A model generated the notes under the pieces. That model was not told the DNA's origin and ran no database searches. It worked only from the letters and a program-made list of their open reading frames with translations. DNA of 49,407 nucleotides from Hyphomicrobiales bacterium (GTDB taxonomy: Bacteria; Pseudomonadota; Alphaproteobacteria; Rhizobiales; JAJFHB01): positions 1 through 49,407 of the forward strand of contig JAJFHM010000115.1 of the NCBI GenBank assembly GCA_021775625.1. The letters run 5' to 3'. The translations under genes and the position numbers were made by a program. Shown here in pieces: positions 1 through 49,407 of this stretch; positions within the stretch are counted from its first letter, which is position 1, and the number at the start of each line of letters is the position of its first letter.

Positions 1-207
1 GCCTGCCACCAGAATTGCCATGGTGACCAGCCGGACCCGCAGGTTCGGGCGTCCAAGGTCGACCGCGTCGGTTCGGGCTTCGCGCGCTACCTTGGTGAAC
101 TCCTCGGCAACTTCGCAGAGGCCGCTGCCGGGAAACCGCTCGCAGATCCGCCGCGCCAGGGCATCGACGGTCGCAATGATCTTGTCTGCATCGAGCGTCT
201 TTTGCAT
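1..207 (-). CDS. Hypothetical protein, truncated by the window edge (N-terminus MQKTLDADKIIATVDALARRICERFPGSG...)
   Basis: Manual reverse translation: ATG (complement of 205-207) preceded by AAGGA, and the frame stays open to position 1. It is absent from the ORF track because it is incomplete. The + strand ORF 20-250 looks like its antisense shadow. Confidence 0.45.
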   Translation of the reverse strand, partial: MQKTLDADKIIATVDALARRICERFPGSGLCEVAEEFTKVAREARTDAVDLGRPNLRVRLVTMAILVAG

Positions 208-434
208 GATCCTTAGCCCGCGCCCATCAATATTCTGGTGCAAAAGCTAGCGGAAATTCGTTAACGGGAGGCTTTCGCGACGCCACGCCAGTCGCATCGT
301 CCTGTCCGCAAGATACTTCACCGAACCATCGCTGTGTTTTCATGTGGGGCCGGTCTGACTATAGTTCGCAGCAATGGAAATGAAGGACCGGGCAAATCGC
401 AGTCGCGTCAAGGAGCGGCCGTGAACGGGAGGGG

Positions 435-2948
435 ATGAAAATGAACAGCCGTGCGAAAGACGCATCGACGCCGATGGCGAACATTCGTGTGCTTAATCTC
501 GGGACACAATGGCCGGGCAGGCTTGCCGCCATGATGCTGGCCGACCAGGGCGCCGACGTGGTTGAAATTGTCCGTCCCGGGCGCGAGAAACACACGGTCG
601 ACCCCCTTCTCGACCGCGGCAAGCGCCTGTGGGAAGCCGACCTCAAGGACGACGACGCCCTGCAGCAGTGCCGCAACATGGCCATCGGGGCCGACATCGT
701 GCTTGAGAACATGCGTCCCGGTGCGGCCGCTGCCCTTGGGCTGGACTACGGCTCCCTCGATGGTGCCCACCACGGACTGGTCTATGTCTCAATGCCGGGT
801 TTCGCAGAAGGCGACCCCCGGCGCGACACGGCCGCCTGGGAAGGTGTGATCGATGCTTCAACCGGGGTTTACACCAACATTTCACCGCTGGGACCCCTGT
901 TGGGCGGCGACCCGGTCTATTCAGCCATTCCCATGGCGTCTGCCTATGGCGGGGTTCTGGCCGCCCTGGCCGCATCTCTCGGGCTCTATGGACGCCAGCA
1001 AACCGGGCGCGGACAGAGTTTTGAGGTGCCGCTTGCCGACGCGGTGATGTCGGCCATGGCGCTGCTCATCTGCAAGATCGAGGGGCAGCCCTCGCGCTAC
1101 AATTTCCCCACCATCGACAATGCGGTGCTCGACCTGGTCATGCCGACATTGCGGGACCTGCGCGGCCACATGAACGATGACCATGTGGCGCAGATTGCCG
1201 AATTCGTGCGCGGCCATGCCAACCCGACGATCAATTTCTACGACTGCGCCGATGGACGCGTGCTGTTCGTGTGTGCACCGGATCACGTTTACCAGAACCG
1301 CGCCTTTCTTCAGGTGCTGGGGGTCTATGACAGGGTGATCGCGGAAGGCATGGTGTCGGAGACGCCCTATAAGGAAAGTGACGCCGGCAACAATGTCAAC
1401 AAGGGTGCAACCCTGACGCCTGCCTGGCGCAAGCGGCTTATCGAACTGATCTCGGCGGCGGCCCTGACCAAACCCGCAAAGGAGTGGGAAGCGTTGATGC
1501 GGGATGCCAATGTGCCCGCCTCCATGGTGCAGACCACGACCGAATGGCTGGCCGACCCGGTGCATTTCGAGGCCGGTGTGACCACCGACATCGAAGACCC
1601 CGAACGGGGCACGGTCAGGCAGAGCGGGCGCTATCTTTCGATCCTCGGCGACGGCGTCACCTCGCCGGATCTCAAGGCCGGCGAGACGGTCAGCGGAACC
1701 GTCGAGTGGAAGGCGCCGGCACTGAAACGGCCATCCGCGCAGTCTGCCCTTTCGGGTGGCTTGCTGGACGGCATCAAGGTGCTGGATTTTTCAAACATCG
1801 TGGCCGGCCCGGCGGCAGGCCGCACGCTTGCTGAACATGGCGCCGATGTGGTCCGCATCGACCCGCCCGCTCCGCAGGCCGGCCCTTTCGCCACCATGTG
1901 GTTCGGGGTGGATGTCAATCAGGGCAAACGCGCCATTGTGCTCGACCTCAAGTCAGAAAACGGCAAGGCAACCCTGGAGCGCCTGGTCAAACAATCCGAC
2001 GTGGTGCTGCATAACTTTCTTGACCGGTCGGCGATCTTGCTCGGCATTTCCCACGATCAGCTCAAGGCCATCAATCCGGAGATCATCTCGTGCCAGATCA
2101 GCGCCTGGGCGGGTTCCGCCAAGGGCGCCTATGACAACGATCCGTCGTTCGATCCGGTGTTGCAGTCCGCAACCGGCATCATGGCGCGTTACGGTGGCAG
2201 TGAAAAACGGCCCGTCATGCACGCCATTGCCTCATGCGTCGATTACATCACCGGGTACTCCGCGGCCCTCGGCATCACGCAGGCGCTGATGGCCCGCGCG
2301 CAGGGCAAGGGGGGCGCTTACGTGAAGACGTCTCTCGCCATGGCCGCGCAACTGGTGCAGTTCCCGCACATGGTATCGTTCAAGGGTGCAGGGCCCGGCA
2401 AGGAACCTGCCGGCCAGGGCGCCCGCGGCGAGAGCGCCGAACAGCATCTTTACGAACTGGTCGACGGCTGGACGTTCATTGGCTGCCGCCATGGGGACGG
2501 CGCACAACTGGCCAGGGCGCTCGGCGCGAAGCAAGCCACTGTGGAGGCGATTGCCGCGGCGGTGAAGCCGTTGCGGATGACAGATGTCGAGCGACGTCTC
2601 GCAGATGTGCCAGGCGCCGGTGCCGCACCGGTAAAATCTCTGGCGGAGATCCGGGAAGACCGCACCGTGGAAGGTACAGAGCGGATGTCCAACTGGATGA
2701 GCAGCGGCTCCTTCCGCCTGTTCCGGGGACCGCATCCATCCGGCCACACCACCACGCTGCCCATGCCCACATGGATCAGGCCGGAAAGCTCCGAAGTGCG
2801 CCACCTGCAGGGCGCACCCCTGCCCGGCGCGCATACGATCGAAGTGCTGGCAGAGGCCGGGCATTCGGCGGATGAAATTGATGGCCTGGTTGACAGTGGC
2901 ACCGCGCATCACGGCTGGCGGATCCTGCCGAGGTACTTGCCGAATTAG
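435..2948 (+). CDS. Tandem-fused family III (CaiB/BaiF-type) CoA-transferase, two full domains in one polypeptide
   Basis: The family III N-terminal signature occurs twice: IRVLNLGTQWPGRLAAMMLADQGADVVEIVRPG near residue 17 and IKVLDFSNIVAGPAAGRTLAEHGADVVRIDPP near residue 447. GGGAGGGG lies at 427-434, so the ATG at 441 is probably the real start. Confidence 0.85.
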   Translation: MKMNSRAKDASTPMANIRVLNLGTQWPGRLAAMMLADQGADVVEIVRPGREKHTVDPLLDRGKRLWEADLKDDDALQQCRNMAIGADIVLENMRPGAAAALGLDYGSLDGAHHGLVYVSMPGFAEGDPRRDTAAWEGVIDASTGVYTNISPLGPLLGGDPVYSAIPMASAYGGVLAALAASLGLYGRQQTGRGQSFEVPLADAVMSAMALLICKIEGQPSRYNFPTIDNAVLDLVMPTLRDLRGHMNDDHVAQIAEFVRGHANPTINFYDCADGRVLFVCAPDHVYQNRAFLQVLGVYDRVIAEGMVSETPYKESDAGNNVNKGATLTPAWRKRLIELISAAALTKPAKEWEALMRDANVPASMVQTTTEWLADPVHFEAGVTTDIEDPERGTVRQSGRYLSILGDGVTSPDLKAGETVSGTVEWKAPALKRPSAQSALSGGLLDGIKVLDFSNIVAGPAAGRTLAEHGADVVRIDPPAPQAGPFATMWFGVDVNQGKRAIVLDLKSENGKATLERLVKQSDVVLHNFLDRSAILLGISHDQLKAINPEIISCQISAWAGSAKGAYDNDPSFDPVLQSATGIMARYGGSEKRPVMHAIASCVDYITGYSAALGITQALMARAQGKGGAYVKTSLAMAAQLVQFPHMVSFKGAGPGKEPAGQGARGESAEQHLYELVDGWTFIGCRHGDGAQLARALGAKQATVEAIAAAVKPLRMTDVERRLADVPGAGAAPVKSLAEIREDRTVEGTERMSNWMSSGSFRLFRGPHPSGHTTTLPMPTWIRPESSEVRHLQGAPLPGAHTIEVLAEAGHSADEIDGLVDSGTAHHGWRILPRYLPN

Positions 2949-5041
2949 GCGCTTGCGGCTCGCATCAGGACGTCAACCGCGCAGACGTCATTTGGCAGAA
3001 CGAGCAGCGGGTTGATCTCTATTTCTTCGAGCGCCGCAGAATTGGCGACGGCATAGGCGGCCAGTCGGTGCAACACACCGACAACCTGCTCGCGATTGCC
3101 GCCTGCCTTTTGCCGGAACCCGTCAATCAGGCGCGAAACCTTGAGACGATCAAGAGCAGCTTCGATTTCCACCTCGCGCGCGGGCAGGAGAACGGTTACC
3201 GCGTCATCGATCAATTCCACCAACACACCGCCAGAGGCAATGGTCATGGCCTGGCCGAACTGCGGATCTGTTCTGACGCTGACGAGAAGTTCCGCGACCG
3301 GTTTATCGACCATCCGTTCGACAAGATATCTATCGGTTCCCGCATCACGATCGTAGGCGTCGACGTCACGTTTCATCTGCGCAACCGCCGCTTCGAGCTG
3401 TTCGCCGCTTTGCAGACCCAGCGCCACTGCACCGGCTTCGGTTTTGTGCGGCAGGTTTACACTTATCATCTTGACCGCAACCGGGAAGCCGAGCCCTTCA
3501 GCTGCTGAAACCGCCTCCCCGGCGCACGCCACCACGCCGCTTGGGACGGGGATGCCGGCCGCCGCCAGGCGCGCCTTTCCTTCGGCTTCGTCGAGCAAGC
3601 CAGATTTGCCCGATGGCCCGGGCAACAGGGGCAAAGGTTCAGGTGGCACCTCAAGAATTGCCTCGCGCCGCTCGCCAAACCAGCAGGCCGCCCGGATCGC
3701 ATCCAGCGTCTCGGTGATCCCCTGCATGGGAGCAACGCCGTTAGCGATCAACATCTCGCGGGTTTCGGCATCGATGTTTTCAGGCAGCGTGCTGCACACG
3801 GCCGCCGGAAGCCCGGCTCCCCGTGTTGCGGCAATGAAACTCTCAGCATCGTTGAGATAGTGCTGTTTGCTCTCGTCGAGCCCCGGAGCCGGGTAATCCT
3901 GGACGATGACCGAAGCGTCATACTCATCGCCCAGCATGGCATGAAATACCGGTTCGGTTTTCTCCCGGATGCCCCAGATGGGTGTGGTGTAGTCGAGCGG
4001 ATTGGACACAGTGGCAGTGTGCGGCAAGAGCTGCTTCAACGCGTTTTCCGTGAGCGCCGAGGGCTGCGGAAACTCAAGCCCGATCCTTTCACCATGGTCG
4101 GCCAGCATGGTGGCGCCGCCACCGGAGCAGGTGAAGCCGGAAATCCGGCGCCCCGCGGGCACGCCTGCAACACACAGAAACTTCAGTGTTTCAAGCAGTT
4201 GCGCCGGGCTGTGGACCCGAATTATGCCGACCCTTTCGAACAGGGCATCATAGAGATCGTCGGTGCCGGAAAGCGAGCCCGTGTGGCTCACCGTGAGCTG
4301 CGCGCCAACCTGCGATGTGCCGGTCTTGAGGGCGACGATCGGCTTGCCCGCCTGCAGCGCTTTCAGGGCCGCCTCGGCGAAGACCGGGACATCTCTCAGA
4401 CCTTCAATGTGAAGCCCGATGGCGCGCACCTCAGGGCGTTCCGCCATCACATCTATAAAGTCATCCAGGCGCAGCACGGACTGGTTGCCGGCCGAAATCA
4501 TGTAAGCGAAGGGCACCGAACGCTGGCTCATGGTGAGGTCCGACGACAGCATGCCGCTCTGGGTGATGATGGCGGCCCCATAGCCCGGGCAATAGCCACC
4601 ATGCGCAAACGGCCAGAGTGCCACTTTGTCGATGTAGTTCAGGAGGCCGTAACAGTTGGGCCCGATCAGGGCGAGATCACCCGCGGCTTCGATGAGCTGT
4701 GCTTCAGCCTCCGCACCTTCACCGCCAATTTCTGCAAATCCTGCCGTATAGCAGACGACGCCACCGGCACCGATTGCAGCGAGACGTGCAATCGCATCGA
4801 GCGCTGCATCCCGGTTGACCGCAAGGAAAACGGCATCGGGTGGCTCCGGCAGGTCCCCGATGCTCGCAAAACACGGATGACCGCCGATTTCGTCACGCTT
4901 CGGATTGACCGGCCAGACCGGGCCTTCAAATCCGATCCGGGCGCACTCGCCGGCAACGGTCACGGCGTCGCTGCCACCGATCAGTGCGATATGGCGCGGG
5001 CGCAACAGGCGCTGCAGTTTGTCACGCCGGTTCGGGGTCAT
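2945..5041 (-). CDS. NDP-forming acyl-CoA synthetase (acetate--CoA ligase family; CoA-binding, ligase-CoA and ATP-grasp domains)
   Basis: N-terminal CoA-binding Rossmann segment (PRHIALIGGSD...VWPVNPK), a succinyl-CoA-ligase-like middle part and a C-terminal ATP-grasp (EAEGKARLAAAGIPVP). Its start overlaps the upstream ACAD stop (ATGA). Confidence 0.85.
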   Translation of the reverse strand: MTPNRRDKLQRLLRPRHIALIGGSDAVTVAGECARIGFEGPVWPVNPKRDEIGGHPCFASIGDLPEPPDAVFLAVNRDAALDAIARLAAIGAGGVVCYTAGFAEIGGEGAEAEAQLIEAAGDLALIGPNCYGLLNYIDKVALWPFAHGGYCPGYGAAIITQSGMLSSDLTMSQRSVPFAYMISAGNQSVLRLDDFIDVMAERPEVRAIGLHIEGLRDVPVFAEAALKALQAGKPIVALKTGTSQVGAQLTVSHTGSLSGTDDLYDALFERVGIIRVHSPAQLLETLKFLCVAGVPAGRRISGFTCSGGGATMLADHGERIGLEFPQPSALTENALKQLLPHTATVSNPLDYTTPIWGIREKTEPVFHAMLGDEYDASVIVQDYPAPGLDESKQHYLNDAESFIAATRGAGLPAAVCSTLPENIDAETREMLIANGVAPMQGITETLDAIRAACWFGERREAILEVPPEPLPLLPGPSGKSGLLDEAEGKARLAAAGIPVPSGVVACAGEAVSAAEGLGFPVAVKMISVNLPHKTEAGAVALGLQSGEQLEAAVAQMKRDVDAYDRDAGTDRYLVERMVDKPVAELLVSVRTDPQFGQAMTIASGGVLVELIDDAVTVLLPAREVEIEAALDRLKVSRLIDGFRQKAGGNREQVVGVLHRLAAYAVANSAALEEIEINPLLVLPNDVCAVDVLMRAASA

Positions 5042-6198
5042 GCACCGAGTGGCCGCAGGATCGAGCGGGTGATGATATGGCGCTGGATTTCGGATGTTCC
5101 ATCCCAGATCCGCTCCAGCCGCGAGTCACGCCACAGGCGCTGCACCGGCAGCTCTTCCATCAGTCCCATGCCGCCATAGATCTGAACCGTGTTGTCGGCC
5201 ACCCGGTTCAGCATTTCCGAGCAATAGACCTTCACCATGGCCGCATCGGCATCGCTCATGGTGCCCTTTTCGGCATTCTCAACCGCATTCATCACCATGA
5301 GATCGGCGGCTTTCATCTCGATTGCCATGTCGGCGAGCTTGAACCCGGTCGCCTGAAACTGCCCGATCGGCTTGCCGAACTGCTTGCGGTTGGCGGCCCA
5401 TTCGGCGGCCATGCCGAAGAGCCGTTCAGCCTTGCCGCAACAGGTTGCCCCGACCCAGACACGCCCCATGCCGAGCCACTTTCCGGACAGCTCCAGGCCC
5501 CGCCCCTCTTCTCCAAGAATATGTCGCGCGCCGAGACGGACGTCGGAAAAACTCATCTCGAACGTGTGATATCCACGATAACTCACACAATGGGTGCCTT
5601 CGGAGATGTCGAAACCATCGGTTCCGACATCGACGAGGAAGGCCGTGATCCGCTTGCGTTCGCCGCGCGGTGTTTCGTCGACGCCTGTTGCTGCGAAAAC
5701 GATCGCAAAGTCCGGCATCACGGGGCCTGAAATGAAATGCTTCGATCCGTTCAATATCCAGTCATCGCCATCGCGCCGGGCGGTGGTCTTCATGGACATG
5801 ATGTCAGACCCGGCTTCCGGTTCCGTCAGGGCAAAGAGCTCGCGCTTCTCGGCGCGGACACAAGGCAGAAGGTACTCCTCGATCTGGTCGCCCTCACAGG
5901 CCAGCAGGATTTCGGTCGGACGCCCAATCCAGGAATGAAGCGCATGGCTTGTCTTGCCATATTCCCGCTCCATGAGAGCGAGACTGCGGTATCCAAGACC
6001 GCCGCCACCCACGTCCTCCGGCAGGTTTGCCGAATAAAGCCCTGCATCAATGGCCCGCTTCTCGATCTGACGGCCGAGTTCCAGCGGCACCCGTCCTGTC
6101 CTGTCGACTTCTTCCTCATGCGGATAAAGCTCTTCCTCCATGAAGCGTTTCACCGTGTCGAGCAGCATTTTCTGCTCGTGATCGAGATGCATTTCCAT
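5038..6198 (-). CDS. Acyl-CoA dehydrogenase
   Basis: Typical ACAD layout and motifs (LTEPEAGSD, KHFISG, QIYGGMG, RIWDGTSEIQR). Translationally coupled to the downstream synthetase. Confidence 0.9.
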   Translation of the reverse strand: MEMHLDHEQKMLLDTVKRFMEEELYPHEEEVDRTGRVPLELGRQIEKRAIDAGLYSANLPEDVGGGGLGYRSLALMEREYGKTSHALHSWIGRPTEILLACEGDQIEEYLLPCVRAEKRELFALTEPEAGSDIMSMKTTARRDGDDWILNGSKHFISGPVMPDFAIVFAATGVDETPRGERKRITAFLVDVGTDGFDISEGTHCVSYRGYHTFEMSFSDVRLGARHILGEEGRGLELSGKWLGMGRVWVGATCCGKAERLFGMAAEWAANRKQFGKPIGQFQATGFKLADMAIEMKAADLMVMNAVENAEKGTMSDADAAMVKVYCSEMLNRVADNTVQIYGGMGLMEELPVQRLWRDSRLERIWDGTSEIQRHIITRSILRPLGA

Positions 6199-6205
6199 GA
6201 CGAAG

Positions 6206-7090
6206 TTACGCTCCCCGCAAGCCGAGTTTCTTGCGCGCTTCTGCCGGGGTCACGGCCCGGGCGCCCATGCGCTCGATGATTTCGATGGCGCGCTCTACAA
6301 GCTGTCCGTTCGATGCCAGCACGCCGCGGTCGAGATAGATGTTGTCCTCAAGACCAACCCGGACATTGCCGCCCATGGCGACGGCAGCGGCTGCCATTGG
6401 CATTTGCATGCGTGAAATGCCGAAGCTCGCCCAATTGGCGCCGGCCGGGACCTCGTCCTTCATGACCTTCATCATGTCGACGCTCTGGTCGGCACCCCAC
6501 GGGATGCCAAGGCAGATCTGGAACATCGGTGGCTCGGCGATGAGGCCTTCTGAAAGCATTTGTTTGGCGAAGCGGATATGGCCCAACTCAAAGACTTCGA
6601 GCTCCGGTTTGACGCCCCACTCCCTGGTGAGCTCGGCCATCTTGCGGAGATAAGGCGGGGTTGAGATGTAAATCTCGTTGCCATTGCCGAAGTTCAAGGT
6701 GCCGCAGTCGAGGCTGCAGATCTCGGGCATGCAGTCTTTCACATGGACCAATCTCTCAAGCGGGCCGATCATGTCGGTGCCGGGTCCGGGCATTGCCGGG
6801 TCATCGTCGCTCGGTGTCCAATCGCCGCCCATGCCGGCGGTCAGGTTGATCACCACATCGGTGTCGCTCGAGCGCACCCGGTCGACCACTTCCCTGAAGA
6901 GTGCAGGGTCACGTGAACCTTTTCCGGTTTCAGGGTCGCGGACGTGAATATGTGCGATCGCCGCGCCGGCTTTCGCCGCTTCTATGGCCGCATCGGCAAT
7001 CTGTTCCGGCGTCACGGGAACGCCTGGGTGTTTGCCGACCGTATCACCGGCACCTGTGACCGCGCAGGTCACCACGACATCGTAGTTCAT
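6206..7090 (-). CDS. BKACE-family (3-keto-5-aminohexanoate cleavage / dehydrocarnitine cleavage-type, DUF849) enzyme
   Basis: [17 protein letters not shown]...[14 protein letters not shown]...INLTAGMGG is characteristic of BKACE TIM barrels. I chose the ATG at 7088-7090 (GGGAGATGG upstream); the 375-aa track ORF is an N-terminal over-extension. Confidence 0.85.
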
Positions 7091-7226
7091 GATCCATCTC
7101 CCATGTTTCACCGGATTTTGTTTCGCGGCGATCAATTTTGTTGTAATTTTCTCGCCATCACTTTGGATTTTTCGACAACCGTTGTATTTTTCAACGCGAC
7201 CCAAAACCCGGTCAAATCGGTTCAAC

Positions 7227-8282
7227 ATGAAAACATTCAGCTCCTCAAGCGGATCGCCAACGCTCGTCGACTTCGTTCTCGTGCCGCGGTTCAACATGAT
7301 GGCGCTGACGGCGACCATCGAACCAATGCGCATCGCGAATTACCTCGCACCGGAAAGGCTCTATGAGTGGCACTATCTATCCGCTGAAGGTGGTGGCGTA
7401 GAGGCAAGCAACGGCATGGCGCTCGACACCATTCCGGTAGCAAAAAGAGTGGTCTCAGCCAGCGTGATATTTGCCTGCGGCAGCTGGGGTTGCGAACACT
7501 ACGAGAGCCCGGTGCTGTTTAACTGGTTGCGCCGGCAGGGGCGCAAAGGGGTTATACTGGGCGCCCTGGAACAGGGGGTTTATCTGCTTGCCCGGGCCGG
7601 CCTGATGTCCGGCCGGCGGGCGACCACACACTGGTCGTGCATCGCCGGCTTCGCCGAGCAGTTCCCGAAGATCTCGGTCAGCGAGCAACTCTTCACGGAA
7701 GACGGAAATCTGATCACCTGCGCAGGCGGCACTGCCGGCGTTGATCTGATGCTGCACCTGATTGCCCGTCAGCATGGCGATCAACTGGCCTCGGAAGTCG
7801 CCGACCAGGCTGTTCATTATCCGATCCGGCAGGCCGATACGCTGCAACGCCACACGCTCGGCGGAGCCACGGAAGATGTCCACCCGGACGTCAAGGCGGC
7901 GATCGACCTGATTGAAGCCAACATCGAAGAACCCTTGTCGGTTCCAGAGATCGCAGCAGAACTTGGAATTTCGCAGCGCCAGCTTGAACGGGTCTTCCGC
8001 CGCCATATGGGATGTTCGACGGTTCAGTTCGCCAGGCTCATAAGATTGCAGTATGCCCGGGTCCTCCTCACCAGCACCCGCATGTCGATCCGGGAAGTGT
8101 CAGCGGCCAGCGGATTCAACTCCATGTCGTATTTCTCGCAGAGCTTCGTTCAATGCTTCGGCAAGAGGCCGAGCGAGTATCGTTTGGCATGGCCTGACGA
8201 TGAGCTCGCGCCGGCCTGGCCGGGGACCGTGTTCTCTTTCACCGCGAACACCAAAATTACCTCCGAATCAAGCGCCGGCTGA
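7227..8282 (+). CDS. GlxA/CdhR/GbdR-type transcriptional regulator (DJ-1/PfpI-like domain plus AraC HTH)
   Basis: N-terminal [23 protein letters not shown] (GATase1-like sensor domain) and C-terminal AraC HTH ([23 protein letters not shown]...[11 protein letters not shown]). Divergent from the BKACE operon. Start taken at the ATG at 7227. Confidence 0.85.
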
Positions 8283-8510
8283 GCCTGCCGGCGCCGAATC
8301 GACCCGCACGGCTCCGGCCCCGCATCGTTCCTGTTTGGCAAGCACTTTCTGACTGATTTCCGCCGGAAAACTCCATTTGCGGGACGATCTTAACCAGCGC
8401 CACCAAATCGCCTTTTACCATCCGTGAAATCACCACAAGCCGTGCAACCGCGCGCCCAACTTGGGCGCTAGCACTGAGGCAGGGATGCAGTTAGGGGAGA
8501 TAACGGTCAA

Positions 8511-10892
8511 ATGCGCCCAATCAAAGCTTCAGTCATAGCGTGTCTTTCGCTTGGAGGAGCGGTGTGTCTTTACGCCGCCGATCTGATGCCGACGACTGAT
8601 AACGCTCAAGCCGGCGAAGAAATGTCGAACACGGCACAAGACAAACCTCAGCCCACAGGTGAGGATGCGCTCGCGGCACGGCTCCGTGCGTTCCTCGAAA
8701 CAAAGGAAAGCACCTCCAAGAAGGGCGACCTCAAGAGCTCTGAAGATGACGCTGCTTCCACGCCTGCTGCGGTCGAGACCGAGACGGACGACGACGCGTT
8801 GGACGCGGCAGTAGATCCAGAAGACATGGTTGAGGACGATGCTGAGGAAAGCGAAGAGGCATTGCTTGGTGAAGAGGCCGATGAAGATACGTCGGCCGAT
8901 GAAACAGCATCTGAAGACGCCGACGACGAAGAGGGTTTGCTCGCCGACGATACGGTGTCCGAAGAGACAGATAGCGACGAAGACTTGCTCGCGGACGATA
9001 CGGAAACGGAAGCAACTGAAGATGACACCGAACTGTCGGACTTGCCTGACGACGAGGACGACACCGAGGAGGACACAAACACCGAAAAGGCCGACGTTGA
9101 GGACGACAAGAAAGACAAGACGGTCACCGCGGACGCCGAACATCTGAACCTGTTTCTGGAAAACCGCTACCCGTCCGCCAACACATGCGGCGTGTGTCAC
9201 CCCAAGCACTATGACGAATGGTCGGTGTCGCAACATGCCTACGCGCAGATGAGCCCGGTCTATCTTTCCTTGAACAACCGGATCAACGAACTCTCCAACG
9301 GCTCGAATGGCGACTTCTGCCTGCGCTGCCACAGCCCGGTCGGCGCCAATCTTGGCGAAAGTTCCTTCATGTCCAATCTGGACCGGCACCCGACATCGCG
9401 CGAAGGCATTACCTGTGTCGTGTGCCACCGCATCAGCAAGGCATACAACAAGGCAAGTGGCCGGCTTGCGCTCGTCGAAGGCGGGTTGACCGACCCGGTG
9501 TTCGGGCCGACCGGCAATGACGGGCTGCAGGAGGTTCTGGCCAAACCGGAAACCTTCCGCGTCGTGACCGACCCCGACGAACCCGGACGCCAGATTCACG
9601 GCGAAGCGAAACTTTTCGATCCCATCACGACGCCGACGTTCTGCGGCTCATGCCACGACGTGACATTGTTCAACGGATTCCGGCTTGAAGAGGCGTTCAG
9701 CGAGTACCGCGTGTCGCCGGCAGCGGCCGAAGGCATCACCTGCCAGGATTGCCATATGGGCAAGGTGCAGGGCAAACCGTCGGGTTACGAGCAGGGCCCC
9801 GCAGCGATCGTCGGCGATGTCCCGACCAAGATCCGCAAGATCACCAGCCATCTGTTCTCCGGGCCGGATTATTCTCTTATTCATCCGGGCATTTTTCCGC
9901 ACAACGCGGAAGCCGCAGAGTTCAAGACGCTGCGCGAATGGTTGCAATTCAAGCACAAGGAAGGCTGGGGCACGGACAAGTTTGAGAATTCAGCGCCGGA
10001 CAATTACAAATTCCCGGAAACCTGGACTTCGATCGACGACCGCTACGATGCCCGCGAGATTCTCAACAAGCAGTTTGAGAAGCTGGAGCTGGCCCGCAAG
10101 AAGCGGTTGGAAATCCTCCGCATCGGCTTCCTTCTGGGCGATGTGGTTCCCGAACGCGCCAGCGAGAACGGCCTCTCGTTCCGGGTTCAGGTCAAAAACG
10201 GGACCAATGGCCACAACGTCCCCACCGGCTTCACCGGAGAACGCGTCATCTGGCTCGACGTCACCGTAACTGATGCCGAAGACAGCGTTGTTTTCCGGTC
10301 CGGCGACCGTGACAAGAATGGCGACCTGAAAGACGGGCACTCGTCATATGTCCATGCCGGCAAGGTCAAACGCGACAAGTATCTGTTCTCTTTGCAGTCG
10401 ACCTTTGTGGTGCAGAACGGACGTGGCGGTGAACTCGAACAGGTTATCCCGATCCCCTACCCGTCCTTTGCATTGCCGCGGGTTCTGCCATCTCCCAATT
10501 CGCTTATCTTCACTGGTGAGCCGGCGACCGAGCGCAATCACAAGAAGGGCATCGAACCCCTGGGCGAACGCTGGGCCTCTTACAAGGTCAGCCGCAACCA
10601 GCTGACCGGGAAAGGGCCGTACAAGGCGACCGTGAAACTGCGGGCGCAGGCGGTACCGGTCAACCTGCTGATCGCGATGCAGAATGTCGGCTTCGACTTC
10701 GGCATGACGCCAGCCCAACTTGGCAGAGAACTGGTTGCCGGGACACAGACGTTGTGGACGAAGGAGCTGACGTTCGATGTTGCGTCTTCGCTCACTCCGG
10801 TCGCAGCAACCACGTTCGATGCCAAGCCGGATGGCCCGATCAGCATCATCCCGACCCACCGCGCCAAAAAAAGCGAAATCGAACTCAAGTAA
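8511..10892 (+). CDS. Secreted pentahaem c-type cytochrome with a long N-terminal D/E-rich tract and a haem-free C-terminal domain
   Basis: Signal peptide MRPIKASVIACLSLGGAVCLYA. Five CxxCH motifs (CGVCH, CLRCH, CVVCH, CGSCH, CQDCH). Acidic tract at about residues 77-199. C-terminal ~330 aa have no haem motif (GHNVPTGFTGE...). AGGGGAGA lies upstream of the ATG. Confidence 0.85.
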   Translation: MRPIKASVIACLSLGGAVCLYAADLMPTTDNAQAGEEMSNTAQDKPQPTGEDALAARLRAFLETKESTSKKGDLKSSEDDAASTPAAVETETDDDALDAAVDPEDMVEDDAEESEEALLGEEADEDTSADETASEDADDEEGLLADDTVSEETDSDEDLLADDTETEATEDDTELSDLPDDEDDTEEDTNTEKADVEDDKKDKTVTADAEHLNLFLENRYPSANTCGVCHPKHYDEWSVSQHAYAQMSPVYLSLNNRINELSNGSNGDFCLRCHSPVGANLGESSFMSNLDRHPTSREGITCVVCHRISKAYNKASGRLALVEGGLTDPVFGPTGNDGLQEVLAKPETFRVVTDPDEPGRQIHGEAKLFDPITTPTFCGSCHDVTLFNGFRLEEAFSEYRVSPAAAEGITCQDCHMGKVQGKPSGYEQGPAAIVGDVPTKIRKITSHLFSGPDYSLIHPGIFPHNAEAAEFKTLREWLQFKHKEGWGTDKFENSAPDNYKFPETWTSIDDRYDAREILNKQFEKLELARKKRLEILRIGFLLGDVVPERASENGLSFRVQVKNGTNGHNVPTGFTGERVIWLDVTVTDAEDSVVFRSGDRDKNGDLKDGHSSYVHAGKVKRDKYLFSLQSTFVVQNGRGGELEQVIPIPYPSFALPRVLPSPNSLIFTGEPATERNHKKGIEPLGERWASYKVSRNQLTGKGPYKATVKLRAQAVPVNLLIAMQNVGFDFGMTPAQLGRELVAGTQTLWTKELTFDVASSLTPVAATTFDAKPDGPISIIPTHRAKKSEIELK

Positions 10893-11004
10893 CCACGCGC
10901 ATCCAACCCCAACGGACAGCATTCAGGCTGTCCGACGGGGCGGCCGCGTCACAGATTTTCCCGCCAGTTTGGTGGGCCCAGATCCAGAAGGATATCGCAG
11001 AGCC

Positions 11005-12630
11005 ATGAAAAGAAAGAACGGCCGAAGCTTTGTGCATCACACCTCAATTGTATTGGCTACAGCGGGCATGGTGCTGTGTATTTCCGGCATCGCGACCGCC
11101 GGCGCATCCGAAAGCGAAACCGAACCATGGTACAGCTGGTTCTGGCCGCTCGGTGAAAAGCAGGAAGTCGAGGAACTCAAGGACGAATATGTTCCGTTCC
11201 GGACTGAACGCGGCTCCACGCCCACACAAACCGAGGACGGCGAAACCACCATCACGGCGGAGAGCACCTGGTACTCAACCTTGTTCTCGCAAGGCGGAGA
11301 TCAAGACCGGCTCAAGGAAGACTTCAAACCTCTGGATACGTCCACGCGCAACCTGCCGCCGAGACCGACACTGTTCGCGGAAATAGGCGACGGGTTCCTC
11401 GATACCGGTCAGCTGGATGCGGGCTTTGAGGTTCCCGTCCTGGGCGCTGTCTGGCAGCCAAGGCTGTGGTCCTACTTCATTTATCGGACGGCGATCCAGT
11501 CCTTCGACAATGGCGCCCCTGGCGTCGAACGTGAGACCGAGTGGGCGCATCGTCTTGACCTGTTCGTCAATCTGCAGCTGACCGGCACAGAAAAGGTCGT
11601 GCTCGGGCTCCGGCCGTTTGACAACAATCGGCCGAACCAGTTCACCAGATACACCTTCTCCGGGATCAATGAAGGCTTCAACGATGAGTTCAACTACATT
11701 CCCGAAACTCTGTTCTTCGAAGGCGATCTGGGCAGCCTGTTTCCGGTGTTCGACCGGCGCGGTGTAATCCCGCTCGACTTCGGCTTCACGGTCGGGCGCC
11801 AGCCGATCACCTTTCAGGAAGGCATCCTGATCAACGACACAGTCGATGCGTTCGGCCTTATCCGCAACAATATCCCGGTTCCAGGGTTTTCCAATTTCCG
11901 CGTCTCTGGCATGTGGGCGTGGAACCGCCTCGACCGCAACGACATCGCCCGCAACTCGGATGAAGACATGTTCGCGCTGTTCGCCGCCGCGGACGGCCAC
12001 GTCAGCACCTACAATCTGGATATGATTTACGTTCGCGACGATGGCAATGGAGATGGCTTTTACGTCGGCGCATCCGCTATCCAGCGCATCGCCGCCCTCG
12101 ATGGAATGAGCACCGCATTCCGGGTCAATGCCTCCTTCGCACTGGAAGACGAAATCGCGGGAAACCCCGGCAATACTGTTGGTGACGGTGTTCTGCTGAC
12201 GGCGGAATTCTCCAAACATCCGCATGGTTCAGACGACATCGTTTACTTCAATCCGTTCCTCGCCATCGGCAATTTCACCCAGGCCGGACGCGAGCCGGTG
12301 GTCGGCGGCCCGCTGGCCAACACCGGCATACTGTTCGCCTCGCCCGCGCTGGCAAACTACGGGGCCGAACTCAATCCGTTTACCGATGACGACGTCGGCG
12401 CCGCCTTCGGCTACCAGGCATTCTGGGACAACAACCGCCGCAACCTGATCCTCGAGATCGCCGGCAAGCACAGCTATTCCGGTCAGGGCTTCGACACGCT
12501 CGGCTTCGGGCTGCAGTTGCAGCAGGCGGTTGGCCGGCACGTGCAGCTAACGTTCGAGGCCTTCTATGCCCTCAACGAAGACCGCGGCGACGGCGCAGGC
12601 GCCCGCGCGGAAGTACAGGTCGTGTACTGA
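11005..12630 (+). CDS. Outer-membrane beta-barrel (porin-like) protein
   Basis: Signal peptide (MKRKNGRSFVHHTSIVLATAGMVLCISGIATAGA), alternating hydrophobic beta-strand patterning throughout, and a C-terminal ...ARAEVQVVY with an aromatic last residue, typical of BAM substrates. Start set at the ATG at 11005; the track ORF from 10777 is over-extended. Confidence 0.7.
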   Translation: MKRKNGRSFVHHTSIVLATAGMVLCISGIATAGASESETEPWYSWFWPLGEKQEVEELKDEYVPFRTERGSTPTQTEDGETTITAESTWYSTLFSQGGDQDRLKEDFKPLDTSTRNLPPRPTLFAEIGDGFLDTGQLDAGFEVPVLGAVWQPRLWSYFIYRTAIQSFDNGAPGVERETEWAHRLDLFVNLQLTGTEKVVLGLRPFDNNRPNQFTRYTFSGINEGFNDEFNYIPETLFFEGDLGSLFPVFDRRGVIPLDFGFTVGRQPITFQEGILINDTVDAFGLIRNNIPVPGFSNFRVSGMWAWNRLDRNDIARNSDEDMFALFAAADGHVSTYNLDMIYVRDDGNGDGFYVGASAIQRIAALDGMSTAFRVNASFALEDEIAGNPGNTVGDGVLLTAEFSKHPHGSDDIVYFNPFLAIGNFTQAGREPVVGGPLANTGILFASPALANYGAELNPFTDDDVGAAFGYQAFWDNNRRNLILEIAGKHSYSGQGFDTLGFGLQLQQAVGRHVQLTFEAFYALNEDRGDGAGARAEVQVVY

Positions 12631-12681
12631 GCAAACCAAACCCGGTCACATTGACGAAAAGCGATACAGAAAGACAAAGAC

Positions 12682-13971
12682 ATGACGACATCCACAATCG
12701 CGGAAATTGGCGGACTGATGATTATCGCAGCCGTCACCCTTCAATTGCTGATGGGCCTCAGGGCCATGCGGGCACGCGCCTCCGAGCGCGGCCGGCATGG
12801 GTCTGCGATCACAGAGTTTAGCGTAGAACCAGCCGGACGGCCGGAGACCGCCACAACGTCGAACAGTGTTGAAACCGTTCTGTGGATGGGGAAAAGAAAG
12901 TTCCGCATTGCCAGGCGGATGTATGAAAACGAATCTCAGGACATCTGTTCTTACTATCTGGTGCCGCTGGACGAACGGGCCTTGCCCGGCTTTCGCCCGG
13001 GACAATTCCTGACCTTCGAGTTGCCGGTTCATGAGCAAGAGCATCCCGCGATGCGATGCTACTCTCTCTCGGAAAGCCCGACGGTGGATGAATATTACCG
13101 TATCTCGGTCAAGCGGTTGCCGGCTCCGGCAAACGCGCCTGAAAACACCCCGCCAGGCTTGTCATCCGGTTTTTTTCACGATGTTGCCCTTGAGGGCGAC
13201 ATCGTCGAAACGTTTGCTCCCACGGGCCAGTTCTGTCTCGATCAAGGCTCGAACCGTCCGGTTGTCCTGATCGCGGGAGGCGTTGGCCTGACACCTCTTT
13301 TGAGCATGCTGAACTGGCTCATCGACACTCGATCCGAGCGCGAGATCTGGCTGTTCTATGGGGTGCGGAACAGGTCCGACCACATTATGTATGACCACCT
13401 GAAGCGGGTGCGAAAAGAATGCCCGAACGTCAACATGTACATCTCCTACTCGCAGCCGACGCCAAACTGCCGGCCACGCGTTGACTACAATGTCCACGGG
13501 CACATAACAGTCGATCTCATACAATCTGTGCTGGGTGGCGATCAGTACGAATTTTACCTTTGCGGCCCAGCGGCCATGATGAATTCAATCCGGTCTGGCC
13601 TGACGGAGTGGGGCGTGCCGGCAGACGATATCCGCTCGGAAGCCTTTCAGGCACCCGCGCCTTCAAAACAGACATCCGTGGCCGACGGGACGATCGAGAC
13701 TGACGAGGAGCCAGGGGCATTTGAAGTAAAGTTCTCCCGCTCAGGCCGCATCCTGCGCTGGAACAAAGGCGTCGACACATTGCTCGAACTTGCCGAATCC
13801 AACGGTATCAAGATGCCCTGCAGCTGCCGTTCCGGGAACTGTGGTACGTGTCTCACGAGGCTCACCCAGGGAACCGTCGATTATGTTCACCCGCCGAGCA
13901 AGGAACATGAAGACGGCTCCTGCCTGCCCTGCATCGCGCGGCCGAAATCAGACCTCGTGCTCGATCTGTGA
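12682..13971 (+). CDS. Membrane-anchored ferredoxin-NAD(P)H reductase-type flavoprotein with a C-terminal plant-type [2Fe-2S] domain
   Basis: N-terminal TM helix (IAEIGGLMIIAAVTLQLLMGL) followed by a basic stretch, FAD motif RCYSLSESP, NAD(P) motif GGVGLTPLLSM, and a C-terminal C-x4-C-x2-C...C (CRSGNCGTC...CLPC). Confidence 0.85.
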   Translation: MTTSTIAEIGGLMIIAAVTLQLLMGLRAMRARASERGRHGSAITEFSVEPAGRPETATTSNSVETVLWMGKRKFRIARRMYENESQDICSYYLVPLDERALPGFRPGQFLTFELPVHEQEHPAMRCYSLSESPTVDEYYRISVKRLPAPANAPENTPPGLSSGFFHDVALEGDIVETFAPTGQFCLDQGSNRPVVLIAGGVGLTPLLSMLNWLIDTRSEREIWLFYGVRNRSDHIMYDHLKRVRKECPNVNMYISYSQPTPNCRPRVDYNVHGHITVDLIQSVLGGDQYEFYLCGPAAMMNSIRSGLTEWGVPADDIRSEAFQAPAPSKQTSVADGTIETDEEPGAFEVKFSRSGRILRWNKGVDTLLELAESNGIKMPCSCRSGNCGTCLTRLTQGTVDYVHPPSKEHEDGSCLPCIARPKSDLVLDL

Positions 13972-13998
13972 AATACGTGCCGCGGCGCTGTAGTCCCG

Positions 13999-16293
13999 TT
14001 ACCTGGGAACTTTGGTGTTCATGATCGGAGCCGTCACCCCGTCTACATGGTAGTCATGACACGTCAGGCAGCCATCATTTGCGGCGTCCGCCGTGTGACA
14101 GGCCGTGCAGACGTCTTTGCCCACGGGTTTGAAATTGGACGCGAAGGTCAAGGGATCGTAATCTTCGAAACCCTTTTGATAGGCTGCGGTCTGATCCAGC
14201 TGATGGCAGCTCAAACAACCTTTTTTATCGGGAAAGCCGAAATGCGGTTCATGCATGAACCGCGTGAAGCGGCCCAATTTGGCGGCCGATGTCGCCGTCC
14301 CCCAATTCACCTGCCGGGCGTCGGCGTTGTCTGCATCAATACTGTGGCACTTCGTGCACTGGCCTTGAGCATTCTTGTCGGTCAACACCGAAAACACGGC
14401 AGTTGCGGCAGGCGATGAACGCCCTGCGGACAGGTCGAACCACGCTTTAAAGAAAGTGTCGGCATGACCCACCGGCTTGTAGAGAACGGAATATTCCTGG
14501 CGGTACCAACCGCCGAACTCGGCCCAGGTCTGGGCGTCGACATTCAGAGGAGAGGCTGCGGGTTCCTCCTCGACGTCGTCCTCCTCAGATGAAACCTCCT
14601 CGCCGCTCGCCGTGTCGTCTGAAGCGGCCTCCTCCAGATCGTCGCCGTCGTCTTCGGACAGGATATCGGCGTCATCGTCTGTATCGGTACTGTCATCATC
14701 CGCGGTTGCGGCACTATCGGGGTCCTGTCCCGCGGTGGGTTCGCCAAGACCCGACAATTCGGTTCTGAACAAAGCGTCGGTCGAGTCCACCGCGCGGGCA
14801 AGATCACCCGCATCAATAGGGCGATGCGCCATCAATTCCGCTTCAACATCGGGCAACCAGTCGCGGATGGCGCCTGCGACCACGTCACGGGGCAGACTTG
14901 CGGTCAGCCTGGTGAGGGTGTCCGGGGCCATATTTCCGGCGTTATCAAAGCGCTTGAGCACCATGCTCGGTCTGACCGCCGAAAGCGCGTAGATCAGGGT
15001 CTTTATTTCCCAGGCAAACCACTCGACCGCGCGAAGCTCGCTCTCCGACGCCCCGTTCAGGTTCAAAAGATCCAGTTCGTTCACCAAGGCCAGCAAGGCC
15101 CTGCGATCTTCGTTCCAGCCGAGCAGCATGGTCGCAAACGGCGTTACGTTCGCTTCGGAGGCTTCCGGCCATTTTCCAACGTCAATGTTCCTGTCCGCGA
15201 GGGTTTGGACGTCGAGACCGGGAAGTGTGAGAAACTCAATACCCTGCGGCCCTGAAAGCCGTTCAGTGCCGGCAATCTGGTGCAGGTGACAGGAAGAACA
15301 GACCGTCTCGAACGGTTTGACGTTCATGTTCTTCTTGTCGGCGGCGAGCGTGTGGCAATCTGCGCAGGCCTCGGGAACCTGCTGAGATTGATCCTTCCTG
15401 GCGCGGGTCTTCTCGAAATGCTCTCCGAAGTGAGAGGCATGATCGAAGTTCGTCCGGGTGCGGCGGGCAAAAGGGTACTTGCGAAAACCGGGGTGCCCAT
15501 CCTCAAAGCTTGTGAACTGCGCTGCATGGCAGCCCTGACACCGATCTGCTGAAACCGCCGAAAGATCGGCAGCCACGCCACGGTGTTCCTTGTGACAGGA
15601 GGCGCAGAAAATACCATCCCCCACCGCTCTCGCAGTTGGGAATACCGCGTTGCCGACCCAACGCGACCAGGGGGTGCCTGTGGCGGTTTGCCCGGAACGG
15701 TTCCGGTCGGTCAGCGCTTTCAGCTTGTCCAGAGGCTGGCCGTGTGGTTGCAGAGCGTCTGTACTGAGCTGATGGCAGGACAGGCAGGCCTTGCTGTCTT
15801 GGCGTTCTGACGACGGCTTCACAATGGCATGGAGCCAGGCAAACCCTCCTTCAGTGATGTTTGAATGACAGGTGCCGCACTCTGCAATCGGGCTGTGCCC
15901 GGCGTGCATCGGACCAGGCACGATGATCATGGCGTCGCCGGCATAGGTCAATGCCAGCACGAATACTGCGAAAATCAGCGCCGCAGTCCAGCGTGTCACG
16001 GCAGTGCGCACTGACCGCAGGCTCCGGATCGGTCGGCACGGAAGTATGGCATGGGCACACATGCCGTCCTCACCCGGCCCCTCGGGACACGGCCCTCCCC
16101 TTGATGCCGGGCGGCGACACCGCCAGCGCTCGGCTGCCATTGCCGGCACGCACTCGAATGTCGCCTGGCATCCGCCGCGGTGATCGGGGCCCATGGGACA
16201 GGCGCGGCCCGCAGCCGACCTGCCGCAAATCCACTTGTCGTCGGATCTGCCGAACAAACCACCGCCGGTGATTGAGCCAAAGGAGAACGTCAA
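13999..16293 (-). CDS. Membrane-anchored decahaem c-type cytochrome with an N-terminal Cys-rich module and an internal acidic linker
   Basis: Ten CxxCH motifs: six in residues ~139-336 and four in ~646-746. TM/signal-anchor RWTAALIFAVFVLALTYAG. D/E linker at about 524-578. TTG start 3 nt after the upstream stop. An alternative ATG at residue 78 would remove the Cys-rich part. Confidence 0.8.
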   Translation of the reverse strand: MTFSFGSITGGGLFGRSDDKWICGRSAAGRACPMGPDHRGGCQATFECVPAMAAERWRCRRPASRGGPCPEGPGEDGMCAHAILPCRPIRSLRSVRTAVTRWTAALIFAVFVLALTYAGDAMIIVPGPMHAGHSPIAECGTCHSNITEGGFAWLHAIVKPSSERQDSKACLSCHQLSTDALQPHGQPLDKLKALTDRNRSGQTATGTPWSRWVGNAVFPTARAVGDGIFCASCHKEHRGVAADLSAVSADRCQGCHAAQFTSFEDGHPGFRKYPFARRTRTNFDHASHFGEHFEKTRARKDQSQQVPEACADCHTLAADKKNMNVKPFETVCSSCHLHQIAGTERLSGPQGIEFLTLPGLDVQTLADRNIDVGKWPEASEANVTPFATMLLGWNEDRRALLALVNELDLLNLNGASESELRAVEWFAWEIKTLIYALSAVRPSMVLKRFDNAGNMAPDTLTRLTASLPRDVVAGAIRDWLPDVEAELMAHRPIDAGDLARAVDSTDALFRTELSGLGEPTAGQDPDSAATADDDSTDTDDDADILSEDDGDDLEEAASDDTASGEEVSSEEDDVEEEPAASPLNVDAQTWAEFGGWYRQEYSVLYKPVGHADTFFKAWFDLSAGRSSPAATAVFSVLTDKNAQGQCTKCHSIDADNADARQVNWGTATSAAKLGRFTRFMHEPHFGFPDKKGCLSCHQLDQTAAYQKGFEDYDPLTFASNFKPVGKDVCTACHTADAANDGCLTCHDYHVDGVTAPIMNTKVPR

Positions 16294-16296
16294 GGC

Positions 16297-17109
16297 TTAA
16301 GGCACTCCCGCGGTGTAGGCGTAAATGACGGCGACGTGGAGCACGGCAAGCACGATCATTCCGTAGGTCGCAGGGATATGGACGAACAACCAGAGCCGCA
16401 GCAGCAGCTCATATGCATATCGGTTGTTCAGTGTGTTCTTCTCTGTAAGCACCTCCCGCATAGCCTGCATGGTTTGCTTGCCGCCATCGTCGAGACGTTT
16501 TTCAAGGCTGTCCATCTCCTCGCACAGGCGCCTGAACGTGGAAGGCGAACGCCGAAAAAGCCCAACGGTGCTGCTTGGGCCATTGAGAAATCCGGATAAC
16601 GTGTTGGCGTAGAAGTCGGTGATGCTCGGCGATGCGGCAACGCCTCCCACCCCCAGCACCAAGTCGTCGGCACGCTGCAGCAATTCAGTTTGCGCTGCCG
16701 GAAAATCATCAAAGGCAGTTCCGCCCCGGTTCTGTTCCAACTTTGACGGAACGCTGCGTGTCAGGTAGGCGCCGAATACGCCGCTCACAGCCAGGATCAC
16801 GAACAGTGCCCACAGTGCGGTTTCGAATATACCGGTCGGCCAGGCATATTGAGTGTGCAACGCAAACGCGGCCAGCAGGAAGAAACCTGCATAGATGTGC
16901 GCCCGCATCCACGACGACACATTGCCCAGGGGCAGCAGCGGGAACTTCCGGCGCAGGCTGAACAGCACTTGAACCCCACACCCCAGGAGCAGAATCCAAC
17001 CATCCAGAAAGCGCGCATCGCGCAGCGAAGCGTCGTAAACGCCGACCAGCCAGAACATCGCCGCAACGGCGAGAGCGGTCAGCAGGCTGTGTCGTATGAG
17101 ATCGCGCAT
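16297..17109 (-). CDS. Integral membrane protein (about 5 TM) with two H-x13-H pairs; candidate dihaem b-type cytochrome
   Basis: Hydrophobic helices; HIYAGFFLLAAFALH and HIPATYGMIVLAVLH sit on two helices predicted to run in the same direction; a ~120-aa soluble loop lies between TM4 and TM5. ATG at 17107-17109 is preceded by GGAG. The gene overlaps the upstream gene by about 31 nt. Confidence 0.65.
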   Translation of the reverse strand: MRDLIRHSLLTALAVAAMFWLVGVYDASLRDARFLDGWILLLGCGVQVLFSLRRKFPLLPLGNVSSWMRAHIYAGFFLLAAFALHTQYAWPTGIFETALWALFVILAVSGVFGAYLTRSVPSKLEQNRGGTAFDDFPAAQTELLQRADDLVLGVGGVAASPSITDFYANTLSGFLNGPSSTVGLFRRSPSTFRRLCEEMDSLEKRLDDGGKQTMQAMREVLTEKNTLNNRYAYELLLRLWLFVHIPATYGMIVLAVLHVAVIYAYTAGVP

Positions 17110-18743
17110 AGCCACTCCGAAAGGCCATTGGTGTCGCGCAGATCGACCCGCACAAGCGCGTCGTGCGGACAGGCGCGCTCACAGGCCGGGCCGCCCTTGC
17201 GGCCGGCACACAGGTCGCATTTTTCCGCCCGCTGAATTTGAACGCCATCCTCGTCGACCAGAAACGCTCCACCGGGATCGCGCACGTCAGCCATTTGAAT
17301 ATTGTCATAGGGGCACGCCTTGGCGCAGGCCGCACAGCCGATGCAGGTTGCCTCATCGATCACCACGGTACCGCTCACTTTGTCACGGTGAATGGCACCG
17401 GTGGGACAGTCGACCAGGCAAACCGGATCGAAACAATGCATGCAGGCCTGGGCAACCATCAGGTTGTGATGTGTGGGGCCTTTTCGGGCAAAACGCGCAA
17501 CACCGTCATGTGCCGCGGCGCAGGCGCGGACGCAGTCGTCGCAGTTGACGCAGCGTTCGGTGTTTATCGCCATCGCCATGGCCCCGTTGGTGTAGCGGTT
17601 GTCGACAAAAAACTCCGTGTAGGACCGCGGCAGGTTCGCCTTGGCGGATGGTTTTGCCGAACCGAGCGTCGCCCTGGCCTTGCGGGCGTACCTCTCCGGC
17701 AGATCGGACAGCACGTGCGCCGCAACGATCTGTGTCGGGATCCGCACCAGATCGGCATAGCCGACCGCACGAAAACCGTTCGGGAACTTGAGCTCGCCCT
17801 GCCCTTCAGCGGTGCCCAGAATTTGCGGCAGGCCGATGATGCCATTTTTCGTGATGTACCCCGTCGTCCGTTCCTCATGTCCGAGCCGTTCGGTGACACG
17901 GATGGTTCCTGAGTGGACCAGCAACAGACCATCGAGATAATGATCCTGCTCGGCAATAATGGGTTCCCGCTCGATGGCCGGGACATGACCGTTTGCGCTG
18001 GAAGCGGATTTTTGGAACCGGTGTGTCCAGTCAACATCGCCATAGCGCTCGAACGTTGCGTTCTCGGCAATCTGAAGCAGTGTCCGGTCATCGACATTCG
18101 CAAACAACGAGCTTCCCTGAAGGCAGTTCCACAAGCCCCACTGACGATACTGATCCTGCATTCTCTCGCGGAACGGATCCGACCAGCGCATGAGCTCCCG
18201 TAGTGCCGGCCACCGCAGCTCTAGGAGCAGTGTATCGTCGTCTTCAACCATGACCGAGGCGGTTCGCGGAGATCTCGAAAATGCACCCAGAACACCGAAC
18301 AGATCATAACGGCCAAGGGACAGCACCGGAGGGCTGCAGACGCCGGGCTTGAGCGATGGATCGGGGTCCAACCCTTGGTTCCTGCGCGCCGTTTGCCGCA
18401 GACCCGTGAGTGCGCGAAGCAGCGATCCGATCCGGGCTGCCGGTTTGGATCCTTCACTGCTCCGCACCGGCATCAGGCTCTTTACGTTGCCCCTGAGAAC
18501 GACGAATACAGAGGTGCCGTACTCACCGGCGCGATAAACCATGTCGCCTTTTGAATAGCGGACAACGCGGGTGTCGTTGGCAATGATCTCGGACAGCGGG
18601 CTTGCGTCCGGGAATGCGTCGGCATCGACATCTTCAAACAGCGGAATGGAAAGCATGGCCTTCACATCCTGCGTCGGCACCGGCGTTCCCCCGAATGGTA
18701 TCGCCCACTTCCTTGGTCTTTCCGTCTGCTGGACCCTCACCAA
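17079..18743 (-). CDS. Cytoplasmic protein with two cyclic-nucleotide-binding-like domains fused to a DmsB/NrfC-type 4x[4Fe-4S] ferredoxin module
   Basis: cNMP-like beta-roll regions (VVRYSKGDMVYRAGEYGTSVFVVLRGNV; LLLVHSGTIRVTER). Four Cys groups: CVNCDDCVRAC, CMHCFDPVCLVDCP, CIGCAACAKACP, CDLCAGRKGGPACERACP. No Tat or Sec signal. GGAGG lies upstream of TTG/GTG starts at 18743/18740. Confidence 0.8.
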   Translation of the reverse strand: MVRVQQTERPRKWAIPFGGTPVPTQDVKAMLSIPLFEDVDADAFPDASPLSEIIANDTRVVRYSKGDMVYRAGEYGTSVFVVLRGNVKSLMPVRSSEGSKPAARIGSLLRALTGLRQTARRNQGLDPDPSLKPGVCSPPVLSLGRYDLFGVLGAFSRSPRTASVMVEDDDTLLLELRWPALRELMRWSDPFRERMQDQYRQWGLWNCLQGSSLFANVDDRTLLQIAENATFERYGDVDWTHRFQKSASSANGHVPAIEREPIIAEQDHYLDGLLLVHSGTIRVTERLGHEERTTGYITKNGIIGLPQILGTAEGQGELKFPNGFRAVGYADLVRIPTQIVAAHVLSDLPERYARKARATLGSAKPSAKANLPRSYTEFFVDNRYTNGAMAMAINTERCVNCDDCVRACAAAHDGVARFARKGPTHHNLMVAQACMHCFDPVCLVDCPTGAIHRDKVSGTVVIDEATCIGCAACAKACPYDNIQMADVRDPGGAFLVDEDGVQIQRAEKCDLCAGRKGGPACERACPHDALVRVDLRDTNGLSEWLCAISYDTAC

Positions 18744-18790
18744 CCTGCCTCCAAGTTATTAGCCTCTGTATGGCGCCTGCGCCGAAAGCA

Positions 18791-19795
18791 TCACTTCGCC
18801 GGCTTACCTTTGTATTTGTTTGGTTTCGGGATCATCGCGTCGAGTTTCGCGAAGCGTTTCCCGTCATACCGTGTGACCAGCGCCACCGCCTCAACGGCGA
18901 TCTTGTCGGCCACCCTTGTCAGCACCTTGTCGTTGTTGAGCTTGAGCTTTGCCTTCTTCGACAAAGCCACAATTTTCTTGAGCTCTTCGACCTTCGGAAG
19001 CGCCTTCGCGATCGCCCTGAGCTTCTTGCGCGCCTTCGCTGCCCGCTTTGCCATCTTGACCGCGTATTTCTTTTTCTTGGTTGCCTTGCCGACGGCCCGA
19101 ATGGCGGTTTCGTATTCAACAATTGCGCCCACAAGGAACATCATCCGCTTGCGCGCAGGGGTTGCCTTCTTGTTCTCTTCGCCCTTCGTGTACCAGACAT
19201 TGTGGCGCACTTCGCCCTGTGACCAGGACACCAGCTCAAACTTGCTGCCGGCGGGATGTCCGCCCACGTTGACCAGCTTTTCCTGCGGCACAACGTGGCA
19301 GCTGTAACAATTCTTCGCCAGCTTGTACAAGGCACTGGGCCTGATCAATCCGAGCTTCTCGGACTTCTGCCAGCGCGCCCTGGCCTGGGCTTTAGATTCA
19401 AGCTCCTTCTTCTTGTTGCCGCTAAATTCCGCGTGAACTTTGATCCAGTCCTTGCCTTCCGAATGACACAGCTCGCAGGAAATCCCCGCAATCGGTTCGG
19501 TCTTCTTGCCCTTCGTCTGATTTGTGAAATGGCAGTTCAGGCACAGGCTCTCCGACTTGATGCGCTTGATCTTCATTTTCCTGGAGATCTTTTTGGCCTG
19601 TTTGCTGCGCGGCATTTTGCGGAAGGTCGTGAAGTGGTGCGTGCTTCTCCACACTGTCGCCTCGTCCCGGTGACATTCCGCACATTCGTCAGGCCCTTCA
19701 ATTTTTTTCGGATTTGTATCCGCACTTGCCCCGGTGCCCGACACCAGCGCGATGATGGCGCCGGCCACGGCCATTTTCATAATCTGAAATTGCAT
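18791..19795 (-). CDS. Secreted tetrahaem c-type cytochrome (c554-like) with a strongly basic K-rich C-terminal region
   Basis: Signal peptide MQFQIMKMAVAGAIIALVSGTGASA. Four CxxCH motifs: CAECH, CLNCH, CELCH, CYSCH. The C-terminal ~130 aa are about 30% K/R by hand count. Confidence 0.85.
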   Translation of the reverse strand: MQFQIMKMAVAGAIIALVSGTGASADTNPKKIEGPDECAECHRDEATVWRSTHHFTTFRKMPRSKQAKKISRKMKIKRIKSESLCLNCHFTNQTKGKKTEPIAGISCELCHSEGKDWIKVHAEFSGNKKKELESKAQARARWQKSEKLGLIRPSALYKLAKNCYSCHVVPQEKLVNVGGHPAGSKFELVSWSQGEVRHNVWYTKGEENKKATPARKRMMFLVGAIVEYETAIRAVGKATKKKKYAVKMAKRAAKARKKLRAIAKALPKVEELKKIVALSKKAKLKLNNDKVLTRVADKIAVEAVALVTRYDGKRFAKLDAMIPKPNKYKGKPAK

Positions 19796-19962
19796 ACGTT
19801 ATTCGCCCATGACCCCTAATGGAGTGCGTCCCTGATTCAGATCGTCCGATAGCTGATACTGGGGGTGGATACTTCAGGACACCCGACTGCCACCGCTTCC
19901 CCGCTGGGCAATGCAGCCGCACCCCTCTACTCACCACTCACCGTGAGAAAAAGCCCGCCAAG

Positions 19963-20226
19963 CTAGTTCAGGCCGAGCAGACCCATAGCTTCTGCCAGGG
20001 CCTTTACGGCTTCGCCGTGATTGCCGCTTGTGTGCAGTTCCTCTCCCTGCCTGCGCAGAGCCTCCACTTTCGTCCGATCGGAGGCACTGAGTTCCGCAGT
20101 CGGAAGGGCTGCATCAATTTTTCCCATATCGACCGGGCAATGAAATGCTGATGCCGACACGGTCATGAACAACAACACCATGAGCGCGAACACGGTTGCA
20201 GTCGCAATAAGCGGACGCGTAAACAT
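19963..20226 (-). CDS. Small secreted hypothetical protein (87 aa)
   Basis: ATG at 20224-20226 with GGGAGA 8 nt upstream. Signal peptide MFTRPLIATATVFALMVLLFMTVSASA; the mature part is helical-looking (FHCPVDMGKIDAAL...). First gene of the minus-strand cytochrome operon. Confidence 0.6.
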   Translation of the reverse strand: MFTRPLIATATVFALMVLLFMTVSASAFHCPVDMGKIDAALPTAELSASDRTKVEALRRQGEELHTSGNHGEAVKALAEAMGLLGLN

Positions 20227-20402
20227 TCTTCGATCTCCCTGCTGAAACAATCCTGTCTCCCCAGACCTTGCCGGCCCGTTTGATTTTCATTGCACAGAGA
20301 ATTCCGGAGTTTCGTGTCCGGAGTGGCTTCGAAACCGGTCAATTTGAAGGAATCATTGCGTTAAAAACGGGGCAACCGATTCGGGGTTAAACGCAATCCC
20401 GC

Positions 20403-21137
20403 TCAGTCAACTGTCGTGCTGCGGTTTTCCAGAGAATTTAACTCCAGGAACCGCTGGAGCGCTTTCTTGGCGTCGGCCCGGATGAGCCGCGGGGGCTGAC
20501 CTTCTCCGGAGATGATTACGTAGCGCCACAAAGGAGATGTGAGAGCTTTCTCACACCTTTCTTCCGGCGTGGAGAACAAGGAGATGTTGAAGGTCTGATC
20601 AATGTCTGAAATCTGGTCGCCCTGCATCACGAGCATTGGAATGTCCGGGCTTGTCCGAACCGGTTTATCGTCTTCGAGATCACAGTGGTGACCTGTGATG
20701 ATCACACTGCTCACCGGCACATCCAGGGACAGGGCGACACTGCCGCCTTCCCCATGTCCCCACAGGATAATCGGCTCATCCGGGTAACGTTGCTTCAGTA
20801 TTCGCAGTGACCGGACCGCCTGACGGAGCCTGAGTTCGATTATCTGCTCGAGGTCGGCGTACGGGTAGGCACAGGCCGCCGTGGGTCTGGTCTCAGCAAA
20901 GCTGTCCGGCACGAAGAGCTTGTAACCGTTACGCTCGAAATACTCGTTCCAGTCGACCGCCGGAAATACTGCGCAACCGTGCAGGGAGAGCACGATACCG
21001 CGTTCCGGCGGGGCCTTGGATGTGTATCCCTGTTCTAGCGGTGGGTCGGCTTCGCCTCGGGCACCGGTACCGGGAATCAGGCACAGGGCGAACCCTATCA
21101 TGGCCAGGCCAAGGCGAAGCATTCGGGTCGCGTCCAT
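20403..21137 (-). CDS. Secreted alpha/beta-hydrolase-fold-like protein with an atypical nucleophile elbow
   Basis: ATG at 21135-21137 with AGGAG upstream. Signal peptide MDATRMLRLGLAMIGFALCLIPGTGA. Fold-like pattern VLSLHGC...ILWGHGEGGSVAL...MLVMQGDQ. The family assignment is weak. Confidence 0.5.
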   Translation of the reverse strand: MDATRMLRLGLAMIGFALCLIPGTGARGEADPPLEQGYTSKAPPERGIVLSLHGCAVFPAVDWNEYFERNGYKLFVPDSFAETRPTAACAYPYADLEQIIELRLRQAVRSLRILKQRYPDEPIILWGHGEGGSVALSLDVPVSSVIITGHHCDLEDDKPVRTSPDIPMLVMQGDQISDIDQTFNISLFSTPEERCEKALTSPLWRYVIISGEGQPPRLIRADAKKALQRFLELNSLENRSTTVD

Positions 21138-21292
21138 CTGGAAACTCCTGAACTTTCTGCAGACCTCACCTCCATGATAAGCAATTCGTTGGCACAATCC
21201 AGACGAAGCGCCACGGACGAACGCCAATTTGCACCCGGCATTGCAGCAGATAGACAATCAAATGCGCCTGCCGCATTATCTCCGACTTCGAA

Positions 21293-22678
21293 ATGACGAC
21301 AGAGACGGGAGCAGGCAAAATTCAGTGGCAACAGCAAAATTTGGTCCCGCCGGATCACGGGCTTCCAGTGCTTGGCGAGTTCGATGCGGTGGTGGTGGGA
21401 TCCGGGGCTGCCGGTGTGGCGGCGGCGGAAACCCTCGCCCGCAAAGGGCATTCCGTCCTGATCGTGGAGCGCTATGGGTTTTCAGGCGGCAATGCTGTTG
21501 CCGGTCTGTCTGGCACGATCTGCGGCATGTACATGTCGAGCGAACGGCACTCCAACCGGCCTGAGCAGGCGGTATTCGGCTTTGCCGAGCGGTTCCGGGA
21601 AGTCATGCAGGCGGCAGGCGGCATCACCACTGCGCAACGCTATGGCCGCACCTGGACCCATTGCCACGACCCGCTGGCGTGGCGCGAGGCCGCCGACCGC
21701 TTTCTCAGCCTGGACGCGATCAAGGTGCTTTATCACTGCATGGTCCAGGGTGTGGTGATGGAAGATGACATTGTGCGCGGCGTGGTTATTGATTCCAAGG
21801 CGGGCCGCGCCGTGGCGCTGGGCAAAATCATCGTCGATGCCAGCGGAGATGCCGACGTGGCCTTTCGCGCCGGCATGGACTACACAAGCGGACAGGATGG
21901 AACGGTACAGAATCCGACCATGATATTCCGCCTGTCCGATGTCGATCTTGACCGGTTCCTGGCCAACTGGGGATCCGACACCATCTGCTCCGCGGAAGTC
22001 ACCCAGGCGATCATCGATGCGAATGCAAGCGGGTCCTATGATCTGCCGAGAGCCAAGATCTGGATCTTCCCGACACCGCGTCCGGGGCAACTGCTGGTGA
22101 ATGCCACGCGCCTGGTTGGGCGCGATGGCCGCGAGCTCTATCCAGCCGACCCGGAAGACCTTACGGAAGCGGAACTCGTGGGGCGCCATCAGGTGCGCGA
22201 ATATGCCCGGTTCCTGCGCGACAAGATCCCCGGGTGCGAACAAAGCTTCGTCAACGACACCGGCGTACAGGCCGGCATCCGGCAGAGCCGGTCGATCGTT
22301 GGGATTGACCGGCTGACAAATGACGACGTGGTCGGACGGCGCAAGCGGCCCGACGGCATCGTGCGCTCGCCATGGCCGATCGAATTGCACTCCGGCGAGA
22401 AACCGAAGCTGGAGTGGCTCGACGATGACTATTACGAAGTGCCCTATGGCGCCCTCATTCCGGAGGTGGGCGAGAACCTCATCATCGCCGGCCGCTGCCT
22501 GAGCGCCGAACATGAAGCGTTGGCGTCGTGCCGGGTGACCGCGCAGTGTTTCGGCTATGGCCATGCCGCCGGCATTGCGGCAGCGGAAGCGATCACCAGC
22601 GGCACGTCAATCCGCAACCTGCAGGGTGAGCACATTCGGGAACTCCTGAATGGAGACGGCGCCCGGCTCGACGGCTGA
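21293..22678 (+). CDS. FAD-dependent oxidoreductase (FAD_oxidored/GIDA-like family)
   Basis: Dinucleotide-binding motif FDAVVVGSGAAGVAAAETLARKGHSVLIVER. Size and C-terminal pattern (LIIAGRCLS...AQCFGYGHAAG) fit the PF12831-type family. Start uncertain (no clear SD). Confidence 0.7.
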   Translation: MTTETGAGKIQWQQQNLVPPDHGLPVLGEFDAVVVGSGAAGVAAAETLARKGHSVLIVERYGFSGGNAVAGLSGTICGMYMSSERHSNRPEQAVFGFAERFREVMQAAGGITTAQRYGRTWTHCHDPLAWREAADRFLSLDAIKVLYHCMVQGVVMEDDIVRGVVIDSKAGRAVALGKIIVDASGDADVAFRAGMDYTSGQDGTVQNPTMIFRLSDVDLDRFLANWGSDTICSAEVTQAIIDANASGSYDLPRAKIWIFPTPRPGQLLVNATRLVGRDGRELYPADPEDLTEAELVGRHQVREYARFLRDKIPGCEQSFVNDTGVQAGIRQSRSIVGIDRLTNDDVVGRRKRPDGIVRSPWPIELHSGEKPKLEWLDDDYYEVPYGALIPEVGENLIIAGRCLSAEHEALASCRVTAQCFGYGHAAGIAAAEAITSGTSIRNLQGEHIRELLNGDGARLDG

Positions 22679-22825
22679 TGATTCGTGGACGCCGGATGCC
22701 CGGTGGGCCGGGCTTATGGATAAGTAATATATTGCCAGCCTCACCCTGACCGGTTGTCACTCCATGGACAATGTTATGTCTGTGCACCATTATTTTGCGC
22801 CGCATTGATTTGGGAGGATCCGGCG

Positions 22826-24793
22826 ATGACGATAAAGACCGAATGGCTGGACTATGACGTAATTGTTGTGGGCTCCGGCGGCGCTGGCGGGCAGGCGGCG
22901 AGCGTGGCGGCTGAAGAAGGTGCGCGCGTCCTTGTTGTCTCGAAGGATCCGATCGGTTGTTCCGACACCAAGATATCCGAAGGCATCGCCACAGTTCGGG
23001 CGTCCGGGAGCGACGACGACAGCGCAGCCGGCCTTTCGGAAAACTTGCGCATGGGCGGTGGCGACCTGAACGTCGAGGCGATTACCGATGCTTTCGCCCA
23101 GGACAGTCAGGCCGGGTATGACAGGTTAAGATCACATGGTCTGCGGCCTCCCATCGACGCCGAACGCAACACCCCAAAGCCGCTCCCGCTGCCCTTGGGC
23201 GGCCACACCAAACGGCGCTCGGTTGGTCATAGGAACAGCGGCATCGCCTTCGGACATGCCAGCTGGAATGCCGTTATCGAAGGCAGCCGCATCGACTATC
23301 TGGAAGACGCGTGGTTTCTCGATCTGGTGACCGAGGAGACCGGTGCCGGCAAGGATGCACCAGCCAAACGCGTTATCGGCGGTCTCATCTATGACGCCTC
23401 GAAAGGCTGTCTTATTGCGGTTCGCGCTCCCGCGGTGGTGATTGCGGCAGGCGGCCTTTCGACCATCTTTTTCCCGAAAACCGATACCATGCGCGGCAAC
23501 ACCGGAGATTCCTATGCAGTTGCCGCACGGGCCGGCGCGGAACTGGTGGACATGGAGCAGGTGCAGTTTCTCCCGTTCTGCCTCGCTTCGCCGCCGTCCT
23601 ATGAAGGTTTGTGCGCCGGCGAGCCGGTCACAGCGAGCTTTCTTGGCGTGCTACGCGACAAGAACGGCAAAGTCATTCTGGACGGGGTTTATCTCAGAAC
23701 CCGTGCAGAATGTTCGTCTGCAATCATGCGCACGGTCGAGGCGGGCAATGGCAGCCCCAATGGTGGCGCCTATCTCGATATGACCGCCAACAAAAAACTC
23801 CCCCGCTCGGGCCCGTACTTCATGCGGTTTTTGCAGACCTGCCTGCCGTCAGCCTACAACACTGCCCGGCAGGCACTGGGCAAGGCCGCAGGCAAATGCG
23901 AAGTCGAATGGGAAGTCCGGCCCGGAGCGCACTATCAAATGGGTGGGATCCGGACCAATGAGCATGGCGCGTCGGCGGGCGGTGATGGAGCCGGAGAGAC
24001 GGCCCACGGCATTGCCGGATTGTTCGCGGCCGGCCAGGCGATGGGCGGCGTATTTGGCGCCAATCGCCTCGGCTCCACCGCGTTGACCGAGAACGCGGTG
24101 TTTGGCGCCCGGTCCGGCCGCGCCGCTGCCGAAACCGCAAGAACCACCAGCCATACTGCAAACGACGACGCTTTCGCACCGTTTATCGCTGAAACCGCCA
24201 GCCGGTTCGGGCAAAAGGGCGATGTGGCTGCATCCGCCCTCAAGCTTGAACTGCAGCGCGAAAGCTGGACCTGTATCGGACCGGTGCGCACCGCCGATCG
24301 CTTGGAAAAACTGGCGGCACTGCTGCAGGACTGGCGTGAGCGGCTTGAACGCGTATCGATACCGGCTCACACGGTGTGGAACCAGGCGTTCATGGAATTC
24401 GAAGAGCTGCGCAATATGCTCGAAACGGCAGAAGCAGTGGCAGCGGCGGCACAGAACCGGGACGGCAGCGTAGGCGGACACGTGCGCCTCGACCGCGGCA
24501 ATATTTCAGCGTTCTCGACACCCTACTCGACTGTCGTGAACAGAGTACCGGACGGCGGTTATCTGGTGCGCCGGGTCGCCCGCCCGCGCCAGCCTTTGAA
24601 GCGTCTTGTGTCGTACAAGCTGCAGGAAAACTGGCGCAAATTTCAGATCAAACTCTTGTTGATGATGCCATCCGGCATGCAGGACAAAAACCTCGAGAAA
24701 CGCTATCAGGCCATCATGGGGGCGAGCGGCGCAGCGCCGGAGGTTACACCCGGAGGTGTTGACGCGGCCATTGGGGAGGCGACAAAGGCGTGA
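22826..24793 (+). CDS. Succinate dehydrogenase/fumarate reductase-type FAD flavoprotein subunit homologue (soluble)
   Basis: YDVIVVGSGGAGGQAASVAAEEGARVLVVSK, HYQMGGI, GLFAAGQAMGGVFGANRLGSTAL. GGGAGGA lies 7 nt upstream of the ATG at 22826. The track ORF from 22754 is over-extended. Confidence 0.8.
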   Translation: MTIKTEWLDYDVIVVGSGGAGGQAASVAAEEGARVLVVSKDPIGCSDTKISEGIATVRASGSDDDSAAGLSENLRMGGGDLNVEAITDAFAQDSQAGYDRLRSHGLRPPIDAERNTPKPLPLPLGGHTKRRSVGHRNSGIAFGHASWNAVIEGSRIDYLEDAWFLDLVTEETGAGKDAPAKRVIGGLIYDASKGCLIAVRAPAVVIAAGGLSTIFFPKTDTMRGNTGDSYAVAARAGAELVDMEQVQFLPFCLASPPSYEGLCAGEPVTASFLGVLRDKNGKVILDGVYLRTRAECSSAIMRTVEAGNGSPNGGAYLDMTANKKLPRSGPYFMRFLQTCLPSAYNTARQALGKAAGKCEVEWEVRPGAHYQMGGIRTNEHGASAGGDGAGETAHGIAGLFAAGQAMGGVFGANRLGSTALTENAVFGARSGRAAAETARTTSHTANDDAFAPFIAETASRFGQKGDVAASALKLELQRESWTCIGPVRTADRLEKLAALLQDWRERLERVSIPAHTVWNQAFMEFEELRNMLETAEAVAAAAQNRDGSVGGHVRLDRGNISAFSTPYSTVVNRVPDGGYLVRRVARPRQPLKRLVSYKLQENWRKFQIKLLLMMPSGMQDKNLEKRYQAIMGASGAAPEVTPGGVDAAIGEATKA

Positions 24794-25527
24794 AGGTTGA
24801 GATTGTCACCCACCGCGACGGCAAAGAAGCCACCGTCGGATTCGAGTACGAGAAGCGATTTGAGGCCGAAAGGCCAATGGTTCTTGACGTCCTCCTGCAA
24901 GCCCAGGCGCGCACGATGCCGGATCTTGCCTTCCGCTATGGCTGCCGTGCCCGCAATTGTGGCGTCTGCACCGTCGATATCAATGGCAAACCGCGCATTG
25001 CCTGCCGCGCGCGGGCGCGCGAAGGCGACACGATCAGCCCGGTAGCGACGTTGCCGGTGCTCAGCGACCTGGTCGTGCGGCGCGACGGCATTGCGCGCCA
25101 GATGCGCGGACGCCTTTCCAGCGGCGGTCAGGGCAACAACCTCAACGTTGAGGCGCCAGAGGCCTATCACGACCTCACCGCCTGCATCGAATGCTATGCC
25201 TGTCTCGACAAATGTCCGATGCACGCGCGCAATTTCGACGGCGGCCTGCCGGGCGATGTGCAGAACGCGGAAGACCTGCCCGATGCCTCCAAGGGCTACC
25301 GCTGGGGCAATCCATTCTCGCTGCTCAAGCTGCAGCGCATCCGCATCGACCCCTTGACCACGGATGCGGGCCGGCAAGCAGCCGTCGACAACGCAATCGA
25401 TCTTGGGCTCGATGCCTGCGTCGGCTGTGCCGGTTGCAAATGCGGCGTCGGCATCGACTTGATGGGTCAGGTGGTCGGCGAACTGCTCGAGGCGGCCAAA
25501 GACCGCCTGCCATCGTCCAAGACCTGA
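24790..25527 (+). CDS. SdhB/FrdB-type iron-sulfur subunit homologue
   Basis: [2Fe-2S] pattern CRARNCGVCTVDINGKPRIAC, then CIECYACLDKCP and CVGCAGCKC. The GTG start overlaps the upstream stop (GTGA), implying translational coupling. Confidence 0.8.
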   Translation: MKVEIVTHRDGKEATVGFEYEKRFEAERPMVLDVLLQAQARTMPDLAFRYGCRARNCGVCTVDINGKPRIACRARAREGDTISPVATLPVLSDLVVRRDGIARQMRGRLSSGGQGNNLNVEAPEAYHDLTACIECYACLDKCPMHARNFDGGLPGDVQNAEDLPDASKGYRWGNPFSLLKLQRIRIDPLTTDAGRQAAVDNAIDLGLDACVGCAGCKCGVGIDLMGQVVGELLEAAKDRLPSSKT

Positions 25528-25561
25528 TTGCCGGACCGCTGATGAACGCCCGAAAGGGCCC

Positions 25562-26515
25562 TCAAAAACCCGTATCACTTTCGCGGATTGCCTTGAGGAT
25601 GCCGACGATCGCCCGGTCACGCGCCGCGGCCATTTCCTCGAAGCGGCGTTCGCCCGCCATCTCATTGCATCCATCGACCATACGGTCACGTAACTCCTGG
25701 GTGAGCGGTGGGGCTTCGAGACGGGACCACGGCAGGAGCAGGGCTGGGCCGAACTGGTCGAGGTTGGTGGCCATACCGCCTGCCCCGCAGGCCACATGAA
25801 ACGCCATGCACTGCCCCATCATTGCCATTCTGGGGCCCGGCCCGTTGATCAGCGCGGTGTCGATGTCCTGCGGCGTTGCCTCACCGTTGGCCACCATGTG
25901 CAGGGCTTCGCGCCACAGCGCTTCCTGGAGCCGGGTCGCAATGAAACCGGGGATCTCCTTTTTCATCACCAGCGGCGCTTTCCCCGCGGCCTTGTAGAAA
26001 TCATGCGCCCATTCAACGGTCGCAGGATCAGTGCCGTCACCGCCGACGATCTCAACCAGTGGCAACAGATAAGGCGGATTGAAGGGATGGCCGACCACGG
26101 TGCGCTCCGGTGAGGCGCAGCGCGCTTGAATATCCGTCATGGTGAGACCGGACGTGCTCGACGAAATCACCACATCGTCCGGCACCAGATCGCCCAGCCG
26201 CTCGTAAAGCGCCTGCTTGACCGCAAGGATTTCCGGCGCACTTTCCTGCACAAACCCGGCATCACCGACGGCCTCCTGTAAATCAGAAGTGATCGTCAGG
26301 CGATCGAGCGAGGCCCCCGGCACCAATCCCAGCGAAGTGAGACTGATCCACGCCGTATCGACGATCTGTCGGAAAGCGCGCTCCTCGTCCGGATCGTGCA
26401 AATAGGCTGCAACGTCATAGCCCTGAGCCAGAAAGTGGGCCGTCCAGCCGGCGCCGATCGGTCCCGCGCCGATGCTCGCGACACGCTTTACATCTGTCGG
26501 GGCAGGTCTGCTCAT
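25562..26515 (-). CDS. L-carnitine dehydrogenase-like 3-hydroxyacyl-CoA dehydrogenase family protein
   Basis: VASIGAGPIGAGWTAHFLAQGYDVAAY NAD fold; VVGHPFNPPYLLPLVEIV; about 317 aa. ATG at 26513-26515 with GGGAAAG upstream, 8 nt after the caiD-like stop. The track ORF to 26737 is over-extended. Confidence 0.75.
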   Translation of the reverse strand: MSRPAPTDVKRVASIGAGPIGAGWTAHFLAQGYDVAAYLHDPDEERAFRQIVDTAWISLTSLGLVPGASLDRLTITSDLQEAVGDAGFVQESAPEILAVKQALYERLGDLVPDDVVISSSTSGLTMTDIQARCASPERTVVGHPFNPPYLLPLVEIVGGDGTDPATVEWAHDFYKAAGKAPLVMKKEIPGFIATRLQEALWREALHMVANGEATPQDIDTALINGPGPRMAMMGQCMAFHVACGAGGMATNLDQFGPALLLPWSRLEAPPLTQELRDRMVDGCNEMAGERRFEEMAAARDRAIVGILKAIRESDTGF

Positions 26516-26523
26516 GTCTTTCC

Positions 26524-27327
26524 CTATTGCCCCTTGAACACGGGTGCGCGTTTTTCGACAAAGGCGCGGACGCCTTCCTCCGCGTCTTCGGATTTCAGCA
26601 TCGCCCGGTAGGTCGGCAGGTTGCCGGTGCGCATGGTGTCGAAGGCATTTTGCAGCGGCACGCACTCGATGGAGCGGAGCACCTCCTTGACGGTTTGCAG
26701 CGCCAGCGGTGCGGCTTCCGCCAGCTGGTCTGCCCATTCGCGCGCCGCGCTCATCAAATCGGCATATGGCACTACTTTGTTGATGAGACCGTAGCGGGCA
26801 GCTTCTTCCGCCGTCATCCGGCGGCCGAGCAGAAACATTTCCATGGCGATGTTATAGGGCAACCGGCGCGGCAGGCGCTGGATGGCGCCGGCATCAGGCA
26901 CCATGCCCAGGGGCATTTCCGGCAGACCGAACTCCACATGTTCGGCCGCAATCAAAAGGTCGCAGGACATGGCCAGCTCGAATCCGCCGCCGATGACAAG
27001 GCCGTTGAGGGCAGCGATCACCGGCTTGTTCAGGGTCCAGTTCTCGGTCAGTCCGGCAAAACCACCATCTCCATAATCGCCATCTTCCCACCAGTTGTCG
27101 AGTTTGGTTTCACCGTCATTGAGGGACTTGAGATCCCATCCGGCGGAGAAAATGCGGTCGCCTTCAGCGGTGAGAATACCGACCCGCAAATCCGCATCGT
27201 CGCGCAGGATCGCGAACGCCGCACCCAGTTCCCGGCTCATGGCGTGGTCTATGGCATTGACTTTGGGCTTGTTCAACTTGACTTCCAGAACGTGACCCGA
27301 CCGGGTTGTCTCAACATGCTGCGTCAT
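26524..27327 (-). CDS. caiD: Carnitinyl-CoA dehydratase / crotonobetainyl-CoA hydratase-like enoyl-CoA hydratase
   Basis: Close resemblance along the length to E. coli CaiD as I remember it (NKPKVNAID, FSAGWDLK, GGFAGLTE, NKPVIAALNG, GGGFELA, SEDAEEGVRAFVEKRAPVFKG). ATG at 27325-27327 with AGAGGA upstream. Confidence 0.8.
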   Translation of the reverse strand: MTQHVETTRSGHVLEVKLNKPKVNAIDHAMSRELGAAFAILRDDADLRVGILTAEGDRIFSAGWDLKSLNDGETKLDNWWEDGDYGDGGFAGLTENWTLNKPVIAALNGLVIGGGFELAMSCDLLIAAEHVEFGLPEMPLGMVPDAGAIQRLPRRLPYNIAMEMFLLGRRMTAEEAARYGLINKVVPYADLMSAAREWADQLAEAAPLALQTVKEVLRSIECVPLQNAFDTMRTGNLPTYRAMLKSEDAEEGVRAFVEKRAPVFKGQ

Positions 27328-27455
27328 GGCTGTCCTCTGGCAATAGGATGACGGATCTATCCAGAATGATCTGTCAGAGCAATTGCCGGGATTTGCGTAA
27401 ATTCGACCGAGTTTGAAATTATTCGACAAGCCGCATTGGCGCGTGCCCGGTGAAG

Positions 27456-27866
27456 TCACCCGTTGTGACGGGGACCTGACCCCGCAAACGAATCCAGGAT
27501 CGGACAGTCCGGCCTGTCGTCGCCGTGACAGGCCTCCGCCAGGTGGGCCAGTTCGTCACGCAGTTTCCGCAGATCGTGAAGTTTATCCTCGATCTCCGCC
27601 AGACGCTTGAGGGCGAGACTTTTAACATTGGCGCTGGAGCGATCCTGATCCTCATAAAGGCTCAAAAGCTCGCGGCACTCTTCTATTGAGAAACTGAGCG
27701 CACGGGCGCGGCGCACGAAGGTCAGCTTCCGCAGCTCGACATCGCCATAGAGCCGGTAGCCGTTTTCAGACCTGCCATTCGGCACCACCAGACCGACATC
27801 CGCATAGTACCGCACCGTCTTGGTTGGCAGCCCTGTTGCATTCGCCGCATCGCCGATATTGAGCAT
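27456..27866 (-). CDS. cueR: MerR-family Cu(I)-responsive regulator (CueR/HmrR type)
   Basis: N-terminal HTH MLNIGDAANATGLPTKTVRYYADVGLV, a coiled-coil dimerisation helix, and the C-terminal metal loop CHGDDRPDC. Confidence 0.9.
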   Translation of the reverse strand: MLNIGDAANATGLPTKTVRYYADVGLVVPNGRSENGYRLYGDVELRKLTFVRRARALSFSIEECRELLSLYEDQDRSSANVKSLALKRLAEIEDKLHDLRKLRDELAHLAEACHGDDRPDCPILDSFAGSGPRHNG

Positions 27867-27878
27867 CTGATTTCCTTC

Positions 27879-27909
27879 TTGACCTTCCAGTGGCTGGAAA
27901 CCTTATACC
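27879..27909 (+). promoter_or_regulatory. MerR/CueR-type promoter: TTGACC (-35), 19-bp spacer containing the dyad TTCCAG-N3-CTGGAA, TATACC (-10)
   Basis: Read directly from the sequence: cTTGACCttccagtggctggaaacctTATACC. It closely resembles the E. coli copA CueR operator layout. It lies 13 bp from the cueR start codon and 30 bp upstream of the DUF4396 gene. Confidence 0.8.
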
Positions 27910-27939
27910 CCACAACAGAATCGCAAAAGGCAAACATTT

Positions 27940-28386
27940 ATGGCTGTTGCCGCAACCGTAACAAATCTCGATTGGAGCTGCCGTCACACATGGCGGGCGG
28001 CGTCGAAAAATACTTTGTGGTGCCTCGTGGGTTGCTCGATCGGCGACATGGGCACAATTCTGTTCTTCCAGCTCAGCGGAATTGCCTGGCCGGTTTTGGC
28101 CATCATGGTGCTCGCCATCGTCAATGGCCTGTTGACGTCAATCGCGCTTGAGACCTTCATCCTGTCGCGACAAATGCAGTTGCTCAACGCCTTCAAGGTG
28201 GCGTGTGGCATGTCGCTGATCTCGATGATTTCCATGGAAGCCGCGATGAACATCGTCGATGTGCTTGCAACCGGTGGCGCAAGGCTCACCTTATGGGTGC
28301 TGCCGATCATGTGGGCCGCTGGTTTCGTAACCCCCCTGCCCTACAATTACTGGCGCCTCAAAGCGCTGGGCAAAGCCTGTCACTGA
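27940..28386 (+). CDS. DUF4396-family membrane protein (commonly CueR-associated)
   Basis: TM-rich 148-aa protein containing WCLVGCSIGDMG. It lies directly downstream of the CueR-type promoter. Confidence 0.7.
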   Translation: MAVAATVTNLDWSCRHTWRAASKNTLWCLVGCSIGDMGTILFFQLSGIAWPVLAIMVLAIVNGLLTSIALETFILSRQMQLLNAFKVACGMSLISMISMEAAMNIVDVLATGGARLTLWVLPIMWAAGFVTPLPYNYWRLKALGKACH

Positions 28387-28585
28387 AATGGCTTGCGAGG
28401 GTTCGGCCTAGATGATGCAATTTTCAGATACAGATGCGCGACGCTCCGGCGATGGAAATCAGGCGTCGGGGTCGTTCAGCAGATTTCGCGGAACCTATGC
28501 GTCCAAACGGCGGGCAATCCGGGCCGGGTCAGCGACGGCCGATCCTTATGCCCGGTGCCACACCTCAGGTTTCACGCAAACGATG

Positions 28586-28765
28586 TCAGCCGCACTTCTG
28601 CGGTTTACCGGTGAGAATCGCAATCGGCAGGGTGACGATCGTCCAGATGCCACAGCCAATCGTCCGGACCGGATCTTTCGGTTTTTCGGCTGCTACGGCA
28701 GCGATCGGCGCTGCCACGAATCCGGCCACTGTTGCGGCGATCACAAGTTTTTTGAACGTATTCAT
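28586..28765 (-). CDS. Small (59 aa) secreted/membrane hypothetical protein
   Basis: ATG at 28763-28765 with GGGAGG 7 nt upstream. N-terminal signal-like MNTFKKLVIAATVAGFVAAPIAAVAA, then a second hydrophobic segment and two Cys. Confidence 0.5.
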   Translation of the reverse strand: MNTFKKLVIAATVAGFVAAPIAAVAAEKPKDPVRTIGCGIWTIVTLPIAILTGKPQKCG

Positions 28766-28944
28766 ATCTGTACCTCCCAATGGTTGGCGGAAATCCAAGC
28801 CATTGCATCGTATGTGAAGCCGCAACCGCAGACAAGACCGTCAGCGCCTTGTGGAAATAACCCCCAGTTGCGCCGTCCGAATGCGCCAGACCCTGCTCTG
28901 CGCAGCTGCCAATGCCGCTCAAGAACGTTTGAATTGGCAACAGC

Positions 28945-29352
28945 ATGAACGATTGGTATAGAGACCGCATGATCGGGAAAGTTGCCAGTCTGCTGCTCAG
29001 TGTCATGTTGCTTGTGACCCAAACTTTCGGGGTGGCGGCACATTGTGTGAGCCAGGAATCAGCTGCCGGGCATGCCCATGCAAGTCTCTCGGTGGCTGCG
29101 CATTCACACGACGCTACGGGCATTGCGGATGACGCACACCATACACACGCGGAACACCAGGCCCCTGCCCCGGATTTTGACTTTGACCTCACCGCAAGTG
29201 ATTGCACGCTGGGGAGTGTCGGTGTCGAGCCGTTAGGTCATTCCGACCCCGAACGCGCGCGGCTAAAGACACCTTTCACCGCTCTCCTTGCGGACGCGCG
29301 CCTTGGCGCAATACCCGCCCAACCTACTCCCCCTCCGAACACCACTCTCTGA
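28945..29352 (+). CDS. His-rich small exported protein (possible metal-binding)
   Basis: Signal-like IGKVASLLLSVMLLVTQTFGVAA, then HCVSQESAAGHAHASLSVAAHSHDATGIADDAHHTHAEH. The start may be the internal ATG at 28969. Confidence 0.5.
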   Translation: MNDWYRDRMIGKVASLLLSVMLLVTQTFGVAAHCVSQESAAGHAHASLSVAAHSHDATGIADDAHHTHAEHQAPAPDFDFDLTASDCTLGSVGVEPLGHSDPERARLKTPFTALLADARLGAIPAQPTPPPNTTL

Positions 29353-29424
29353 ACCAAGTCGTGCCGACCTGCGTTCGACTTTGAGAACGCGCGCTCAAAC
29401 CGATTATTCAGAAAGTGGATAAGT

Positions 29425-29697
29425 ATGTCTTCAAGACGCCCTCTGGCCTGGTTTTCAGGCTCCTTAATGCTGCTGCAAGCGGCACCTGCTTTGGCAGACA
29501 CCTTGCGCGATCCGACAAATCCCGACGCGCCGGTTTCCCGTGCGCACTATCACTCTGTGATGTCGGGCTATCAGTTCGAGCCGATCCGCGGGAAACCCGG
29601 GAACTGGCGTGAACTGAACGATCGGATGGAGCAGATCGGCGGCCCGCTGGGCCAGTTGCGGGATCTATCCGAACCGATTCAAAAGAAGAAGAAATAG
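29425..29697 (+). CDS. Small secreted hypothetical protein
   Basis: Signal peptide MSSRRPLAWFSGSLMLLQAAPALA. Lies 31 nt upstream of the outer-membrane factor gene. Confidence 0.5.
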   Translation: MSSRRPLAWFSGSLMLLQAAPALADTLRDPTNPDAPVSRAHYHSVMSGYQFEPIRGKPGNWRELNDRMEQIGGPLGQLRDLSEPIQKKKK

Positions 29698-29728
29698 CGA
29701 CAACTCACTCAATATAGGGGAGTGTGCA

Positions 29729-31177
29729 ATGATATTTGAGAAGCGACGTGCGCGATTGAAGTCCAGCCTGGCTGTGTTCTCGGCTTTGGCTCTGGGGGCC
29801 TGCGCAACGCCGAATGAGGAAGCTGCGTTCCAGCATGTGAACGCGCTTGTAACGGCGCGAACGAAAGTACCTGTGGTCTGGCACACCACCGATGAATCAC
29901 GGGCCTCGGCCGACTATGAAGTGCGTGGGCTGCTGGCCGAACCATTGTCCAAGAACGGCGCTGTAAAACTTGCGTTTTTGCGCAACCCGGCCATTCAGGC
30001 GACATTGGCGACACTCGGTATTTCGGAAGCAGACGTGGCGCAGGCCGGGCGGATCGAAAATCCTGTGATTTCGATAGAACGGGTCGCCACCCATGGCATC
30101 CTGGAAATTAACCGTCAGGCAATCATCAGTATCCTTTCACTGGCCACCATCGGCGGGCGCAGTGAAATCGCCAAAAACAATGCGGAAAAGACCCGCTACC
30201 TGGCGGCGCTTGATATTGCCGGCACCGCAAATGAAGTTACCACCGCATGGGTCGAAGCTGTTGGCGCACGCGAACGGGTGGCCATCATGAACCGTATCTT
30301 TGCGTCGTCGAAAGCAGCCCGCGATCTGGCAATGCGCCTGGCCGAAGCGGGCAGCATGACGGAGATCGATCGGGCCAAGATCGAGGCCTTCCATGCAGAA
30401 GTCGCCGGGCAGCGCGGGCAATTGCGGGCCGGCGCACAAATGGCGCGCGAGCGGCTGATCAGGGCCATGGGACTGTGGGGCAAGGAGGTTGCATTCAAAC
30501 TTCCCTGGCAACTTCCGCAGCTGCCAGTCCGGGCGAAGCGGTTCGGTGACCTGGAAGCCACCGCGGTCGCGAAGCGCCTCGACATCAGAGCTGCCCGCAA
30601 GGATGTCGAAGCCCTGAAGGAAACCTGGGGGCTCACCGGCTTCACCTCGGTCCTCAATTTGCTGGAGCTTGGGCTCAACTGGGACACGGAGCGTGAGAAG
30701 GATGACGGCGAATCGCGCAAAAACAACCTGAAAGGTTTCGAGTTCGAGATCGCCATCCCGATCTTCGATCCGGGCGATGCCAAACGGTCCCGTGCCAAGT
30801 GGGTCTATATGCAGTCCGTTGAGAAACTGAAGTCGCTCGCCATCACGGCACGTTCGGAAGTGCGCGAGGCCTATGTCGGCTATCGCTCGAAACTCGAACT
30901 GGCGCAGCACTATCAGCGCACCATCGTGCCGCTGCGGGCGAGGATCTCGGAGGAGGAACTGTTGCGCTACAACGGCATGCTGGCCAGCGTGTTCGAGCTT
31001 TTGACGGCGGCCCGGCAGCATGCCGAAGCCTCAATGACGGCTCTCGACGCCAAACGCGATTTCTGGCTGGCGGATGGGCACATGGATGCCGTCTTGTTGA
31101 CCGGCTCAGCCGGCGCGGCGCCCGGCAGCATGGACAGCATGGAAATGGCCAATGCCGGCGGCGATCAGGAACATTGA
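29729..31177 (+). CDS. TolC-family outer-membrane efflux lipoprotein (NodT/CusC-like)
   Basis: Lipobox LALGAC after a signal peptide. Two repeated coiled-coil/beta halves are typical of OMF proteins. Size is 482 aa. Confidence 0.8.
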   Translation: MIFEKRRARLKSSLAVFSALALGACATPNEEAAFQHVNALVTARTKVPVVWHTTDESRASADYEVRGLLAEPLSKNGAVKLAFLRNPAIQATLATLGISEADVAQAGRIENPVISIERVATHGILEINRQAIISILSLATIGGRSEIAKNNAEKTRYLAALDIAGTANEVTTAWVEAVGARERVAIMNRIFASSKAARDLAMRLAEAGSMTEIDRAKIEAFHAEVAGQRGQLRAGAQMARERLIRAMGLWGKEVAFKLPWQLPQLPVRAKRFGDLEATAVAKRLDIRAARKDVEALKETWGLTGFTSVLNLLELGLNWDTEREKDDGESRKNNLKGFEFEIAIPIFDPGDAKRSRAKWVYMQSVEKLKSLAITARSEVREAYVGYRSKLELAQHYQRTIVPLRARISEEELLRYNGMLASVFELLTAARQHAEASMTALDAKRDFWLADGHMDAVLLTGSAGAAPGSMDSMEMANAGGDQEH

Positions 31178-31197
31178 ACGTGAAGGAGCATTCTAAG

Positions 31198-32478
31198 ATG
31201 GACAGACGCAAATTTATGGCGACATCGGCTGCCGCTGTGCTGGCCGCCGGTGCGGTGCCCCGCACCTCGATGGCCAGCGTGCCGGAAGCCGCAATAACCA
31301 AGAGCGCGGCAATGGTGGTGTCGGACCTTCCCAGTGAAGGACGGCCATACATGCCCGTGGCAACCCTCAATGGCTGGTCGGCGCCGTGGCGCATCAAAAA
31401 CGGCTGGAAGGAATTCCACTTGATCGCGGAACCGGTTGAGCGGGAAATTGCACCCGGCATGACCGGCTTCCTGTGGGGCTATAACGGGCAGTGTCCGGGA
31501 CCGACCATTGAATGTGTCGAAGGCGACATGGTGCGCATATTCGTCACCAACAAACTGCCGGAACACACAACCATCCACTGGCACGGCATATTGCTGCCTG
31601 CGGGCATGGATGGTGTCGGCGGATTGAACCAACCCCAGATCAAGCCCGGTGAAACCTTCGTCTACGAGTTCGAGATGAAGAAGTCCGGCACCTTCATGTA
31701 TCACCCGCATGCCGATGAGATGGTGCAAATGGCGATGGGTATGATGGGCTTCTTTGTGGTGCACCCGAAGGACGTGGAACAGCACAAGGTGGACCGCGAC
31801 TTTGTCTTCCTGATGAGCGCCTACGATATCGATCCGGGCGCCTATACGCCGAAGATCAACACCATGTCCGATTTCAACCTGTGGACATGGAACAGCCGCG
31901 TCTTTCCGGGTATCGACCACTTGGTGATCAGGCAGGGAGACCGGGTGCGCGTTCGCTTCGGCAATCTCACCATGACCAATCACCCGATCCACATGCATGG
32001 ATATGACTTCGAAGTCACCTGCACGGATGGCGGCTGGGTGCCGGAGGGTGCGAGGTGGCCGGAGGTCACGGTTGACTGTGCCATCGGGCAGATGCGGGCG
32101 TTCGAATTTGACGCCAATGCGCCCGGCGACTGGGCCATTCACTGCCACAAGTCACATCACACCATGAACCCGATGGGCCATGACGTGCCGACGATGATCG
32201 GTGTCGACCATCGCGGCATCGCCAAACGGATCGTACAGCTGTCGCCGGACTATATGGTCATGGGCGAACGTGGCATGGCCGATATGGGCGAAATGGAGAT
32301 GGAGCTGCCGCGCAACACCCTGCCGATGATGACCGGCTGGGGGCAGTTCGGCCCAATTGAAATGGGCGGAATGTTTTCCGTTGTGAAGGTGCGCGAAAAT
32401 CAGCCGCATCGCGATTTTACAGATCCGGGCTGGTACGACTACCCGGAAGGAACGGTTGCATACAAGTACACCAGCTAG
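31198..32478 (+). CDS. Tat-exported multicopper oxidase (CopA/PcoA-like copper oxidase)
   Basis: Twin-arginine signal MDRRKFMATSAAAVLAAGAV. Copper-ligand motifs HWHG, HPH, HPIHMHG, HCHKSHH. GAAGGAG lies 9 nt upstream of the ATG at 31198. Confidence 0.9.
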   Translation: MDRRKFMATSAAAVLAAGAVPRTSMASVPEAAITKSAAMVVSDLPSEGRPYMPVATLNGWSAPWRIKNGWKEFHLIAEPVEREIAPGMTGFLWGYNGQCPGPTIECVEGDMVRIFVTNKLPEHTTIHWHGILLPAGMDGVGGLNQPQIKPGETFVYEFEMKKSGTFMYHPHADEMVQMAMGMMGFFVVHPKDVEQHKVDRDFVFLMSAYDIDPGAYTPKINTMSDFNLWTWNSRVFPGIDHLVIRQGDRVRVRFGNLTMTNHPIHMHGYDFEVTCTDGGWVPEGARWPEVTVDCAIGQMRAFEFDANAPGDWAIHCHKSHHTMNPMGHDVPTMIGVDHRGIAKRIVQLSPDYMVMGERGMADMGEMEMELPRNTLPMMTGWGQFGPIEMGGMFSVVKVRENQPHRDFTDPGWYDYPEGTVAYKYTS

Positions 32479-32505
32479 CAGAATTAACAATCAAGGAGAC
32501 CGCAG

Positions 32506-32994
32506 ATGAAACGACTCTTGGTAGCGGGCCTCGCCTTCAGCGTGATGACGGGCGCCGCATTCGCACATGGCAAGAAAAAGCACGACGAAGCGAAAGCGGA
32601 AGCGCCCGAAATGGTGAGTACCGATTTCGGAGAAACCGGCAACCCCGAAACGGTCAGCAAAACCGTCACATTGATCATGAGCGACGAAATGACGTTCACG
32701 CCCAATGCCTTCACGGTGAAGGCTGGTGAAACCATCAAATTTGTCGTCAAGAACGGTGGTGAAGAGCTGCATGAAATGGTGATCGGCCGAACCGAAGACC
32801 TCAAGAAACACGCCAAAATGATGGTTCAGTTTCCTGAGATGGAGCATGAAGAACCCTACATGGCCCATGTCGACCCGGGCAAAGATGGCGAGATCGTCTG
32901 GAAATTTTCCAAGACCGGTTCGTTTGAATTCGGCTGCCTCATTCCCGGCCACTATGACGCCGGCATGAGAGGCACAATTGTTGTTGAACATTGA
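32506..32994 (+). CDS. Periplasmic cupredoxin-fold copper-binding protein
   Basis: Signal peptide. Type-1 Cu ligand pattern ...LHEMVIG... and FGCLIPGHYDAGMRG (C-x2-G-H-x4-M). Confidence 0.8.
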   Translation: MKRLLVAGLAFSVMTGAAFAHGKKKHDEAKAEAPEMVSTDFGETGNPETVSKTVTLIMSDEMTFTPNAFTVKAGETIKFVVKNGGEELHEMVIGRTEDLKKHAKMMVQFPEMEHEEPYMAHVDPGKDGEIVWKFSKTGSFEFGCLIPGHYDAGMRGTIVVEH

Positions 32995-33029
32995 GAAGCG
33001 CCCGAACGGCGTGAACAAGGAGTAAGACT

Positions 33030-33332
33030 ATGCGTATTTTGATTGCAACTCTGACGGCTGTATTCGTTCTTGTGGGAGCGCTCGCAGCGGGAACCGGGGC
33101 GTTCGCGGAAGAACCCGTGTGGACGAAAGGCAAAATTACAAAGGTCAAACCCGATCAGGGCAAGGTCACGGTGAAACACGAAGAGATCACCAACCTGGAC
33201 ATGCCTGCCATGAAAATGGTGTTCCGGGTTGAAGACGCCGCCCTGCTCGCAAAACTGAAAACCGGTGAAGAGCACGAGTTCTATTTCGTGAAGGAAAACG
33301 GCCGCTTCACGATCAAGAGTATCAAGGAATAA
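33030..33332 (+). CDS. cusF: CusF-like periplasmic Cu(I)/Ag(I)-binding protein
   Basis: Signal peptide plus GKITKVKPDQGKVTVKHEEITNLDMPAMKMVFRV, the typical CusF_Ec OB-fold with the H/M/M motif. Confidence 0.8.
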   Translation: MRILIATLTAVFVLVGALAAGTGAFAEEPVWTKGKITKVKPDQGKVTVKHEEITNLDMPAMKMVFRVEDAALLAKLKTGEEHEFYFVKENGRFTIKSIKE

Positions 33333-33425
33333 TCCTGCGCAGGGAGGGCAGATGCCATCACATGGATGGCCTGCCTCTCCCCCTGCCGCAGAACAGAAAC
33401 CCACCGGCACGGAGACCACAAACAG

Positions 33426-34337
33426 ATGATGCACGGCATGTCATCACACATGCTCTTTGTCTGGGCCGTTGCCTTGTTGCTTGTGTTCGCGGGCACCGTA
33501 ATCGCGATCTTTATGCTGCGCTCGGCATCGACAGGTGCGATCCGTGTATCGGAGCTGGGCTTCGGCAAACGATTGAAGGGGCTGCCGTTCACGAGACCCG
33601 AACTTGATCCGGCCGGAACCGGCAAGGCTGCTCACGACACGGTTTTCATTCTCCCCGACATCAGCAACTACACCCGCTTCATGACTGGAAACCGGTTCGC
33701 GTTCGGCCATGCGCAGCACATCATTTTCTCGCTCATCAATGCCATGATTGACGCTGCGACGAAAACTGTCGAGCTCTCCAAGCTGGAAGGGGACGCAGCA
33801 TTGTTTTTTGCTGACAGCCAGAAACATTCGGATGCAGCAATCGGGCAAACCGTCATGGACATCTTCCGTGCATTTTTCCAGGAGCGCAATCGGCTGCTCG
33901 CCTCAAACATCTGCGCGTGCAAAGCCTGCACGAGCATTGAACTGCTGGACTTGAAAATATTCGTGCACCGAGGGCGCGCGGCCCGGTTCAAGTTTCGCGG
34001 TTCAGTGGACCATTTCGGAACCGATGTCATTGTGCTGCACCGGCTCATGAAGAACGGTGTCGATGGTCACAGATACGTCATGGTGACCGATGCCGCTGCC
34101 CAAAACATTAGACTTTCGGGCGAGCACATTACATATCACGTGGACGAACAGATCGCTGACATCGGCCCGGTCAGGGCAACTGTTTACGAGATCGATGACG
34201 CCACAGCAGCAGAACTCGGACGCGCCGATAGCCGCGGGAAGACCTCGGTTGCGCGCGATCTGTGGCTCAAGCTGAGGGAGAACATCCGCTCAGTACAAGC
34301 AGAGCTGTTTCAAAAGACGCGCAGCGGCACATCTTGA
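33426..34337 (+). CDS. DUF2652-family protein with an N-terminal TM helix
   Basis: FILPDISNYTRFM...HAQHIIFSLINAMID...LSKLEGDAALFFA matches my recollection of the DUF2652 signature. The start is uncertain: the ORF opens at 33366 inside a hairpin, so I chose the ATG at 33426. Confidence 0.6.
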   Translation: MMHGMSSHMLFVWAVALLLVFAGTVIAIFMLRSASTGAIRVSELGFGKRLKGLPFTRPELDPAGTGKAAHDTVFILPDISNYTRFMTGNRFAFGHAQHIIFSLINAMIDAATKTVELSKLEGDAALFFADSQKHSDAAIGQTVMDIFRAFFQERNRLLASNICACKACTSIELLDLKIFVHRGRAARFKFRGSVDHFGTDVIVLHRLMKNGVDGHRYVMVTDAAAQNIRLSGEHITYHVDEQIADIGPVRATVYEIDDATAAELGRADSRGKTSVARDLWLKLRENIRSVQAELFQKTRSGTS

Positions 34338-34351
34338 AGATATCGCCGCCG

Positions 34352-35158
34352 CTATCCGGATTGCTCCGCAGTGCCCGCGTAGACTTCGAACTTGCCCTCG
34401 TCGAACACCAGCGGCTGCACCATGCCACCTGCCTCCTCAACCACGGCCTCGAACTCCGGCAGGGCGAGAACATTGTCAAAGCAGCGTGACATGGTCGGAA
34501 ATTCCGCCGCCAGATCGATGCCGGCCAAAAGGGCATTGCGGATCTGCGGCACAAGAAAGCAGTCGGCCAGGCTGACATCATCGCCGATGGCATAACGACC
34601 GGCACACGCCTCCATAATGCCTTCGATGGCGCCGAACTCGCGGCGGATGAAGTGAAGGCGCAGGGGATGCTCGGTGGGTGTCGCCTTCACCATGCCCCAC
34701 TCGCCCATGGCCTGAATGATGAACGGAATGTTCTGATAGGGCTGTGTGTCCGAGGCGATGATCCACATGATGCGCCGCGCCTGGGCCCGCAGCCAGGGAT
34801 CTTCCGGCAGCATTGGTCCGGTGTCGTCCGGTGCGACGCAATCTTCAAGATATTCGATGATCGGACCGGTCTGCGTAACTTTTCGGCCATCTGACAGCAG
34901 CAAAATCGGCACCCGTCCTTCAGGGCTGAAGGCGGTCAGATCGGTTGTCCCAACACGCTCCGTCTCAGCGTCACCCTCAGGCATGGTGAACACGAGGATG
35001 CCGCGATGGTCGGTCTCGAGGCCGGTGCTGACCAGTTCCACCATGGATGTTGGAATGCCGCGATATCGCAAATATAGTGTGACGCGCATGGATGCGCTGC
35101 TGGCGGGATGGTAAAACAGGCGGAACGGCCCGGTCTGCGGTTGCGGGACTGCGGGCAT
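34352..35158 (-). CDS. Glutathione S-transferase family protein
   Basis: Thioredoxin-like N-domain (ASMRVTLYLRYRGIP...VPILLLSDGRKVTQTGPIIEYLED) and a helical C-domain (DDVSLADCFLVPQI). Confidence 0.75.
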   Translation of the reverse strand: MPAVPQPQTGPFRLFYHPASSASMRVTLYLRYRGIPTSMVELVSTGLETDHRGILVFTMPEGDAETERVGTTDLTAFSPEGRVPILLLSDGRKVTQTGPIIEYLEDCVAPDDTGPMLPEDPWLRAQARRIMWIIASDTQPYQNIPFIIQAMGEWGMVKATPTEHPLRLHFIRREFGAIEGIMEACAGRYAIGDDVSLADCFLVPQIRNALLAGIDLAAEFPTMSRCFDNVLALPEFEAVVEEAGGMVQPLVFDEGKFEVYAGTAEQSG

Positions 35159-35391
35159 TCTGGTGTACTTCCTTCACAAACAAGAAATTCAACATGCACA
35201 TTATCCAATCATCGCCAATCTGGTCAAACCGGCGCTGCAACTATGATACTCAACAGGCTCTGGCCCGCTTGCGCAGTTTACCGCCGAACGCCTATGCTTC
35301 CTGCGACGCACGATTCGATTATCGGTGTTTCGTGGAGATTGAGTGACGGCTACGGATCCTGGCGCACCCGCCAGGAGAGTGAGGAACAGAC

Positions 35392-37125
35392 GTGAACCCA
35401 TTGATCACAGCCTGGCGGGCCTGCGGAAAATCGCTCATTGCGGTTGGACTGTTCTCGCTGGCCGTAAACATGCTCATGCTGACCGTACCCCTCTATATGA
35501 TTCAGGTGTTCGACCGGGTCCTCTCGAGCGGAAGTGTCGACACGCTGGTGATGCTGACCGTGGTGGCACTCGGCGCGCTCCTGATGTTCGGCACGTTCGA
35601 CATGCTGCGCAATATGGTACTGGCGCGAACCGGCGCGAAACTCGAGTCCGCGCTTGGCGGTCCTCTGCTGGCAGCCTCCATCGTCAACCGCACCAAAGGC
35701 GACCGCTCCGAAGCTCAGGGAATGCGGGATCTCGCAATGCTGCGTTCCTTCCTGTCGGGCCCGGTCGTCGTCACCATGTTCGACGTGCCGATCATGCCGT
35801 TTTACGTGCTGGTGGTTTTCCTCATTCATCCAAGCCTTGGGTGGATCATGCTGGCCGGTGCGACCGTTTTGTTTCTGCTCGCCATCGCCAATCAGCTGAT
35901 CAGCAGAAAACCACTCGCCGCGCAGAACCGCCACACAATGGAGGCTCTGGCCACCGCCCAGTCGCATGTGCGAAATGCGGAAGTGATCCAGGCGATGAGC
36001 ATGTTTCCTCAAAGCGTGAACGCTTGGGGAAAGCAAAACGCACGTTCGCTGCAGGCAATGATTGTGGCCACCACGCGGGGCGCCTTCATGCAATCGTTCT
36101 CGAAGGTGTTCCGTCTCTACCTGCAGGTTATGCTGCTTGGATATGGTGCCTGGCTGGTCCTGCAGCAGGATCTGACCGCGGGCATGATCTTCGCCGCCAC
36201 GCTGGTCGGTGCGCGGGCACTGGCACCGGTGGAAGGCGCCATCACCGGCTGGCAGAGCTTCACGCAGGCGCGCGCGGCTTACGGCCGAGTGCGGACCACG
36301 CTTGCAACATCGGGCGATTTCTCGCCGCGCACCGCCCTGCCTGATCCCAAAGGCGAGATTATCGGTGATAAACTCGCCTACGTTCCCAAGCCCGGCGCCA
36401 AGCCTGTCCTCAAGGGCATATCGTTCAAGGTCTTGCCCGGTGACGCGGTCGCCATTGTGGGGCCGACAGGGGCTGGAAAATCGACATTGGCCCGGTTGCT
36501 GGTCGGAGCACTGCCGCCGACGGCCGGTGCCGTGCGCCTTGACGGTGCGGACCTTGCCAATTGGGACCGCGACCAGCTCGGCCAGTATATCGGCTATCTG
36601 CCGCAGGACGTTGAGCTGTTTCCCGGAACCATTGCGGAAAATATCGCTCGGCTCGACCCTGACGCCCCATCCGACGCCGTGGTCGCAGCGGCAACGCTTG
36701 CCAATGTGCACGACCTGATCGTGCGCCTGCCGGAAGGATACGACACGCTTATCGACCCGTCGGGCTTCGAGCTGTCGGGAGGACAACGCCAGCGTATTGG
36801 CCTTGCCCGCGCCTTTTACGGCTCACCGCAATTTGTCGTGCTGGATGAGCCGAACGCCAATCTCGACAACGAGGGGGAACATGCCCTCATGCAAACCCTC
36901 GTGGCGGCGAAAAAAACCGGCGTAACGACAATCATCATCGCCCATCGCCCCTCCGTCATAGAAGTGGTTGACCGTGTCATGGTTCTGCGCGATGGCGCAA
37001 TCGAACTCTATGGCCCGCGCACGGACGTTCTGGCGAAAATCACCAATATGCGGCAGCGCGCAATCGCCGGGTCCAAGCCCGACGCAGCCCAGAACGCAAA
37101 ACCCCCTAAGCGAGGAAAGTCATGA
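35392..37125 (+). CDS. Type I secretion system permease/ATPase (PrtD/AprD/HasD family ABC transporter)
   Basis: N-terminal LFSLAVNMLMLTVPLYMIQVFDRVL, Walker A GPTGAGKST, signature LSGGQRQR, Walker B VVLDEPNANLD. GTG start. Confidence 0.9.
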   Translation: MNPLITAWRACGKSLIAVGLFSLAVNMLMLTVPLYMIQVFDRVLSSGSVDTLVMLTVVALGALLMFGTFDMLRNMVLARTGAKLESALGGPLLAASIVNRTKGDRSEAQGMRDLAMLRSFLSGPVVVTMFDVPIMPFYVLVVFLIHPSLGWIMLAGATVLFLLAIANQLISRKPLAAQNRHTMEALATAQSHVRNAEVIQAMSMFPQSVNAWGKQNARSLQAMIVATTRGAFMQSFSKVFRLYLQVMLLGYGAWLVLQQDLTAGMIFAATLVGARALAPVEGAITGWQSFTQARAAYGRVRTTLATSGDFSPRTALPDPKGEIIGDKLAYVPKPGAKPVLKGISFKVLPGDAVAIVGPTGAGKSTLARLLVGALPPTAGAVRLDGADLANWDRDQLGQYIGYLPQDVELFPGTIAENIARLDPDAPSDAVVAAATLANVHDLIVRLPEGYDTLIDPSGFELSGGQRQRIGLARAFYGSPQFVVLDEPNANLDNEGEHALMQTLVAAKKTGVTTIIIAHRPSVIEVVDRVMVLRDGAIELYGPRTDVLAKITNMRQRAIAGSKPDAAQNAKPPKRGKS

Positions 37126-38480
37126 GCCAGAAGGCATCCGGCCTGGTTGAACAGTCCCGCACAGAGACCGCCTTCAACGCGTGGCACGCAACCGTCACAA
37201 AGGGCAGCAGCCGGCTTTCCATAATCGGTCTCCTTGTGCTTATCGTGGCCTTTGGCGGCGGTGGACTGTGGGCTGCAACGGCACCACTTGCCGGAGCAGC
37301 GCTGGCCACTGGTACAGTGGTCGCGACCGGTCAGAACCAGACCATCCAGCATCTAGAAGGCGGTATCATCGAAGATATTCTTGTCAAGGAAGGCCAGAAG
37401 GTAAAGAAGGGACAGATCCTGATCCGACTGAGCCGCTCGACGGCAACGGCAAACCTGCAACGTTACAAAACTCAGCACGATACCTACCGCGCCCTGCGCG
37501 CCCGGTATCGCGCGCAGCTGGATGGCGATGCGGAGATCACGTTTCCACAGGATTTGCTCGACAAGGATTCCGATCCGGAAGTGGCTGAAATCATCGAAAC
37601 CCAAAAATCGGAATTCGGCGCAATGCGGGAAGAACTGCAAAGCGAGATTTCCATATTTGAAAAGCGCCGGGCAGCCTATGATGAAGAGATTGCCGGCCTC
37701 AAGGCGCAGCGCTCATCGCAATCCGATCAGTTCGGGCTGATCCAGGAAGAGATGGAAGCGACCAAAACGCTTCTCGATCAGGGGCTGACACCCAAATCCA
37801 AATATCTGGCGCTGCAACGCAAATCCTCCGAGCTCACCGGCAACCAGGCCCAGCTTTCGGCACGGATTGCACGCGCCAAGCAGAACATTGCCGAGACCGA
37901 ACAGGAAATTGTTCAACTCAAGAAGGAGCGGCGGCGTACGTCAATCTCGGAACTCAGGGATGTTCAGTCACGGCTCAGCGATGTACAACAACAGATGCAG
38001 GCGGCGGAAGAAGTCGTCCGGCGGATTGAAGTTCGCGCACCGATCAATGGTGTTGTCGTCAAGATGCATCACAACACGCATGGCGGTGTGGTGGCGCCGG
38101 GGGAACCGATCCTCGAGCTGCTTCCCGGCGATGCTACGCTGCTGATAGAGGCCCGTGTTCGGCCGGAAGATATCGACGTGGTCCATGCCGGCCGGCCAGC
38201 CAAGCTTCGCTTTACGTCGCTGCGGCAGCGCATTACACCGACGCTGCCGGGCGAAGTGACCTACGTATCAGCCGACCGCTTTACCGACCCGGCCACAAAC
38301 TCCAACTATTATGAAGCGCGGGTCAAAATTGCGTCAGACCTCCCGGAGGAGTTTGCCAACATTGAGATCACCCCCGGAATGCCGGTGGAGGTCTATGTGG
38401 AAACCCGCGCCCGCACGGCGTTGCAGTATTTCCTCGGACCAATTACCGACAGCTTTGCCCGGTCATTCCTGGAAGACTAA
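37122..38480 (+). CDS. HlyD-family type I secretion membrane fusion protein
   Basis: Single N-terminal TM, IQHLEGGII lipoyl-like motif, long coiled coil, C-terminal beta-barrel domain. Overlaps the ABC gene by 4 nt. Confidence 0.9.
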   Translation: MSQKASGLVEQSRTETAFNAWHATVTKGSSRLSIIGLLVLIVAFGGGGLWAATAPLAGAALATGTVVATGQNQTIQHLEGGIIEDILVKEGQKVKKGQILIRLSRSTATANLQRYKTQHDTYRALRARYRAQLDGDAEITFPQDLLDKDSDPEVAEIIETQKSEFGAMREELQSEISIFEKRRAAYDEEIAGLKAQRSSQSDQFGLIQEEMEATKTLLDQGLTPKSKYLALQRKSSELTGNQAQLSARIARAKQNIAETEQEIVQLKKERRRTSISELRDVQSRLSDVQQQMQAAEEVVRRIEVRAPINGVVVKMHHNTHGGVVAPGEPILELLPGDATLLIEARVRPEDIDVVHAGRPAKLRFTSLRQRITPTLPGEVTYVSADRFTDPATNSNYYEARVKIASDLPEEFANIEITPGMPVEVYVETRARTALQYFLGPITDSFARSFLED

Positions 38481-38582
38481 ACTCCATGGATTCTAGTGCG
38501 CGTGGAAAGATCATGCTCTAGGGCTTGCGCACTTCCCGCACCTCGGTTATGCCGCCAGTGACTTTTTCCCCAAATCACAGCA

Positions 38583-40031
38583 ATGGTGGCTCCCATGTAT
38601 CCCGAAAAACTGGAACTCTTGATCAATGGCGAATGGTGTCAGGGCAGCGAGGGTAAATCCGAGCCCGTCATCAACCCGGCGACCGAAGAAGTACTGGCCG
38701 AAGTGCCGCACGCATCGGTGTCCGACCTCGACCGCGCGCTGCAGGCCAGCGCCGAGGGCTTCAAGGTCTGGCGCGCCACCTCGCCATTGCAGCGTCAGGC
38801 GGTGATCGAAAAGGCCGCCTCATTGATGCAGGAGCGGATCGACGACATCGCCAGAACACTGACCATGGAAATGGGCAAGCCGTTTGGTGAGTCGAAGGTG
38901 GAAATCGGCTTCGTGATAGATGTGGCGCGCTGGTATGGCGAAGAAGGCAAACGCGCCTATGGGCGGTTGGTGCCGTCTCGCTTTCCCGGCGCCCGGCAGA
39001 TGGTGGTCAAGGAGCCGGTGGGGCCGGCCTGCGCGTTTGTCGCCTGGAACTTTCCCGGCACCAACGTCATCCGCAAAATTGCAGGCGCCCTGGGGGCCGG
39101 CTGCTCGATCATCATCAAACCGAGCGAAGAAACCCCTGGCACCGCCGTCGCCATCGCGCGCTGCTTCCAGGATGCCGGTCTGCCGCCGGGGACGTTGAAT
39201 GTGGTGTTCGGTGTGCCAGGCGAGGTCTCGAGCCACATTCTTGCCTCCTCTATCCCCCGCAAGGTTTCCTTCACCGGCTCGATCCCGGTGGGCAAGCACC
39301 TGTTGAAGCTTTCGGCCGACACCCTCAAGCGCTGCACCATGGAACTGGGCGGCCACGCCCCGGTGGTGGTGTTCGATGATGCGGATATCGAGAAAACGCT
39401 GAACACCCTGGCCGTCTTCAAATTCCGCAATGCCGGTCAGGTCTGCATTTCGCCGACGCGATTTTATGTCCAGGACAAGAGCTACAAGGCGTTCGTCGAA
39501 GGGTTCACCGAGCGGGCGAAGGCGGTAAAGGTCGGAAACGGCATGGACGATGGCATTGAGATGGGCCCGCTGATTGCCGATCGCCGCCTCGATGTCATGG
39601 ATGAATTCGTCGCCGATGCGAAAGATCACGGCGCCTCTATCACCACCGGTGGCGAGCGTATGGGAAACCAGGGCTATTTCTATTCTCCCACCGTGCTCTC
39701 CGACGTGCCGGACGATGCCAGGATCATGGTCGACGAACCGTTCGGGCCCCTGGCGCCAATCACTCATTTCAATTCGTTCGACGAAGTGGTGGAACGGGCG
39801 AACTCCCTGCCCTTCGGTCTCGCCTCCTACGTGTTCACCAGCGATGGCGGCAAGGCTGCAAAGATCGAAGATGCACTCGACGCGGGACTGGTCGGCGTCA
39901 ATCACCCAGGCGTGGCGACGCCGGAAACGCCGTTTGGCGGCGTCAACGAATCCGGATACGGCTCCGAAGGCGGCATCGAGGGCCTCGATGCCTTCCTGCG
40001 CACCAAATTCATAACCGAGGTTGGAGTTTAA
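38583..40031 (+). CDS. NAD(P)-dependent aldehyde dehydrogenase (succinate-semialdehyde dehydrogenase-like)
   Basis: MELGGHAPVVVFDDAD and FRNAGQVCISPTRFYVQ (catalytic Glu/Cys region). GabD-like overall. The alternative ATG at 38595 is possible. Confidence 0.85.
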   Translation: MVAPMYPEKLELLINGEWCQGSEGKSEPVINPATEEVLAEVPHASVSDLDRALQASAEGFKVWRATSPLQRQAVIEKAASLMQERIDDIARTLTMEMGKPFGESKVEIGFVIDVARWYGEEGKRAYGRLVPSRFPGARQMVVKEPVGPACAFVAWNFPGTNVIRKIAGALGAGCSIIIKPSEETPGTAVAIARCFQDAGLPPGTLNVVFGVPGEVSSHILASSIPRKVSFTGSIPVGKHLLKLSADTLKRCTMELGGHAPVVVFDDADIEKTLNTLAVFKFRNAGQVCISPTRFYVQDKSYKAFVEGFTERAKAVKVGNGMDDGIEMGPLIADRRLDVMDEFVADAKDHGASITTGGERMGNQGYFYSPTVLSDVPDDARIMVDEPFGPLAPITHFNSFDEVVERANSLPFGLASYVFTSDGGKAAKIEDALDAGLVGVNHPGVATPETPFGGVNESGYGSEGGIEGLDAFLRTKFITEVGV

Positions 40032-41620
40032 CCACCGCCACCACCCGGCAATGTGAGTTCAAAGACAGTGCCGCGCTCCGATGGCAGAAGGCGGATTGTG
40101 CCGCCATGCGCCACAAGCATGGAGCGGACAATGCCGAGACCCATCCCTGTGCCACCGCTTTCGCGCCTGGTGGTAAAGAAGGGATCGAAGATCTGTTCGC
40201 GGTTGTTGGCAGAGATGCCCTCGCCGTTGTCGCTTGCAATAACGCGGATCGTGTCAATGCGCCCATCTACATCGAGGATCAGGGCCGTCGCCCCGTGCCG
40301 TGCGGCATTATCGGCAAGGTGCGAAAAGATGATGCCCGCATTCTCGCGCGACATGGCTATGAGGCGGTCGGTGTCGCCATCTGCATCAATGGGAAAGCGT
40401 GAGTGAGCGGCCTGCACATCGGATATGACCGTGCTCAGGAGGACCGGCCCCCTCTCCTGCGGATTGTCCGCACGGGCCAGGTCGCGCAACCGCTCCAGCA
40501 GGGCTGTGAGCCGCGCGGTATCCTGAATAACATTGCCCAGAAAGCGCTTGCGTTCCTGCTCGGTCATGGCGTCGCCGGAATCACGCATTAACTCCGCAGC
40601 CCCCTGGATGGAGGTCAGCGGCGTCTTCAGCTCATGCGAAACGTGGGCGGCAAAATTAGCGACATAATCGGAGCGTTCGCTCAGCCGTTGCGCCATGTCG
40701 ATGAAGCTTTGAGAGAGCGTGGCGATCTCGCGGCTGCCGTGATGGGCCGGCGGCAGAGCCCCTTCGCGCTCGCCCCGGCCAATCTGGCGTATGTAGTGGA
40801 TAAGCCCGTGGATCGGCTGGGTAATGACCCGCAGGAACACCAGGCCGATCAGCAACGTGAACCCGAGAATGGTGATCGCCGCGAGTACCACCTTGCGGCG
40901 TTCCTCATAGAGATGTTTGAGAATATTGCTGGGGGTGCGCGAGGTGTAGATGACGCCCGCGACCTTCTGGTCCACGAACACGGGGAAGGCGGAAAACACA
41001 CGGATGTCCGTGCCGCGGCTGATGGAGTAGATCGGCGGCCTCGGCCGGTCAATCTTGCGCTTCCGCAAAACGCTTGTGTACCGCCCCGCCAGTGCTGCTT
41101 TCACCTCCGGGACATGGGCGAGTGACAGACCGACTTCTCCCAGACCGCTGATCACATTGCCGCGCGGATCAAGCACAATAAACCCTGCAAGCGTAATCCG
41201 CCGGGCCTGGCTGGTGAGTTCGGTGAGCCCCGCACCAATCTCAAGATAGGCGGGCTCAAGCGCCTCTACGGCCAAACGTGCGTTTGGCCGCCGTTCAAGG
41301 ATCTTGTCAACCGCGAGGTCGAGGCGCGGCAGAACTGGTGCGATCGGCATCTTGTCCCGCTCGCGCAGGTCTTCCGGTTCGGCCTCACCAAGCGTGACAT
41401 CGTCAGGCAGCCGCGCGCTCACCTCTCGCGCCAGCATGGTGCCGAGCACGGCACTTTGGGTGATCAGTTCCATTTCGGTCTGGCGCACGAGCTGGTTCTC
41501 GTAAAGCCGGAAAAACACCAGACCCACCAGCGGCAAAGCGAGAACCCCGATCAGCACCGTGAACACAATCATGCTCAAGGTCGGCCGCCACTTGGATTTG
41601 ACCGCGTGTACGGCCATCAC
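40028..41620 (-). CDS. Sensor histidine kinase (two TM, periplasmic domain, HAMP, HisKA, HATPase_c)
   Basis: H-box AHVSHELKTPLTSI, N-box and G-boxes (DNGEGI, GGTGMGLGIV). Start overlaps the response regulator stop. Confidence 0.9.
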   Translation of the reverse strand: MMAVHAVKSKWRPTLSMIVFTVLIGVLALPLVGLVFFRLYENQLVRQTEMELITQSAVLGTMLAREVSARLPDDVTLGEAEPEDLRERDKMPIAPVLPRLDLAVDKILERRPNARLAVEALEPAYLEIGAGLTELTSQARRITLAGFIVLDPRGNVISGLGEVGLSLAHVPEVKAALAGRYTSVLRKRKIDRPRPPIYSISRGTDIRVFSAFPVFVDQKVAGVIYTSRTPSNILKHLYEERRKVVLAAITILGFTLLIGLVFLRVITQPIHGLIHYIRQIGRGEREGALPPAHHGSREIATLSQSFIDMAQRLSERSDYVANFAAHVSHELKTPLTSIQGAAELMRDSGDAMTEQERKRFLGNVIQDTARLTALLERLRDLARADNPQERGPVLLSTVISDVQAAHSRFPIDADGDTDRLIAMSRENAGIIFSHLADNAARHGATALILDVDGRIDTIRVIASDNGEGISANNREQIFDPFFTTRRESGGTGMGLGIVRSMLVAHGGTIRLLPSERGTVFELTLPGGGGG

Positions 41621-42318
41621 CCGGCCTCGCAGGCTCCAAGCCGGAAGCCCACGCCATGCACAGTTTCGATGCCGGTCGCACAGCCCGCGTCCTGCAACTT
41701 GGCGCGCACGTTGCGGATGTGGCTGTCGATTGTGCGGTTTGACACGTGGATGTTCGATCCGTAGGCAGCCGCCATGATCTTGTCGCGGTCGAAGACAATA
41801 CCGGGTCTTGAGATCATGGTTTTCAGGATGGCGAACTCAATCGACGTTAAGGCCAGGTCCTCACCGTTGAATGCAGCGAGATGGCGGGCGGCATCGAGCA
41901 CCAGATGACCATGTTGGACCGGCTCATCGTGCTGTTCGGGTTCGGCGCTTCGCGGTGCCGTACGCTTCAAAATGACATTGACCCGAGCGATAAGTTCCCG
42001 CGGGCTGAACGGTTTGGTGACGTAGTCGTCACCGCCGATTTCAAGCCCCAGAACCCGGTCGATCTCATCGTCGCGCGCGGAGAGAAAAAGGATCGGCACA
42101 TCCGACGTTTTGCGAATTTCGCGGCAAACCTCCAAACCGTCCATCTCGGGCATCCCGACATCGAGGACGACCAATTGCGGCGGGTCGGTGGCAAAGCGTT
42201 CAAGCGCCTCTGCGCCATCGCGGGCGATGACCGGTGCGAACTCCGCTTTTTCCAACGCAAAGCAAATCACCTCGCGGATATGCGGGTCGTCGTCCACGAC
42301 CAGAATACGCCGAGCCAT
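41617..42318 (-). CDS. OmpR-family response regulator
   Basis: MARRILVVDDDPHIREV...VVLDVGMPEMDG receiver domain plus a winged-helix C-terminus (LTSIEFAILKTM...VHGVGFRL). The start ATG at 42316-42318 was chosen; the track ORF to 42540 runs through a repeat element. Confidence 0.9.
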   Translation of the reverse strand: MARRILVVDDDPHIREVICFALEKAEFAPVIARDGAEALERFATDPPQLVVLDVGMPEMDGLEVCREIRKTSDVPILFLSARDDEIDRVLGLEIGGDDYVTKPFSPRELIARVNVILKRTAPRSAEPEQHDEPVQHGHLVLDAARHLAAFNGEDLALTSIEFAILKTMISRPGIVFDRDKIMAAAYGSNIHVSNRTIDSHIRNVRAKLQDAGCATGIETVHGVGFRLGACEAG

Positions 42319-42354
42319 GCTGTATCTTTCCCGAATTTCAGGCTCTGCATCATC

Positions 42355-42516
42355 AGAGCGCTTCATGTTTACACGGAACCGTTTGATGGTCCAAATAGGC
42401 CCGTTGGCCACGTTGCGGCGCTTGCCCGATGTACCGCATCGTGGCTCACGCACCGCGCCTTGCCGAGCGAACCGATTTGGACCATCAAACGGTTCCATAT
42501 GAACGTGAAGCGCTCT
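42355..42516. repeat. 162-bp intergenic element bounded by 42-nt imperfect terminal inverted repeats (MITE-like or large RNA hairpin)
   Basis: 42355-42396 (agagcgcttcatgtttacacggaaccgtttgatggtccaaat) is the reverse complement of 42475-42516 at 38/42 positions by hand alignment. All four mismatches are transitions. A 78-nt centre separates the arms. Confidence 0.8.
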
Positions 42517-42539
42517 CGCACAGAGCGATGGTGGGTACA

Positions 42540-44090
42540 TCAGGGGGAAATTTGCGCGACGCTACGCGGTCGGCGCAGATATTGGACGAGCCGCCAGTCC
42601 CGAAATGTCCAGTGACGCCAGTTCGATGCCGACCTTCGCCGATGCTCATAGGACAGACGGTCACGGCTTCCAAGCAGATAAGGCGCAACCTTCTCGCTGC
42701 GGCTGCGTTGATGTGCGATGAAACGATCGAGCGCTGGAAGCGACATTGCCCCCAACTGGACCAGGTATTTGGTGTCGAGGCTGACACCCTTGCCAGCCAC
42801 TTCAAAACTGTGATCCACATTGTAACCTGCAATCAGGTGGGTGAAATTAACGAATGAAGACGCATAGAGCACCGTCATCAATGTCGCCAGATTGGCCGCC
42901 ACCAGCCATTCATTGGATCGCTGAAACACGATCCGCGCGACGATCAGAGCCAACCCGGCGGCGACCAGCCCCATCCAGATAAAGGCGGCCACACGCAATT
43001 CCGTGAGCGCGTAGATATCCACGTAAAGCTCCAACCGGTGGATCGCCGAGATCACCAGCAGGATGTTCTGGCCGACCCAGAGATAAACCAGGGTACGAAT
43101 CGCCTGAGCACTTTCGGTGGCGCTTGCCGGACGCATGGCAATGAGAACGAAAACCGCCGCGAGAAGCGCTGTCGCAATGAGGGGATAGGCACCGCGATGC
43201 GCATATTCAGCATAAGTGGTCCCGGCGGGCAGATCGGCTCCGCCCCACAGGAAGACGATATCGAGAGCCGTCTGCACGGCGAACAGTGCGTTGAACAGGA
43301 GAAGCGATCGGCGAACCGATGCAGTGTTGAACAGGCGTTCGCTCTCGGCTCGGCGTTTGGCAGCCGGCACGGGCGTGGCTTCGTGTGGTCCCGCCTCGGC
43401 CACCGGGGCACTGTACTCAATCCTTTTGCGTTTGCTGAAACGAACCCGGATGTAGGGCCAGGTGACGGAACTCACGATCAGCCAGAACACCACCCTGTAA
43501 AACCCGATGCCATCAGTCTCGGGCAGAAACTCAAAAGACGTGATCACCTGTTCGATCAGCGGATTGGCGGCTGTGAACAACAGCAAAAACACAGCCCCGA
43601 AAAACACGGGAACCAGCCAGCCAGCGGCCAGCCCCTGCCGGTCTGTCCCGCGGCGGCTTCGCCGCATTAGCCGCTTCGACAGGAACAGATCGGGCAGCAA
43701 CCGGAACGGCCCGGCAAACATCAGCCTGCCGGCATTCGACAGGGCCTGTGTCAGGCTCTCACCTTGATGGCCGGTGGCAATGAGGGCGAAGGCAATCACC
43801 GATAAAGCGCAGATCAACAAAGACAGTATGCCCACCTGTTCAACCACAGGCACAAGGCCTGCAACCGCGATGGCGCAGGCAAGCCATACTTGCGTCTGTC
43901 CGGCCTGTTTGTTGGTTGTTGCTGCGGCGAGACAGACCGCGGCTGCGAAGATTGCGCAGGAAATGCCCAACCCGTGATTGAAGAACAACCAGTCGGCGAG
44001 GAACGTAATCGCCAGAACGGCAACAGGCTGGCGCTCAAGACTTCCGGTTTTGAACGGCACAAGCGCCGTGATCGCGCGGGAGTGGGTCAT
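42540..44090 (-). CDS. Polytopic membrane protein (DUF4153/DUF4173-like)
   Basis: About 12 hydrophobic helices with no enzymatic motifs. ATG at 44088-44090 chosen (GGAGG 11 nt upstream). The family name is from memory only. Confidence 0.55.
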   Translation of the reverse strand: MTHSRAITALVPFKTGSLERQPVAVLAITFLADWLFFNHGLGISCAIFAAAVCLAAATTNKQAGQTQVWLACAIAVAGLVPVVEQVGILSLLICALSVIAFALIATGHQGESLTQALSNAGRLMFAGPFRLLPDLFLSKRLMRRSRRGTDRQGLAAGWLVPVFFGAVFLLLFTAANPLIEQVITSFEFLPETDGIGFYRVVFWLIVSSVTWPYIRVRFSKRKRIEYSAPVAEAGPHEATPVPAAKRRAESERLFNTASVRRSLLLFNALFAVQTALDIVFLWGGADLPAGTTYAEYAHRGAYPLIATALLAAVFVLIAMRPASATESAQAIRTLVYLWVGQNILLVISAIHRLELYVDIYALTELRVAAFIWMGLVAAGLALIVARIVFQRSNEWLVAANLATLMTVLYASSFVNFTHLIAGYNVDHSFEVAGKGVSLDTKYLVQLGAMSLPALDRFIAHQRSRSEKVAPYLLGSRDRLSYEHRRRSASNWRHWTFRDWRLVQYLRRPRSVAQISP

Positions 44091-44361
44091 CTGTCGTGCG
44101 GCCTCCGGCGGGTGTTTGATGCGATAATCCGTGAACGGTGGTCCGCGGGAACTGAAGGACGATGGCCGGTGGTTGCGGGAGGGGGAGACACAACCACCAG
44201 CCATCATTGACAACCCGGTCGGGGAACCTGCTTAGGGGTGAGTGCAGCAACGGGTGTCTGTCCATAAGCGCAACAATCGCTAATGACCGCGCCCAGAATG
44301 GGCCCGCAGTGCTTAGATTTTCAGGATGTTTGTGCAGAAATTGTGCAAATCGGCGCGCCCG

Positions 44362-44961
44362 TTACGCCGCAGTGGTAAGCTCTACCGGGGCGGCGTCATT
44401 GGCAGCATGGTGCGCCGGTGCGAGGGGTTTTGCGAGCCGTATGGTGCGGGGGTCCTGGCGGTTCAGGGAAACCCTGTAACCGGCCGTCCTGGCGAGGCTG
44501 ATCATGGCGGCGTTGGTGTTCAGGGTGTCCGCAGTCATGAGCAATTTTCCGGCCCTGAATGCGTGCTGTTCGATCTTGTCCAGCAGCATGCGTGCGAGAC
44601 CACGGCCGTGCCACTCATCGGCAACCGCAATGGCAAACTCGCAGACTGCAGTATCGTTTGCATCGACCACATACCTGGCCTCCGCGATCATGGTCGGCTC
44701 TCCGTCCTTGACGGTTTCCACGAGAAAGCAGACATGGTTCTTGCCGTCCGTGGCGGTCAGATAACGCAGCAGGGCGTCCTGGACCTCGCTTTTCGGACCC
44801 ATGAAGCGCCAAAACAAAGCGTCTTTCGACAGCGCGCAAAAGAACCTGCGCTGCAAATCGAAATCTTCCGGCAGCAATTGACGAACGCTGCAACGCGCAA
44901 CGCCGCCGAACGGCAGGACCGCGGTTGCTTTTTCAGCAGGGCTTGTGGGACGGGGCTGCAT
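44362..44961 (-). CDS. GNAT-family N-acetyltransferase
   Basis: CEFAIAVADEWHGRGLARMLLDKIEQHA is the acetyl-CoA-binding Q/RxxGxG/A motif region. Start ATG at 44959-44961 chosen. Confidence 0.75.
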   Translation of the reverse strand: MQPRPTSPAEKATAVLPFGGVARCSVRQLLPEDFDLQRRFFCALSKDALFWRFMGPKSEVQDALLRYLTATDGKNHVCFLVETVKDGEPTMIAEARYVVDANDTAVCEFAIAVADEWHGRGLARMLLDKIEQHAFRAGKLLMTADTLNTNAAMISLARTAGYRVSLNRQDPRTIRLAKPLAPAHHAANDAAPVELTTAA

Positions 44962-44977
44962 GGATATGTCTTCAGAC

Positions 44978-45208
44978 TCAGCTGTTTGTCGTAGCTCTGA
45001 AGCTGCGCCTGCGCCCATTCGGAGCACCATAGACTACGGACATGGCCTCGGAGCGGTCGATGCCAATGTCCTTCAGGGTCCGCTGACACACGGACTGCAA
45101 CTCGCGCACGGCCTTGCGTTGTTCGCGCATTCCCAGCCACGCCGCATAAGCATCGGTAATCCGCTGCATGATCGTGTAGGTTTCAGTGAAGGTGGTGGTC
45201 GTGGTCAT
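44978..45208 (-). CDS. DUF1127-domain small protein
   Basis: ITDAYAAWLGMREQRKAVRELQSVCQRTLKDIGIDRSEA matches the typical DUF1127 pattern (W..R.R...EL..L.DR.LKDIG..R). Confidence 0.75.
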   Translation of the reverse strand: MTTTTTFTETYTIMQRITDAYAAWLGMREQRKAVRELQSVCQRTLKDIGIDRSEAMSVVYGAPNGRRRSFRATTNS

Positions 45209-45416
45209 GCTCTCAACTCCATCAAGGTCAATGCGATGATGGTGATGTGGGGACCGGCTGTTTCAGTTCGGTGTCCGCCGGGCGCCAAAAACGTTTCAAT
45301 TGTATTTCGTCGTGCCGTCGTCTTGGCGCAGAGCGGTAAATTTGAGAGTATCGACGTAAAATTCAGCTCCATCATCGCGCAACCGGAGCTGTCCTGCAGC
45401 GGAAGGGAAAACCACA

Positions 45417-46604
45417 GTGCAAACGACCAGCAAAGTCATGGAGGGGTTCCCTCCCCCCGAAAACGCGCAGGTCACACTGGCCAACTGGCGTAATGCGCCG
45501 TTCAACCGCTGGGCGTTTTGTCATGTGAGCCAGATTGTCCCCGTCGCCATGGTGTGGCGCGGCGATGCCTCAGGCACAGACTGGCCGGTTGCTGCGCAGG
45601 ATATCTCTGAAATCACCTTCTCACATGCAGGTGAGACCGTCAGCGTCGCACAGATGCTGCAGCGCACGACGACAGATGGACTGGTCGTTCTCAATCGCGG
45701 ACGCGTGGTGCATGAGAGCTACTCCGGCAGCCTTCGTGCGCACGTGCCCCACATTTTGTTTTCCGTCACCAAATCCGTTGTCGGGCTGGTGGCAGGCATC
45801 GTCGTGGAGCGCGGCCAGCTTGATCCTGAGACAGCAGTTTCACACTACCTCCCCGAGACCGCAGGCTCGGGCTATGGCGACGCCACCGTGCGCCATGTTC
45901 TCGATATGACCGTCGGCGTCGCCTTTGACGAGGACTACGAAGCCACACAGGGTGATATGGTGCGCTACCGTGAGGCGACGGGGTGGAACGTGGGTGGAGA
46001 CGGCAATTCCGTCGGTTTGCGGCGGTATCTGTGCACCCTTCCACCGGATGGCGAACACGGCCGGGCGTTCAAATACTGTTCTCCCAACACCGACCTGCTC
46101 GGCTGGATCCTCGAGCGCGCCACGGGAAAGCCGGTCGCGGAACTGTTGTCCGAGGCCTTGTGGGCGCCCCTGGGCGCGCAGAACGATGCCTATATCGGGG
46201 TCGATGATTATGGCGCTGCCCGCACCGCAGGCGGATTGTGCGTCACCACGCGCGATCTGGCGCGGATCGGGCAAATGGTTCTGGAGGATGGCCGGGTGGA
46301 CGGCAGGCAGGTGGTTCCGTCAGCCTGGATCAAGGATATTTTTGAGGCCGGCGATCGTGATGCCTGGGACGCTGGGAACTTTGCCGACGACATGCCCGAC
46401 ACATGGTACCGCTCGAAATGGTACAAACACGGTGCCGTGGCACACGCGGTAAGCGGCCTTGGAATTTTCGGCCAGTCGCTCTTCGTGCATCCGGCGAGCC
46501 AGACTGTTATTGCAAAACACTCATCACTCCCAACACCGCTGGATTTCGAGTGTGAAACGCTGCAGATGGCGTGTTTCGACGCCATTGCGGCGCAACTCGC
46601 GTAA
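45417..46604 (+). CDS. Serine hydrolase of the beta-lactamase/transpeptidase-like family
   Basis: S-x-x-K motif in LFSVTKSVVGLVAG; about 390 aa. GTG start at 45417, or ATG at 45438. Confidence 0.8.
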   Translation: MQTTSKVMEGFPPPENAQVTLANWRNAPFNRWAFCHVSQIVPVAMVWRGDASGTDWPVAAQDISEITFSHAGETVSVAQMLQRTTTDGLVVLNRGRVVHESYSGSLRAHVPHILFSVTKSVVGLVAGIVVERGQLDPETAVSHYLPETAGSGYGDATVRHVLDMTVGVAFDEDYEATQGDMVRYREATGWNVGGDGNSVGLRRYLCTLPPDGEHGRAFKYCSPNTDLLGWILERATGKPVAELLSEALWAPLGAQNDAYIGVDDYGAARTAGGLCVTTRDLARIGQMVLEDGRVDGRQVVPSAWIKDIFEAGDRDAWDAGNFADDMPDTWYRSKWYKHGAVAHAVSGLGIFGQSLFVHPASQTVIAKHSSLPTPLDFECETLQMACFDAIAAQLA

Positions 46605-46620
46605 GTGGGGCACCCAAAGG

Positions 46621-46648
46621 AAAAGCGGCCCCGAAGGACCGCTTTGTA
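46621..46648. terminator. Bidirectional rho-independent terminator between convergent genes
   Basis: aaaGCGGcCCcgaaGGaCCGCttt stem-loop (7 bp, one mismatch, then 2 bp; CGAA loop), with a T-rich run on the minus strand (TTTTCCTTT) and TTTGTAAT on the plus strand. Confidence 0.6.
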
Positions 46649-46669
46649 ATGTCTCGTTGGTCTGTTTGA

Positions 46670-47263
46670 TCAGACGTCGTCGTCTTCGTCTTCGAAGTCA
46701 TCTTCGTCTTCGAAATCCTCGTCTTCGAGTTCGGCAACATAATCGACGTCATCAACACCGGTGCCCGCGTCGCTCACCTGGTCGGTGTCGGCGGCAGCTT
46801 CGATCCGTGTTGCGCGATCATAAAGAACAATCTTCTGCGTCGCGGTCAAAAGGCCGGTCGGATCGTCGTCAACCTCAATCTGGAAGGTCCGGATTGCAGC
46901 CTTCGTGCCGCTGCCGATAATTCCGTCCACAACGCCGGCGTCGTAGCCAAGGGTGTTCAATGCCACCTGGATGCGCATGGCTTCGGCGCGATTGTACTGC
47001 TGACGCCTGACTGTGGTGCGAACGCGCGCCGGCGGCGGGTTGCGGCGACGGGGGCCTGTGTAGGGCCGCGGGCCGGGGCGGTTGTTGTGTTTGATCGCTT
47101 CGTTGATGGCGATTGCCGTGACAATGCCGGCGCCGATAAAGAATGCCTCTTTCGTTCCGGCTTTCGCGGACGTCGGGGCCAACTGGGTCGCAAGACCAAG
47201 GCACACCACAAGGGCGGCAACGGGTTTCACGACGGATTTTAACGTACGGGTTGCAGTGCTCAT
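46670..47263 (-). CDS. Secreted peptidoglycan-binding (PG_binding_1) domain protein with an extremely acidic C-terminal tail
   Basis: Signal peptide MSTATRTLKSVVKPVAALVVCLGLATQLAPTSAKA. IQVALNTLGYDAGVVDGIIGSGTKAAIRTFQ. C-terminus ELEDEDFEDEDDFEDEDDDV. Confidence 0.75.
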   Translation of the reverse strand: MSTATRTLKSVVKPVAALVVCLGLATQLAPTSAKAGTKEAFFIGAGIVTAIAINEAIKHNNRPGPRPYTGPRRRNPPPARVRTTVRRQQYNRAEAMRIQVALNTLGYDAGVVDGIIGSGTKAAIRTFQIEVDDDPTGLLTATQKIVLYDRATRIEAAADTDQVSDAGTGVDDVDYVAELEDEDFEDEDDFEDEDDDV

Positions 47264-47519
47264 TCTGGTTCACCTCATCATCAATGGCTTCATGCATGAC
47301 CACGGTGTCATTGCACCGAAGTCCTCGTCATGAACTACATATTGGAGGTAAGTCCTGCCACACTTGTGATTTGAGTCACACAAACCGAAAATTTGCACAT
47401 ATTTTCGTCAAAACCCGCGAAACTCCTCAAGAATTCAACGATTGCGCACGATGGATTTGCCGGACATGGACCATTACGCTCGACTGCCTTGCCGATTCTT
47501 GCCCAAACAAGGACTGCCC

Positions 47520-48227
47520 ATGCCCCGCTCCCATGCTGTCATATTCGACATCGACGGCGTTCTCCTTCACCTGACGCGGCAGGAGGAAACCGCATTCTTC
47601 GATGCGTTTCGCCAGATTGCGGAAATTCCGGAACACCATATTGATCCAGACTGGAACAGCTACCAGGTGCGCAATGATGTGGCGATTGCCGGCGAGTTGC
47701 TTGAGCGGCACCTGCAACGTCCACCCACCGACGGCGAAGTGTGGGCGGTTCTGGACCACTATATCGGAACGATTGCGGTCGGGCTGAAAGGCGGGGTGCT
47801 GCGAACCGAAGTGATCCCTGGATCGCAGGAGCTTCTCAACGGCCTTTCCAGTGACACGAGACTTCACCTCGGACTGGCCACCGCAAACATTGAGGGTACG
47901 GCCGTGACACGCCTGAAACACGCCGGCCTGTGGGGCTGTTTCACCGCCTGTGGTTATGCCGAATCCGGGGGCCCCAAGATCGAGATACTGGGCGCGGCCA
48001 TCGCCGGGCTGCGCGACGGGAACGGCGATCCTGTTACGGCGGACAAGGTGGTCTTTCTGGGCGATCAGCTGGGTGATCTCGCGGCGGCGCGCGAGAACGG
48101 CGTTCATTTCATCGGAGTTTCAACCAAAGCTCAGCAACGCCAGGTGCTGCAGGACAACGGCGCGACGATGGTCCTCGCCGACCATGCTGAAACCGCGAGG
48201 ATTATCGCCGATTTGTTGGAACTTTAG
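47520..48227 (+). CDS. HAD-superfamily hydrolase (phosphatase-like)
   Basis: Motif I VIFDIDGVLL, motif III/IV region VVFLGDQLGDLAAARENG. ATG at 47520 with AAGGA upstream. Confidence 0.8.
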   Translation: MPRSHAVIFDIDGVLLHLTRQEETAFFDAFRQIAEIPEHHIDPDWNSYQVRNDVAIAGELLERHLQRPPTDGEVWAVLDHYIGTIAVGLKGGVLRTEVIPGSQELLNGLSSDTRLHLGLATANIEGTAVTRLKHAGLWGCFTACGYAESGGPKIEILGAAIAGLRDGNGDPVTADKVVFLGDQLGDLAAARENGVHFIGVSTKAQQRQVLQDNGATMVLADHAETARIIADLLEL

Positions 48228-48344
48228 CCGAATATGGGACGCCAGAGACCAATACTGTTCAGGTGCCTGCCGACATAGTTTGCGGCGTCATTCTGCGCCC
48301 TCATGCCGCATAGGATTGCTTCTCAGCCATGGCAGATTGCGGCC

Positions 48345-48812
48345 ATGATCTTATCATCAAGAATGCCATCGTTCGCACTGCTTGTCGCAGGCGCGCTGAC
48401 CCTTTGTTTGCTGATTGCGTTTGCACCGTTCATCCCGGACGCGCATGCAGAGGGATCGATAAAAATCGAGGATGCCTGGGCCCGCGTCACGATCCCCAGC
48501 CGCCCGGCGGCCGGCTATATGGTCATTTACAATCGGGGAGACCAGCTGGACCGCGTCGTCTCCGGCACGTCCGCGCTTGTGGAACGGGTTGAGATTCACA
48601 CCCACATTATGGATGAAGGCGTGATGCGGATGCGGCGTGTTGACAAGGTCGACGTGCCCGGCGGTGCGGAGGTAAAATTTGCACCGGGCGGCTTCCACCT
48701 GATGATGTTCGGGCTTAAACGCGCCTTGAAGAAAGGCGACTTTCTCCCCGTGACCCTGATCTTTGAAAAAGCCGGTAAAGTCGAGGTCGAGTTCAGGGTT
48801 GGCCGCCCTTAG
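48345..48812 (+). CDS. PCu(A)C (DUF461) periplasmic copper chaperone
   Basis: Signal/anchor MILSSRMPSFALLVAGALTLCLLIAF. IEDAWAR, HTHIMDEGVMRMRRV and GGFHLMMFGL (H/M copper motif). The ORF opens at 48303 and the start is uncertain. Confidence 0.8.
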   Translation: MILSSRMPSFALLVAGALTLCLLIAFAPFIPDAHAEGSIKIEDAWARVTIPSRPAAGYMVIYNRGDQLDRVVSGTSALVERVEIHTHIMDEGVMRMRRVDKVDVPGGAEVKFAPGGFHLMMFGLKRALKKGDFLPVTLIFEKAGKVEVEFRVGRP

Positions 48813-48818
48813 AGCCGT

Positions 48819-49407
48819 TTACCGTGCCATGCTCGGGATCACCAGACGATCGATCCAGTTGCGCACTTCCGCCAGGCGAACGTCCTCGTTGGTGACGTCG
48901 TCATCAATGCCCATAAGCCAGGCGATGTCCTTGCGCGCCGGATCCTGGTGCAGTGCCTCGAGCATATCGACAAAACGCTGGGCCGCATCGAGATCGAGGA
49001 AGAAACCACGATCGACGAGCTTCTGTTTGCGGCAATAACACAGCCGGGCCATTTCGTGGACATCGTATTCCGGGTGATACTGCAACGCCCAGAACGTGCC
49101 TTTCTTGTGAGTCACGGCAACCGACTGCACCCGGGTAAAGTCGTTCGATGACAGCATCACGGCGCCTGGCGGCAAGTGGGTGATTTCATCGTCGTGGCTG
49201 ATCCACGCATCGAAGGTGGATTTCTTGTCCGTATAAAGTGGGTGTGCACGGCCTTCCGGGGTCAGTGAGATCTTGCGCGCCAGGAACATTTCGCGGCCCC
49301 TGGGGTGTTCGGCGCAGGCACCGCCCGCCGCCACAACCGCAATCTGTGCTGCCCAACACGAGCCGAACGCCGGCACGCCGGCTTCAAAGCACGACCTGGC
49401 AAATGCG
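48819..49407 (-). CDS. Class I glutamine amidotransferase-like protein, N-terminus beyond the window edge
   Basis: PAFGSCWAAQ corresponds to the nucleophile-Cys elbow (G-x-C-x-G/A-x-Q), and WALQYHPEY to the His region. The frame is open to 49407. Confidence 0.7.
   Translation of the reverse strand, partial: AFARSCFEAGVPAFGSCWAAQIAVVAAGGACAEHPRGREMFLARKISLTPEGRAHPLYTDKKSTFDAWISHDDEITHLPPGAVMLSSNDFTRVQSVAVTHKKGTFWALQYHPEYDVHEMARLCYCRKQKLVDRGFFLDLDAAQRFVDMLEALHQDPARKDIAWLMGIDDDVTNEDVRLAEVRNWIDRLVIPSMAR

Follow-up and report, generated by a model that had tools for sequence, protein, structure and literature searches.

Gene content and layout of the locus

The window, the whole stretch of 49,407 nucleotides of a Hyphomicrobiales bacterium that was analysed, contains two convergent groups of genes in which eight orfs were verified by coordinates and strand. 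On the plus strand lie ptdA (8511..10892), whose product is a secreted cytochrome with five haems, of the c552/MccSep family; ptdB (11005..12630), a predicted outer-membrane beta-barrel of about 18-20 strands; and ptdC (12682..13971), an FNR-type NAD(P)H flavoprotein with a transmembrane (TM) anchor and a [2Fe-2S] domain. Facing them on the minus strand are a gene for a small secreted protein of 87 aa (19963..20226); ptdD (18791..19795), encoding a secreted c554-type tetrahaem cytochrome; ptdE (17079..18743), tandem cNMP-binding-type domains joined to a ferredoxin module; ptdF (16297..17109), a five-TM protein with two H-x13-H pairs; and ptdG (13999..16293), a c-type decahaem cytochrome anchored by a single TM helix. 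CxxCH motifs number five in PtdA, ten in PtdG and four in PtdD, 19 in total. Recomputed from the coordinates, 167 nt separate the small gene from ptdD and 47 nt separate ptdD from ptdE; ptdE overlaps ptdF by 31 nt, ptdF and ptdG are 3 nt apart, and the convergent stops of ptdC and ptdG are 27 bp apart. The overlap and the 3-nt gap suggest translational coupling. An earlier note on this DNA had the orfs, the CxxCH motifs, both histidine pairs and the spacings right on recount.

Identity and distribution of the cluster

The locus is a rearranged copy of the ptdABCDEFG cluster, the subject of a 2023/24 preprint reportedly authored by Elbon, Stewart and Glass, to which one lineage-specific small gene has been added. 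The earlier note did not recognise the combination as a described system, but it had been named there and read as a putative porin-cytochrome complex and in terms of EET (bioRxiv 10.1101/2023.11.21.568154), and that description agrees with the window set gene for gene. All seven proteins and their domain content are the same, and the hosts are marine or saline in both. The question of a match to an already characterised complex is thereby answered in part: ptd is a described system, not a characterised one. Table S7 of the preprint includes Tistlia consotensis (FWZX01000031, our locus L044) and Ferruginivarius sediminum (QPMH01000006, L022), each with homologues of all seven window genes in ABCDEFG order, at 30-57% identity per protein. 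Whereas ptd of the preprint is one colinear operon, ptdABC faces ptdDEFG in the window, a layout that recurs in eight Hyphomicrobiales-type relatives and in the nearest relative (L082). The window also differs by its extra small gene and by a PtdE cNMP cassette that lacks the glutamate. The preprint counted two [4Fe-4S] clusters in PtdE, revised here to four, and its ferric-reductase-like label for PtdF found no support.

Dozens of species share the synteny of seven of the eight window genes, far more than chance would allow, so that the co-occurrence which the earlier note proposed to check is borne out for all but the small gene. The loci were drawn from the best 80 of at least 576 PtdE matches, a sampling that may bias synteny frequencies: in the 47 whose sequence extends 8 kb or more on each side of ptdE, ptdC, ptdD, ptdF and ptdG are each present in 46, and ptdA and ptdB in 34. 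The latter two co-occur in all 34 loci that contain either, with ptdB always adjoining ptdA; roughly one locus in four lacks A/B within 10 kb, and 11 contain CDEFG only. The cluster consists of a near-universal core, CDEFG, and an optional AB pair. It is also found in nitrite-oxidising Nitrospinota (L052), a lineage likewise on the list of the preprint (bioRxiv 10.1101/2023.11.21.568154).

The small gene, which the earlier note had counted as part of the set, is not a conserved member of it. It recurs, with a precomputed match to Pfam PF27144 (PA14_33160), only in L082; the other 80-81 loci contain no homologue, although L002 retains a stop-interrupted remnant of the signal peptide. The small protein of the window itself matched no Pfam or NCBIfam family above threshold.

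Cytoplasmic and inner-membrane components

Pfam and NCBIfam bear out the domain calls previously made for the flavoprotein, the cNMP_binding/Fer4 protein and the three cytochromes (PtdA, PtdD and PtdG), which match the Cytochrome_C554, Paired_CXXCH and MtrC-domain families. PtdC matches NAD_binding_1 (8e-18) and Fer2 (2e-12) and passes the threshold of NAD_binding_6 in Pfam; in NCBIfam it matches the Hmp reductase region (2e-66) and NqrF (1e-26), and like the NqrF subunit of Na+-NQR it joins 2Fe-2S, FAD and NAD(P)H sites in one protein anchored in the membrane. The conserved residues RCYS125-128, GGxGxxP199-205, CGP294-296 and C382/C387/C390/C417 constitute its FAD, NAD and 2Fe-2S motifs. A K/R-rich segment follows the N-terminal TM helix, and the catalytic part is predicted to lie on the cytoplasmic side, with a [2Fe-2S] domain of the plant type at the C-terminus.

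PtdE combines cNMP-binding-type tandem domains (about 17709-18656, minus strand; Pfam cNMP_binding, 2e-15) with a ferredoxin module (about 17124-17591, minus strand; multiple Fer4 families), and its profile matches are HycB3/HycB4, HycB, NrfC and FdnH as well as the regulatory domains of PKA/PKG. Sixteen invariant cysteines in four motifs indicate four [4Fe-4S] clusters. Neither a signal peptide nor a Tat motif is evident in the protein sequence.

PtdF (270 aa) carries the pairs H71/H85 and H244/H258, which are invariant in 38 and 43 sequences. One pair lies in TM3 and the other in TM5 of its five TM helices, and a helical insert of ~110 aa is placed in the cytoplasm; the AlphaFold (AF2) model has pLDDT 85 and pTM 0.76. 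The positive-inside tally is N-in, C-out, and the K/R-rich N-terminus and TM2-3 loop place one histidine pair near each membrane face. PtdF has no match in the PDB by sequence or by fold, NOX and cytochrome-b folds included, and no Pfam family above threshold (no Ferric_reduct; DUF4405 is sub-threshold only). Since no known haem-b membrane fold is matched, it is only the geometry of the histidines that points to haem binding, and PtdF may be tentatively annotated as a candidate dihaem-b transmembrane relay. In NOX and ferric-reductase-domain proteins, haem-holding histidine pairs are likewise found on TM3 and TM5, and NOX, FRE and MsrQ-Fre pass electrons from NAD(P)H through flavin and two stacked TM haems to an acceptor outside the membrane, much as ptd would. 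PtdF differs from them not only in Pfam and fold matches but in its five TM helices and large cytoplasmic insert, and ptd differs in having a separate flavoprotein, a four-cluster Fe-S protein in between, and a 10-haem cytochrome as the acceptor.

Periplasmic cytochromes PtdG and PtdD

Of 73 PtdG homologues, 67 keep the ten CxxCH motifs, and ten further histidines, matching the motifs in number as distal residues, are conserved as well; an acidic insert lies between haems 6 and 7, and no PDB relative was found at the sequence level. The N-terminal 98 residues (16000..16293, minus strand) form a module with eight cysteines (C23, C32, C42, C48, C59, C69, C79 and C86), each at least 90% conserved among the 73 homologues and arranged as two tandem units, C-x8/9-C-x2-GP-x3-G-x-C-x5/6-C-x-P, ahead of an Arg-rich segment, after which comes the TM helix. 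The module occurs in 581 representative proteins, nearly always at residues ~15-100 of proteins of 600-1100 aa. It is predicted to be cytoplasmic, arginines preceding the TM helix. PtdD matches Cytochrome_C554 (2e-14) and cytochrome c554 of known structure (PDB 1BVB, 4e-6), has four conserved distal histidines (H54, H121, H180 and H198) and ends in a Lys-rich tail. In loci L052 and L066, ptdD accompanies A/B, and PtdD is likely to be the periplasmic link between PtdG and PtdA.

PtdA and PtdB

PtdA has a Sec signal peptide followed by an acidic N-terminal region of low complexity (~170 aa, with a net charge of -63), a five-haem cap and a C-terminal beta-sandwich bearing the motif GHNVPTGF. It matches cytochrome c552 of T. 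tepidum (PDB 5ZE8; E 1e-6 with a single sequence, 5e-16 with a profile) and Geobacter ExtKL/MccSep (9WT8; E 3.5e-3). The order of the five CxxCH motifs is the same in PtdA and in these two proteins of the pentahaem 'PHC' family, and SxHA, CxxCHM and beta-sandwich GHxxPxG motifs are common to all three. In contrast, PtdA has the long acidic N-terminal extension and about 150 additional residues that separate haem 5 from the sandwich, and it lacks their His/Cys ligand of haem 2 and the selenocysteine: the catalytic Cys239 and Sec325 of MccSep correspond to L392/E393 and F574, both conserved, in an alignment that is of low confidence in the haem-2 loop, where the register for c552 and that for MccSep differ by one residue. 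PtdA belongs to the c552/MccSep pentahaem family without having its Cys/Sec active site. Four extra histidines (H242, H363, H447 and H568) are conserved, neither CxxCK nor any other haem signature known to be catalytic turned up in a motif scan, and there is no conserved lipobox among the homologues.

No Pfam or NCBIfam family matches PtdB above threshold. The barrel that the earlier note had read from the sequence is upheld by an AlphaFold model of about 18-20 long strands (strand pLDDT ~75-88) behind ~120 disordered N-terminal residues, by top Foldseek matches to the outer-membrane barrels MOMP, ChiP, OprD/Occ and AlgE (E 3e-11 to 1e-8), and by a C-terminal F/Y/W in 45 of 48 homologues. The MtrB-type sheath is absent from the top 50 Foldseek matches. 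PtdB is modelled as a channel of the OprD/AlgE type, unlike MtrB with its 26 strands.

A proposed route for electrons and its alternatives

On balance, ptd probably takes electrons from NAD(P)H in the cytoplasm and exports them along a quinone-independent chain, of which AB is the terminal module. PtdC, anchored in the inner membrane, would oxidise NAD(P)H by way of FAD and [2Fe-2S] and pass electrons to the four [4Fe-4S] clusters of cytoplasmic PtdE, a contact that is suggested by the co-occurrence of the two genes. Two haems on the histidine pairs of PtdF would carry the electrons across the membrane to the ten haems of PtdG, which would be anchored beside PtdF and contribute its cytoplasmic eight-cysteine module; soluble PtdD would then reduce PtdA, which would act together with PtdB. 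Both the redox potential of NAD(P)H (about -320 mV) and the inside-negative membrane potential favour outward movement of electrons, and flow through ptd would accordingly be outward. In the Mtr and Geobacter systems, electrons enter from quinol via CymA, ImcH or CbcL, whereas the entry point of ptd would be NAD(P)H via an Fe-S protein and a membrane protein with histidine pairs.

The outer-membrane step is the weakest link of the chain. In a true porin-cytochrome conduit, which would alter only this last step, PtdA or part of it would sit inside PtdB and electrons would cross the outer membrane to or from an extracellular partner, the acceptor being for instance Fe(III), Mn(IV) or an electrode. 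This is possible, but we place limited confidence in it. The multihaem gene adjoins the barrel gene in 34 of 34 loci, the signature of Mtr/Pio/Mto and Geobacter porin-cytochrome clusters, in which periplasmic multihaem carriers also stand upstream. With neither Cys nor Sec at the MccSep positions and with four invariant distal histidines, PtdA looks like a pure electron carrier needing an onward acceptor; the c552 family has been tied to an archaeal extracellular cytochrome nanowire (PMC11976967), and ptdAB is highly transcribed in an anoxic, Fe-reducing water column (bioRxiv 10.1101/2023.11.21.568154). However, PtdB resembles 18-strand substrate channels, and a barrel of its size would be unlikely to enclose a folded haem protein of ~590 residues. 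The partner of PtdB is a c552-type pentahaem protein with a beta-sandwich, not an MtrA-type decahaem; assignment of PtdA to the DmsE/MtrA family was tried and rejected (28 bits against a cutoff of 192). Nor does ptd encode an MtrC-like surface lipoprotein cytochrome. Many ptd hosts are aerobic heterotrophs or nitrite oxidisers, not metal respirers. Of the trans-envelope conduit proposed in the earlier note, the parts and the compartment logic stand, but the link to the outer membrane is weak, given a barrel that is not MtrB-like, solved relatives of PtdA (c552 and MccSep) that are both periplasmic, and the lack of a nearby A/B pair in the quarter of loci mentioned above.

The gene for Geobacter MccSep also clusters with that of a porin-like protein (ExtI). 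By analogy, PtdA might instead be a periplasmic terminal reductase, with PtdB admitting its soluble substrate and CDEFG merely feeding it NAD(P)H-derived electrons, a tentative reading in which our confidence is likewise limited. The shared cap and sandwich motif would suit it, as would the likeness of PtdB to substrate-specific channels and the occurrence of CDEFG without AB; MccSep itself is a polysulfide/selenite reductase whose periplasmic localisation is experimental, and the non-ligand L392/E393 at the haem-2 distal position might leave an unusual or open haem site. Against it stand the replacement of the MccSep Cys and Sec, the lack of a recognisable catalytic haem signature, and the fact that no substrate can be named for PtdA.

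An inward or quinone-linked module, in which PtdF would be a quinol:cytochrome oxidoreductase or periplasmic donors would feed the cytoplasm as in Tmc/Hmc, where PtdE/PtdC would reduce NAD(P)+ or another acceptor in the cytoplasm, is improbable: it has in its favour the layout of cytochrome c, membrane dihaem and cytoplasmic Fe-S protein that parallels TmcABC and NarHI/FdnHI, an Fe-S module of the FdnH/NarH/HmcB type, the reversibility of FNR-type enzymes and the presence of the cluster in nitrite-oxidising Nitrospinota, but inward flow would oppose the membrane potential and be uphill to NAD(P)+ for donors above about -470 mV, PtdF resembles no quinone-reactive cytochrome b in sequence or fold, and the fact that 46 of 47 loci have C and E alongside F and G argues for one chain with NAD(P)H entry. 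The absence of MtrA-like, NapC/CymA, NrfD and CCG modules, on which the earlier note had remarked, was verified with Pfam and NCBIfam, and no NarI or HdrD module was detected either. With Tmc/Hmc of sulfate reducers, ptd shares a periplasmic multihaem c cytochrome, a membrane haem protein and a cytoplasmic Fe-S protein, but it lacks both a subunit of the CCG/HdrD type and a cytochrome b of the NrfD or HdrE/NarI type, its HycB/FdnH-like Fe-S subunit is fused to cNMP-binding domains, and it possesses an NAD(P)H flavoprotein and likely runs outward.

Probable regulation and conserved function

The outward chain from NAD(P)H is probably under the control of cAMP/cGMP binding to PtdE in most of the family: the cassette reads FGE...R[ST]A in 76 of 82 homologues, and no neighbour recurs more often than a class III cyclase (within 4 kb in 16 loci, within 10 kb in 21 of 82). 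The cNMP gating proposed in the earlier note has good support in the family at large but is doubtful in the window, where the cassette reads FGV...RTAS, its glutamate lost, and no cyclase lies near ptdE; this copy has probably lost such control. As CDEFG occurs without AB in the 11 loci noted above, delivery of electrons to the periplasm would be the conserved function of ptd, with CDEFG as its engine and AB as an optional terminal module.

Identity of the gene set

The seven genes that occupy 8511-13971 on the plus strand and 13999-19795 on the minus strand of the window belong to a system that has already been named. [quoted passage not shown] The authors regarded the set as a putative porin-cytochrome complex that may serve in extracellular electron transfer, stated that its function is completely unknown, and reported high transcript levels for it in an oceanic oxygen-deficient zone (bioRxiv 10.1101/2023.11.21.568154). 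No other or later paper using the name was found in the library searched.

An earlier note, made from the sequence of the window alone, had listed eight orfs, all of which were found at the positions it gave, and 19 c-haem motifs, which were recounted as five, ten and four CxxCH in the three cytochromes. Its spacings of -31, 3, 47 and 167 nt between genes and 27 bp between the convergent stops were reproduced when recomputed from the coordinates. In the Pfam and NCBIfam profile searches that it had proposed, the cytochromes matched Cytochrome_C554, Paired_CXXCH and MtrC-domain families, PtdC (12682-13971, plus strand) matched NAD_binding_1 and Fer2 with a strong Hmp-reductase-like match, and PtdE (17079-18743, minus strand) matched cNMP_binding and many Fer4 families; the barrel, the membrane protein and the small protein had no match above threshold. 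The domain content of the seven proteins agrees with the parts list in the preprint.

Table S7 of the preprint includes contigs of Tistlia consotensis (FWZX01000031) and Ferruginivarius sediminum (QPMH01000006), which are identical to two loci of our comparison (L044 and L022, respectively) that were fetched independently of the preprint. By tblastn, both contain homologues of all seven window proteins in the order ABCDEFG, with identities from A to G of 55, 41, 45, 56, 40, 30 and 32% for T. consotensis and 57, 42, 43, 52, 43, 32 and 36% for F. sediminum. Therefore, the claim of the earlier note that the combination was undescribed is wrong: the preprint had already named the set and given it the same porin-cytochrome reading. 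What the note observed is confirmed, and how it interpreted the genes is supported in part. The window contains a rearranged new member of the ptd system, already named though uncharacterised.

Distribution and layout

More than 3,300 relatives of PtdE are present in the protein collection, and at least 576 species-representative genomes encode one, distributed among Alpha- and Gammaproteobacteria, Planctomycetota, Verrucomicrobiota, Nitrospinota and SAR324. Gene order was compared in the best 80 of these (at least 576) loci and in Roseibium sp. Sym1, queried with the window proteins, and the seven ptd genes proved to be syntenic in dozens of species, in answer to the earlier note's question about their neighbourhood. 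The colinear order ABCDEFG occurs in 30 of the 81 loci, CDEFG only in 11, and DEFG facing CBA, as in the window, in eight as well as in L082, the nearest relative of the window; the remaining loci have other permutations or are truncated by contig ends. Where at least 8 kb is available on either side of ptdE (47 loci), each of C, D, F and G occurs in 46 loci, whereas A and B are found in 34 and invariably together. The set is modular, with a core of C, E-F-G and usually D, and an optional terminal pair A-B, which ptdD sometimes accompanies (L052 and L066).

In contrast to the single colinear operon of the preprint, ptdABC of the window faces ptdDEFG on the opposite strand, a rearrangement that leaves the gene content unchanged. 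Among the 81 loci and L082, only Hyphomicrobiales, Methyloligellaceae and Anderseniella-type relatives have this layout. L082, a Logan contig with 92% PtdE identity, has the same layout and the same downstream neighbours.

The eighth orf of the earlier note (19963-20226, minus strand), upstream of ptdD and preceded by a good Shine-Dalgarno sequence, encodes a secreted protein of 87 amino acids. Its only counterpart is in L082, with a precomputed match to Pfam PF27144 (PA14_33160), which a Pfam search of the window protein did not report; no homologue was found in the other 81 loci, of which L002 retains only a stop-interrupted remnant of the signal peptide. Because it is absent outside L082, this small gene is not part of the conserved set and was rejected as an eighth ptd member.

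The flanking genes for a CoA-transferase, ACAD, BKACE, an AraC/GlxA regulator and SdhA/B-like flavoproteins are likewise not conserved beside ptd elsewhere. The regulator (DJ-1/PfpI and HTH_18 domains; 7089-8282, plus strand) lies just upstream of ptdA, and its longest orf overlaps that of the BKACE gene (6206-7333, minus strand) by approximately 245 nt, so at least one of the two start codons is probably further downstream. Beyond ptdD, a likely three-gene operon (21293-25527, plus strand), conserved beside ptd in L082 only, consists of genes for an FAD_oxidored protein, an SdhA/FrdA-like flavoprotein and an SdhB-like Fer2_3/Fer4 protein; no gene for a membrane anchor is apparent. No Rfam match was found within 7000-21500, the number of predicted promoters equals the expectation from shuffled sequence, and among the terminator-like matches there is no convincing end for either operon in the 27-bp gap.

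The cytoplasm-facing proteins PtdC and PtdE

The RxYS, GGxGxxP and CGP motifs of PtdC and its four 2Fe-2S cysteines are kept in at least 90% of 67 homologues. An N-terminal hydrophobic helix is followed by a stretch rich in lysine and arginine, which places the catalytic domain on the cytoplasmic side. The architecture is like that of NqrF, but with the domain order swapped.

PtdE has no export signal. Its C-terminal half resembles the four-cluster ferredoxin subunits of the HycB/FdnH/DmsB/NrfC type, both in homology and in having four cysteine motifs, all 16 cysteines of which are invariant among homologues. The nearest solved relatives are the electron-wire subunits HycB3 (E 2.6e-26), HycB4, HycB, NrfC and FdnH, each with four clusters; matches to HydN, DmsB and DsrO fall under the equivalog cutoffs. 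The four [4Fe-4S] clusters proposed in the earlier note are therefore better supported than the two assigned in the preprint.

The N-terminal half of PtdE is similar to the tandem cNMP-binding domains found in PKA and PKG, with a cNMP_binding Pfam match of 57 bits, above the cutoff. The phosphate-binding cassette FGE...R[ST]A is present in 76 of 82 PtdE proteins. The other six, all of Hyphomicrobiales type, lack the glutamate (L002, L003, L004, L009, L068 and the window, where the cassette reads FGV...RTAS with the arginine retained). Apart from ptd genes, the gene found most often beside ptd clusters encodes a class III adenylate/guanylate cyclase, which in some loci carries a CHASE2 sensor domain. 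Of the 82 loci, 21 have such a gene within 10 kb (L025:5306-7195, L049:6008-7576, L064:17626-19707 and 18 further loci, none of them the window), and in 16 loci, which represent several phyla, the distance is at most 4 kb; in Pirellulales, the cyclase gene directly adjoins ptdC and is transcribed divergently. All 21 loci with a cyclase nearby encode the intact cassette, and no cyclase is found near any of the six without the glutamate. Accordingly, the label "cNMP-gated" in the earlier note has to be divided: judging from cassettes and neighbourhoods, control by cyclic nucleotides is plausible for the family and doubtful for the copy in the window, whose lineage lacks both the glutamate and the cyclase neighbour.

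In two Planctomycetota loci that lack ptdA and ptdB, one of them from Ca. Uabimicrobium amorphum, a Ser/Thr protein kinase (L030:4454-6256 and L037:5658-7421) lies beside ptdC where the cyclase is located in other lineages, and PtdC and PtdE are approximately 100 residues longer.

The membrane protein PtdF

A confident AlphaFold model of PtdF (16297-17109, minus strand) from an alignment of 43 homologues (pLDDT 85, pTM 0.76) begins with four TM helices, which are followed by a soluble helical insert of approximately 110 residues and a long final helix. H71, H85, H244 and H258 are invariant among homologues and lie on the predicted helices 64-85 and 208-266. By the positive-inside rule, the N-terminus, the TM2-3 loop and the insert are assigned to the cytoplasm and the C-terminus to the periplasm, so that one histidine pair would be near each face of the membrane, the geometry expected for two stacked haems. 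From this geometry, we infer that PtdF binds two haems.

Two histidine pairs approximately 13 residues apart on TM3 and TM5 are also characteristic of the ferric-reductase/NOX superfamily, but PtdF has no detectable homology to Ferric_reduct, NOX, STEAP or MsrQ. There was no Ferric_reduct match in Pfam, where the only match was DUF4405 (21.8 bits, below the cutoff of 26.7); a PtdF profile matched no PDB sequence; and the best Foldseek match of the model to a solved fold had E 0.5, a negative weakened by the difficulty of all-helical membrane folds for Foldseek. Annotation of PtdF as a homologue of ferric reductases, NOX or cytochrome b is unsupported by these searches. An apparent fusion of PtdF with PtdG in L029, which would have changed the topology, was dismissed as an artefact of orf extension when a TAA stop was found to divide the two genes.

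The cytochromes PtdG and PtdD

Besides ten haem motifs, PtdG (13999-16293, minus strand) has another ten conserved histidines, and a sequence search of the PDB found no solved relative. Ahead of its single TM helix, residues 1-98 (16000-16293) form an eight-cysteine module of two tandem units, C-x8/9-C-x2-GP-x3-G-x-C-x5/6-C-x-P, which at least 90% of homologues retain and which occurs in 581 representative proteins, almost always N-terminally in proteins the size of PtdG. The module corresponds to no Pfam family, and no mention of it was found in the available text of the preprint (bioRxiv 10.1101/2023.11.21.568154). It is predicted to be cytoplasmic because arginines precede the TM helix and the haem domain is necessarily periplasmic; it may be a docking domain or a metal or Fe-S site adjoining PtdE and PtdF.

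PtdD (18791-19795, minus strand) is a c554-type tetrahaem cytochrome with four conserved distal histidines. Charges are extreme in the window, where its lysine-rich tail (18791-19190) has a net charge of +29, compared with -41 for an inter-haem insert of PtdG (approximately 14550-14730, minus strand) and -63 for the N-terminal low-complexity region of PtdA (8613-9140, plus strand). The family medians for the same segments are +5, -22.5 and -11.5, the charges of PtdA and PtdD do not co-vary, and the acidic insert of PtdG alone is widespread; conserved electrostatic docking of acidic PtdA and PtdG with the basic tail of PtdD is therefore not general. Metal binding, docking or adaptation to salt could account for the charged segments.

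The outer-membrane pair PtdA and PtdB

PtdB (11005-12630, plus strand) has no match in Pfam or NCBIfam, and its C-terminal residue is aromatic in 45 of 48 homologues. An AF2 model of moderate overall confidence (mean pLDDT 65.7) has about 18-20 long strands behind a disordered N-terminus, whereas the MtrB/PioB-type barrels of Mtr, Pio and Mto have approximately 26. The closest structures identified by Foldseek are C. jejuni MOMP, ChiP, OprD/Occ and AlgE (E 3e-11 to 1e-8). The top 50 are 16-18-strand channels, the best of them 18-strand substrate channels, and MtrB is absent from these 50; an MtrB-like PtdB is unsupported. The Mtr, Pio and Mto systems also have an MtrA/DmsE-family decahaem cytochrome beside the barrel, whereas the neighbour of PtdB is a pentahaem protein (TIGR03508, 28.3 bits against a cutoff of 192.2).

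That neighbour, PtdA (8511-10892, plus strand), shares with the c552/MccSep (PHC) family a helical cap with five CxxCH motifs and an Ig-like beta-sandwich with GHxxPxG. A PtdA profile matches T. tepidum cytochrome c552 (5ZE8) with E 5e-16 across haems 1-5 and the sandwich motif, and matches Geobacter ExtKL/MccSep (9WT8) more weakly (E 3.5e-3). MccSep is a periplasmic polysulfide reductase in which Cys239 ligates haem 2 and adjoins selenocysteine 325. In profile alignments, the selenocysteine (GHSIPDGU) aligns with the conserved F574 of PtdA (GHNVPTGF) and the cysteine ligand of MccSep and c552 with the conserved L392/E393, and PtdA has no conserved cysteine outside the haem motifs in 47 homologues. 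PtdA therefore has the fold of c552 and MccSep but not the known catalytic site, and its annotation as a selenoenzyme or cysteine enzyme of the MccSep type was rejected. So was a lipoprotein, since no conserved lipobox was found in the homologues.

A fold without its catalytic site cuts both ways. It makes PtdA look like an electron carrier, as a true trans-outer-membrane conduit would need, but the relatives of PtdA are periplasmic and its barrel partner resembles a substrate channel, so a conduit can be proposed only tentatively. Alternatively, PtdA may be a periplasmic terminal protein served by PtdB as a channel, a reading about as likely as the conduit.

Proposed electron path and significance

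The best-supported reading of ptd, and a fairly probable one, is outward export of electrons from NAD(P)H. Electrons would pass from NAD(P)H to PtdC (FAD and 2Fe-2S), to the four 4Fe-4S clusters of PtdE, through the two haems of PtdF to the ten of PtdG, and by way of PtdD (four haems) to the five haems of PtdA, PtdB being placed at the outer membrane. Searches of Pfam and NCBIfam detected no module for quinol oxidation. Tmc and Hmc complexes have a CCG-domain (HdrD-like) subunit and a membrane subunit of the NrfD or HdrE type, whereas none of the eight proteins has such a match, and matches to TmcA and HmcA/B are far under the cutoffs. On bioenergetic grounds, outward flow should be favoured by the membrane potential as well as by the drop in redox potential from NAD(P)H, and inward flow to NAD(P)+ would need a donor of very low potential. 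A chain of this kind would dissipate energy instead of conserving it, and its hosts (Roseibium, Tistlia, Lacipirellula, Bythopirellula, Nitrospinota) are mostly aerobic; together these considerations lead away from classic metal respiration and point towards a regulated redox valve or a dedicated reductive function, periplasmic or extracellular.

A bolder proposal, which we consider improbable, is that Ptd acts in bacteria as a functional analogue of NADPH oxidase with several subunits: a valve controlled by a second messenger, independent of quinones and non-conserving, that would pass NAD(P)H electrons directly through the inner membrane and reduce periplasmic or extracellular O2 (to superoxide), Fe(III), Mn(III), or sulfur or nitrogen species. 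Many aerobic marine heterotrophs are reported to carry out NAD(P)H-dependent extracellular superoxide production and metal reduction, and to our knowledge the enzymes behind these activities are largely unidentified; if the proposal is true, Ptd could be a source of both, PtdF would be a new transmembrane dihaem family and the eight-cysteine module of PtdG a new cytoplasmic metal site.

The window brings no new kind of system, and the interest lies not in this locus but in ptd as a whole and the testable details added here: the distinction between core CDEFG and accessory AB, the link between cyclase and cNMP-binding domain, the kind of barrel in the outer membrane, the absence of catalytic residues from PtdA, and two uncharacterised modules, PtdF and the cysteine domain of PtdG. 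If ptd is an NAD(P)H-fed, quinone-independent export system, mostly aerobic marine bacteria would have in it a new means of using reducing power outside the cytoplasm, with possible relevance to the chemistry of iron, manganese, sulfur, nitrogen or reactive oxygen in seawater.

Follow-up and report, generated by a model that had tools for sequence, protein, structure and literature searches.

A conserved tandem four-cysteine module at the predicted cytoplasmic N-terminus of PtdG, the decahaem cytochrome of the PCC4/ptd cluster

The membrane-anchored decahaem cytochrome PtdG begins with an extension carrying eight cysteines, arranged as two similar four-cysteine units, that are invariant in all 64 homologues aligned, down to about 29% identity. 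To judge from its sequence, this module probably binds two metal centres, and it would do so on the opposite side of the membrane from the ten haems. The gene lies in a 49,407-nucleotide stretch of DNA from a Hyphomicrobiales bacterium (contig JAJFHM010000115.1), referred to below as the window. An earlier note, made from the letters of the window, had picked out the eight-Cys stretch, and the coordinates and sequence that it gave for it are exact when set against the translation of the ORF.

The ptd cluster and the start of ptdG

By its family and its surroundings the gene is ptdG of the PCC4/ptdABCDEFG cluster, whose decahaem subunit it encodes. Ten CXXCH motifs can be counted in the ORF, which agrees with the ten haems of the earlier note, and are accompanied by full-length homology to the PCC4 decahaem; the neighbouring proteins have the motifs and the Pfam and NCBIfam matches that characterize the neighbourhood of PCC4 subgroup II. 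Homologues of PtdG number 87 at E<=1e-5, many with E of 0 to 1e-150, and relatives are present in 543 species genomes. He et al. 2017 (PMC5566968) describe subgroup II of the PCC4 porin-cytochrome clusters with its decahaem cytochrome, and also the PtdF type of inner-membrane protein, which has SGXXG and two WX3HX13H motifs; ptdABCDEFG is the name that Elbon, Stewart and Glass (bioRxiv 10.1101/2023.11.21.568154) use for the cluster. Multihaem PtdA corresponds to the pentahaem cytochrome of these two papers. PtdF, which has a cytoplasmic loop of 100 residues, adjoins PtdG in 77 of 80 loci, and PtdE is read as cytoplasmic because no signal peptide is seen. The genes of the cluster in the window are as follows.

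8511-10892, plus strand: PtdA, multihaem cytochrome of 793 aa (Pfam; conserved beside PtdG in related loci)
10777-12630, plus strand: ORF of PtdB, putative porin of 617 aa (no Pfam match; conserved beside PtdG in related loci)
12682..13971, plus strand: PtdC, membrane-tethered FAD/NAD(P)H oxidoreductase with a C-terminal 2Fe-2S domain (Pfam and NCBIfam matches)
13999..16293, minus strand: PtdG, membrane-anchored decahaem cytochrome of 764 aa (ORF translation, ten CXXCH, homologues at E=0, family-wide start position)
16297..17115, minus strand: PtdF, five-helix inner-membrane protein of 272 aa with two WX3HX13H and SGVFG, predicted to bind dihaem b (motifs in the sequence)
17079..18743, minus strand: PtdE, 554 aa, with cNMP-binding and 4Fe-4S ferredoxin domains (Pfam PF13247 and cNMP_binding, and NCBIfam matches)
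18791..19795, minus strand: PtdD, tetrahaem cytochrome c554-like (Pfam PF13435)

Residue n of the minus-strand ptdG ORF starts at 16293-3(n-1), and 16227..16030 are residues 23-88, translated as CGRSAAGRACPMGPDHRGGCQATFECVP ... CRRPASRGGPCPEGPGEDGMCAHAILPCRP. The features of the N-terminal part of the gene, all on the minus strand, are these.

16291..16293, minus strand: TTG start of PtdG, 3 nt past the ptdF TAA (conserved junction and family start position)
16234..16293, minus strand: N-terminal leader, residues 1-20 (family alignment consensus ..LQxF....SxYERPxQx before Trp; the window copy has diverged)
16144..16233, minus strand: Cys4 unit 1, W21-P50, W-x-C23-x8-C32-x2-GP-x5-C42-x5-C48-x-P (Cys invariant in 64/64; homologous to unit 2)
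16030..16125, minus strand: Cys4 unit 2, W57-P88, W-x-C59-x9-C69-x2-GP-x5-C79-x6-C86-x-P (Cys invariant in 64/64; hhalign against unit 1)
16060..16062, minus strand: Met78 ATG, the start in the database gene call (P0002, 687-aa form), not conserved as a start position
15991..16029, minus strand: basic stretch next to the membrane, residues 89-101, IRSLRSVRTAVTR (the 15 residues preceding the anchor include five K/R and lack D/E)
15937..15990, minus strand: single predicted transmembrane anchor helix, about residues 102-119 (sole hydropathy window >=1.6 in the protein)
15865..15879, minus strand: first haem-binding motif, C139-G-T-C-H143, where the periplasmic haem domain begins (C139, C142 and H143 are invariant columns)

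Comparison with homologues confirms that the extension is translated, with the TTG at 16293 as its start. The TAA of ptdF (16297-16299) is followed by GCC and then by TTG (16293-16291), the 3-nt gap to the upstream stop that had been remarked on before, and the junction TAA-GCC-TTG is identical in a relative with 87% identity (L081). The start codon, often TTG or GTG, is 20-21 codons upstream of the first Trp in most of 57 module-bearing loci. The high third-position GC, earlier judged by eye, is borne out by counting: the values at codon positions 1/2/3 are 0.61/0.71/0.75 for residues 1-77, compared with 0.62/0.49/0.68 for the remainder of ptdG. Between the window and its closest relative (87% identity), codons 1-77 have 14 third-position differences and 9 at positions 1 and 2 together, and codons 101-500 have 78 and 46; the pattern is the same in both stretches and so supports translation of the extension.

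The earlier note had also named the alternative, an ATG at Met78 with GAGGA 4 nt upstream, and both are where it put them (ATG at 16062-16060). A gene beginning there, with an untranslated leader of about 235 nt and a signal-anchored cytochrome as its product, has a vanishingly small probability, even though the database gene call uses Met78 and its ATG with GAGGA appears stronger than the TTG: the region upstream is conserved as protein to 28% identity with its Cys pattern and spacing kept, the closest relative (L081/P0003) has Val in place of Met78 and other homologues have S, T, A, Q or K, GAGGA is coding sequence for the E-D-G of a conserved G-E-D-G motif, and conservation, the codon-position pattern and the start that the family shares some 20 codons ahead of the Trp, with no Met78-equivalent start as a family rule, together lead to its rejection. 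Because the true start is often a TTG or GTG directly after the ptdF stop, gene callers choose internal starts and lose the domain, as in the window (call at Met78) and in the 701-aa NCBI call for L001; such dropped starts may be one reason why there is no family model.

The tandem units and their membrane placement

Besides the eight Cys, W21, G35, P36 and other Gly and Pro positions of the framework are invariant among the 64 homologues, and a ninth Cys is present beside C7 in 42 of them. The extension is found in 22 of the first 87 homologues, down to 28-30% identity. A word-based search with residues 1-125 alone yielded 4 proteins; a profile of the module run against 1.84 billion representatives matched 602 protein clusters, 531 of them at E<=1e-10 and the other 71 more weakly, with E between 1e-10 and 1e-3. 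The module is at about residues 10-130 in all but two or three of the 150 profile matches listed, and 97 of the 148 newly listed have ten CXXCH motifs.

The internal repeat noticed earlier stands up well and goes far beyond what chance would give. In the window's own sequence 13 of 30 residues are common to both halves, and hhalign of the family profile of half 1 against that of half 2 (probability 97.4%, E 1.3e-11) shows, from sequence, that the two arose through internal duplication. Variants with a single unit and exactly four Cys exist (L013 and, by alignment, P0024 and P0081), as do variants with three units (P0153, P0228); by pattern, the 148 profile matches listed comprise 140 with two units, 7 with one and 1 with three. 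Since natural variants have 1, 2 or 3 units, each Cys4 unit looks autonomous. In the AF2 prediction, which is of moderate confidence (mean pLDDT 69; about 54-63 for unit 1, mostly 77-84 for unit 2 and about 67 at its end), the W-x-C and C-x-P strands form short beta-hairpins; the leader (model residues 1-17) has pLDDT below 50, and a helix spans model residues 91-119 with pLDDT up to 94.

PtdG has one hydrophobic segment, with 5 Arg ahead of it and no Lys or Arg behind, and across the family the linker between the module's last Cys and the anchor carries a median net charge of +4. The attachment of c-type haem is periplasmic. These features together support a cytoplasmic location for the module, before the single predicted anchor helix and about 11 residues from the membrane, where the earlier note had placed it. 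A Tat signal peptide (S/T-R-R-x-F-L-K) was considered and set aside: the corresponding window sequence is P-I-R-S-L-R-S, the consensus of the homologue alignment before the hydrophobic segment is P-x-R-S-L-R-A-x-R, RR occurs in some homologues only, and maturation of c-type cytochromes follows Sec export. The Cys spacing resembles that of EGF- or granulin-type disulfide-rich extracellular mini-domains, but one helix and a periplasmic haem domain would put the module in the reducing cytoplasm, and on that ground such a domain is rejected. Haem-regulatory CP motifs are likewise discounted, the CP dipeptides of the window not being conserved.

No known family accounts for the module. Pfam searches with one member and with 64 gave sub-threshold noise (best E 0.22, Zn_ribbon_recom, 4/64), NCBIfam gave no match for it, and the PDB gave nothing significant by sequence or by profile. 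With Foldseek against the PDB the better AF2 model had 0 matches and the weaker model one non-significant match (E 7). The module has no CxxC or CPxC knuckle and no zinc-finger family or fold; CxxCxxCxxxCP and CxxC...CxxC(G) are absent from residues 1-100, and Pfam and NCBIfam yield no ferredoxin, HiPIP or rubredoxin family match. ScmA, the Cys-rich peptide of the SynChlorMet cassette (TIGR04252), matches 16 of 64 N-termini weakly (best E 0.016 per single search) and the window not at all, and the genes of the cluster that were scanned include none for a radical-SAM protein. The 'two-CW' domain (NCBIfam NF045718) has no match in 64 members at E<=10. Having no Pfam, NCBIfam or PDB relative, the module is a candidate new domain family.

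Possible roles of the module

Gene content bears on function. Module and PtdE occur together at 52 loci, PtdE without the module at 10, the module without PtdE at 2, and neither at 9. On the tree the module has been lost at least three times where PtdE, PtdF and the haem domain stay, and its losses are events independent of those of PtdE. No PtdE homologue was found anywhere in the two module-only genomes, nor, in a search with a positive control, was the module found re-encoded as a separate gene in 5 genomes whose PtdG is module-less. A rule that would tie the module strictly to PtdE, the Fe-S subunit, is rejected on these counts, and the pattern supports a role that would be accessory rather than obligatory. 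All losses of either are within one Hyphomicrobiales subclade, in which PtdE is the fastest-diverging subunit, and this weakly favours a link of the module to the cytoplasmic side. PtdE divergence is somewhat greater in lineages without the module, which is only suggestive because PtdE evolves fast across the whole subclade.

The proposal of the earlier note that the module could bind Zn or Fe-S and tie the cytochrome to the cytoplasmic Fe-S/cytochrome b module is plausible and has weak support from the comparative data. In its favoured form, to which we give somewhat less than an even chance, PtdG has a cytoplasmic tandem Cys4 foot that holds structural Zn(Cys)4 and docks to PtdF, PtdE and PtdC. 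Translation from the TTG at 16293 would be coupled to the ptdF stop, and some 100 N-terminal residues would be cytoplasmic, comprising the leader, two Cys4 units of about 30 residues and the Arg-rich juxtamembrane stretch; one anchor helix and then the ten-haem periplasmic domain would follow. Each unit would fold round one metal centre with four thiolate ligands, for which structural Zn(Cys)4 is favoured. The tandem domain would be a foot at the cytoplasmic membrane surface, fastening the anchor helix of PtdG to PtdF, the dihaem-b protein, on its cytoplasmic face, as well as to the soluble partners of PtdF, the Fe-S/cNMP protein PtdE and the flavoprotein PtdC, and so helping in the assembly or stability of the electron path. 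Electrons would cross the membrane via the PtdF haems and not via the PtdG helix. Against zinc is the lack, in the units, of a CxxC knuckle, a feature that is, to our knowledge, almost universal in structural Zn(Cys)4 sites. The sequence data also fit an Fe-S or rubredoxin-like iron centre. After loss of the module PtdF sites show no convergent relaxation (one position, Y207, changed in two clades), and this, with the loose co-occurrence with PtdE, counts against the favoured reading.

A redox relay, in which one or both units bind iron as rubredoxin-like Fe(Cys)4, [2Fe-2S] or [4Fe-4S] and pass electrons between the PtdC 2Fe-2S or PtdE 4Fe-4S centre and the inner haem b of PtdF, is a doubtful but serious rival. 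The neighbours are all redox proteins, the module's short distance from the membrane puts it beside the site where a donor must dock on PtdF, the ninth Cys could be counted on its side, and so could the decay of module and PtdE within one subclade. Cys spacing without CxxC is, moreover, more typical of Fe-S ligation than of zinc fingers. However, a unit of about 30 residues is small for burying a cubane cluster, no motif or family of the ferredoxin, HiPIP or rubredoxin kind was matched, and the module persists without PtdE; an obligatory relay is hard to reconcile with its being dispensable in at least three lineages that keep the remaining path. A related possibility, to which we likewise give rather limited credence, is that the two Cys4 units are a new Fe or Fe-S fold, which would make PtdG redox-active on both membrane faces and a port through which NAD(P)H-derived electrons from PtdC/PtdE reach the two b haems of PtdF and, after them, the wire of ten haems.

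More improbable is a sensor or switch, a thiol-rich domain responding to cytoplasmic redox state or to metal (Fe, Zn, Cu or Mn) and, with the cNMP domains of PtdE, gating or tuning electron flow. The complex already has regulatory cNMP-binding domains, the module is accessory and repeatedly lost, and its disordered conserved leader (..LQxF..SxYERP..) resembles a docking peptide; yet eight invariant Cys in an invariant Gly/Pro framework would be expected of a site with a lasting structural or cofactor role rather than of a reversible sensor, and none of the known thiol- or metal-sensing domains was found to be homologous.

The PCC4/ptd cluster occurs in hundreds of species, among them marine and freshwater Alphaproteobacteria, with reports in Nitrospirales, Planctomycetes and others, and it is transcribed in oxygen-deficient zones. 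A conserved, putatively metal-binding cytoplasmic head on a supposedly periplasmic decahaem would alter the assumed layout of the complex and mark PtdG as part of its membrane-spanning core.

Comparison with known systems

PtdG of the window and the published PCC4/ptd decahaem belong to the same family and have the same neighbourhood of penta-, tetra- and decahaem cytochromes, porin, FNR-like flavoprotein, cNMP/Fe-S protein and inner-membrane protein. He et al. 2017 (PMC5566968) and the preprint (bioRxiv 10.1101/2023.11.21.568154) both treat the decahaem as periplasmic, whereas here it is predicted to have a cytoplasmic head; the accessible part of PMC5566968 has no mention of an N-terminal Cys-rich cytoplasmic domain, and the word 'cysteine' has 0 occurrences in the preprint.

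With zinc ribbons and Cys4 zinc fingers the units share a size of about 30-35 residues, four invariant Cys, richness in Gly and Pro, predicted beta-hairpins, and tandem arrangement with variable copy number, but differ in lacking CxxC knuckles and any family or fold match. The HX13H pairs of the inner-membrane protein have been likened to the ferric-reductase domain (He et al. 2017, PMC5566968). PtdC gives Ptd the FAD/NAD(P)H part of a NOX/FRE enzyme, and by analogy the Cys module would be located where NOX/FRE cytoplasmic domains dock below the inner haem. The Ptd parts are, however, separate polypeptides, and the module, carried on the cytochrome subunit, has no NOX/FRE counterpart.

The Tmc, Hmc and DsrMKJOP complexes of sulfate reducers combine a periplasmic multihaem cytochrome, a membrane cytochrome b and a cytoplasmic Fe-S protein. 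Ptd has the same logic of periplasmic haem wire, dihaem-b subunit and cytoplasmic Fe-S subunit, and PtdG residues 292-342 match TmcA weakly. Pfam and NCBIfam revealed no sequence relation of the module to the Cys-rich parts of these complexes, and the arrangement is different: theirs are separate cytoplasmic subunits, the CCG domains of HdrD-like proteins, while that of Ptd is the N-terminus of the cytochrome itself.

The ptdG gene and translation of its N-terminal extension

The ORF at 13999..16293 encodes PtdG of ptdABCDEFG, the name given by Elbon et al. (bioRxiv 10.1101/2023.11.21.568154) to what the available text of He et al. 2017 (PMC5566968) describes as the PCC4 cluster, subgroup II, to which this gene set corresponds.

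Features of the ptd region
13999..16293, minus strand: PtdG, 764 aa, TTG start, ten CXXCH (from the ORF and its translation)
16030-16227, minus strand: Cys module, PtdG residues 23-88 (from reading of the sequence)
16062-16060, minus strand: ATG of Met78, with GAGGA 4 nt upstream
16297-16299, minus strand: TAA stop of the upstream gene, followed by GCC and then the TTG
16297-17115, minus strand: PtdF, 272 aa, five helices, two WX3HX13H motifs, SGVFG
17079-18743, minus strand: PtdE, 554 aa, cNMP-binding and 4Fe-4S domains, no signal peptide seen
18791-19795, minus strand: c554-like tetrahaem cytochrome
plus strand: 793-aa multihaem cytochrome
plus strand: 617-aa protein, putative porin, without family match
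plus strand: membrane-tethered FAD/NAD(P)H/2Fe-2S oxidoreductase

The longest ORF of ptdE runs to a stop at 17079 and that of ptdF opens with a GTG at 17115, a 37-nt overlap (17079-17115), and the genes called at L081, the locus of the closest relative (87% amino acid identity), have a similar 31-nt overlap; either the two are tightly coupled in translation or the true ptdF start is further downstream. Within PtdG, residues ~524-578 (14560-14724) are an acidic haem-free linker between haem 6 and haem 7 that is poorly conserved and length-variable in the full-length alignment, several homologues being 100-300 residues longer there.

The earlier note took the eight-Cys module to be translated, and its coordinates and sequence match exactly (Cys at 23, 32, 42, 48, 59, 69, 79 and 86). 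The 3-nt gap to the upstream stop is there as GCC, and the third-position GC that it called high computes to 0.75 over residues 1-77. Retention in homologues, which was to be checked, is clear: the extension is common to 22 of the 87 first homologues, down to 28-30% overall identity, and in an alignment of 64 PtdG N-termini all eight Cys are invariant, as are W21, G35, P36, G40, P50, G72 and G77, with G24, G29, W57, R61, G66, G67, P73 and P88 nearly so. When 1.84 billion representative proteins are searched with a profile built on the module (79 residues), 602 match at E<=1e-3, of which 531 reach E<=1e-10; the module lies at about residues 10-130 in all but two or three of the 150 matches listed (of 602), and 97 of 148 newly listed matches have ten CXXCH, the remainder being mostly short fragments. 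At most of 57 module-bearing loci a start codon stands 20-21 codons ahead of the first Trp, at many of them as TTG or GTG, and the TTG here is 20 codons before W21. L081 has the same TAA-GCC-TTG junction. Codons 1-77 of the window and L081 differ at 14 third versus 9 first-plus-second positions, a pattern like that of codons 101-500 (78 versus 46).

The alternative raised earlier was a start at Met78, and this is where the database call for the gene, P0002 (687 aa), begins. The GAGGA pointed out ahead of that ATG is present and is coding sequence of a conserved G-E-D-G; in L081 the residue itself is Val, and other homologues have S, T, A, Q or K. The short form is rejected because homologues conserve the Cys framework, the start position is that of the family, the junction recurs in L081, the codon-position pattern runs through the extension and Met78 is not conserved. 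The module is translated, and it is scarcely credible that the extension goes unread.

Mis-called starts appear to recur among PtdG genes. Several database entries visibly lose the N-terminus as the Met78 call does; mis-calling is confirmed for the window (16060-16062) and for L001, the locus of a relative, and is judged from truncated N-termini for the homologues P0006-P0009 and P0014. On the L001 contig the NCBI call of 701 aa starts at a GTG just ahead of the anchor helix, and a full module with a TTG start is present upstream of it. If translation truly begins at a TTG or GTG immediately behind the ptdF stop, gene-calling programs pick an internal ATG or GTG and so remove the module wholly or partly.

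Repeat structure and membrane orientation

Each unit follows the pattern W-x-C-x8/9-C-x2-G-P-x5-C-x5/6-C-x-P. The internal repeat described earlier is borne out by 13 of 30 residues identical between units 1 and 2 in the window, and by hhalign of the family profiles, half 1 versus half 2 (probability 97.4%, E 1.3e-11); on such profiles the halves are judged homologous. Copy number varies by whole units: exactly four Cys are kept in the single-unit PtdG of L013, and by alignment in P0024 and P0081, P0153 and P0228 have three units, and a pattern count over 148 representative matches gives two units in 140, one in 7 and three in 1. Because the changes are in whole units, each Cys4 unit would be autonomous, most simply with one metal centre apiece. 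A ninth Cys directly follows C7 in 42 of the 64 sequences, and the linker from the last module Cys to the anchor helix is ~11 residues with a median net charge of +4. These one-unit and three-unit proteins would be useful natural controls for metal stoichiometry.

The c-type haems of cytochromes are attached in the periplasm. PtdG contains a single hydrophobic segment (107-125 is the best-scoring window of 19 residues, and all hydropathy windows scoring >=1.6 start at residues 97-109), its first 22 residues are not hydrophobic, and five Arg lie in the 15 residues ahead of the anchor with no Lys or Arg in the 15 behind. Because of the single anchor, this charge distribution and the site of haem attachment, PtdG is predicted to be N-in with residues 1-100 cytoplasmic, which agrees with the earlier reading of a basic stretch, a single TM helix and a cytoplasmic module. 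AlphaFold2 on 64 sequences gives a model of moderate confidence (mean pLDDT 69; an earlier one from 19 sequences was weaker, 61.6), with values <50 in the leader, ~54-63 in unit 1, 77-84 in most of unit 2 and up to 94 in the helix, which runs from about residue 92 to 120; short strands pass through W-x-C and C-x-P.

Distribution and loss

With each species represented by one genome, PtdG relatives were found in 543 genomes, most loci coming from metagenome-assembled genomes. Among the best 80 loci, a full module accompanies a PtdE gene in 52, PtdE occurs without the module in 10, neither is present in 9, two (L062 and L068) have the full module without PtdE, and L013 has the one-unit module. 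The genomes of L062 and L068, being metagenome-assembled so that absence is not proof, have no PtdE homologue at E<=1e-10 (control genome, 3e-215).

In the haem-domain tree the module is ancestral in PtdG: every deep branch has it, among them those of a Verrucomicrobiota and an Acidobacteriota genome. It has been lost at least three times, all inside one Hyphomicrobiales subclade; there PtdE too disappeared on at least two occasions, before the module or after it. In five genomes with a module-less PtdG the module is not encoded elsewhere; as a positive control, the search recovered both copies in the window's own genome. PtdF architecture is alike in all groups, and none of its sites relaxes convergently where the module is lost. 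PtdE is the fastest-diverging subunit within the subclade: of its sites conserved outside, 7-20% are changed in module-bearing and 18-28% in module-less members, and the other subunits have 0-15% changed among members retaining PtdE. Resting on two independent loss events, the tie between PtdE divergence and module loss is no more than suggestive. Overall, the module belongs to the cytoplasmic side of the complex as an accessory part; it tends to decay along with PtdE, yet PtdE does not require it and it does not depend on PtdE.

The PtdE-less loci L028, L033, L037-L040, L054, L060 and L068 are subgroup I-type: PtdC, the FNR-like FAD/NAD(P)H oxidoreductase, matches only weakly (43-49 bits), some 1.1-1.3 kb ahead of the gene for the tetrahaem cytochrome, which fits the remark, in the available part of He et al. 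(PMC5566968), that the redox domains of subgroup I are the same but differently arranged.

A further ptd cluster occupies a short contig (C13, L084:1-7940) of the window's genome (G000), in the order parts of PtdA and PtdB, then PtdC, PtdG, PtdF and PtdE. The PtdG paralogue encoded there is 38.5% identical, with ten CXXCH, a full 8-Cys module (L084 5721-5957, minus strand) and a leader that is the family consensus (KILQNFEFRKSTYERPHQKWVCG).

Possible roles and relation to known proteins

N-terminal to the single anchor, the module is a duplicated, modular and accessory domain with an invariant framework of eight Cys. In the reducing cytoplasm, these thiols are most likely metal ligands, with each unit holding one centre. 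Tentatively preferred is a structural role, in which each Cys4 unit would hold a structural Zn(Cys)4 and the tandem would make up a compact foot on the surface of the membrane, docking the PtdG anchor to PtdF and soluble partners, with electrons crossing the membrane through PtdF's two haems. The main rival, rather doubtful, has a redox-active iron or Fe-S centre in the module through which electrons would pass from PtdC/PtdE on to the inner haem b; a redox gene context and the lack of CxxC knuckles favour such a relay, but the units are small and the module is repeatedly lost from otherwise intact systems. A role as sensor or switch is improbable.

The module has no match in Pfam, in NCBIfam apart from weak ScmA-like noise, in PDB sequences and profiles or in PDB folds. 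ScmA (NCBIfam TIGR04252), a Cys-rich peptide of the SynChlorMet radical-SAM cassette, weakly matches 16 of the 64 N-termini (best E 0.016), probably through composition, and none of the cluster genes scanned is of radical-SAM type. In the available texts of He et al. (PMC5566968) and Elbon et al. (10.1101/2023.11.21.568154) the decahaem cytochrome is called periplasmic; that of He et al. does not mention an N-terminal Cys-rich domain, the word 'cysteine' is absent from the Elbon et al. preprint, and literature searches found no description of such a domain in PtdG. The PtdG family and its cluster are already published but uncharacterised; within the literature and the family libraries covered here, the tandem Cys4 domain on the cytoplasmic side has no description, and it counts as a new domain in an established cytochrome family.

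Follow-up and report, generated by a model that had tools for sequence, protein, structure and literature searches.

The open reading frame at 16297..17115 on the minus strand of the window, a 49,407-nucleotide stretch of DNA from a member of the Hyphomicrobiales, is by its sequence ptdF, the gene for the inner-membrane protein of the PCC4/ptd porin–cytochrome cluster, and its translation is a predicted five-helix di-haem b cytochrome. The protein carries four invariant histidines, which we infer to hold two b haems that would carry electrons across the inner membrane. Our preferred reading, which we consider probable, is that PtdF acts as a two-haem wire in a chain leading from PtdC through PtdE, PtdF and PtdG to PtdD and the PtdA/PtdB pair, with electrons moving outward and independently of quinones. 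If PtdF does hold two b haems, it would provide the membrane-crossing step of a very widespread cytochrome system, and the hosts of PCC4/Ptd matter for iron, manganese and nitrogen cycling in marine and freshwater environments. Export from NAD(P)H, as opposed to import to quinone, would separate a device for the reduction of metals or oxidants from one for the oxidation of Fe(II) or Mn(II). Quinone-independent export, if true, contradicts the published model in which Fe(II) oxidation feeds the quinone pool, and would open a new path by which reductant in the cytoplasm could send electrons to the cell surface, in Hyphomicrobiales, Verrucomicrobiota, Gammaproteobacteria and, going by the accessible part of the ptd preprint (bioRxiv 10.1101/2023.11.21.568154), Nitrospirales and Planctomycetes.

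Identity of PtdF and its relatives

The first-pass annotation had described a membrane protein with no obvious family, a description that does not stand, as the protein fits the published signature of the PCC4 inner-membrane protein (PMC5566968) and in the ptd operon (bioRxiv 10.1101/2023.11.21.568154) it goes by the name PtdF. The signature of He, Barco, Emerson & Roden (2017, Front Microbiol 8:1584, PMC5566968) consists of five transmembrane (TM) helices, an SGxxG motif on TM4 (common to PCC3 and PCC4 inner-membrane proteins) and W-x3-H-x13-H on both TM3 and TM5, and the whole of it is found in the window protein. With all signature motifs present, and with neighbours of the PCC4 type, the protein is therefore assigned to PtdF. 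The protein type and its motif were already known from the sequence analysis of 2017, the name PtdF coming later, and two b haems had been inferred for the PCC4 inner-membrane protein in the same way (PMC5566968). The bis-haem reading of the first-pass annotation is thus a restatement of that prediction plus one more example. A search of the available literature found no experimental report on two b haems in the PCC4 inner-membrane protein or PtdF.

From a GTG at 17115 the gene specifies 272 aa, and from an ATG at 17109 it specifies 270 aa. The extent originally given, 16297–17109, is matched in its ATG start by P0001, a relative with 94% identity, although the open reading frame itself reaches the GTG. 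A homologue search returned 55 PtdF homologues, and 4413 cluster representatives were found at E ≤ 1e-3 in a representative library of 1.84 billion proteins. At least 574 species-level genomes carry a gene for a relative, and loci of the family were seen in Hyphomicrobiales, Verrucomicrobiota and Gammaproteobacteria.

Histidine pairs and membrane topology

PtdF has five histidines in total. Two of them, H73 and H87, lie on TM3 (residues 66–88; 16852..16920, minus strand) in the pattern W69-x3-H73-x13-H87, the pair reading IYAGFFLLAAFAL, and two more, H246 and H260, lie on TM5 (residues 237–268; 16312..16407, minus strand) in the pattern W242-x3-H246-x13-H260, the pair reading IPATYGMIVLAVL; both helices were placed from alignments, the AF2 model and charge analysis. 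The translation puts the four codons exactly where the first-pass annotation had them (H73 at 16897–16899, H87 at 16855–16857, H246 at 16378–16380 and H260 at 16336–16338), with exactly 13 residues between the members of each pair. Among 200,000 shuffles that preserved composition, 0.076% produced two disjoint H-x13-H pairs by chance. Conservation of the four histidines had been proposed as a check, and all four were kept in each of 31 homologues (identity down to 21%); in an alignment of 203 sequences, which includes 50%-identity cluster representatives, H73, H87, H246 and H260 are conserved at 100, 100, 99.5 and 100%, respectively. No further His, Cys or Met reaches 90% conservation; H186 stands at 65% in the 31-sequence alignment. 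The tryptophans W69 and W242 are 97.5–99.5% conserved in the family alignment, and several glycines on or beside the histidine helices are well conserved among the 203 sequences: G39 (99.5%), G77 (96%), G112 (100%) and G115 (99%). The last two belong to the SGxxG motif of TM4 (residues 96–121; 16753..16830, minus strand; placed from alignments), which reads S111-G112-V-F-G115, and S111 is invariant in the alignment of the 31 homologues (A1).

TM1 (residues 10–27) and TM2 (residues 39–54), which together span 16954..17088 on the minus strand, were delimited by hydropathy and family charge counts and correspond to AF2 helices 2–29 and 34–57. The remaining helices of the AF2 model (mean pLDDT 88.4), at 66–88, 96–121 and 210–268, likewise agree with those from hydropathy and charge, and the C-terminus follows directly after TM5, so that there are five helices only. 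The family-wide net charge is +2.1 for the N-terminus, −0.4 for loop 1–2, +3.4 for loop 2–3 and −0.4 for loop 3–4, and this bias leads to a predicted N-in, five-TM, C-out topology, in which helices 3 and 5 are therefore parallel and run from inside to outside. The earlier proposal that both histidine helices run from cytoplasm to periplasm is thereby borne out, as is the placing of one histidine of each pair at each leaflet; the prediction puts H73 and H246 close to the inner face, and H87 and H260 close to the outer one.

Between TM4 and TM5 the AF2 secondary structure has an all-helical insert of about 115 aa (about residues 119–236, with residues 122–236 at 16408..16752 on the minus strand), which the family charge analysis predicts to be cytoplasmic, in agreement with the side suggested at first for the loop before the last helix. 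It includes the conserved residues Y169, L173, K226, L229 and D230 (PtdF alignments) and is a candidate site at which PtdE and/or PtdC could dock. That the Fe-S protein docks on PtdF is favoured because ptdE and ptdF overlap in the loci examined and because two PtdE–PtdF fusions were found.

The invariant histidines, the parallel helices of an N-in protein and the published signature all argue for the bis-haem reading. In this arrangement one haem b would lie towards the cytoplasmic face, held by H73 and H246, and another towards the periplasmic face, held by H87 and H260. TM2 and TM4, being rich in glycine, would leave space for the porphyrin rings, and the stacked pair of haems would serve as a wire through the cytoplasmic membrane.

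Comparison with known haem-b families

In the cytochrome b of bc1 and b6f complexes, H-x13-H occurs on two parallel helices that bind two stacked b haems, and glycines are conserved on the flanking helices. In bc1 cytochrome b, a protein of eight helices with two quinone sites, the histidines sit on helices B and D, which go from P side to N side. The bc1-like signature seen in the first pass is upheld for the 13-residue spacing and the parallel helices but not for helix direction, which is reversed in PtdF (N side to P side). Membership in bc1/b6f cytochrome b was rejected, there being no Cytochrome_B match or other sequence similarity in the Pfam and PDB searches and the histidine helices having the opposite orientation.

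The topology of PtdF is ferric-reductase-like, and the ferric-reductase domain is a closer topological analogue than bc1 cytochrome b. In that domain (NOX, FRE, MsrQ) the N-terminus is inside, and TM3 and TM5, each with a histidine pair at a spacing of 13 (12 on TM5 in some), cross the membrane from inside to outside; two stacked haems are supplied from a cytoplasmic NAD(P)H/FAD source (background also given in PMC5566968). PtdF shares with it (PF01794) the N-in orientation, the TM3/TM5 pairs and a cytoplasmic TM4–TM5 loop, but the ferric-reductase domain is a six-helix core, whereas PtdF has five helices and the long helical insert. Unlike the ferric reductases, Ptd has its reductase as a protein of its own, equipped with a 2Fe-2S centre, and a four-cluster Fe-S protein comes between it and PtdF.

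The best Pfam match of the window PtdF was to DUF4405 (PF14358), over the TM3 histidine helix, at 21.8 bits against a Pfam cut-off of 26.7. Of 138 relatives, 23 matched DUF4405 at E ≤ 0.01 (best 2.3e-6, with P0019 having a precomputed PF14358 match), eight gave weak matches to Ferric_reduct (PF01794; best E 2.6e-4) and six gave weak matches to Ni_hydr_CYTB; recurrent weak Pfam matches among these 138 members are to haem-b families only. In the Pfam profile search the window protein itself had no match to PF01794 and scored 15.6 bits against Ni_hydr_CYTB (PF01292), under the cut-off of 30.1. A DUF4405 protein, with four central histidines, has been shown by experiment to bind haem b (PMC11334425; DUF4405 is compared here together with the PepSY_TM and FezC haem-b cytochromes), but DUF4405 proteins are described as having six TM helices, to the five of PtdF, and their association is with ApbE flavinylation and not with multihaem c clusters.

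Alignment by hhalign of the PtdF family with an MsrQ alignment gave a probability of 0.4%, the MsrQ profile (12 sequences, 82–88% identical) being weak because every sequence recovered in the homologue search was above 77% identity to the query. Neither this alignment nor those with single sequences of E. coli MsrQ and YodB were significant, and the local W-x3-H...H motif alone was aligned. Foldseek, run with the full AF2 model against the PDB, found nothing at E ≤ 0.001 and had unrelated helical proteins as its top matches, and neither single-sequence nor profile searches of PDB sequences found anything. The best 150 matches in the representative protein library were orthologues only, and that search therefore provided no bridge to other families. 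Cytochrome b561/Ni_hydr_CYTB proteins have their histidines on TM1, TM2 and TM4. The prokaryotic members of this group were rejected as a family for PtdF on the sub-threshold score, the non-significant alignment with YodB and the differing histidine pattern.

The predicted PtdE–PtdF pair is like NarH–NarI and FdnH–FdnI, where a four-cluster ferredoxin subunit sits on a di-haem b subunit and connects it electrically to a soluble redox partner, and the Fe-S module of PtdE matches NarH and FdnH. NarI and FdnI differ from PtdF in having another histidine arrangement and a quinone site, and Ptd lacks a molybdoenzyme subunit, while its PtdE has cNMP-binding domains. A NarI-type arrangement for PtdF was considered and rejected.

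The ptd gene cluster

The published PCC4 cluster contains a porin, cytochromes with four, five and ten haems, an Fe-S gene of pfam13247 lying upstream of the inner-membrane protein gene, and one more redox gene (PMC5566968), and was renamed ptdABCDEFG in a 2023–24 preprint (bioRxiv 10.1101/2023.11.21.568154). All component types of PCC4 Subgroup II are shared by the window cluster, the porin by a putative identity, but the window cluster differs in being split into two convergent units, ptdABC (plus strand) and ptdDEFG (minus strand).

In the first unit, ptdA (8511..10892) encodes a pentahaem cytochrome with five CxxCH motifs; ptdB (10777..12630) encodes a putative outer-membrane porin that ends ...VQVVY, has no Pfam match and takes its role from the literature, and translation of ptdB probably starts further downstream than in the longest ORF; and ptdC (12682..13971) specifies, according to domain searches, an N-terminal TM helix, an FNR-type FAD/NAD(P) module and a C-terminal 2Fe-2S ferredoxin. 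In the second, ptdD (18791..19795) encodes a periplasmic, c554-like tetrahaem cytochrome with a signal peptide (domain search and CxxCH count), ptdE (17079..18743) a predicted cytoplasmic protein with cyclic-nucleotide-binding domains and a C-terminal 4Fe-4S ferredoxin module (Pfam, NCBIfam), and ptdG (13999..16293), which starts 4 nt past the ptdF stop, a decahaem c cytochrome with ten CxxCH motifs and one TM helix (residues ~101–121). The haem counts of 5, 4 and 10 for ptdA, ptdD and ptdG agree with PCC4/ptd. The overlap of an upstream Fe-S gene with the start of ptdF, noticed in the first pass, is accounted for by the ptdE stop at 17079. A scan for promoters and terminators, and the regions upstream of ptdD and ptdA, gave nothing informative.

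PtdE has four cysteine motifs of four Cys each (residues 398–408, 434–446, 467–477 and 509–525), and no Tat signal was seen on inspection of its sequence. It matches Fer4_11 (PF13247) with an E-value of 4.3e-12, and so has the Subgroup II trait of a pfam13247 gene immediately upstream. PDB relatives of its Fe-S module are HycB, PsrB/NrfC, NarH and FdnH, and PtdE recalls the Fe-S partners bound to the di-haem b subunits of NarGHI and Fdn-N.

Among 85 loci, ptdG adjoins ptdF in 84 and ptdE lies upstream of ptdF in 74, while ptdC and ptdD are each found near it in 70; several loci of the Rhodospirillales type have the exact gene order A–G. The PtdE–PtdF fusions occur in two cluster representatives (P0087 and P0155). 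The Hyphomicrobium cluster is without PtdE and has PtdC replaced by a domain-permuted Fer2-FNR protein; since this reductase is kept where PtdE is missing, the NAD(P)H-type reductase stays linked to PtdF. The fusion of the Fe-S and inner-membrane proteins, and a Hyphomicrobium subgroup that lacks the Fe-S gene, had been noted before (PMC5566968) and were recovered independently here.

The components given in the accessible part of the preprint (bioRxiv 10.1101/2023.11.21.568154), namely a pentahaem cytochrome, porin, FAD/NAD(P) oxidoreductase, tetrahaem cytochrome, cNMP-binding Fe-S protein, 'ferric reductase-like' transmembrane protein and decahaem cytochrome, are the same seven as those of the window. 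Two clusters are given there for PtdE, compared with the four Cys motifs found here. The preprint's available text holds no analysis of the histidines or topology of PtdF and gives ptd no function, and its supplements contain no text on PtdF.

All three cytochromes were taken to be periplasmic in the 2017 study (PMC5566968), whereas the decahaem PtdG of the window has a TM anchor and, ahead of it, a conserved N-terminal region with eight cysteines that is predicted to be cytoplasmic. This region is apparently unreported in PMC5566968 and in the accessible part of bioRxiv 10.1101/2023.11.21.568154. A homologue search with the Cys-rich N-terminus gave no match, and single-sequence and profile searches with PtdG found no match among PDB sequences.

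Direction of electron flow

In the outward chain, PtdC, as an NAD(P)H-dependent FNR/2Fe-2S protein, would reduce PtdE, and the four-cluster PtdE, which would sit on the cytoplasmic insert of PtdF and is coupled to it in translation or fused with it, would feed electrons into the wire at its inner end. The outer haem would then reduce the membrane-anchored decahaem PtdG, and PtdG in turn would hand electrons to the tetrahaem PtdD as well as to PtdA/PtdB, the pentahaem/porin pair. This direction is favoured because of the partners present and thermodynamic reasoning only. It could be speculated, more specifically, that Ptd is a split, NOX-type and quinone-independent exporter of electrons from NAD(P)H, in which the cytoplasmic eight-Cys domain of PtdG aids assembly and cNMP gating through PtdE is possible, but in this detailed form the proposal is tentative and somewhat doubtful.

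The published PCC4 model has electrons flowing inward, from an extracellular Fe(II) or Mn(II) donor through the porin and periplasmic cytochromes to a quinone-active cytochrome b and the quinone pool (PMC5566968). This hypothesis of the 2017 authors is consistent with the presence of PCC4 in Zetaproteobacteria and in Hyphomicrobium from a pyrite-oxidising enrichment (PMC5566968), with a PtdF relative in 'Bacterium MnTg02' (L070) and with the weak Ni_hydr_CYTB matches. However, it leaves unexplained why a cytoplasmic four-cluster Fe-S protein should be coupled or fused to PtdF, and why an FNR/2Fe-2S reductase is retained even after permutation of its domains. The membrane part also shows no conserved polar residue besides its His, Gly and Trp that could mark a quinone site, which is weak negative evidence, and overall we regard inward flow to quinone as unlikely.

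Outward flow from NAD(P)H is also to be preferred over a reversal of the whole chain, from the periplasmic cytochromes through PtdF, PtdE and PtdC, with NAD(P)H or reduced ferredoxin as the product of a lithotrophic reverse flow. The cofactor chain is reversible in principle, and ptd genes are reported, in the accessible part of the preprint, from nitrite oxidisers of the Nitrospirales (bioRxiv 10.1101/2023.11.21.568154). Yet, from established bioenergetics, such import would oppose the membrane potential and reaching the NAD(P)+ potential would require a very low-potential external donor, and the alignment and Pfam searches found no proton-coupling element in the PtdF family, making this alternative very improbable.

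Hardly credible, finally, is a role of the PtdF histidines other than haem ligation (another metal, a structural function or sensing, for example in a cNMP-linked redox sensor, as the cyclic-nucleotide-binding domains of PtdE might suggest), given that equal spacing on two parallel helices with glycines on neighbouring helices is the classic bis-haem pattern. A non-haem metal site was rejected, since histidines 14 residues apart on a helix are separated by ~21 Å and therefore share no single metal ion, and every Ptd partner is an electron-transfer protein.

Identity and conservation of PtdF

The ptdF gene (16297..17115, -) opens with a GTG codon and encodes 272 aa; the first-pass annotation had chosen an alternative ATG at 17109, which is the start used in P0001, a relative of 94% identity. 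The four histidines singled out there were located exactly (H73, H87, H246 and H260), with 13 residues separating H73 from H87 and likewise H246 from H260. PtdF has only five histidines in total, and two disjoint H-x13-H pairs occurred in 0.076% of 200,000 shuffles; the double pattern is real and composition does not account for it. The accompanying view that the protein has no obvious family must be abandoned. He et al. (2017, PMC5566968) described PCC4 as a cluster in which a porin is accompanied by three cytochromes (4, 5 and 10 haems), further redox proteins and a conserved inner-membrane protein, and assigned to this last protein five TM helices, an SGxxG motif on TM4, and W-x3-H-x13-H on both TM3 and TM5. 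The window protein carries W69-x3-H73-x13-H87, S111-G-x-x-G115 and W242-x3-H246-x13-H260, and, since all elements of the published signature are present, it belongs to the PCC4 inner-membrane protein (PtdF) family by every sequence-level measure. Having drawn parallels to the ferric reductase domain and to cytochrome b, the same authors concluded that the protein would contain two b haems; a bis-haem PtdF had been predicted bioinformatically in print, and the present finding repeats that prediction. A 2023–24 preprint (10.1101/2023.11.21.568154) renames the cluster ptdABCDEFG and calls PtdF "ferric reductase-like", with a function "completely unknown"; literature searches under either name found no experimental work. 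The PCC4/ptd system is widespread, and what is added here is the scale of conservation, an argument on the direction of electron flow, and a conserved eight-Cys region at the N-terminus of PtdG.

A search of a 5.8-billion-protein collection returned 55 homologues, none of them named. When 31 of these were aligned, with identities down to 21%, just 14 columns proved invariant, among them those of the four histidines and of G39, G77, S111, G112, G115, W242 and T250; across the family no further His, Cys or Met is conserved at 90% or above (H186, 65% in this alignment). The proposal of haem ligation had been staked on the four histidines being conserved, and across 203 pooled sequences they are (100, 100, 99.5 and 100%), as are G39, G112 and G115 (99–100%) and W69 and W242 (97.5–99.5%). 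When the family profile was run against 1.84 billion cluster representatives, 4413 proteins matched at E ≤ 1e-3, and 542 of them passed E ≤ 1e-30. A ptdF relative is encoded in at least 574 species-level genomes, the closest representative being a Hyphomicrobiales MAG (50% identity).

Topology and possible relationship to haem-b proteins

Hydropathy and an AlphaFold2 model (mean pLDDT 88.4, pTM 0.79) concur on helices at residues 2–29, 34–57, 66–88 and 96–121, followed by a soluble stretch that is entirely helical and by a long helix (210–268) with a hydrophobic final ~30 residues. Family-average net charges of +2.1 (N-terminus), -0.4 (loop 1-2), +3.4 (loop 2-3) and -0.4 (loop 3-4) argue for a five-TM topology, N-in and C-out, with TM3 and TM5 parallel and both running from inside to outside. 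In this predicted topology H73 and H246 lie 7–8 residues in from the cytoplasmic face and H87 and H260 near the periplasmic face, so that paired histidines are at matched depth, and the loop before the last helix, an insert of ~115 aa, falls on the cytoplasmic side, both as had been anticipated. Invariant histidines, parallel helices and matched depth together support the predicted bis-haem arrangement, and conserved glycines occur on the neighbouring helices. The analogy to bc1 cytochrome b holds for the spacing but not for direction, as helices B and D run opposite to TM3 and TM5 of PtdF.

By itself the window protein has only sub-threshold Pfam similarity, to DUF4405 (21.8 bits, below the cut-off of 26.7; residues 58–92) and Ni_hydr_CYTB (15.6 bits), and no NCBIfam match. 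Among 138 representatives the recurrent matches were to DUF4405 (23, best E 2.3e-6), Ferric_reduct (8) and Ni_hydr_CYTB (6), all haem-b membrane families, haem b binding having been demonstrated for DUF4405 (PMC11334425). Nothing significant was returned by searches of PDB sequences, by a Foldseek comparison of the complete model with PDB structures, or by hhalign of the family against E. coli MsrQ and YodB. Superfamily-level kinship with the ferric-reductase/DUF4405 group is plausible, though neither it nor membership of PtdF in PF01794, PF14358 or PF01292 is demonstrated. In its predicted mechanism PtdF most resembles the ferric-reductase domain of NOX/FRE: both are N-in, carry paired histidines on TM3 and TM5 and would draw on pyridine nucleotide in the cytoplasm. 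PtdF departs from that domain in having five helices rather than six, in the large insertion within its cytoplasmic TM4-TM5 loop, and in relying on a reductase made as a separate protein, with an Fe-S wire in between.

Redox partners PtdE and PtdG

The overlap with an upstream Fe-S gene was borne out: ptdE (17079..18743, -; 554 aa) runs past the start of ptdF. In its N-terminal part the product has two or three cNMP-binding-like domains; it shows no Tat signal and carries a module (residues 398–525; 17169..17552, -) with four complete 4-Cys motifs (CxxCxxCxxxC, CxxCx4CxxxCP, CxxCxxCxxxCP and CxxCx8CxxxCP), a set typical of four-cluster HycB/DmsB/NarH-type subunits. The module resembles HycB, PsrB/NrfC, NarH and FdnH, and the PtdE-PtdF pair resembles NarH-NarI and FdnH-FdnI; the preprint (10.1101/2023.11.21.568154) credits PtdE with two 4Fe-4S clusters. 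In two relatives, P0087 (843 aa) and P0155 (856 aa), cNMP_binding and Fer4 domains are fused ahead of the PtdF N-terminus, an arrangement consistent with a cytoplasmic N-terminus and a physical PtdE-PtdF complex, although, with ptdE and ptdF sharing 4 nt in some loci, any single fusion could be a sequencing frameshift. He et al. (PMC5566968) recorded a comparable fused annotation for Oceanospirillum beijerinckii.

PtdE is absent from Hyphomicrobium-type clusters (loci L058, L045, L050, L051, L065, L072 and L082). In L058, from Hyphomicrobium sp. CS1BSMeth3, the gene before ptdD (7584..8810, +) specifies Fer2, FAD_binding_6 and NAD_binding_1 domains in an order permuted relative to the window PtdC (FNR module first, Fer2 second). 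These clusters correspond to PCC4 Subgroup I, reported to lack the pfam13247 Fe-S gene that in Subgroup II lies upstream of the inner-membrane protein gene, and to have rearranged reductase domains (PMC5566968); the PtdE-less variant, the permuted reductase and the two fusions, each found independently, agree with the account of He et al. Strain CS1BSMeth3 is cultured and would be a practical experimental host.

PtdG, a 764-aa decahaem protein (13999..16293, -) whose gene starts 4 nt past the ptdF stop, begins with a Cys-rich region (residues 1–95; 16009..16293, -) ahead of a single TM helix (~15931..15993). Two copies of W-x-C-x8/9-C-x2-G-P-x3-G-x-C-x5/6-C-x-P are present, and C23, C32, C42, C48, C59, C69, C79 and C86 are each 100% conserved in 61 loci. 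R/K residues flanking the TM helix predict a cytoplasmic location for this region; PtdG is called periplasmic by He et al. (PMC5566968) and in the preprint (10.1101/2023.11.21.568154). The region has no Pfam or PDB match, and a homologue search with it returned nothing. With at least 8 Cys it occurs in 60 of 72 PtdE-containing loci and is absent from 6 of 8 PtdE-less loci. Possible roles are the binding of Zn or of an Fe-S cluster, or docking.

Direction of electron flow

PtdF has a cytoplasmic four-cluster Fe-S partner, to which it is translationally coupled or fused, and a haem-c partner anchored in the same membrane. H73 and H246 would ligate one haem b and H87 and H260 another, ~21 Å apart along the membrane normal, the two forming a wire from PtdE inside to PtdG outside. 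The main rival is that of He et al. (PMC5566968), in which electrons flow inward and reduce quinone. Outward flow, from NAD(P)H via PtdC and, where present, PtdE to PtdF, is the direction preferred here, because the link between PtdF and an FNR-type reductase persists even where a domain-permuted version has taken over, because the membrane potential would assist outward movement, and because PtdF lacks a conserved polar residue indicative of a quinone site.

Gene cluster and distribution

The window cluster (8511..19795) consists of two convergent units, ptdABC (+) and ptdDEFG (-), with stops 27 nt apart (13971 and 13999), a layout common to many Hyphomicrobiales loci; the flanking genes, for CoA metabolism and flavoproteins, are unrelated. 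Besides ptdE, ptdF and ptdG it includes ptdA (pentahaem; 8511..10892, +), ptdB (putative porin, 617 aa; 10777..12630, +), ptdC (a TM-anchored FNR-plus-2Fe-2S reductase; 12682..13971, +) and ptdD (a c554-like tetrahaem; 18791..19795, -). Rhodospirillales-type loci are collinear from A to G, and verrucomicrobial loci read C-E-F-G, with A and B not detected within 10 kb. The gene set was found in Hyphomicrobiales, Verrucomicrobiota, Gammaproteobacteria, a Flavobacteriaceae MAG and a contig with Planctomycete-type genes. Across 85 loci, ptdF is followed by a decahaem gene in 84 and has an Fe-S gene in front of it in 74; 70 contain the reductase and 70 the tetrahaem, with the putative porin found in 46 and the pentahaem in 45.

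PtdB has no Pfam match and ends in ...VQVVY, the kind of C-terminus typical of outer-membrane barrels. Its longest ORF shares 116 nt with the 3' end of ptdA. Translation probably begins further downstream, since ~77 residues in there is an internal Met with a segment resembling a signal peptide (...VLATAGMVLCISGIATAGA) after it. The N-terminus of PtdA (MRPIKASVIAC...) may contain a lipoprotein box, V-I-A-C. Just upstream of ptdD, a 95-aa ORF (19963..20250, -) without a Pfam match has a hydrophobic, signal-like N-terminus.

Follow-up and report, generated by a model that had tools for sequence, protein, structure and literature searches.

A PtdE ortholog joining tandem cyclic-nucleotide-binding-fold domains to a predicted four-cluster ferredoxin in a multihaem cytochrome gene cluster of Hyphomicrobiales

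The window analysed here is a 49,407-nt stretch of DNA from contig JAJFHM010000115.1 of a Hyphomicrobiales bacterium (GCA_021775625.1). By sequence, one of its genes encodes an ortholog of PtdE, the predicted cytoplasmic iron-sulfur subunit of the seven-gene ptd multihaem-cytochrome cluster, an assignment in which the published cluster was matched by its description and direct alignment was to a Roseibium protein. PtdE joins a tandem of cyclic-nucleotide-binding (CNB) domains to a ferredoxin. The fusion, picked out in an earlier note on this DNA, does not stand alone: it is the PtdE of a published cluster, with relatives in at least 576 species genomes of several phyla, and the window ptdE adds one member to a family already described and functionally uncharacterised. 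No unrelated function is established for this family, since Elbon, Stewart and Glass, who named ptdABCDEFG, call its function "completely unknown" (bioRxiv 10.1101/2023.11.21.568154).

The ptdE gene and its product

The ends of the open reading frame had been given exactly in the earlier note, which left out the strand, minus (Table 1). A GGAGG sequence lies 4 nt before a TTG codon at 18743 and 7 nt before a GTG codon at 18740. The motif at residues 9-17, R-x-(R/K)-W-x-x-P-F-G, is kept across homologs in family alignments, with F17 nearly invariant, and this conservation puts the start of ptdE at or next to 18743. In the AlphaFold2 model of the whole protein (pLDDT 86, pTM 0.85) the motif has a pLDDT above 90. 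PtdE was 43% identical to P0062 of Roseibium sp. Sym1 over 97% of its length (E 1e-148); the nearest genome ortholog was only 57% identical. Homologs of PtdE have a matching domain architecture.

A hydrophobic 19-mer, a twin-arginine motif and a hydrophobic N-region were sought in the PtdE sequence and none was present. HycB3, HycB and HydN, the nearest relatives of its ferredoxin module, are cytoplasmic subunits. The missing export signal and hydrophobic segment, together with these cytoplasmic relatives, suggest that PtdE is cytoplasmic. Pfam reported no HTH in PtdE, and no molybdopterin subunit was found among the 30 window ORFs scanned. The absence of a molybdopterin subunit, a Tat signal and an HTH in or near the gene, as first noticed, thus holds for all three, with one qualification as to the HTH: a gene for an AraC-family HTH regulator (7089..8282, +) lies shortly before ptdA, some 9 kb away from ptdE. 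The window showed no cyclase gene.

Table 1. Features of the ptd locus in the window
Feature	Position	Strand	Description and basis
ptdA	8511..10892	+	Secreted pentahaem cytochrome c; 5 CXXCH, signal peptide, Pfam Cytochrome_C554
ptdB	11005..12630	+	Putative outer-membrane porin; signal-peptide-like segment, C-terminal ...VQVVY
ptdC	12682..13971	+	Membrane-anchored FNR-like NAD(P)H oxidoreductase, C-terminal [2Fe-2S] domain
ptdG	13999..16293	minus	Membrane-anchored decahaem cytochrome c; 10 CXXCH, TM segment aa 97-127
ptdF	16297..17109	minus	270-aa membrane protein, putative dihaem b cytochrome; ATG at 17109
ptdE	17079..18743	minus	554-codon ORF; tandem CNB and four-cluster ferredoxin; stop codon 17079-17081
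Four-cluster ferredoxin (predicted), aa 389-540	17124..17579	minus	Cys groups from C398, C434, C467, C509
CNB-B, degenerate, ~aa 205-345	17709..18131	minus	Third Pfam stretch; second beta-roll in model; Foldseek
CNB-B cassette-equivalent, I303-G-L ... F-R325-A-V-G-Y329	17757..17837	minus	Alignment
CNB-A, ~aa 30-190	18174..18656	minus	Pfam stretch aa 61-89; phmmer to PKG CNB; Foldseek
CNB-A phosphate-binding cassette, F149-G-V ... P-R160-T-A-S-V164	18252..18299	minus	Alignment
Disordered insertion in CNB-A beta-roll, aa 95-135	18339..18461	minus	pLDDT below 50
N-terminal motif RPRKWAIPF(G), aa 9-17	18693..18719	minus	Family alignments; family consensus RPxRWDxPFG
ptdD	18791..19795	minus	Periplasmic tetrahaem cytochrome c, directly upstream of ptdE; 4 CXXCH

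The ferredoxin module

Within residues 390-540, PtdE matched Pfam Fer4_7 (E 3.5e-13) and Fer4_11 (E 4.3e-12), both over their cut-offs. The four complete Cys groups reported at first sight are present as C398-x2-C-x2-C-x3-C, C434-x2-C-x4-C-x3-CP, C467-x2-C-x2-C-x3-CP and C509-x2-C-x8-C-x3-CP, and none of the 16 Cys varies in any of the 83 orthologs. These residues are enough for four [4Fe-4S] clusters, and cluster binding is predicted, whereas the PtdE of the published cluster was described with two 4Fe-4S clusters (bioRxiv 10.1101/2023.11.21.568154).

In a PDB sequence search the module best matched HycB3 of HDCR (7qv7_A, 7e-19), 8c0z_C, and HycB of formate hydrogenlyase (7z0s_B). The best NCBIfam score was for HydN (2.3e-18, 66.3 bits vs a cut-off of 260), with DmsB at 1.4e-16, and PtdE reached none of the equivalog cut-offs (HydN, AegA, DmsB, NrfC, DsrO and others). 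As judged from these comparisons, the module belongs to the HycB/HydN/DmsB fold family, yet it is no ortholog of any named subunit. The description of the module as DmsB/NrfC-type was therefore sound as to the four-cluster fold family and less so as to the subtype, HycB/HydN-type proteins being slightly closer and the partner not being a molybdoenzyme. Assignment to the DmsB/NrfC periplasmic subtype was considered and rejected, as PtdE has no Tat motif and the scanned ORFs include no molybdopterin subunit. HycB3, HycB and the Tat-exported DmsB, NrfC and DsrO share the Cys-group pattern and fold family of PtdE, and the HycB/HydN/DmsB relatives act as inter-subunit electron wires; unlike PtdE, none of them has CNB domains. 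Further, PtdE is partnered with a small membrane protein, putatively dihaem, rather than with a hydrogenase, a formate dehydrogenase or a molybdoenzyme.

The tandem CNB domains

The earlier note had seen two regions with the CNB beta-roll pattern in the N-terminal half, and these regions score in profile and structure searches. Pfam cNMP_binding (PF00027) matched PtdE in three stretches (E 1.7e-15, 57.2 bits vs a cut-off of 27.5), and when the AlphaFold2 model was searched with Foldseek, PKA regulatory subunits and PKG I-beta came out best through their tandem CNB-A/B domains (E 3e-15 to 2e-14, probability 1.0, identity 12-16%). As modelled, PtdE has two real CNB domains, here called CNB-A and CNB-B, with the eight-stranded beta-roll and flanking helices of the CNB fold. 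The segment aligned to residues 90-140, which holds the disordered CNB-A insertion, ranges from 8 to 260 aa across orthologs, with a median of 74.

The CNB-A cassette of the window protein, FGVLGAFSRSPRTASV, retains Arg160 and an intact R160-T-A, with a Gly-to-Arg spacing of 10 residues, and has Val151 at the position where Glu is usual. All 121 metagenomic homologs have the Arg, as do 78 of the 83 genome orthologs; Glu occupies its usual position in 92 of the 121 and 76 of the 83. The canonical cassette with both residues, FGE[IL]AAL[ST]R[ST]PR[ST]AT[VI], occurs in 71 of the 83 species-level orthologs, which span several phyla. In the Hyphomicrobiales subclade of the window PtdE, the Glu is replaced by Val, Ala or Ile, and the closest relatives of the window protein have drifted further, e.g., with RSH, RGH or RSS replacing R-[ST]-A. 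At the Glu position of CNB-B (L305 in the window), 73 of 83 orthologs have Leu, and Glu is missing there in essentially all members of the family. Arg325 and Ala326 are kept in 74 and 81 of the 83, respectively, the loop is longer than canonical, and in the family motif, FGLxEI...SLRAIGYVD, the Gly is invariant and the Arg-Ala nearly so. The initial impression of a partly degenerate phosphate-binding cassette was thus correct for both domains. Because the CNB-A Glu is Val and CNB-B is degenerate, the ligand of the window PtdE is uncertain, and cyclic-nucleotide binding is least certain for this protein, since the CNB-A cassette of its subclade is relaxing.

The ptd cluster and the membrane protein PtdF

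The genes around ptdE encode, with PtdE itself, a set of pentahaem, porin-like, FNR-like, tetrahaem, CNB-ferredoxin, four-His membrane and decahaem proteins that corresponds to the published ptdA-G, so that the domain composition of PtdE and the seven-gene context are common to both. The published cluster is one co-directional operon, whereas ptdABC and ptdDEFG are convergent in the window, and likewise in other Hyphomicrobiales loci. PtdA, with an acidic, low-complexity N-terminal region, fits the published description. The longest ORF for ptdB begins at 10777, with the likely start being the ATG at 11005; a Pfam search of PtdB, which the naming authors term a porin (bioRxiv 10.1101/2023.11.21.568154), gave no match. 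PtdC matched NAD_binding_1 (7.8e-18) and Fer2 (1.6e-12), and has an N-terminal hydrophobic helix at residues 4-29 and a C-x4-C-x2-C motif. PtdD has a signal-peptide-like N-terminus and matched Cytochrome_C554 (1.7e-14). PtdG matched an MtrC/MtrF domain and Paired_CXXCH, and its N-terminal Cys-rich domain is conserved.

In the window, the first 31 nt of ptdF overlap the end of ptdE; in loci L001 and L002 the overlap of the two genes is 4 nt. For PtdF, AlphaFold2 predicted five TM helices together with a helical domain some 85 aa long (residues 122-207). Numbered from the ATG at 17109, the four invariant His are H71 and H85 on TM3 and H244 and H258 on TM5, with 14 residues between the members of each pair in the numbering, and in the model they are placed to hold two b haems, making PtdF a putative dihaem conduit. 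Sub-threshold Pfam matches recurred among the 72 members searched, to DUF4405 in 51, to Ni_hydr_CYTB (prokaryotic cytochrome b561) in 47 and to Ferric_reduct in 12. Comparison of PtdF with solved cytochrome b and ferric-reductase domains gave a best Foldseek PDB match of E 0.15, and a PDB profile search gave nothing relevant.

Distribution, synteny and variant architectures

The earlier note asked how widespread the fusion is and what neighbours it. Alphaproteobacteria, Planctomycetota, Verrucomicrobiota and Nitrospinota are among the groups that carry the proposed Ptd pathway, and the order ptdD-E-F-G was nearly invariant in 82 related loci, with ptdF adjacent to ptdE in 80, ptdG after ptdF in 77 and ptdD in 76. 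A ptdC gene lies within 10 kb in 69 loci and was not found within that distance in 13, many of these on truncated contigs; ptdB lies within 10 kb in 49. All seven genes are also present in Roseibium sp. Sym1 (locus L001) and in an ENA contig, and many MAGs carry the cluster too.

Variant PtdE proteins have gained phosphopeptide-binding FHA domains at the N-terminus (P0224, P0261), in the CNB-A loop (P0208) and between the CNB domains (P0297). These gains in the N-terminal half are independent and point to signal input. Together with the canonical CNB-A cassette of most orthologs, they lead us to infer that the N-terminal half may be regulatory. Together with the gene overlaps, three divergent in-frame PtdE-PtdF fusions (P0198, P0215 and P0271) favour a physical coupling of PtdE to PtdF; the fusions are all from metagenome assemblies, where an indel at the overlapping junction could make such fused ORFs artificially. 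P0232 and P0236 look frameshifted.

Proposed function and alternatives

We consider it an evenly balanced proposition that Ptd is a gated wire, in which PtdE would carry cytoplasmic electrons to PtdF with the CNB tandem as the control. The electrons would probably come from NAD(P)H via the FAD and [2Fe-2S] centres of membrane-anchored PtdC, on the cytoplasmic face; PtdC as the donor, and the direction of flow, we infer solely from gene content. The four clusters of PtdE would form a wire about 30-40 Å long, leading to the inner haem of PtdF, across the membrane, and on to PtdD (periplasmic, tetrahaem) and PtdG (anchored, decahaem), with pentahaem PtdA and the porin PtdB beyond these where present. 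Such a path would skip the quinone pool. Exporting electrons would cost reducing power and depolarise the membrane, so rapid control should be needed, and the CNB tandem of PtdE may provide it. In orthologs with the canonical cassette, CNB-A would bind cAMP or cGMP, and binding would shift the tandem relative to the ferredoxin, or alter docking to PtdC or PtdF, so that the path is opened or closed. For the window PtdE, in which R-T-A is kept, Val stands for Glu and CNB-B is degenerate, the affinity or the ligand may differ. PtdE has neither an HTH nor any further output domain, so that whatever regulation there is would have to work on electron transfer itself or on assembly of the complex. 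The view of the earlier note that control is direct rather than transcriptional agrees with this lack of an output domain, with the cassette in 71 of 83 orthologs and with the FHA gains, features that suggest regulation rather than establish it.

Parts of this scheme have known counterparts. The NOX/FRE/MsrQ logic, i.e., an FNR-like dehydrogenase passing electrons to two b haems and on to the outside, resembles PtdC plus PtdF. In Ptd, by contrast, a [2Fe-2S] and four [4Fe-4S] clusters would lie between flavin and haems, and the acceptors would be multihaem c cytochromes; PtdF differs from NOX/FRD proteins in its five predicted TM helices and added helical domain, with no significant match to solved structures. 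PKA-R and PKG are like PtdE in the fold of the tandem, and most PtdE CNB-A cassettes are of the canonical FGE...PR[ST]A[ST] form. PtdE differs from them in the variable disordered insertion of CNB-A (median ~74 aa), in a CNB-B without Glu and in the proposed target of regulation, which is not a kinase but an Fe-S domain in cis.

Another reading, which we think unlikely, is that PtdE is a constitutive Fe-S wire and that the CNB tandem binds no signal, serving as a structural or docking scaffold for PtdC, the helical domain of PtdF or the Cys-rich N-terminus of PtdG. The family-wide degeneracy of CNB-B, with its Leu and long loop, would fit, as would the wide variation in length of the CNB-A insertion, the loss of CNB-A cassette residues in a subclade that keeps the whole cluster, and the pTM of 0.85 for the single chain, which suggests a fixed domain arrangement. 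However, 71 of 83 orthologs, from distant phyla, keep the cassette exactly, with Glu, Arg and Thr-Ala-Thr at canonical spacing, which is hard to explain without a phosphate-ribose ligand, and the independent FHA gains speak for signal input rather than for a scaffold. Distinctly unlikely, in our judgement, is that PtdE is gated by neither cAMP nor cGMP but by, for instance, a different nucleotide, a metabolite or a redox-active cofactor, a reading that applies especially to the window subclade. There, Val151 replaces Glu and close relatives alter the residue after Arg-Ser/Thr; the distinct conserved motif of CNB-B suggests selection for a non-classical function, and CNB-fold domains elsewhere, in the CRP/FNR superfamily, bind haem, other small molecules or nothing. 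Against this reading stand the textbook cassette in CNB-A of most orthologs and the Epac-type CNB domains, in which cAMP binding survives the loss of Glu alone.

The direction of flow bears on one more alternative. Electrons might run inward, from a periplasmic or extracellular donor through PtdF and PtdE to NAD(P)+ via PtdC or a ferredoxin-dependent enzyme, or Ptd might carry out periplasmic nitrogen-oxide or hydroxylamine chemistry with no extracellular conduit. The cluster is present in nitrite oxidisers, PtdA shares a COG with NrfA, and PtdC is annotated as hydroxylamine-oxidoreductase-linked (bioRxiv 10.1101/2023.11.21.568154). PtdA and PtdD match the cytochrome c554 family, and in 33 of 82 loci a search within 10 kb did not find PtdA/B, which places the porin outside the constant core. 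Nevertheless, reduction of NAD(P)+ (about -320 mV) against the membrane potential would be unfavourable without a donor of very low potential, and Pfam gave no look-alike of a coupling ion pump in the cluster. We regard inward flow or nitrogen-oxide chemistry as very unlikely.

The gated wire can be put in a more specific form, which we advance tentatively and hold to be somewhat doubtful: PtdE may be a natural second-messenger-gated valve on quinone-independent export of electrons from NAD(P)H to multihaem cytochromes, with cAMP or cGMP acting at CNB-A, or phospho-Thr in the FHA variants. Engineered ligand-gated ferredoxins, i.e., split or fused ferredoxin switches, show ligand- or partner-dependent electron transfer of the kind proposed for PtdE, but these are synthetic [2Fe-2S] constructs (PMC11886610). 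Literature searches found no description of a natural CNB-gated ferredoxin. If the proposal is true, PtdE would be the first natural ferredoxin gated by a ligand, and would turn an extracellular-type electron-transfer pathway on and off at the post-translational level.

The ptd cluster in the window

The gene at 17079..18743 is ptdE. The same gene set was described by Elbon, Stewart and Glass (bioRxiv 10.1101/2023.11.21.568154), who named it ptdABCDEFG for penta/tetra/deca-haem and labelled the products as pentahaem (PtdA), porin (PtdB), FAD/NAD(P) oxidoreductase (PtdC), tetrahaem (PtdD), 'ferric reductase-like' membrane protein (PtdF) and decahaem (PtdG). Both the fusion of cyclic-nucleotide-binding (CNB) domains to a ferredoxin in PtdE and its gene context have been published before, as a bioinformatic description only. 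We found no other literature using the ptd names. Searches for a natural CNB-ferredoxin precedent, or for alternative names of the cluster, gave only that preprint and synthetic ferredoxin switches, and a 2026 preprint on peat multihaem cytochromes makes no mention of the ptd system.

Features of the ptd cluster and its surroundings
Feature	Position	Strand	Description
AraC-family regulator	7089..8282	+	GlxA-like, the N-terminal domain resembling DJ-1/PfpI; lies upstream of ptdA, ~230 bp from it
ptdA	8511..10892	+	secreted pentahaem cytochrome; converges on ptdD-G
PtdA aa 30-200	about 8598..9110	+	long, highly acidic D/E/T-rich low-complexity stretch between signal peptide and first haem motif
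ptdB	about 11005..12630	+	540 aa; signal peptide; OMP-like C-terminus ...VQVVY
ptdC	12682..13971	+	membrane-anchored, FNR-like; NAD_binding_1 and C-terminal plant-type [2Fe-2S] domain
ptdG	13999..16293	-	764 aa; one TM helix; ten CXXCH motifs; after ptdF
PtdG aa 1-96	16006..16293	-	Cys-rich domain of ~90 aa, before the single TM helix and ten periplasmic haems
ptdF	ATG at 17109	-	270-aa membrane protein
ptdE/ptdF overlap	17079..17109	-	31 nt; ptdF ATG within the last 10 codons of ptdE
ptdE	17079..18743	-	554 aa; tandem CNB domains and four-cluster ferredoxin
ptdD	18791..19795	-	tetrahaem cytochrome with signal peptide; upstream of ptdE
PtdD aa 200-334	18794..19198	-	strongly Lys-rich C-terminal half (KKKKYAVKMAKRAAKARKKLRAIAK...), no haem motifs
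284-aa ORF	20403..21257	-	directly upstream of the ptdD-G unit; signal-peptide-like segment; no Pfam match
TolC-like outer-membrane efflux protein (OEP)	29729..31177	+	overlaps multicopper oxidase start by 4 nt
Multicopper oxidase	31174..32478	+	Cu-oxidase_3 and Cu-oxidase_2

Outside the ptd genes the flanks are unrelated and encode a CoA-transferase, acyl-CoA enzymes, an AraC/DJ-1 regulator, FAD oxidoreductases, a multicopper oxidase and efflux components. Upstream of the Roseibium sp. Sym1 cluster (locus L001) there is no evident counterpart of the GlxA-like regulator, whose link to ptd is therefore doubtful. The OEP and multicopper oxidase pair (29729..32478) might form a module for copper handling or metal oxidation close to the cytochrome genes.

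PtdE joins a CNB tandem to a four-cluster ferredoxin

The ptdE reading frame is a single ORF of 554 codons; a plus-strand reading of the same segment was rejected because stop codons occur throughout. GGAGG lies just 5' of TTG 18743 and GTG 18740, and the start is placed at or adjoining 18743 because the N-terminal motif RPRKWAIPFG is kept in homologs (consensus RPxRWDxPFG). The window protein is about 7 residues longer at its C-terminus than the family consensus.

Pfam matched cNMP_binding to PtdE in three stretches (E 1.7e-15). An AlphaFold2 model built with 92 homologs (mean pLDDT 86, pTM 0.85) was confident except where the first beta-roll carries an insertion (aa 95-135), and the top PDB matches of the model in Foldseek were the tandem CNB-A/B domains of PKA regulatory subunits and of PKG I-beta (E 3e-15 to 2e-14, probability 1.0). 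The N-terminal ~350 aa thus comprise a PKA-like tandem of two CNB domains, in agreement with the two cNMP-binding regions proposed in the earlier note. Direct phmmer comparison of the N-terminal half with the PDB gave only weak CNB matches (best E 0.0084); the fold is established by the profile and structure searches, phmmer alone being insufficient.

At the C-terminal end, several 4Fe-4S dicluster models match aa 390-540, all above the Pfam gathering cut-offs. The four complete Cys groups that had been claimed there begin at C398, C434, C467 and C509, and all 16 Cys are invariant in 83/83 orthologs. The published count of two clusters is too low, the sequence providing ligands for four. In a PDB sequence search with the C-terminal 150 aa the top alignments were with cytoplasmic four-cluster subunits, namely HycB3 of the hydrogen-dependent CO2 reductase (7qv7_A, 7e-19), an Fe-S subunit of an aldehyde oxidoreductase and HycB of formate hydrogenlyase. 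HydN, AegA, DmsB and DsrO ranked highest in NCBIfam, all far below the equivalog cut-offs, and PtdE was on that account rejected as an ortholog of any of them or of NrfC. The earlier description as a DmsB/NrfC-type four-cluster ferredoxin is confirmed as to the four Cys groups; among the relatives, the cytoplasmic HycB/HydN type comes slightly ahead of the Tat-exported DmsB/NrfC type.

Neither a hydrophobic segment nor a twin-arginine motif was found in PtdE, Pfam detected no HTH, and the 30 window ORFs scanned include neither a molybdopterin subunit nor a nucleotide cyclase; the absence of a Tat signal, an HTH and a molybdopterin partner had been noted earlier from the sequence. A periplasmic molybdoenzyme subunit of DmsB/NrfC type was rejected for lack of a Tat motif, a hydrophobic segment and a molybdopterin gene, and a CRP/FNR-type transcription factor with Fe-S clusters was rejected because Pfam detects no HTH and ferredoxin makes up the whole C-terminal half.

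Spread and synteny

How widespread the fusion is, and what it neighbours, had been posed as a check. A word-indexed search with PtdE gave 3252 matches at E 1e-5 or better, and in the top 120 of these (E < 1e-142) PF00027 and Fer4 domains occur together without exception. With the N-terminal 385 aa as query, 524 clusters at 50% identity were matched, 265 of them at E 1e-10 or better; because most of the 524 are 520-620 aa long, such a CNB tandem hardly occurs outside the ferredoxin fusion. Relatives occur in at least 576 genomes of a species-representative scan. The best 80 loci include Alphaproteobacteria (Hyphomicrobiales, with the best identity of 57%, Roseibium, Tistlia and Ferruginivarius), Planctomycetota (Lacipirellula, Bythopirellula, Phycisphaeraceae and Ca. 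Uabimicrobium), Verrucomicrobiota, Kiritimatiellae, Nitrospinota, SAR324 and Gammaproteobacteria. Judged by record titles, which include Verrucomicrobiota, Kiritimatiellae, SAR324 and Nitrospinota MAGs, the distribution extends beyond the marine and high-salinity taxa of the published account (bioRxiv 10.1101/2023.11.21.568154).

When the window Ptd proteins were used in tblastn against 82 related loci, PtdF was found within 10 kb in 80, PtdG in 77, PtdD in 76, PtdC in 69 and PtdA/B in 49; most loci lacking a partner are truncated contigs. The order D-E-F-G is nearly constant, and the constant core of the cluster is ptdC-D-E-F-G. Many Planctomycetota loci have only these five genes within 10 kb, with neither ptdA nor ptdB (for example L026, L029, L031 and L040; L043, L044, L050, L051 and others are also on this list), so that the porin and pentahaem pair lies outside the core.

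The Cys-rich N-terminal domain of PtdG has 9-10 conserved Cys (consensus YERPNQKWVCG..PC..GPD..G.C....C.P....RW.C.R.....G.C..GP.PDG.C) and is absent from only 3 of the 45 orthologs listed from loci L001-L046 (L007, L011 and L018). Given the position of the TM helix and the missing signal peptide, the domain is probably cytoplasmic, and it might bind Zn or Fe-S and act as a dock on that side of the membrane.

PtdF as the probable membrane partner

PtdF homologs are annotated as hypothetical proteins only. Numbered from ATG 17109, PtdF has four invariant His in two pairs, H71/H85 and H244/H258, each pair spaced by exactly 14 residues. In the AlphaFold2 model (pLDDT 86) the chain begins with four TM helices, followed by a helical domain at aa 122-207 and then by a very long helix that ends as TM5; the His pairs are on TM3 and TM5. 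The basic residues suggest a cytoplasmic position for the TM2-TM3 loop (RRK) and for the helical domain; in that orientation one His of each pair would lie near each membrane face, the classical bis-haem arrangement. Comparison of PtdF with PDB structures gave nothing significant (best Foldseek E-value 0.15), and a profile search of the PDB gave nothing relevant. Sub-threshold Pfam matches recurred among 72 members, to DUF4405 in 51, to prokaryotic cytochrome b561 in 47 and to Ferric_reduct in 12. On these results PtdF is at most a candidate member of the ferric-reductase or cytochrome b561 families.

Gene order, overlap and fusion all speak for joint action of PtdE and PtdF. The ptdE and ptdF genes adjoin almost everywhere, and the overlap, 31 nt in the window, is 4 nt both in L001 and in the ENA contig L002. 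Three divergent metagenomic homologs are in-frame PtdE-PtdF fusions, P0198 (843 aa), P0215 (856 aa) and P0271, the PtdF parts of the first two matching at E 1e-51 and 3e-41; all three come from metagenome assemblies, in which artefacts are possible. Two more long homologs, P0232 and P0236, resembled fusions as well but were left uncounted, their C-terminal parts being read as frameshifted.

The CNB domains and the question of a ligand

The family consensus for the phosphate-binding cassette of CNB-A, the first of the two domains, is FGE[IL]AAL[ST]R[ST]PR[ST]AT[VI], with a Gly-Arg spacing of 10 residues. In 121 metagenomic homologs the Arg is present in all 121 and the Glu in 92; in 83 genome orthologs the Glu is present in 76, the Arg in 78 and both in 71. 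That distant phyla share this conservation speaks for a genuine phosphate-ribose ligand. The earlier remark that the cassette looked degenerate in places was borne out. The window CNB-A reads FGVLGAFSRSPRTASV, with Val151 at the Glu position and Arg160-Thr-Ala retained, and throughout its Hyphomicrobiales subclade (the window, L002-L005, L010 and L069) Val, Ala or Ile takes the place of the Glu, and the cassette drifts at other positions too. CNB-B has a longer loop, and Leu stands where the Glu would be in 73/83 orthologs. Its motif FGLxEI...SLRAIGYVD (Arg 74/83, Ala 81/83) is conserved with Leu in place of Glu, and CNB-B is therefore under selection, though not as a classical site.

FHA domains have entered the CNB half in four homologs outside the window. 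Two lie at the N-terminus of P0224 (E 7e-33), one, read from the sequence, at the N-terminus of P0261, one within the CNB-A insertion of P0208 (2.7e-17) and one between the two CNB domains of P0297 (2e-10). These gains are independent, and such repeated uptake supports a regulatory-input role for the CNB half; in those lineages it suggests input from a Ser/Thr kinase.

The tandem might serve only as a scaffold, for structure or docking. In favour of that reading are the degeneracy of CNB-B and the decay of the cassette in the window clade; against it stand the canonical CNB-A of other orthologs and the acquired FHA domains, and we think it unlikely, if still deserving of some weight. That the domains sense a ligand other than a cyclic nucleotide seems improbable. 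Least probable is that electrons flow inward, or that the periplasmic part catalyses a nitrogen-oxide reaction; this was raised by Elbon, Stewart and Glass, who pointed to the cluster in nitrite oxidisers and to a COG shared by PtdA and NrfA (bioRxiv 10.1101/2023.11.21.568154), and matches to the c554 family are compatible with it. None of these alternatives affects the identification of ptdE.

A proposed electron path

The path proposed here starts from what we count as established: the domain content, the cytoplasmic character of PtdE, its invariant Cys, the invariant His of PtdF, the conserved gene order and the fusions. PtdE would be a cytoplasmic four-cluster wire feeding the inner haem of PtdF, and that it is the cytoplasmic Fe-S partner of PtdF is very probable. 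Its likely donor would be PtdC, which has its own membrane anchor, through NAD(P)H, FAD and [2Fe-2S]; a PtdC/NAD(P)H donor with outward flow is somewhat favoured. From PtdF, electrons would pass to periplasmic PtdD and PtdG and then to outer-membrane PtdA/PtdB where these are present. Such a path would bypass the quinone pool, and it resembles NOX/FRE-type electron export in its logic, differing by the inserted Fe-S relay.

Electron export of this kind dissipates reducing power and membrane potential, and rapid post-translational gating is therefore plausible. Because PtdE has no other output domain, the tandem can act only on the wire or on assembly of the complex. The earlier note had suggested direct ligand control of an electron-transfer wire, an idea for which literature searches found no publication. 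The comparative evidence strengthens it as a hypothesis, which is weakest for the window protein. For the family as a whole we regard ligand gating as a serious possibility that falls a little short of an even chance, and for the window PtdE itself cyclic-nucleotide gating is rather doubtful. Overall, the best explanation is that PtdE is the cytoplasmic wire of the Ptd system with the proposed CNB control, a reading to which we give about an even chance.

Significance

Beyond the preprint, this analysis adds the four clusters, the canonical CNB-A cassette in most orthologs with its decay in the window clade, the FHA-bearing variants, the PtdE-PtdF fusions, the conserved Cys-rich domain of PtdG and the wider taxonomic range. 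The window contributes a divergent PtdE ortholog from an uncultured Hyphomicrobiales-like organism, with 57% identity to the nearest genome among the best 80 loci. Among the Ptd subunits PtdE alone links a signalling module with the electron path, and it therefore offers experiments on Ptd their most direct point of entry. If the tandem gates flow, respiratory or extracellular electron transfer would be controlled by direct allostery on an Fe-S wire, so far achieved only by engineering, and a quinone-independent export of cytoplasmic reducing power across the inner membrane would also be hinted at. If it does not, PtdE would still be required to reconstruct the Ptd electron path.
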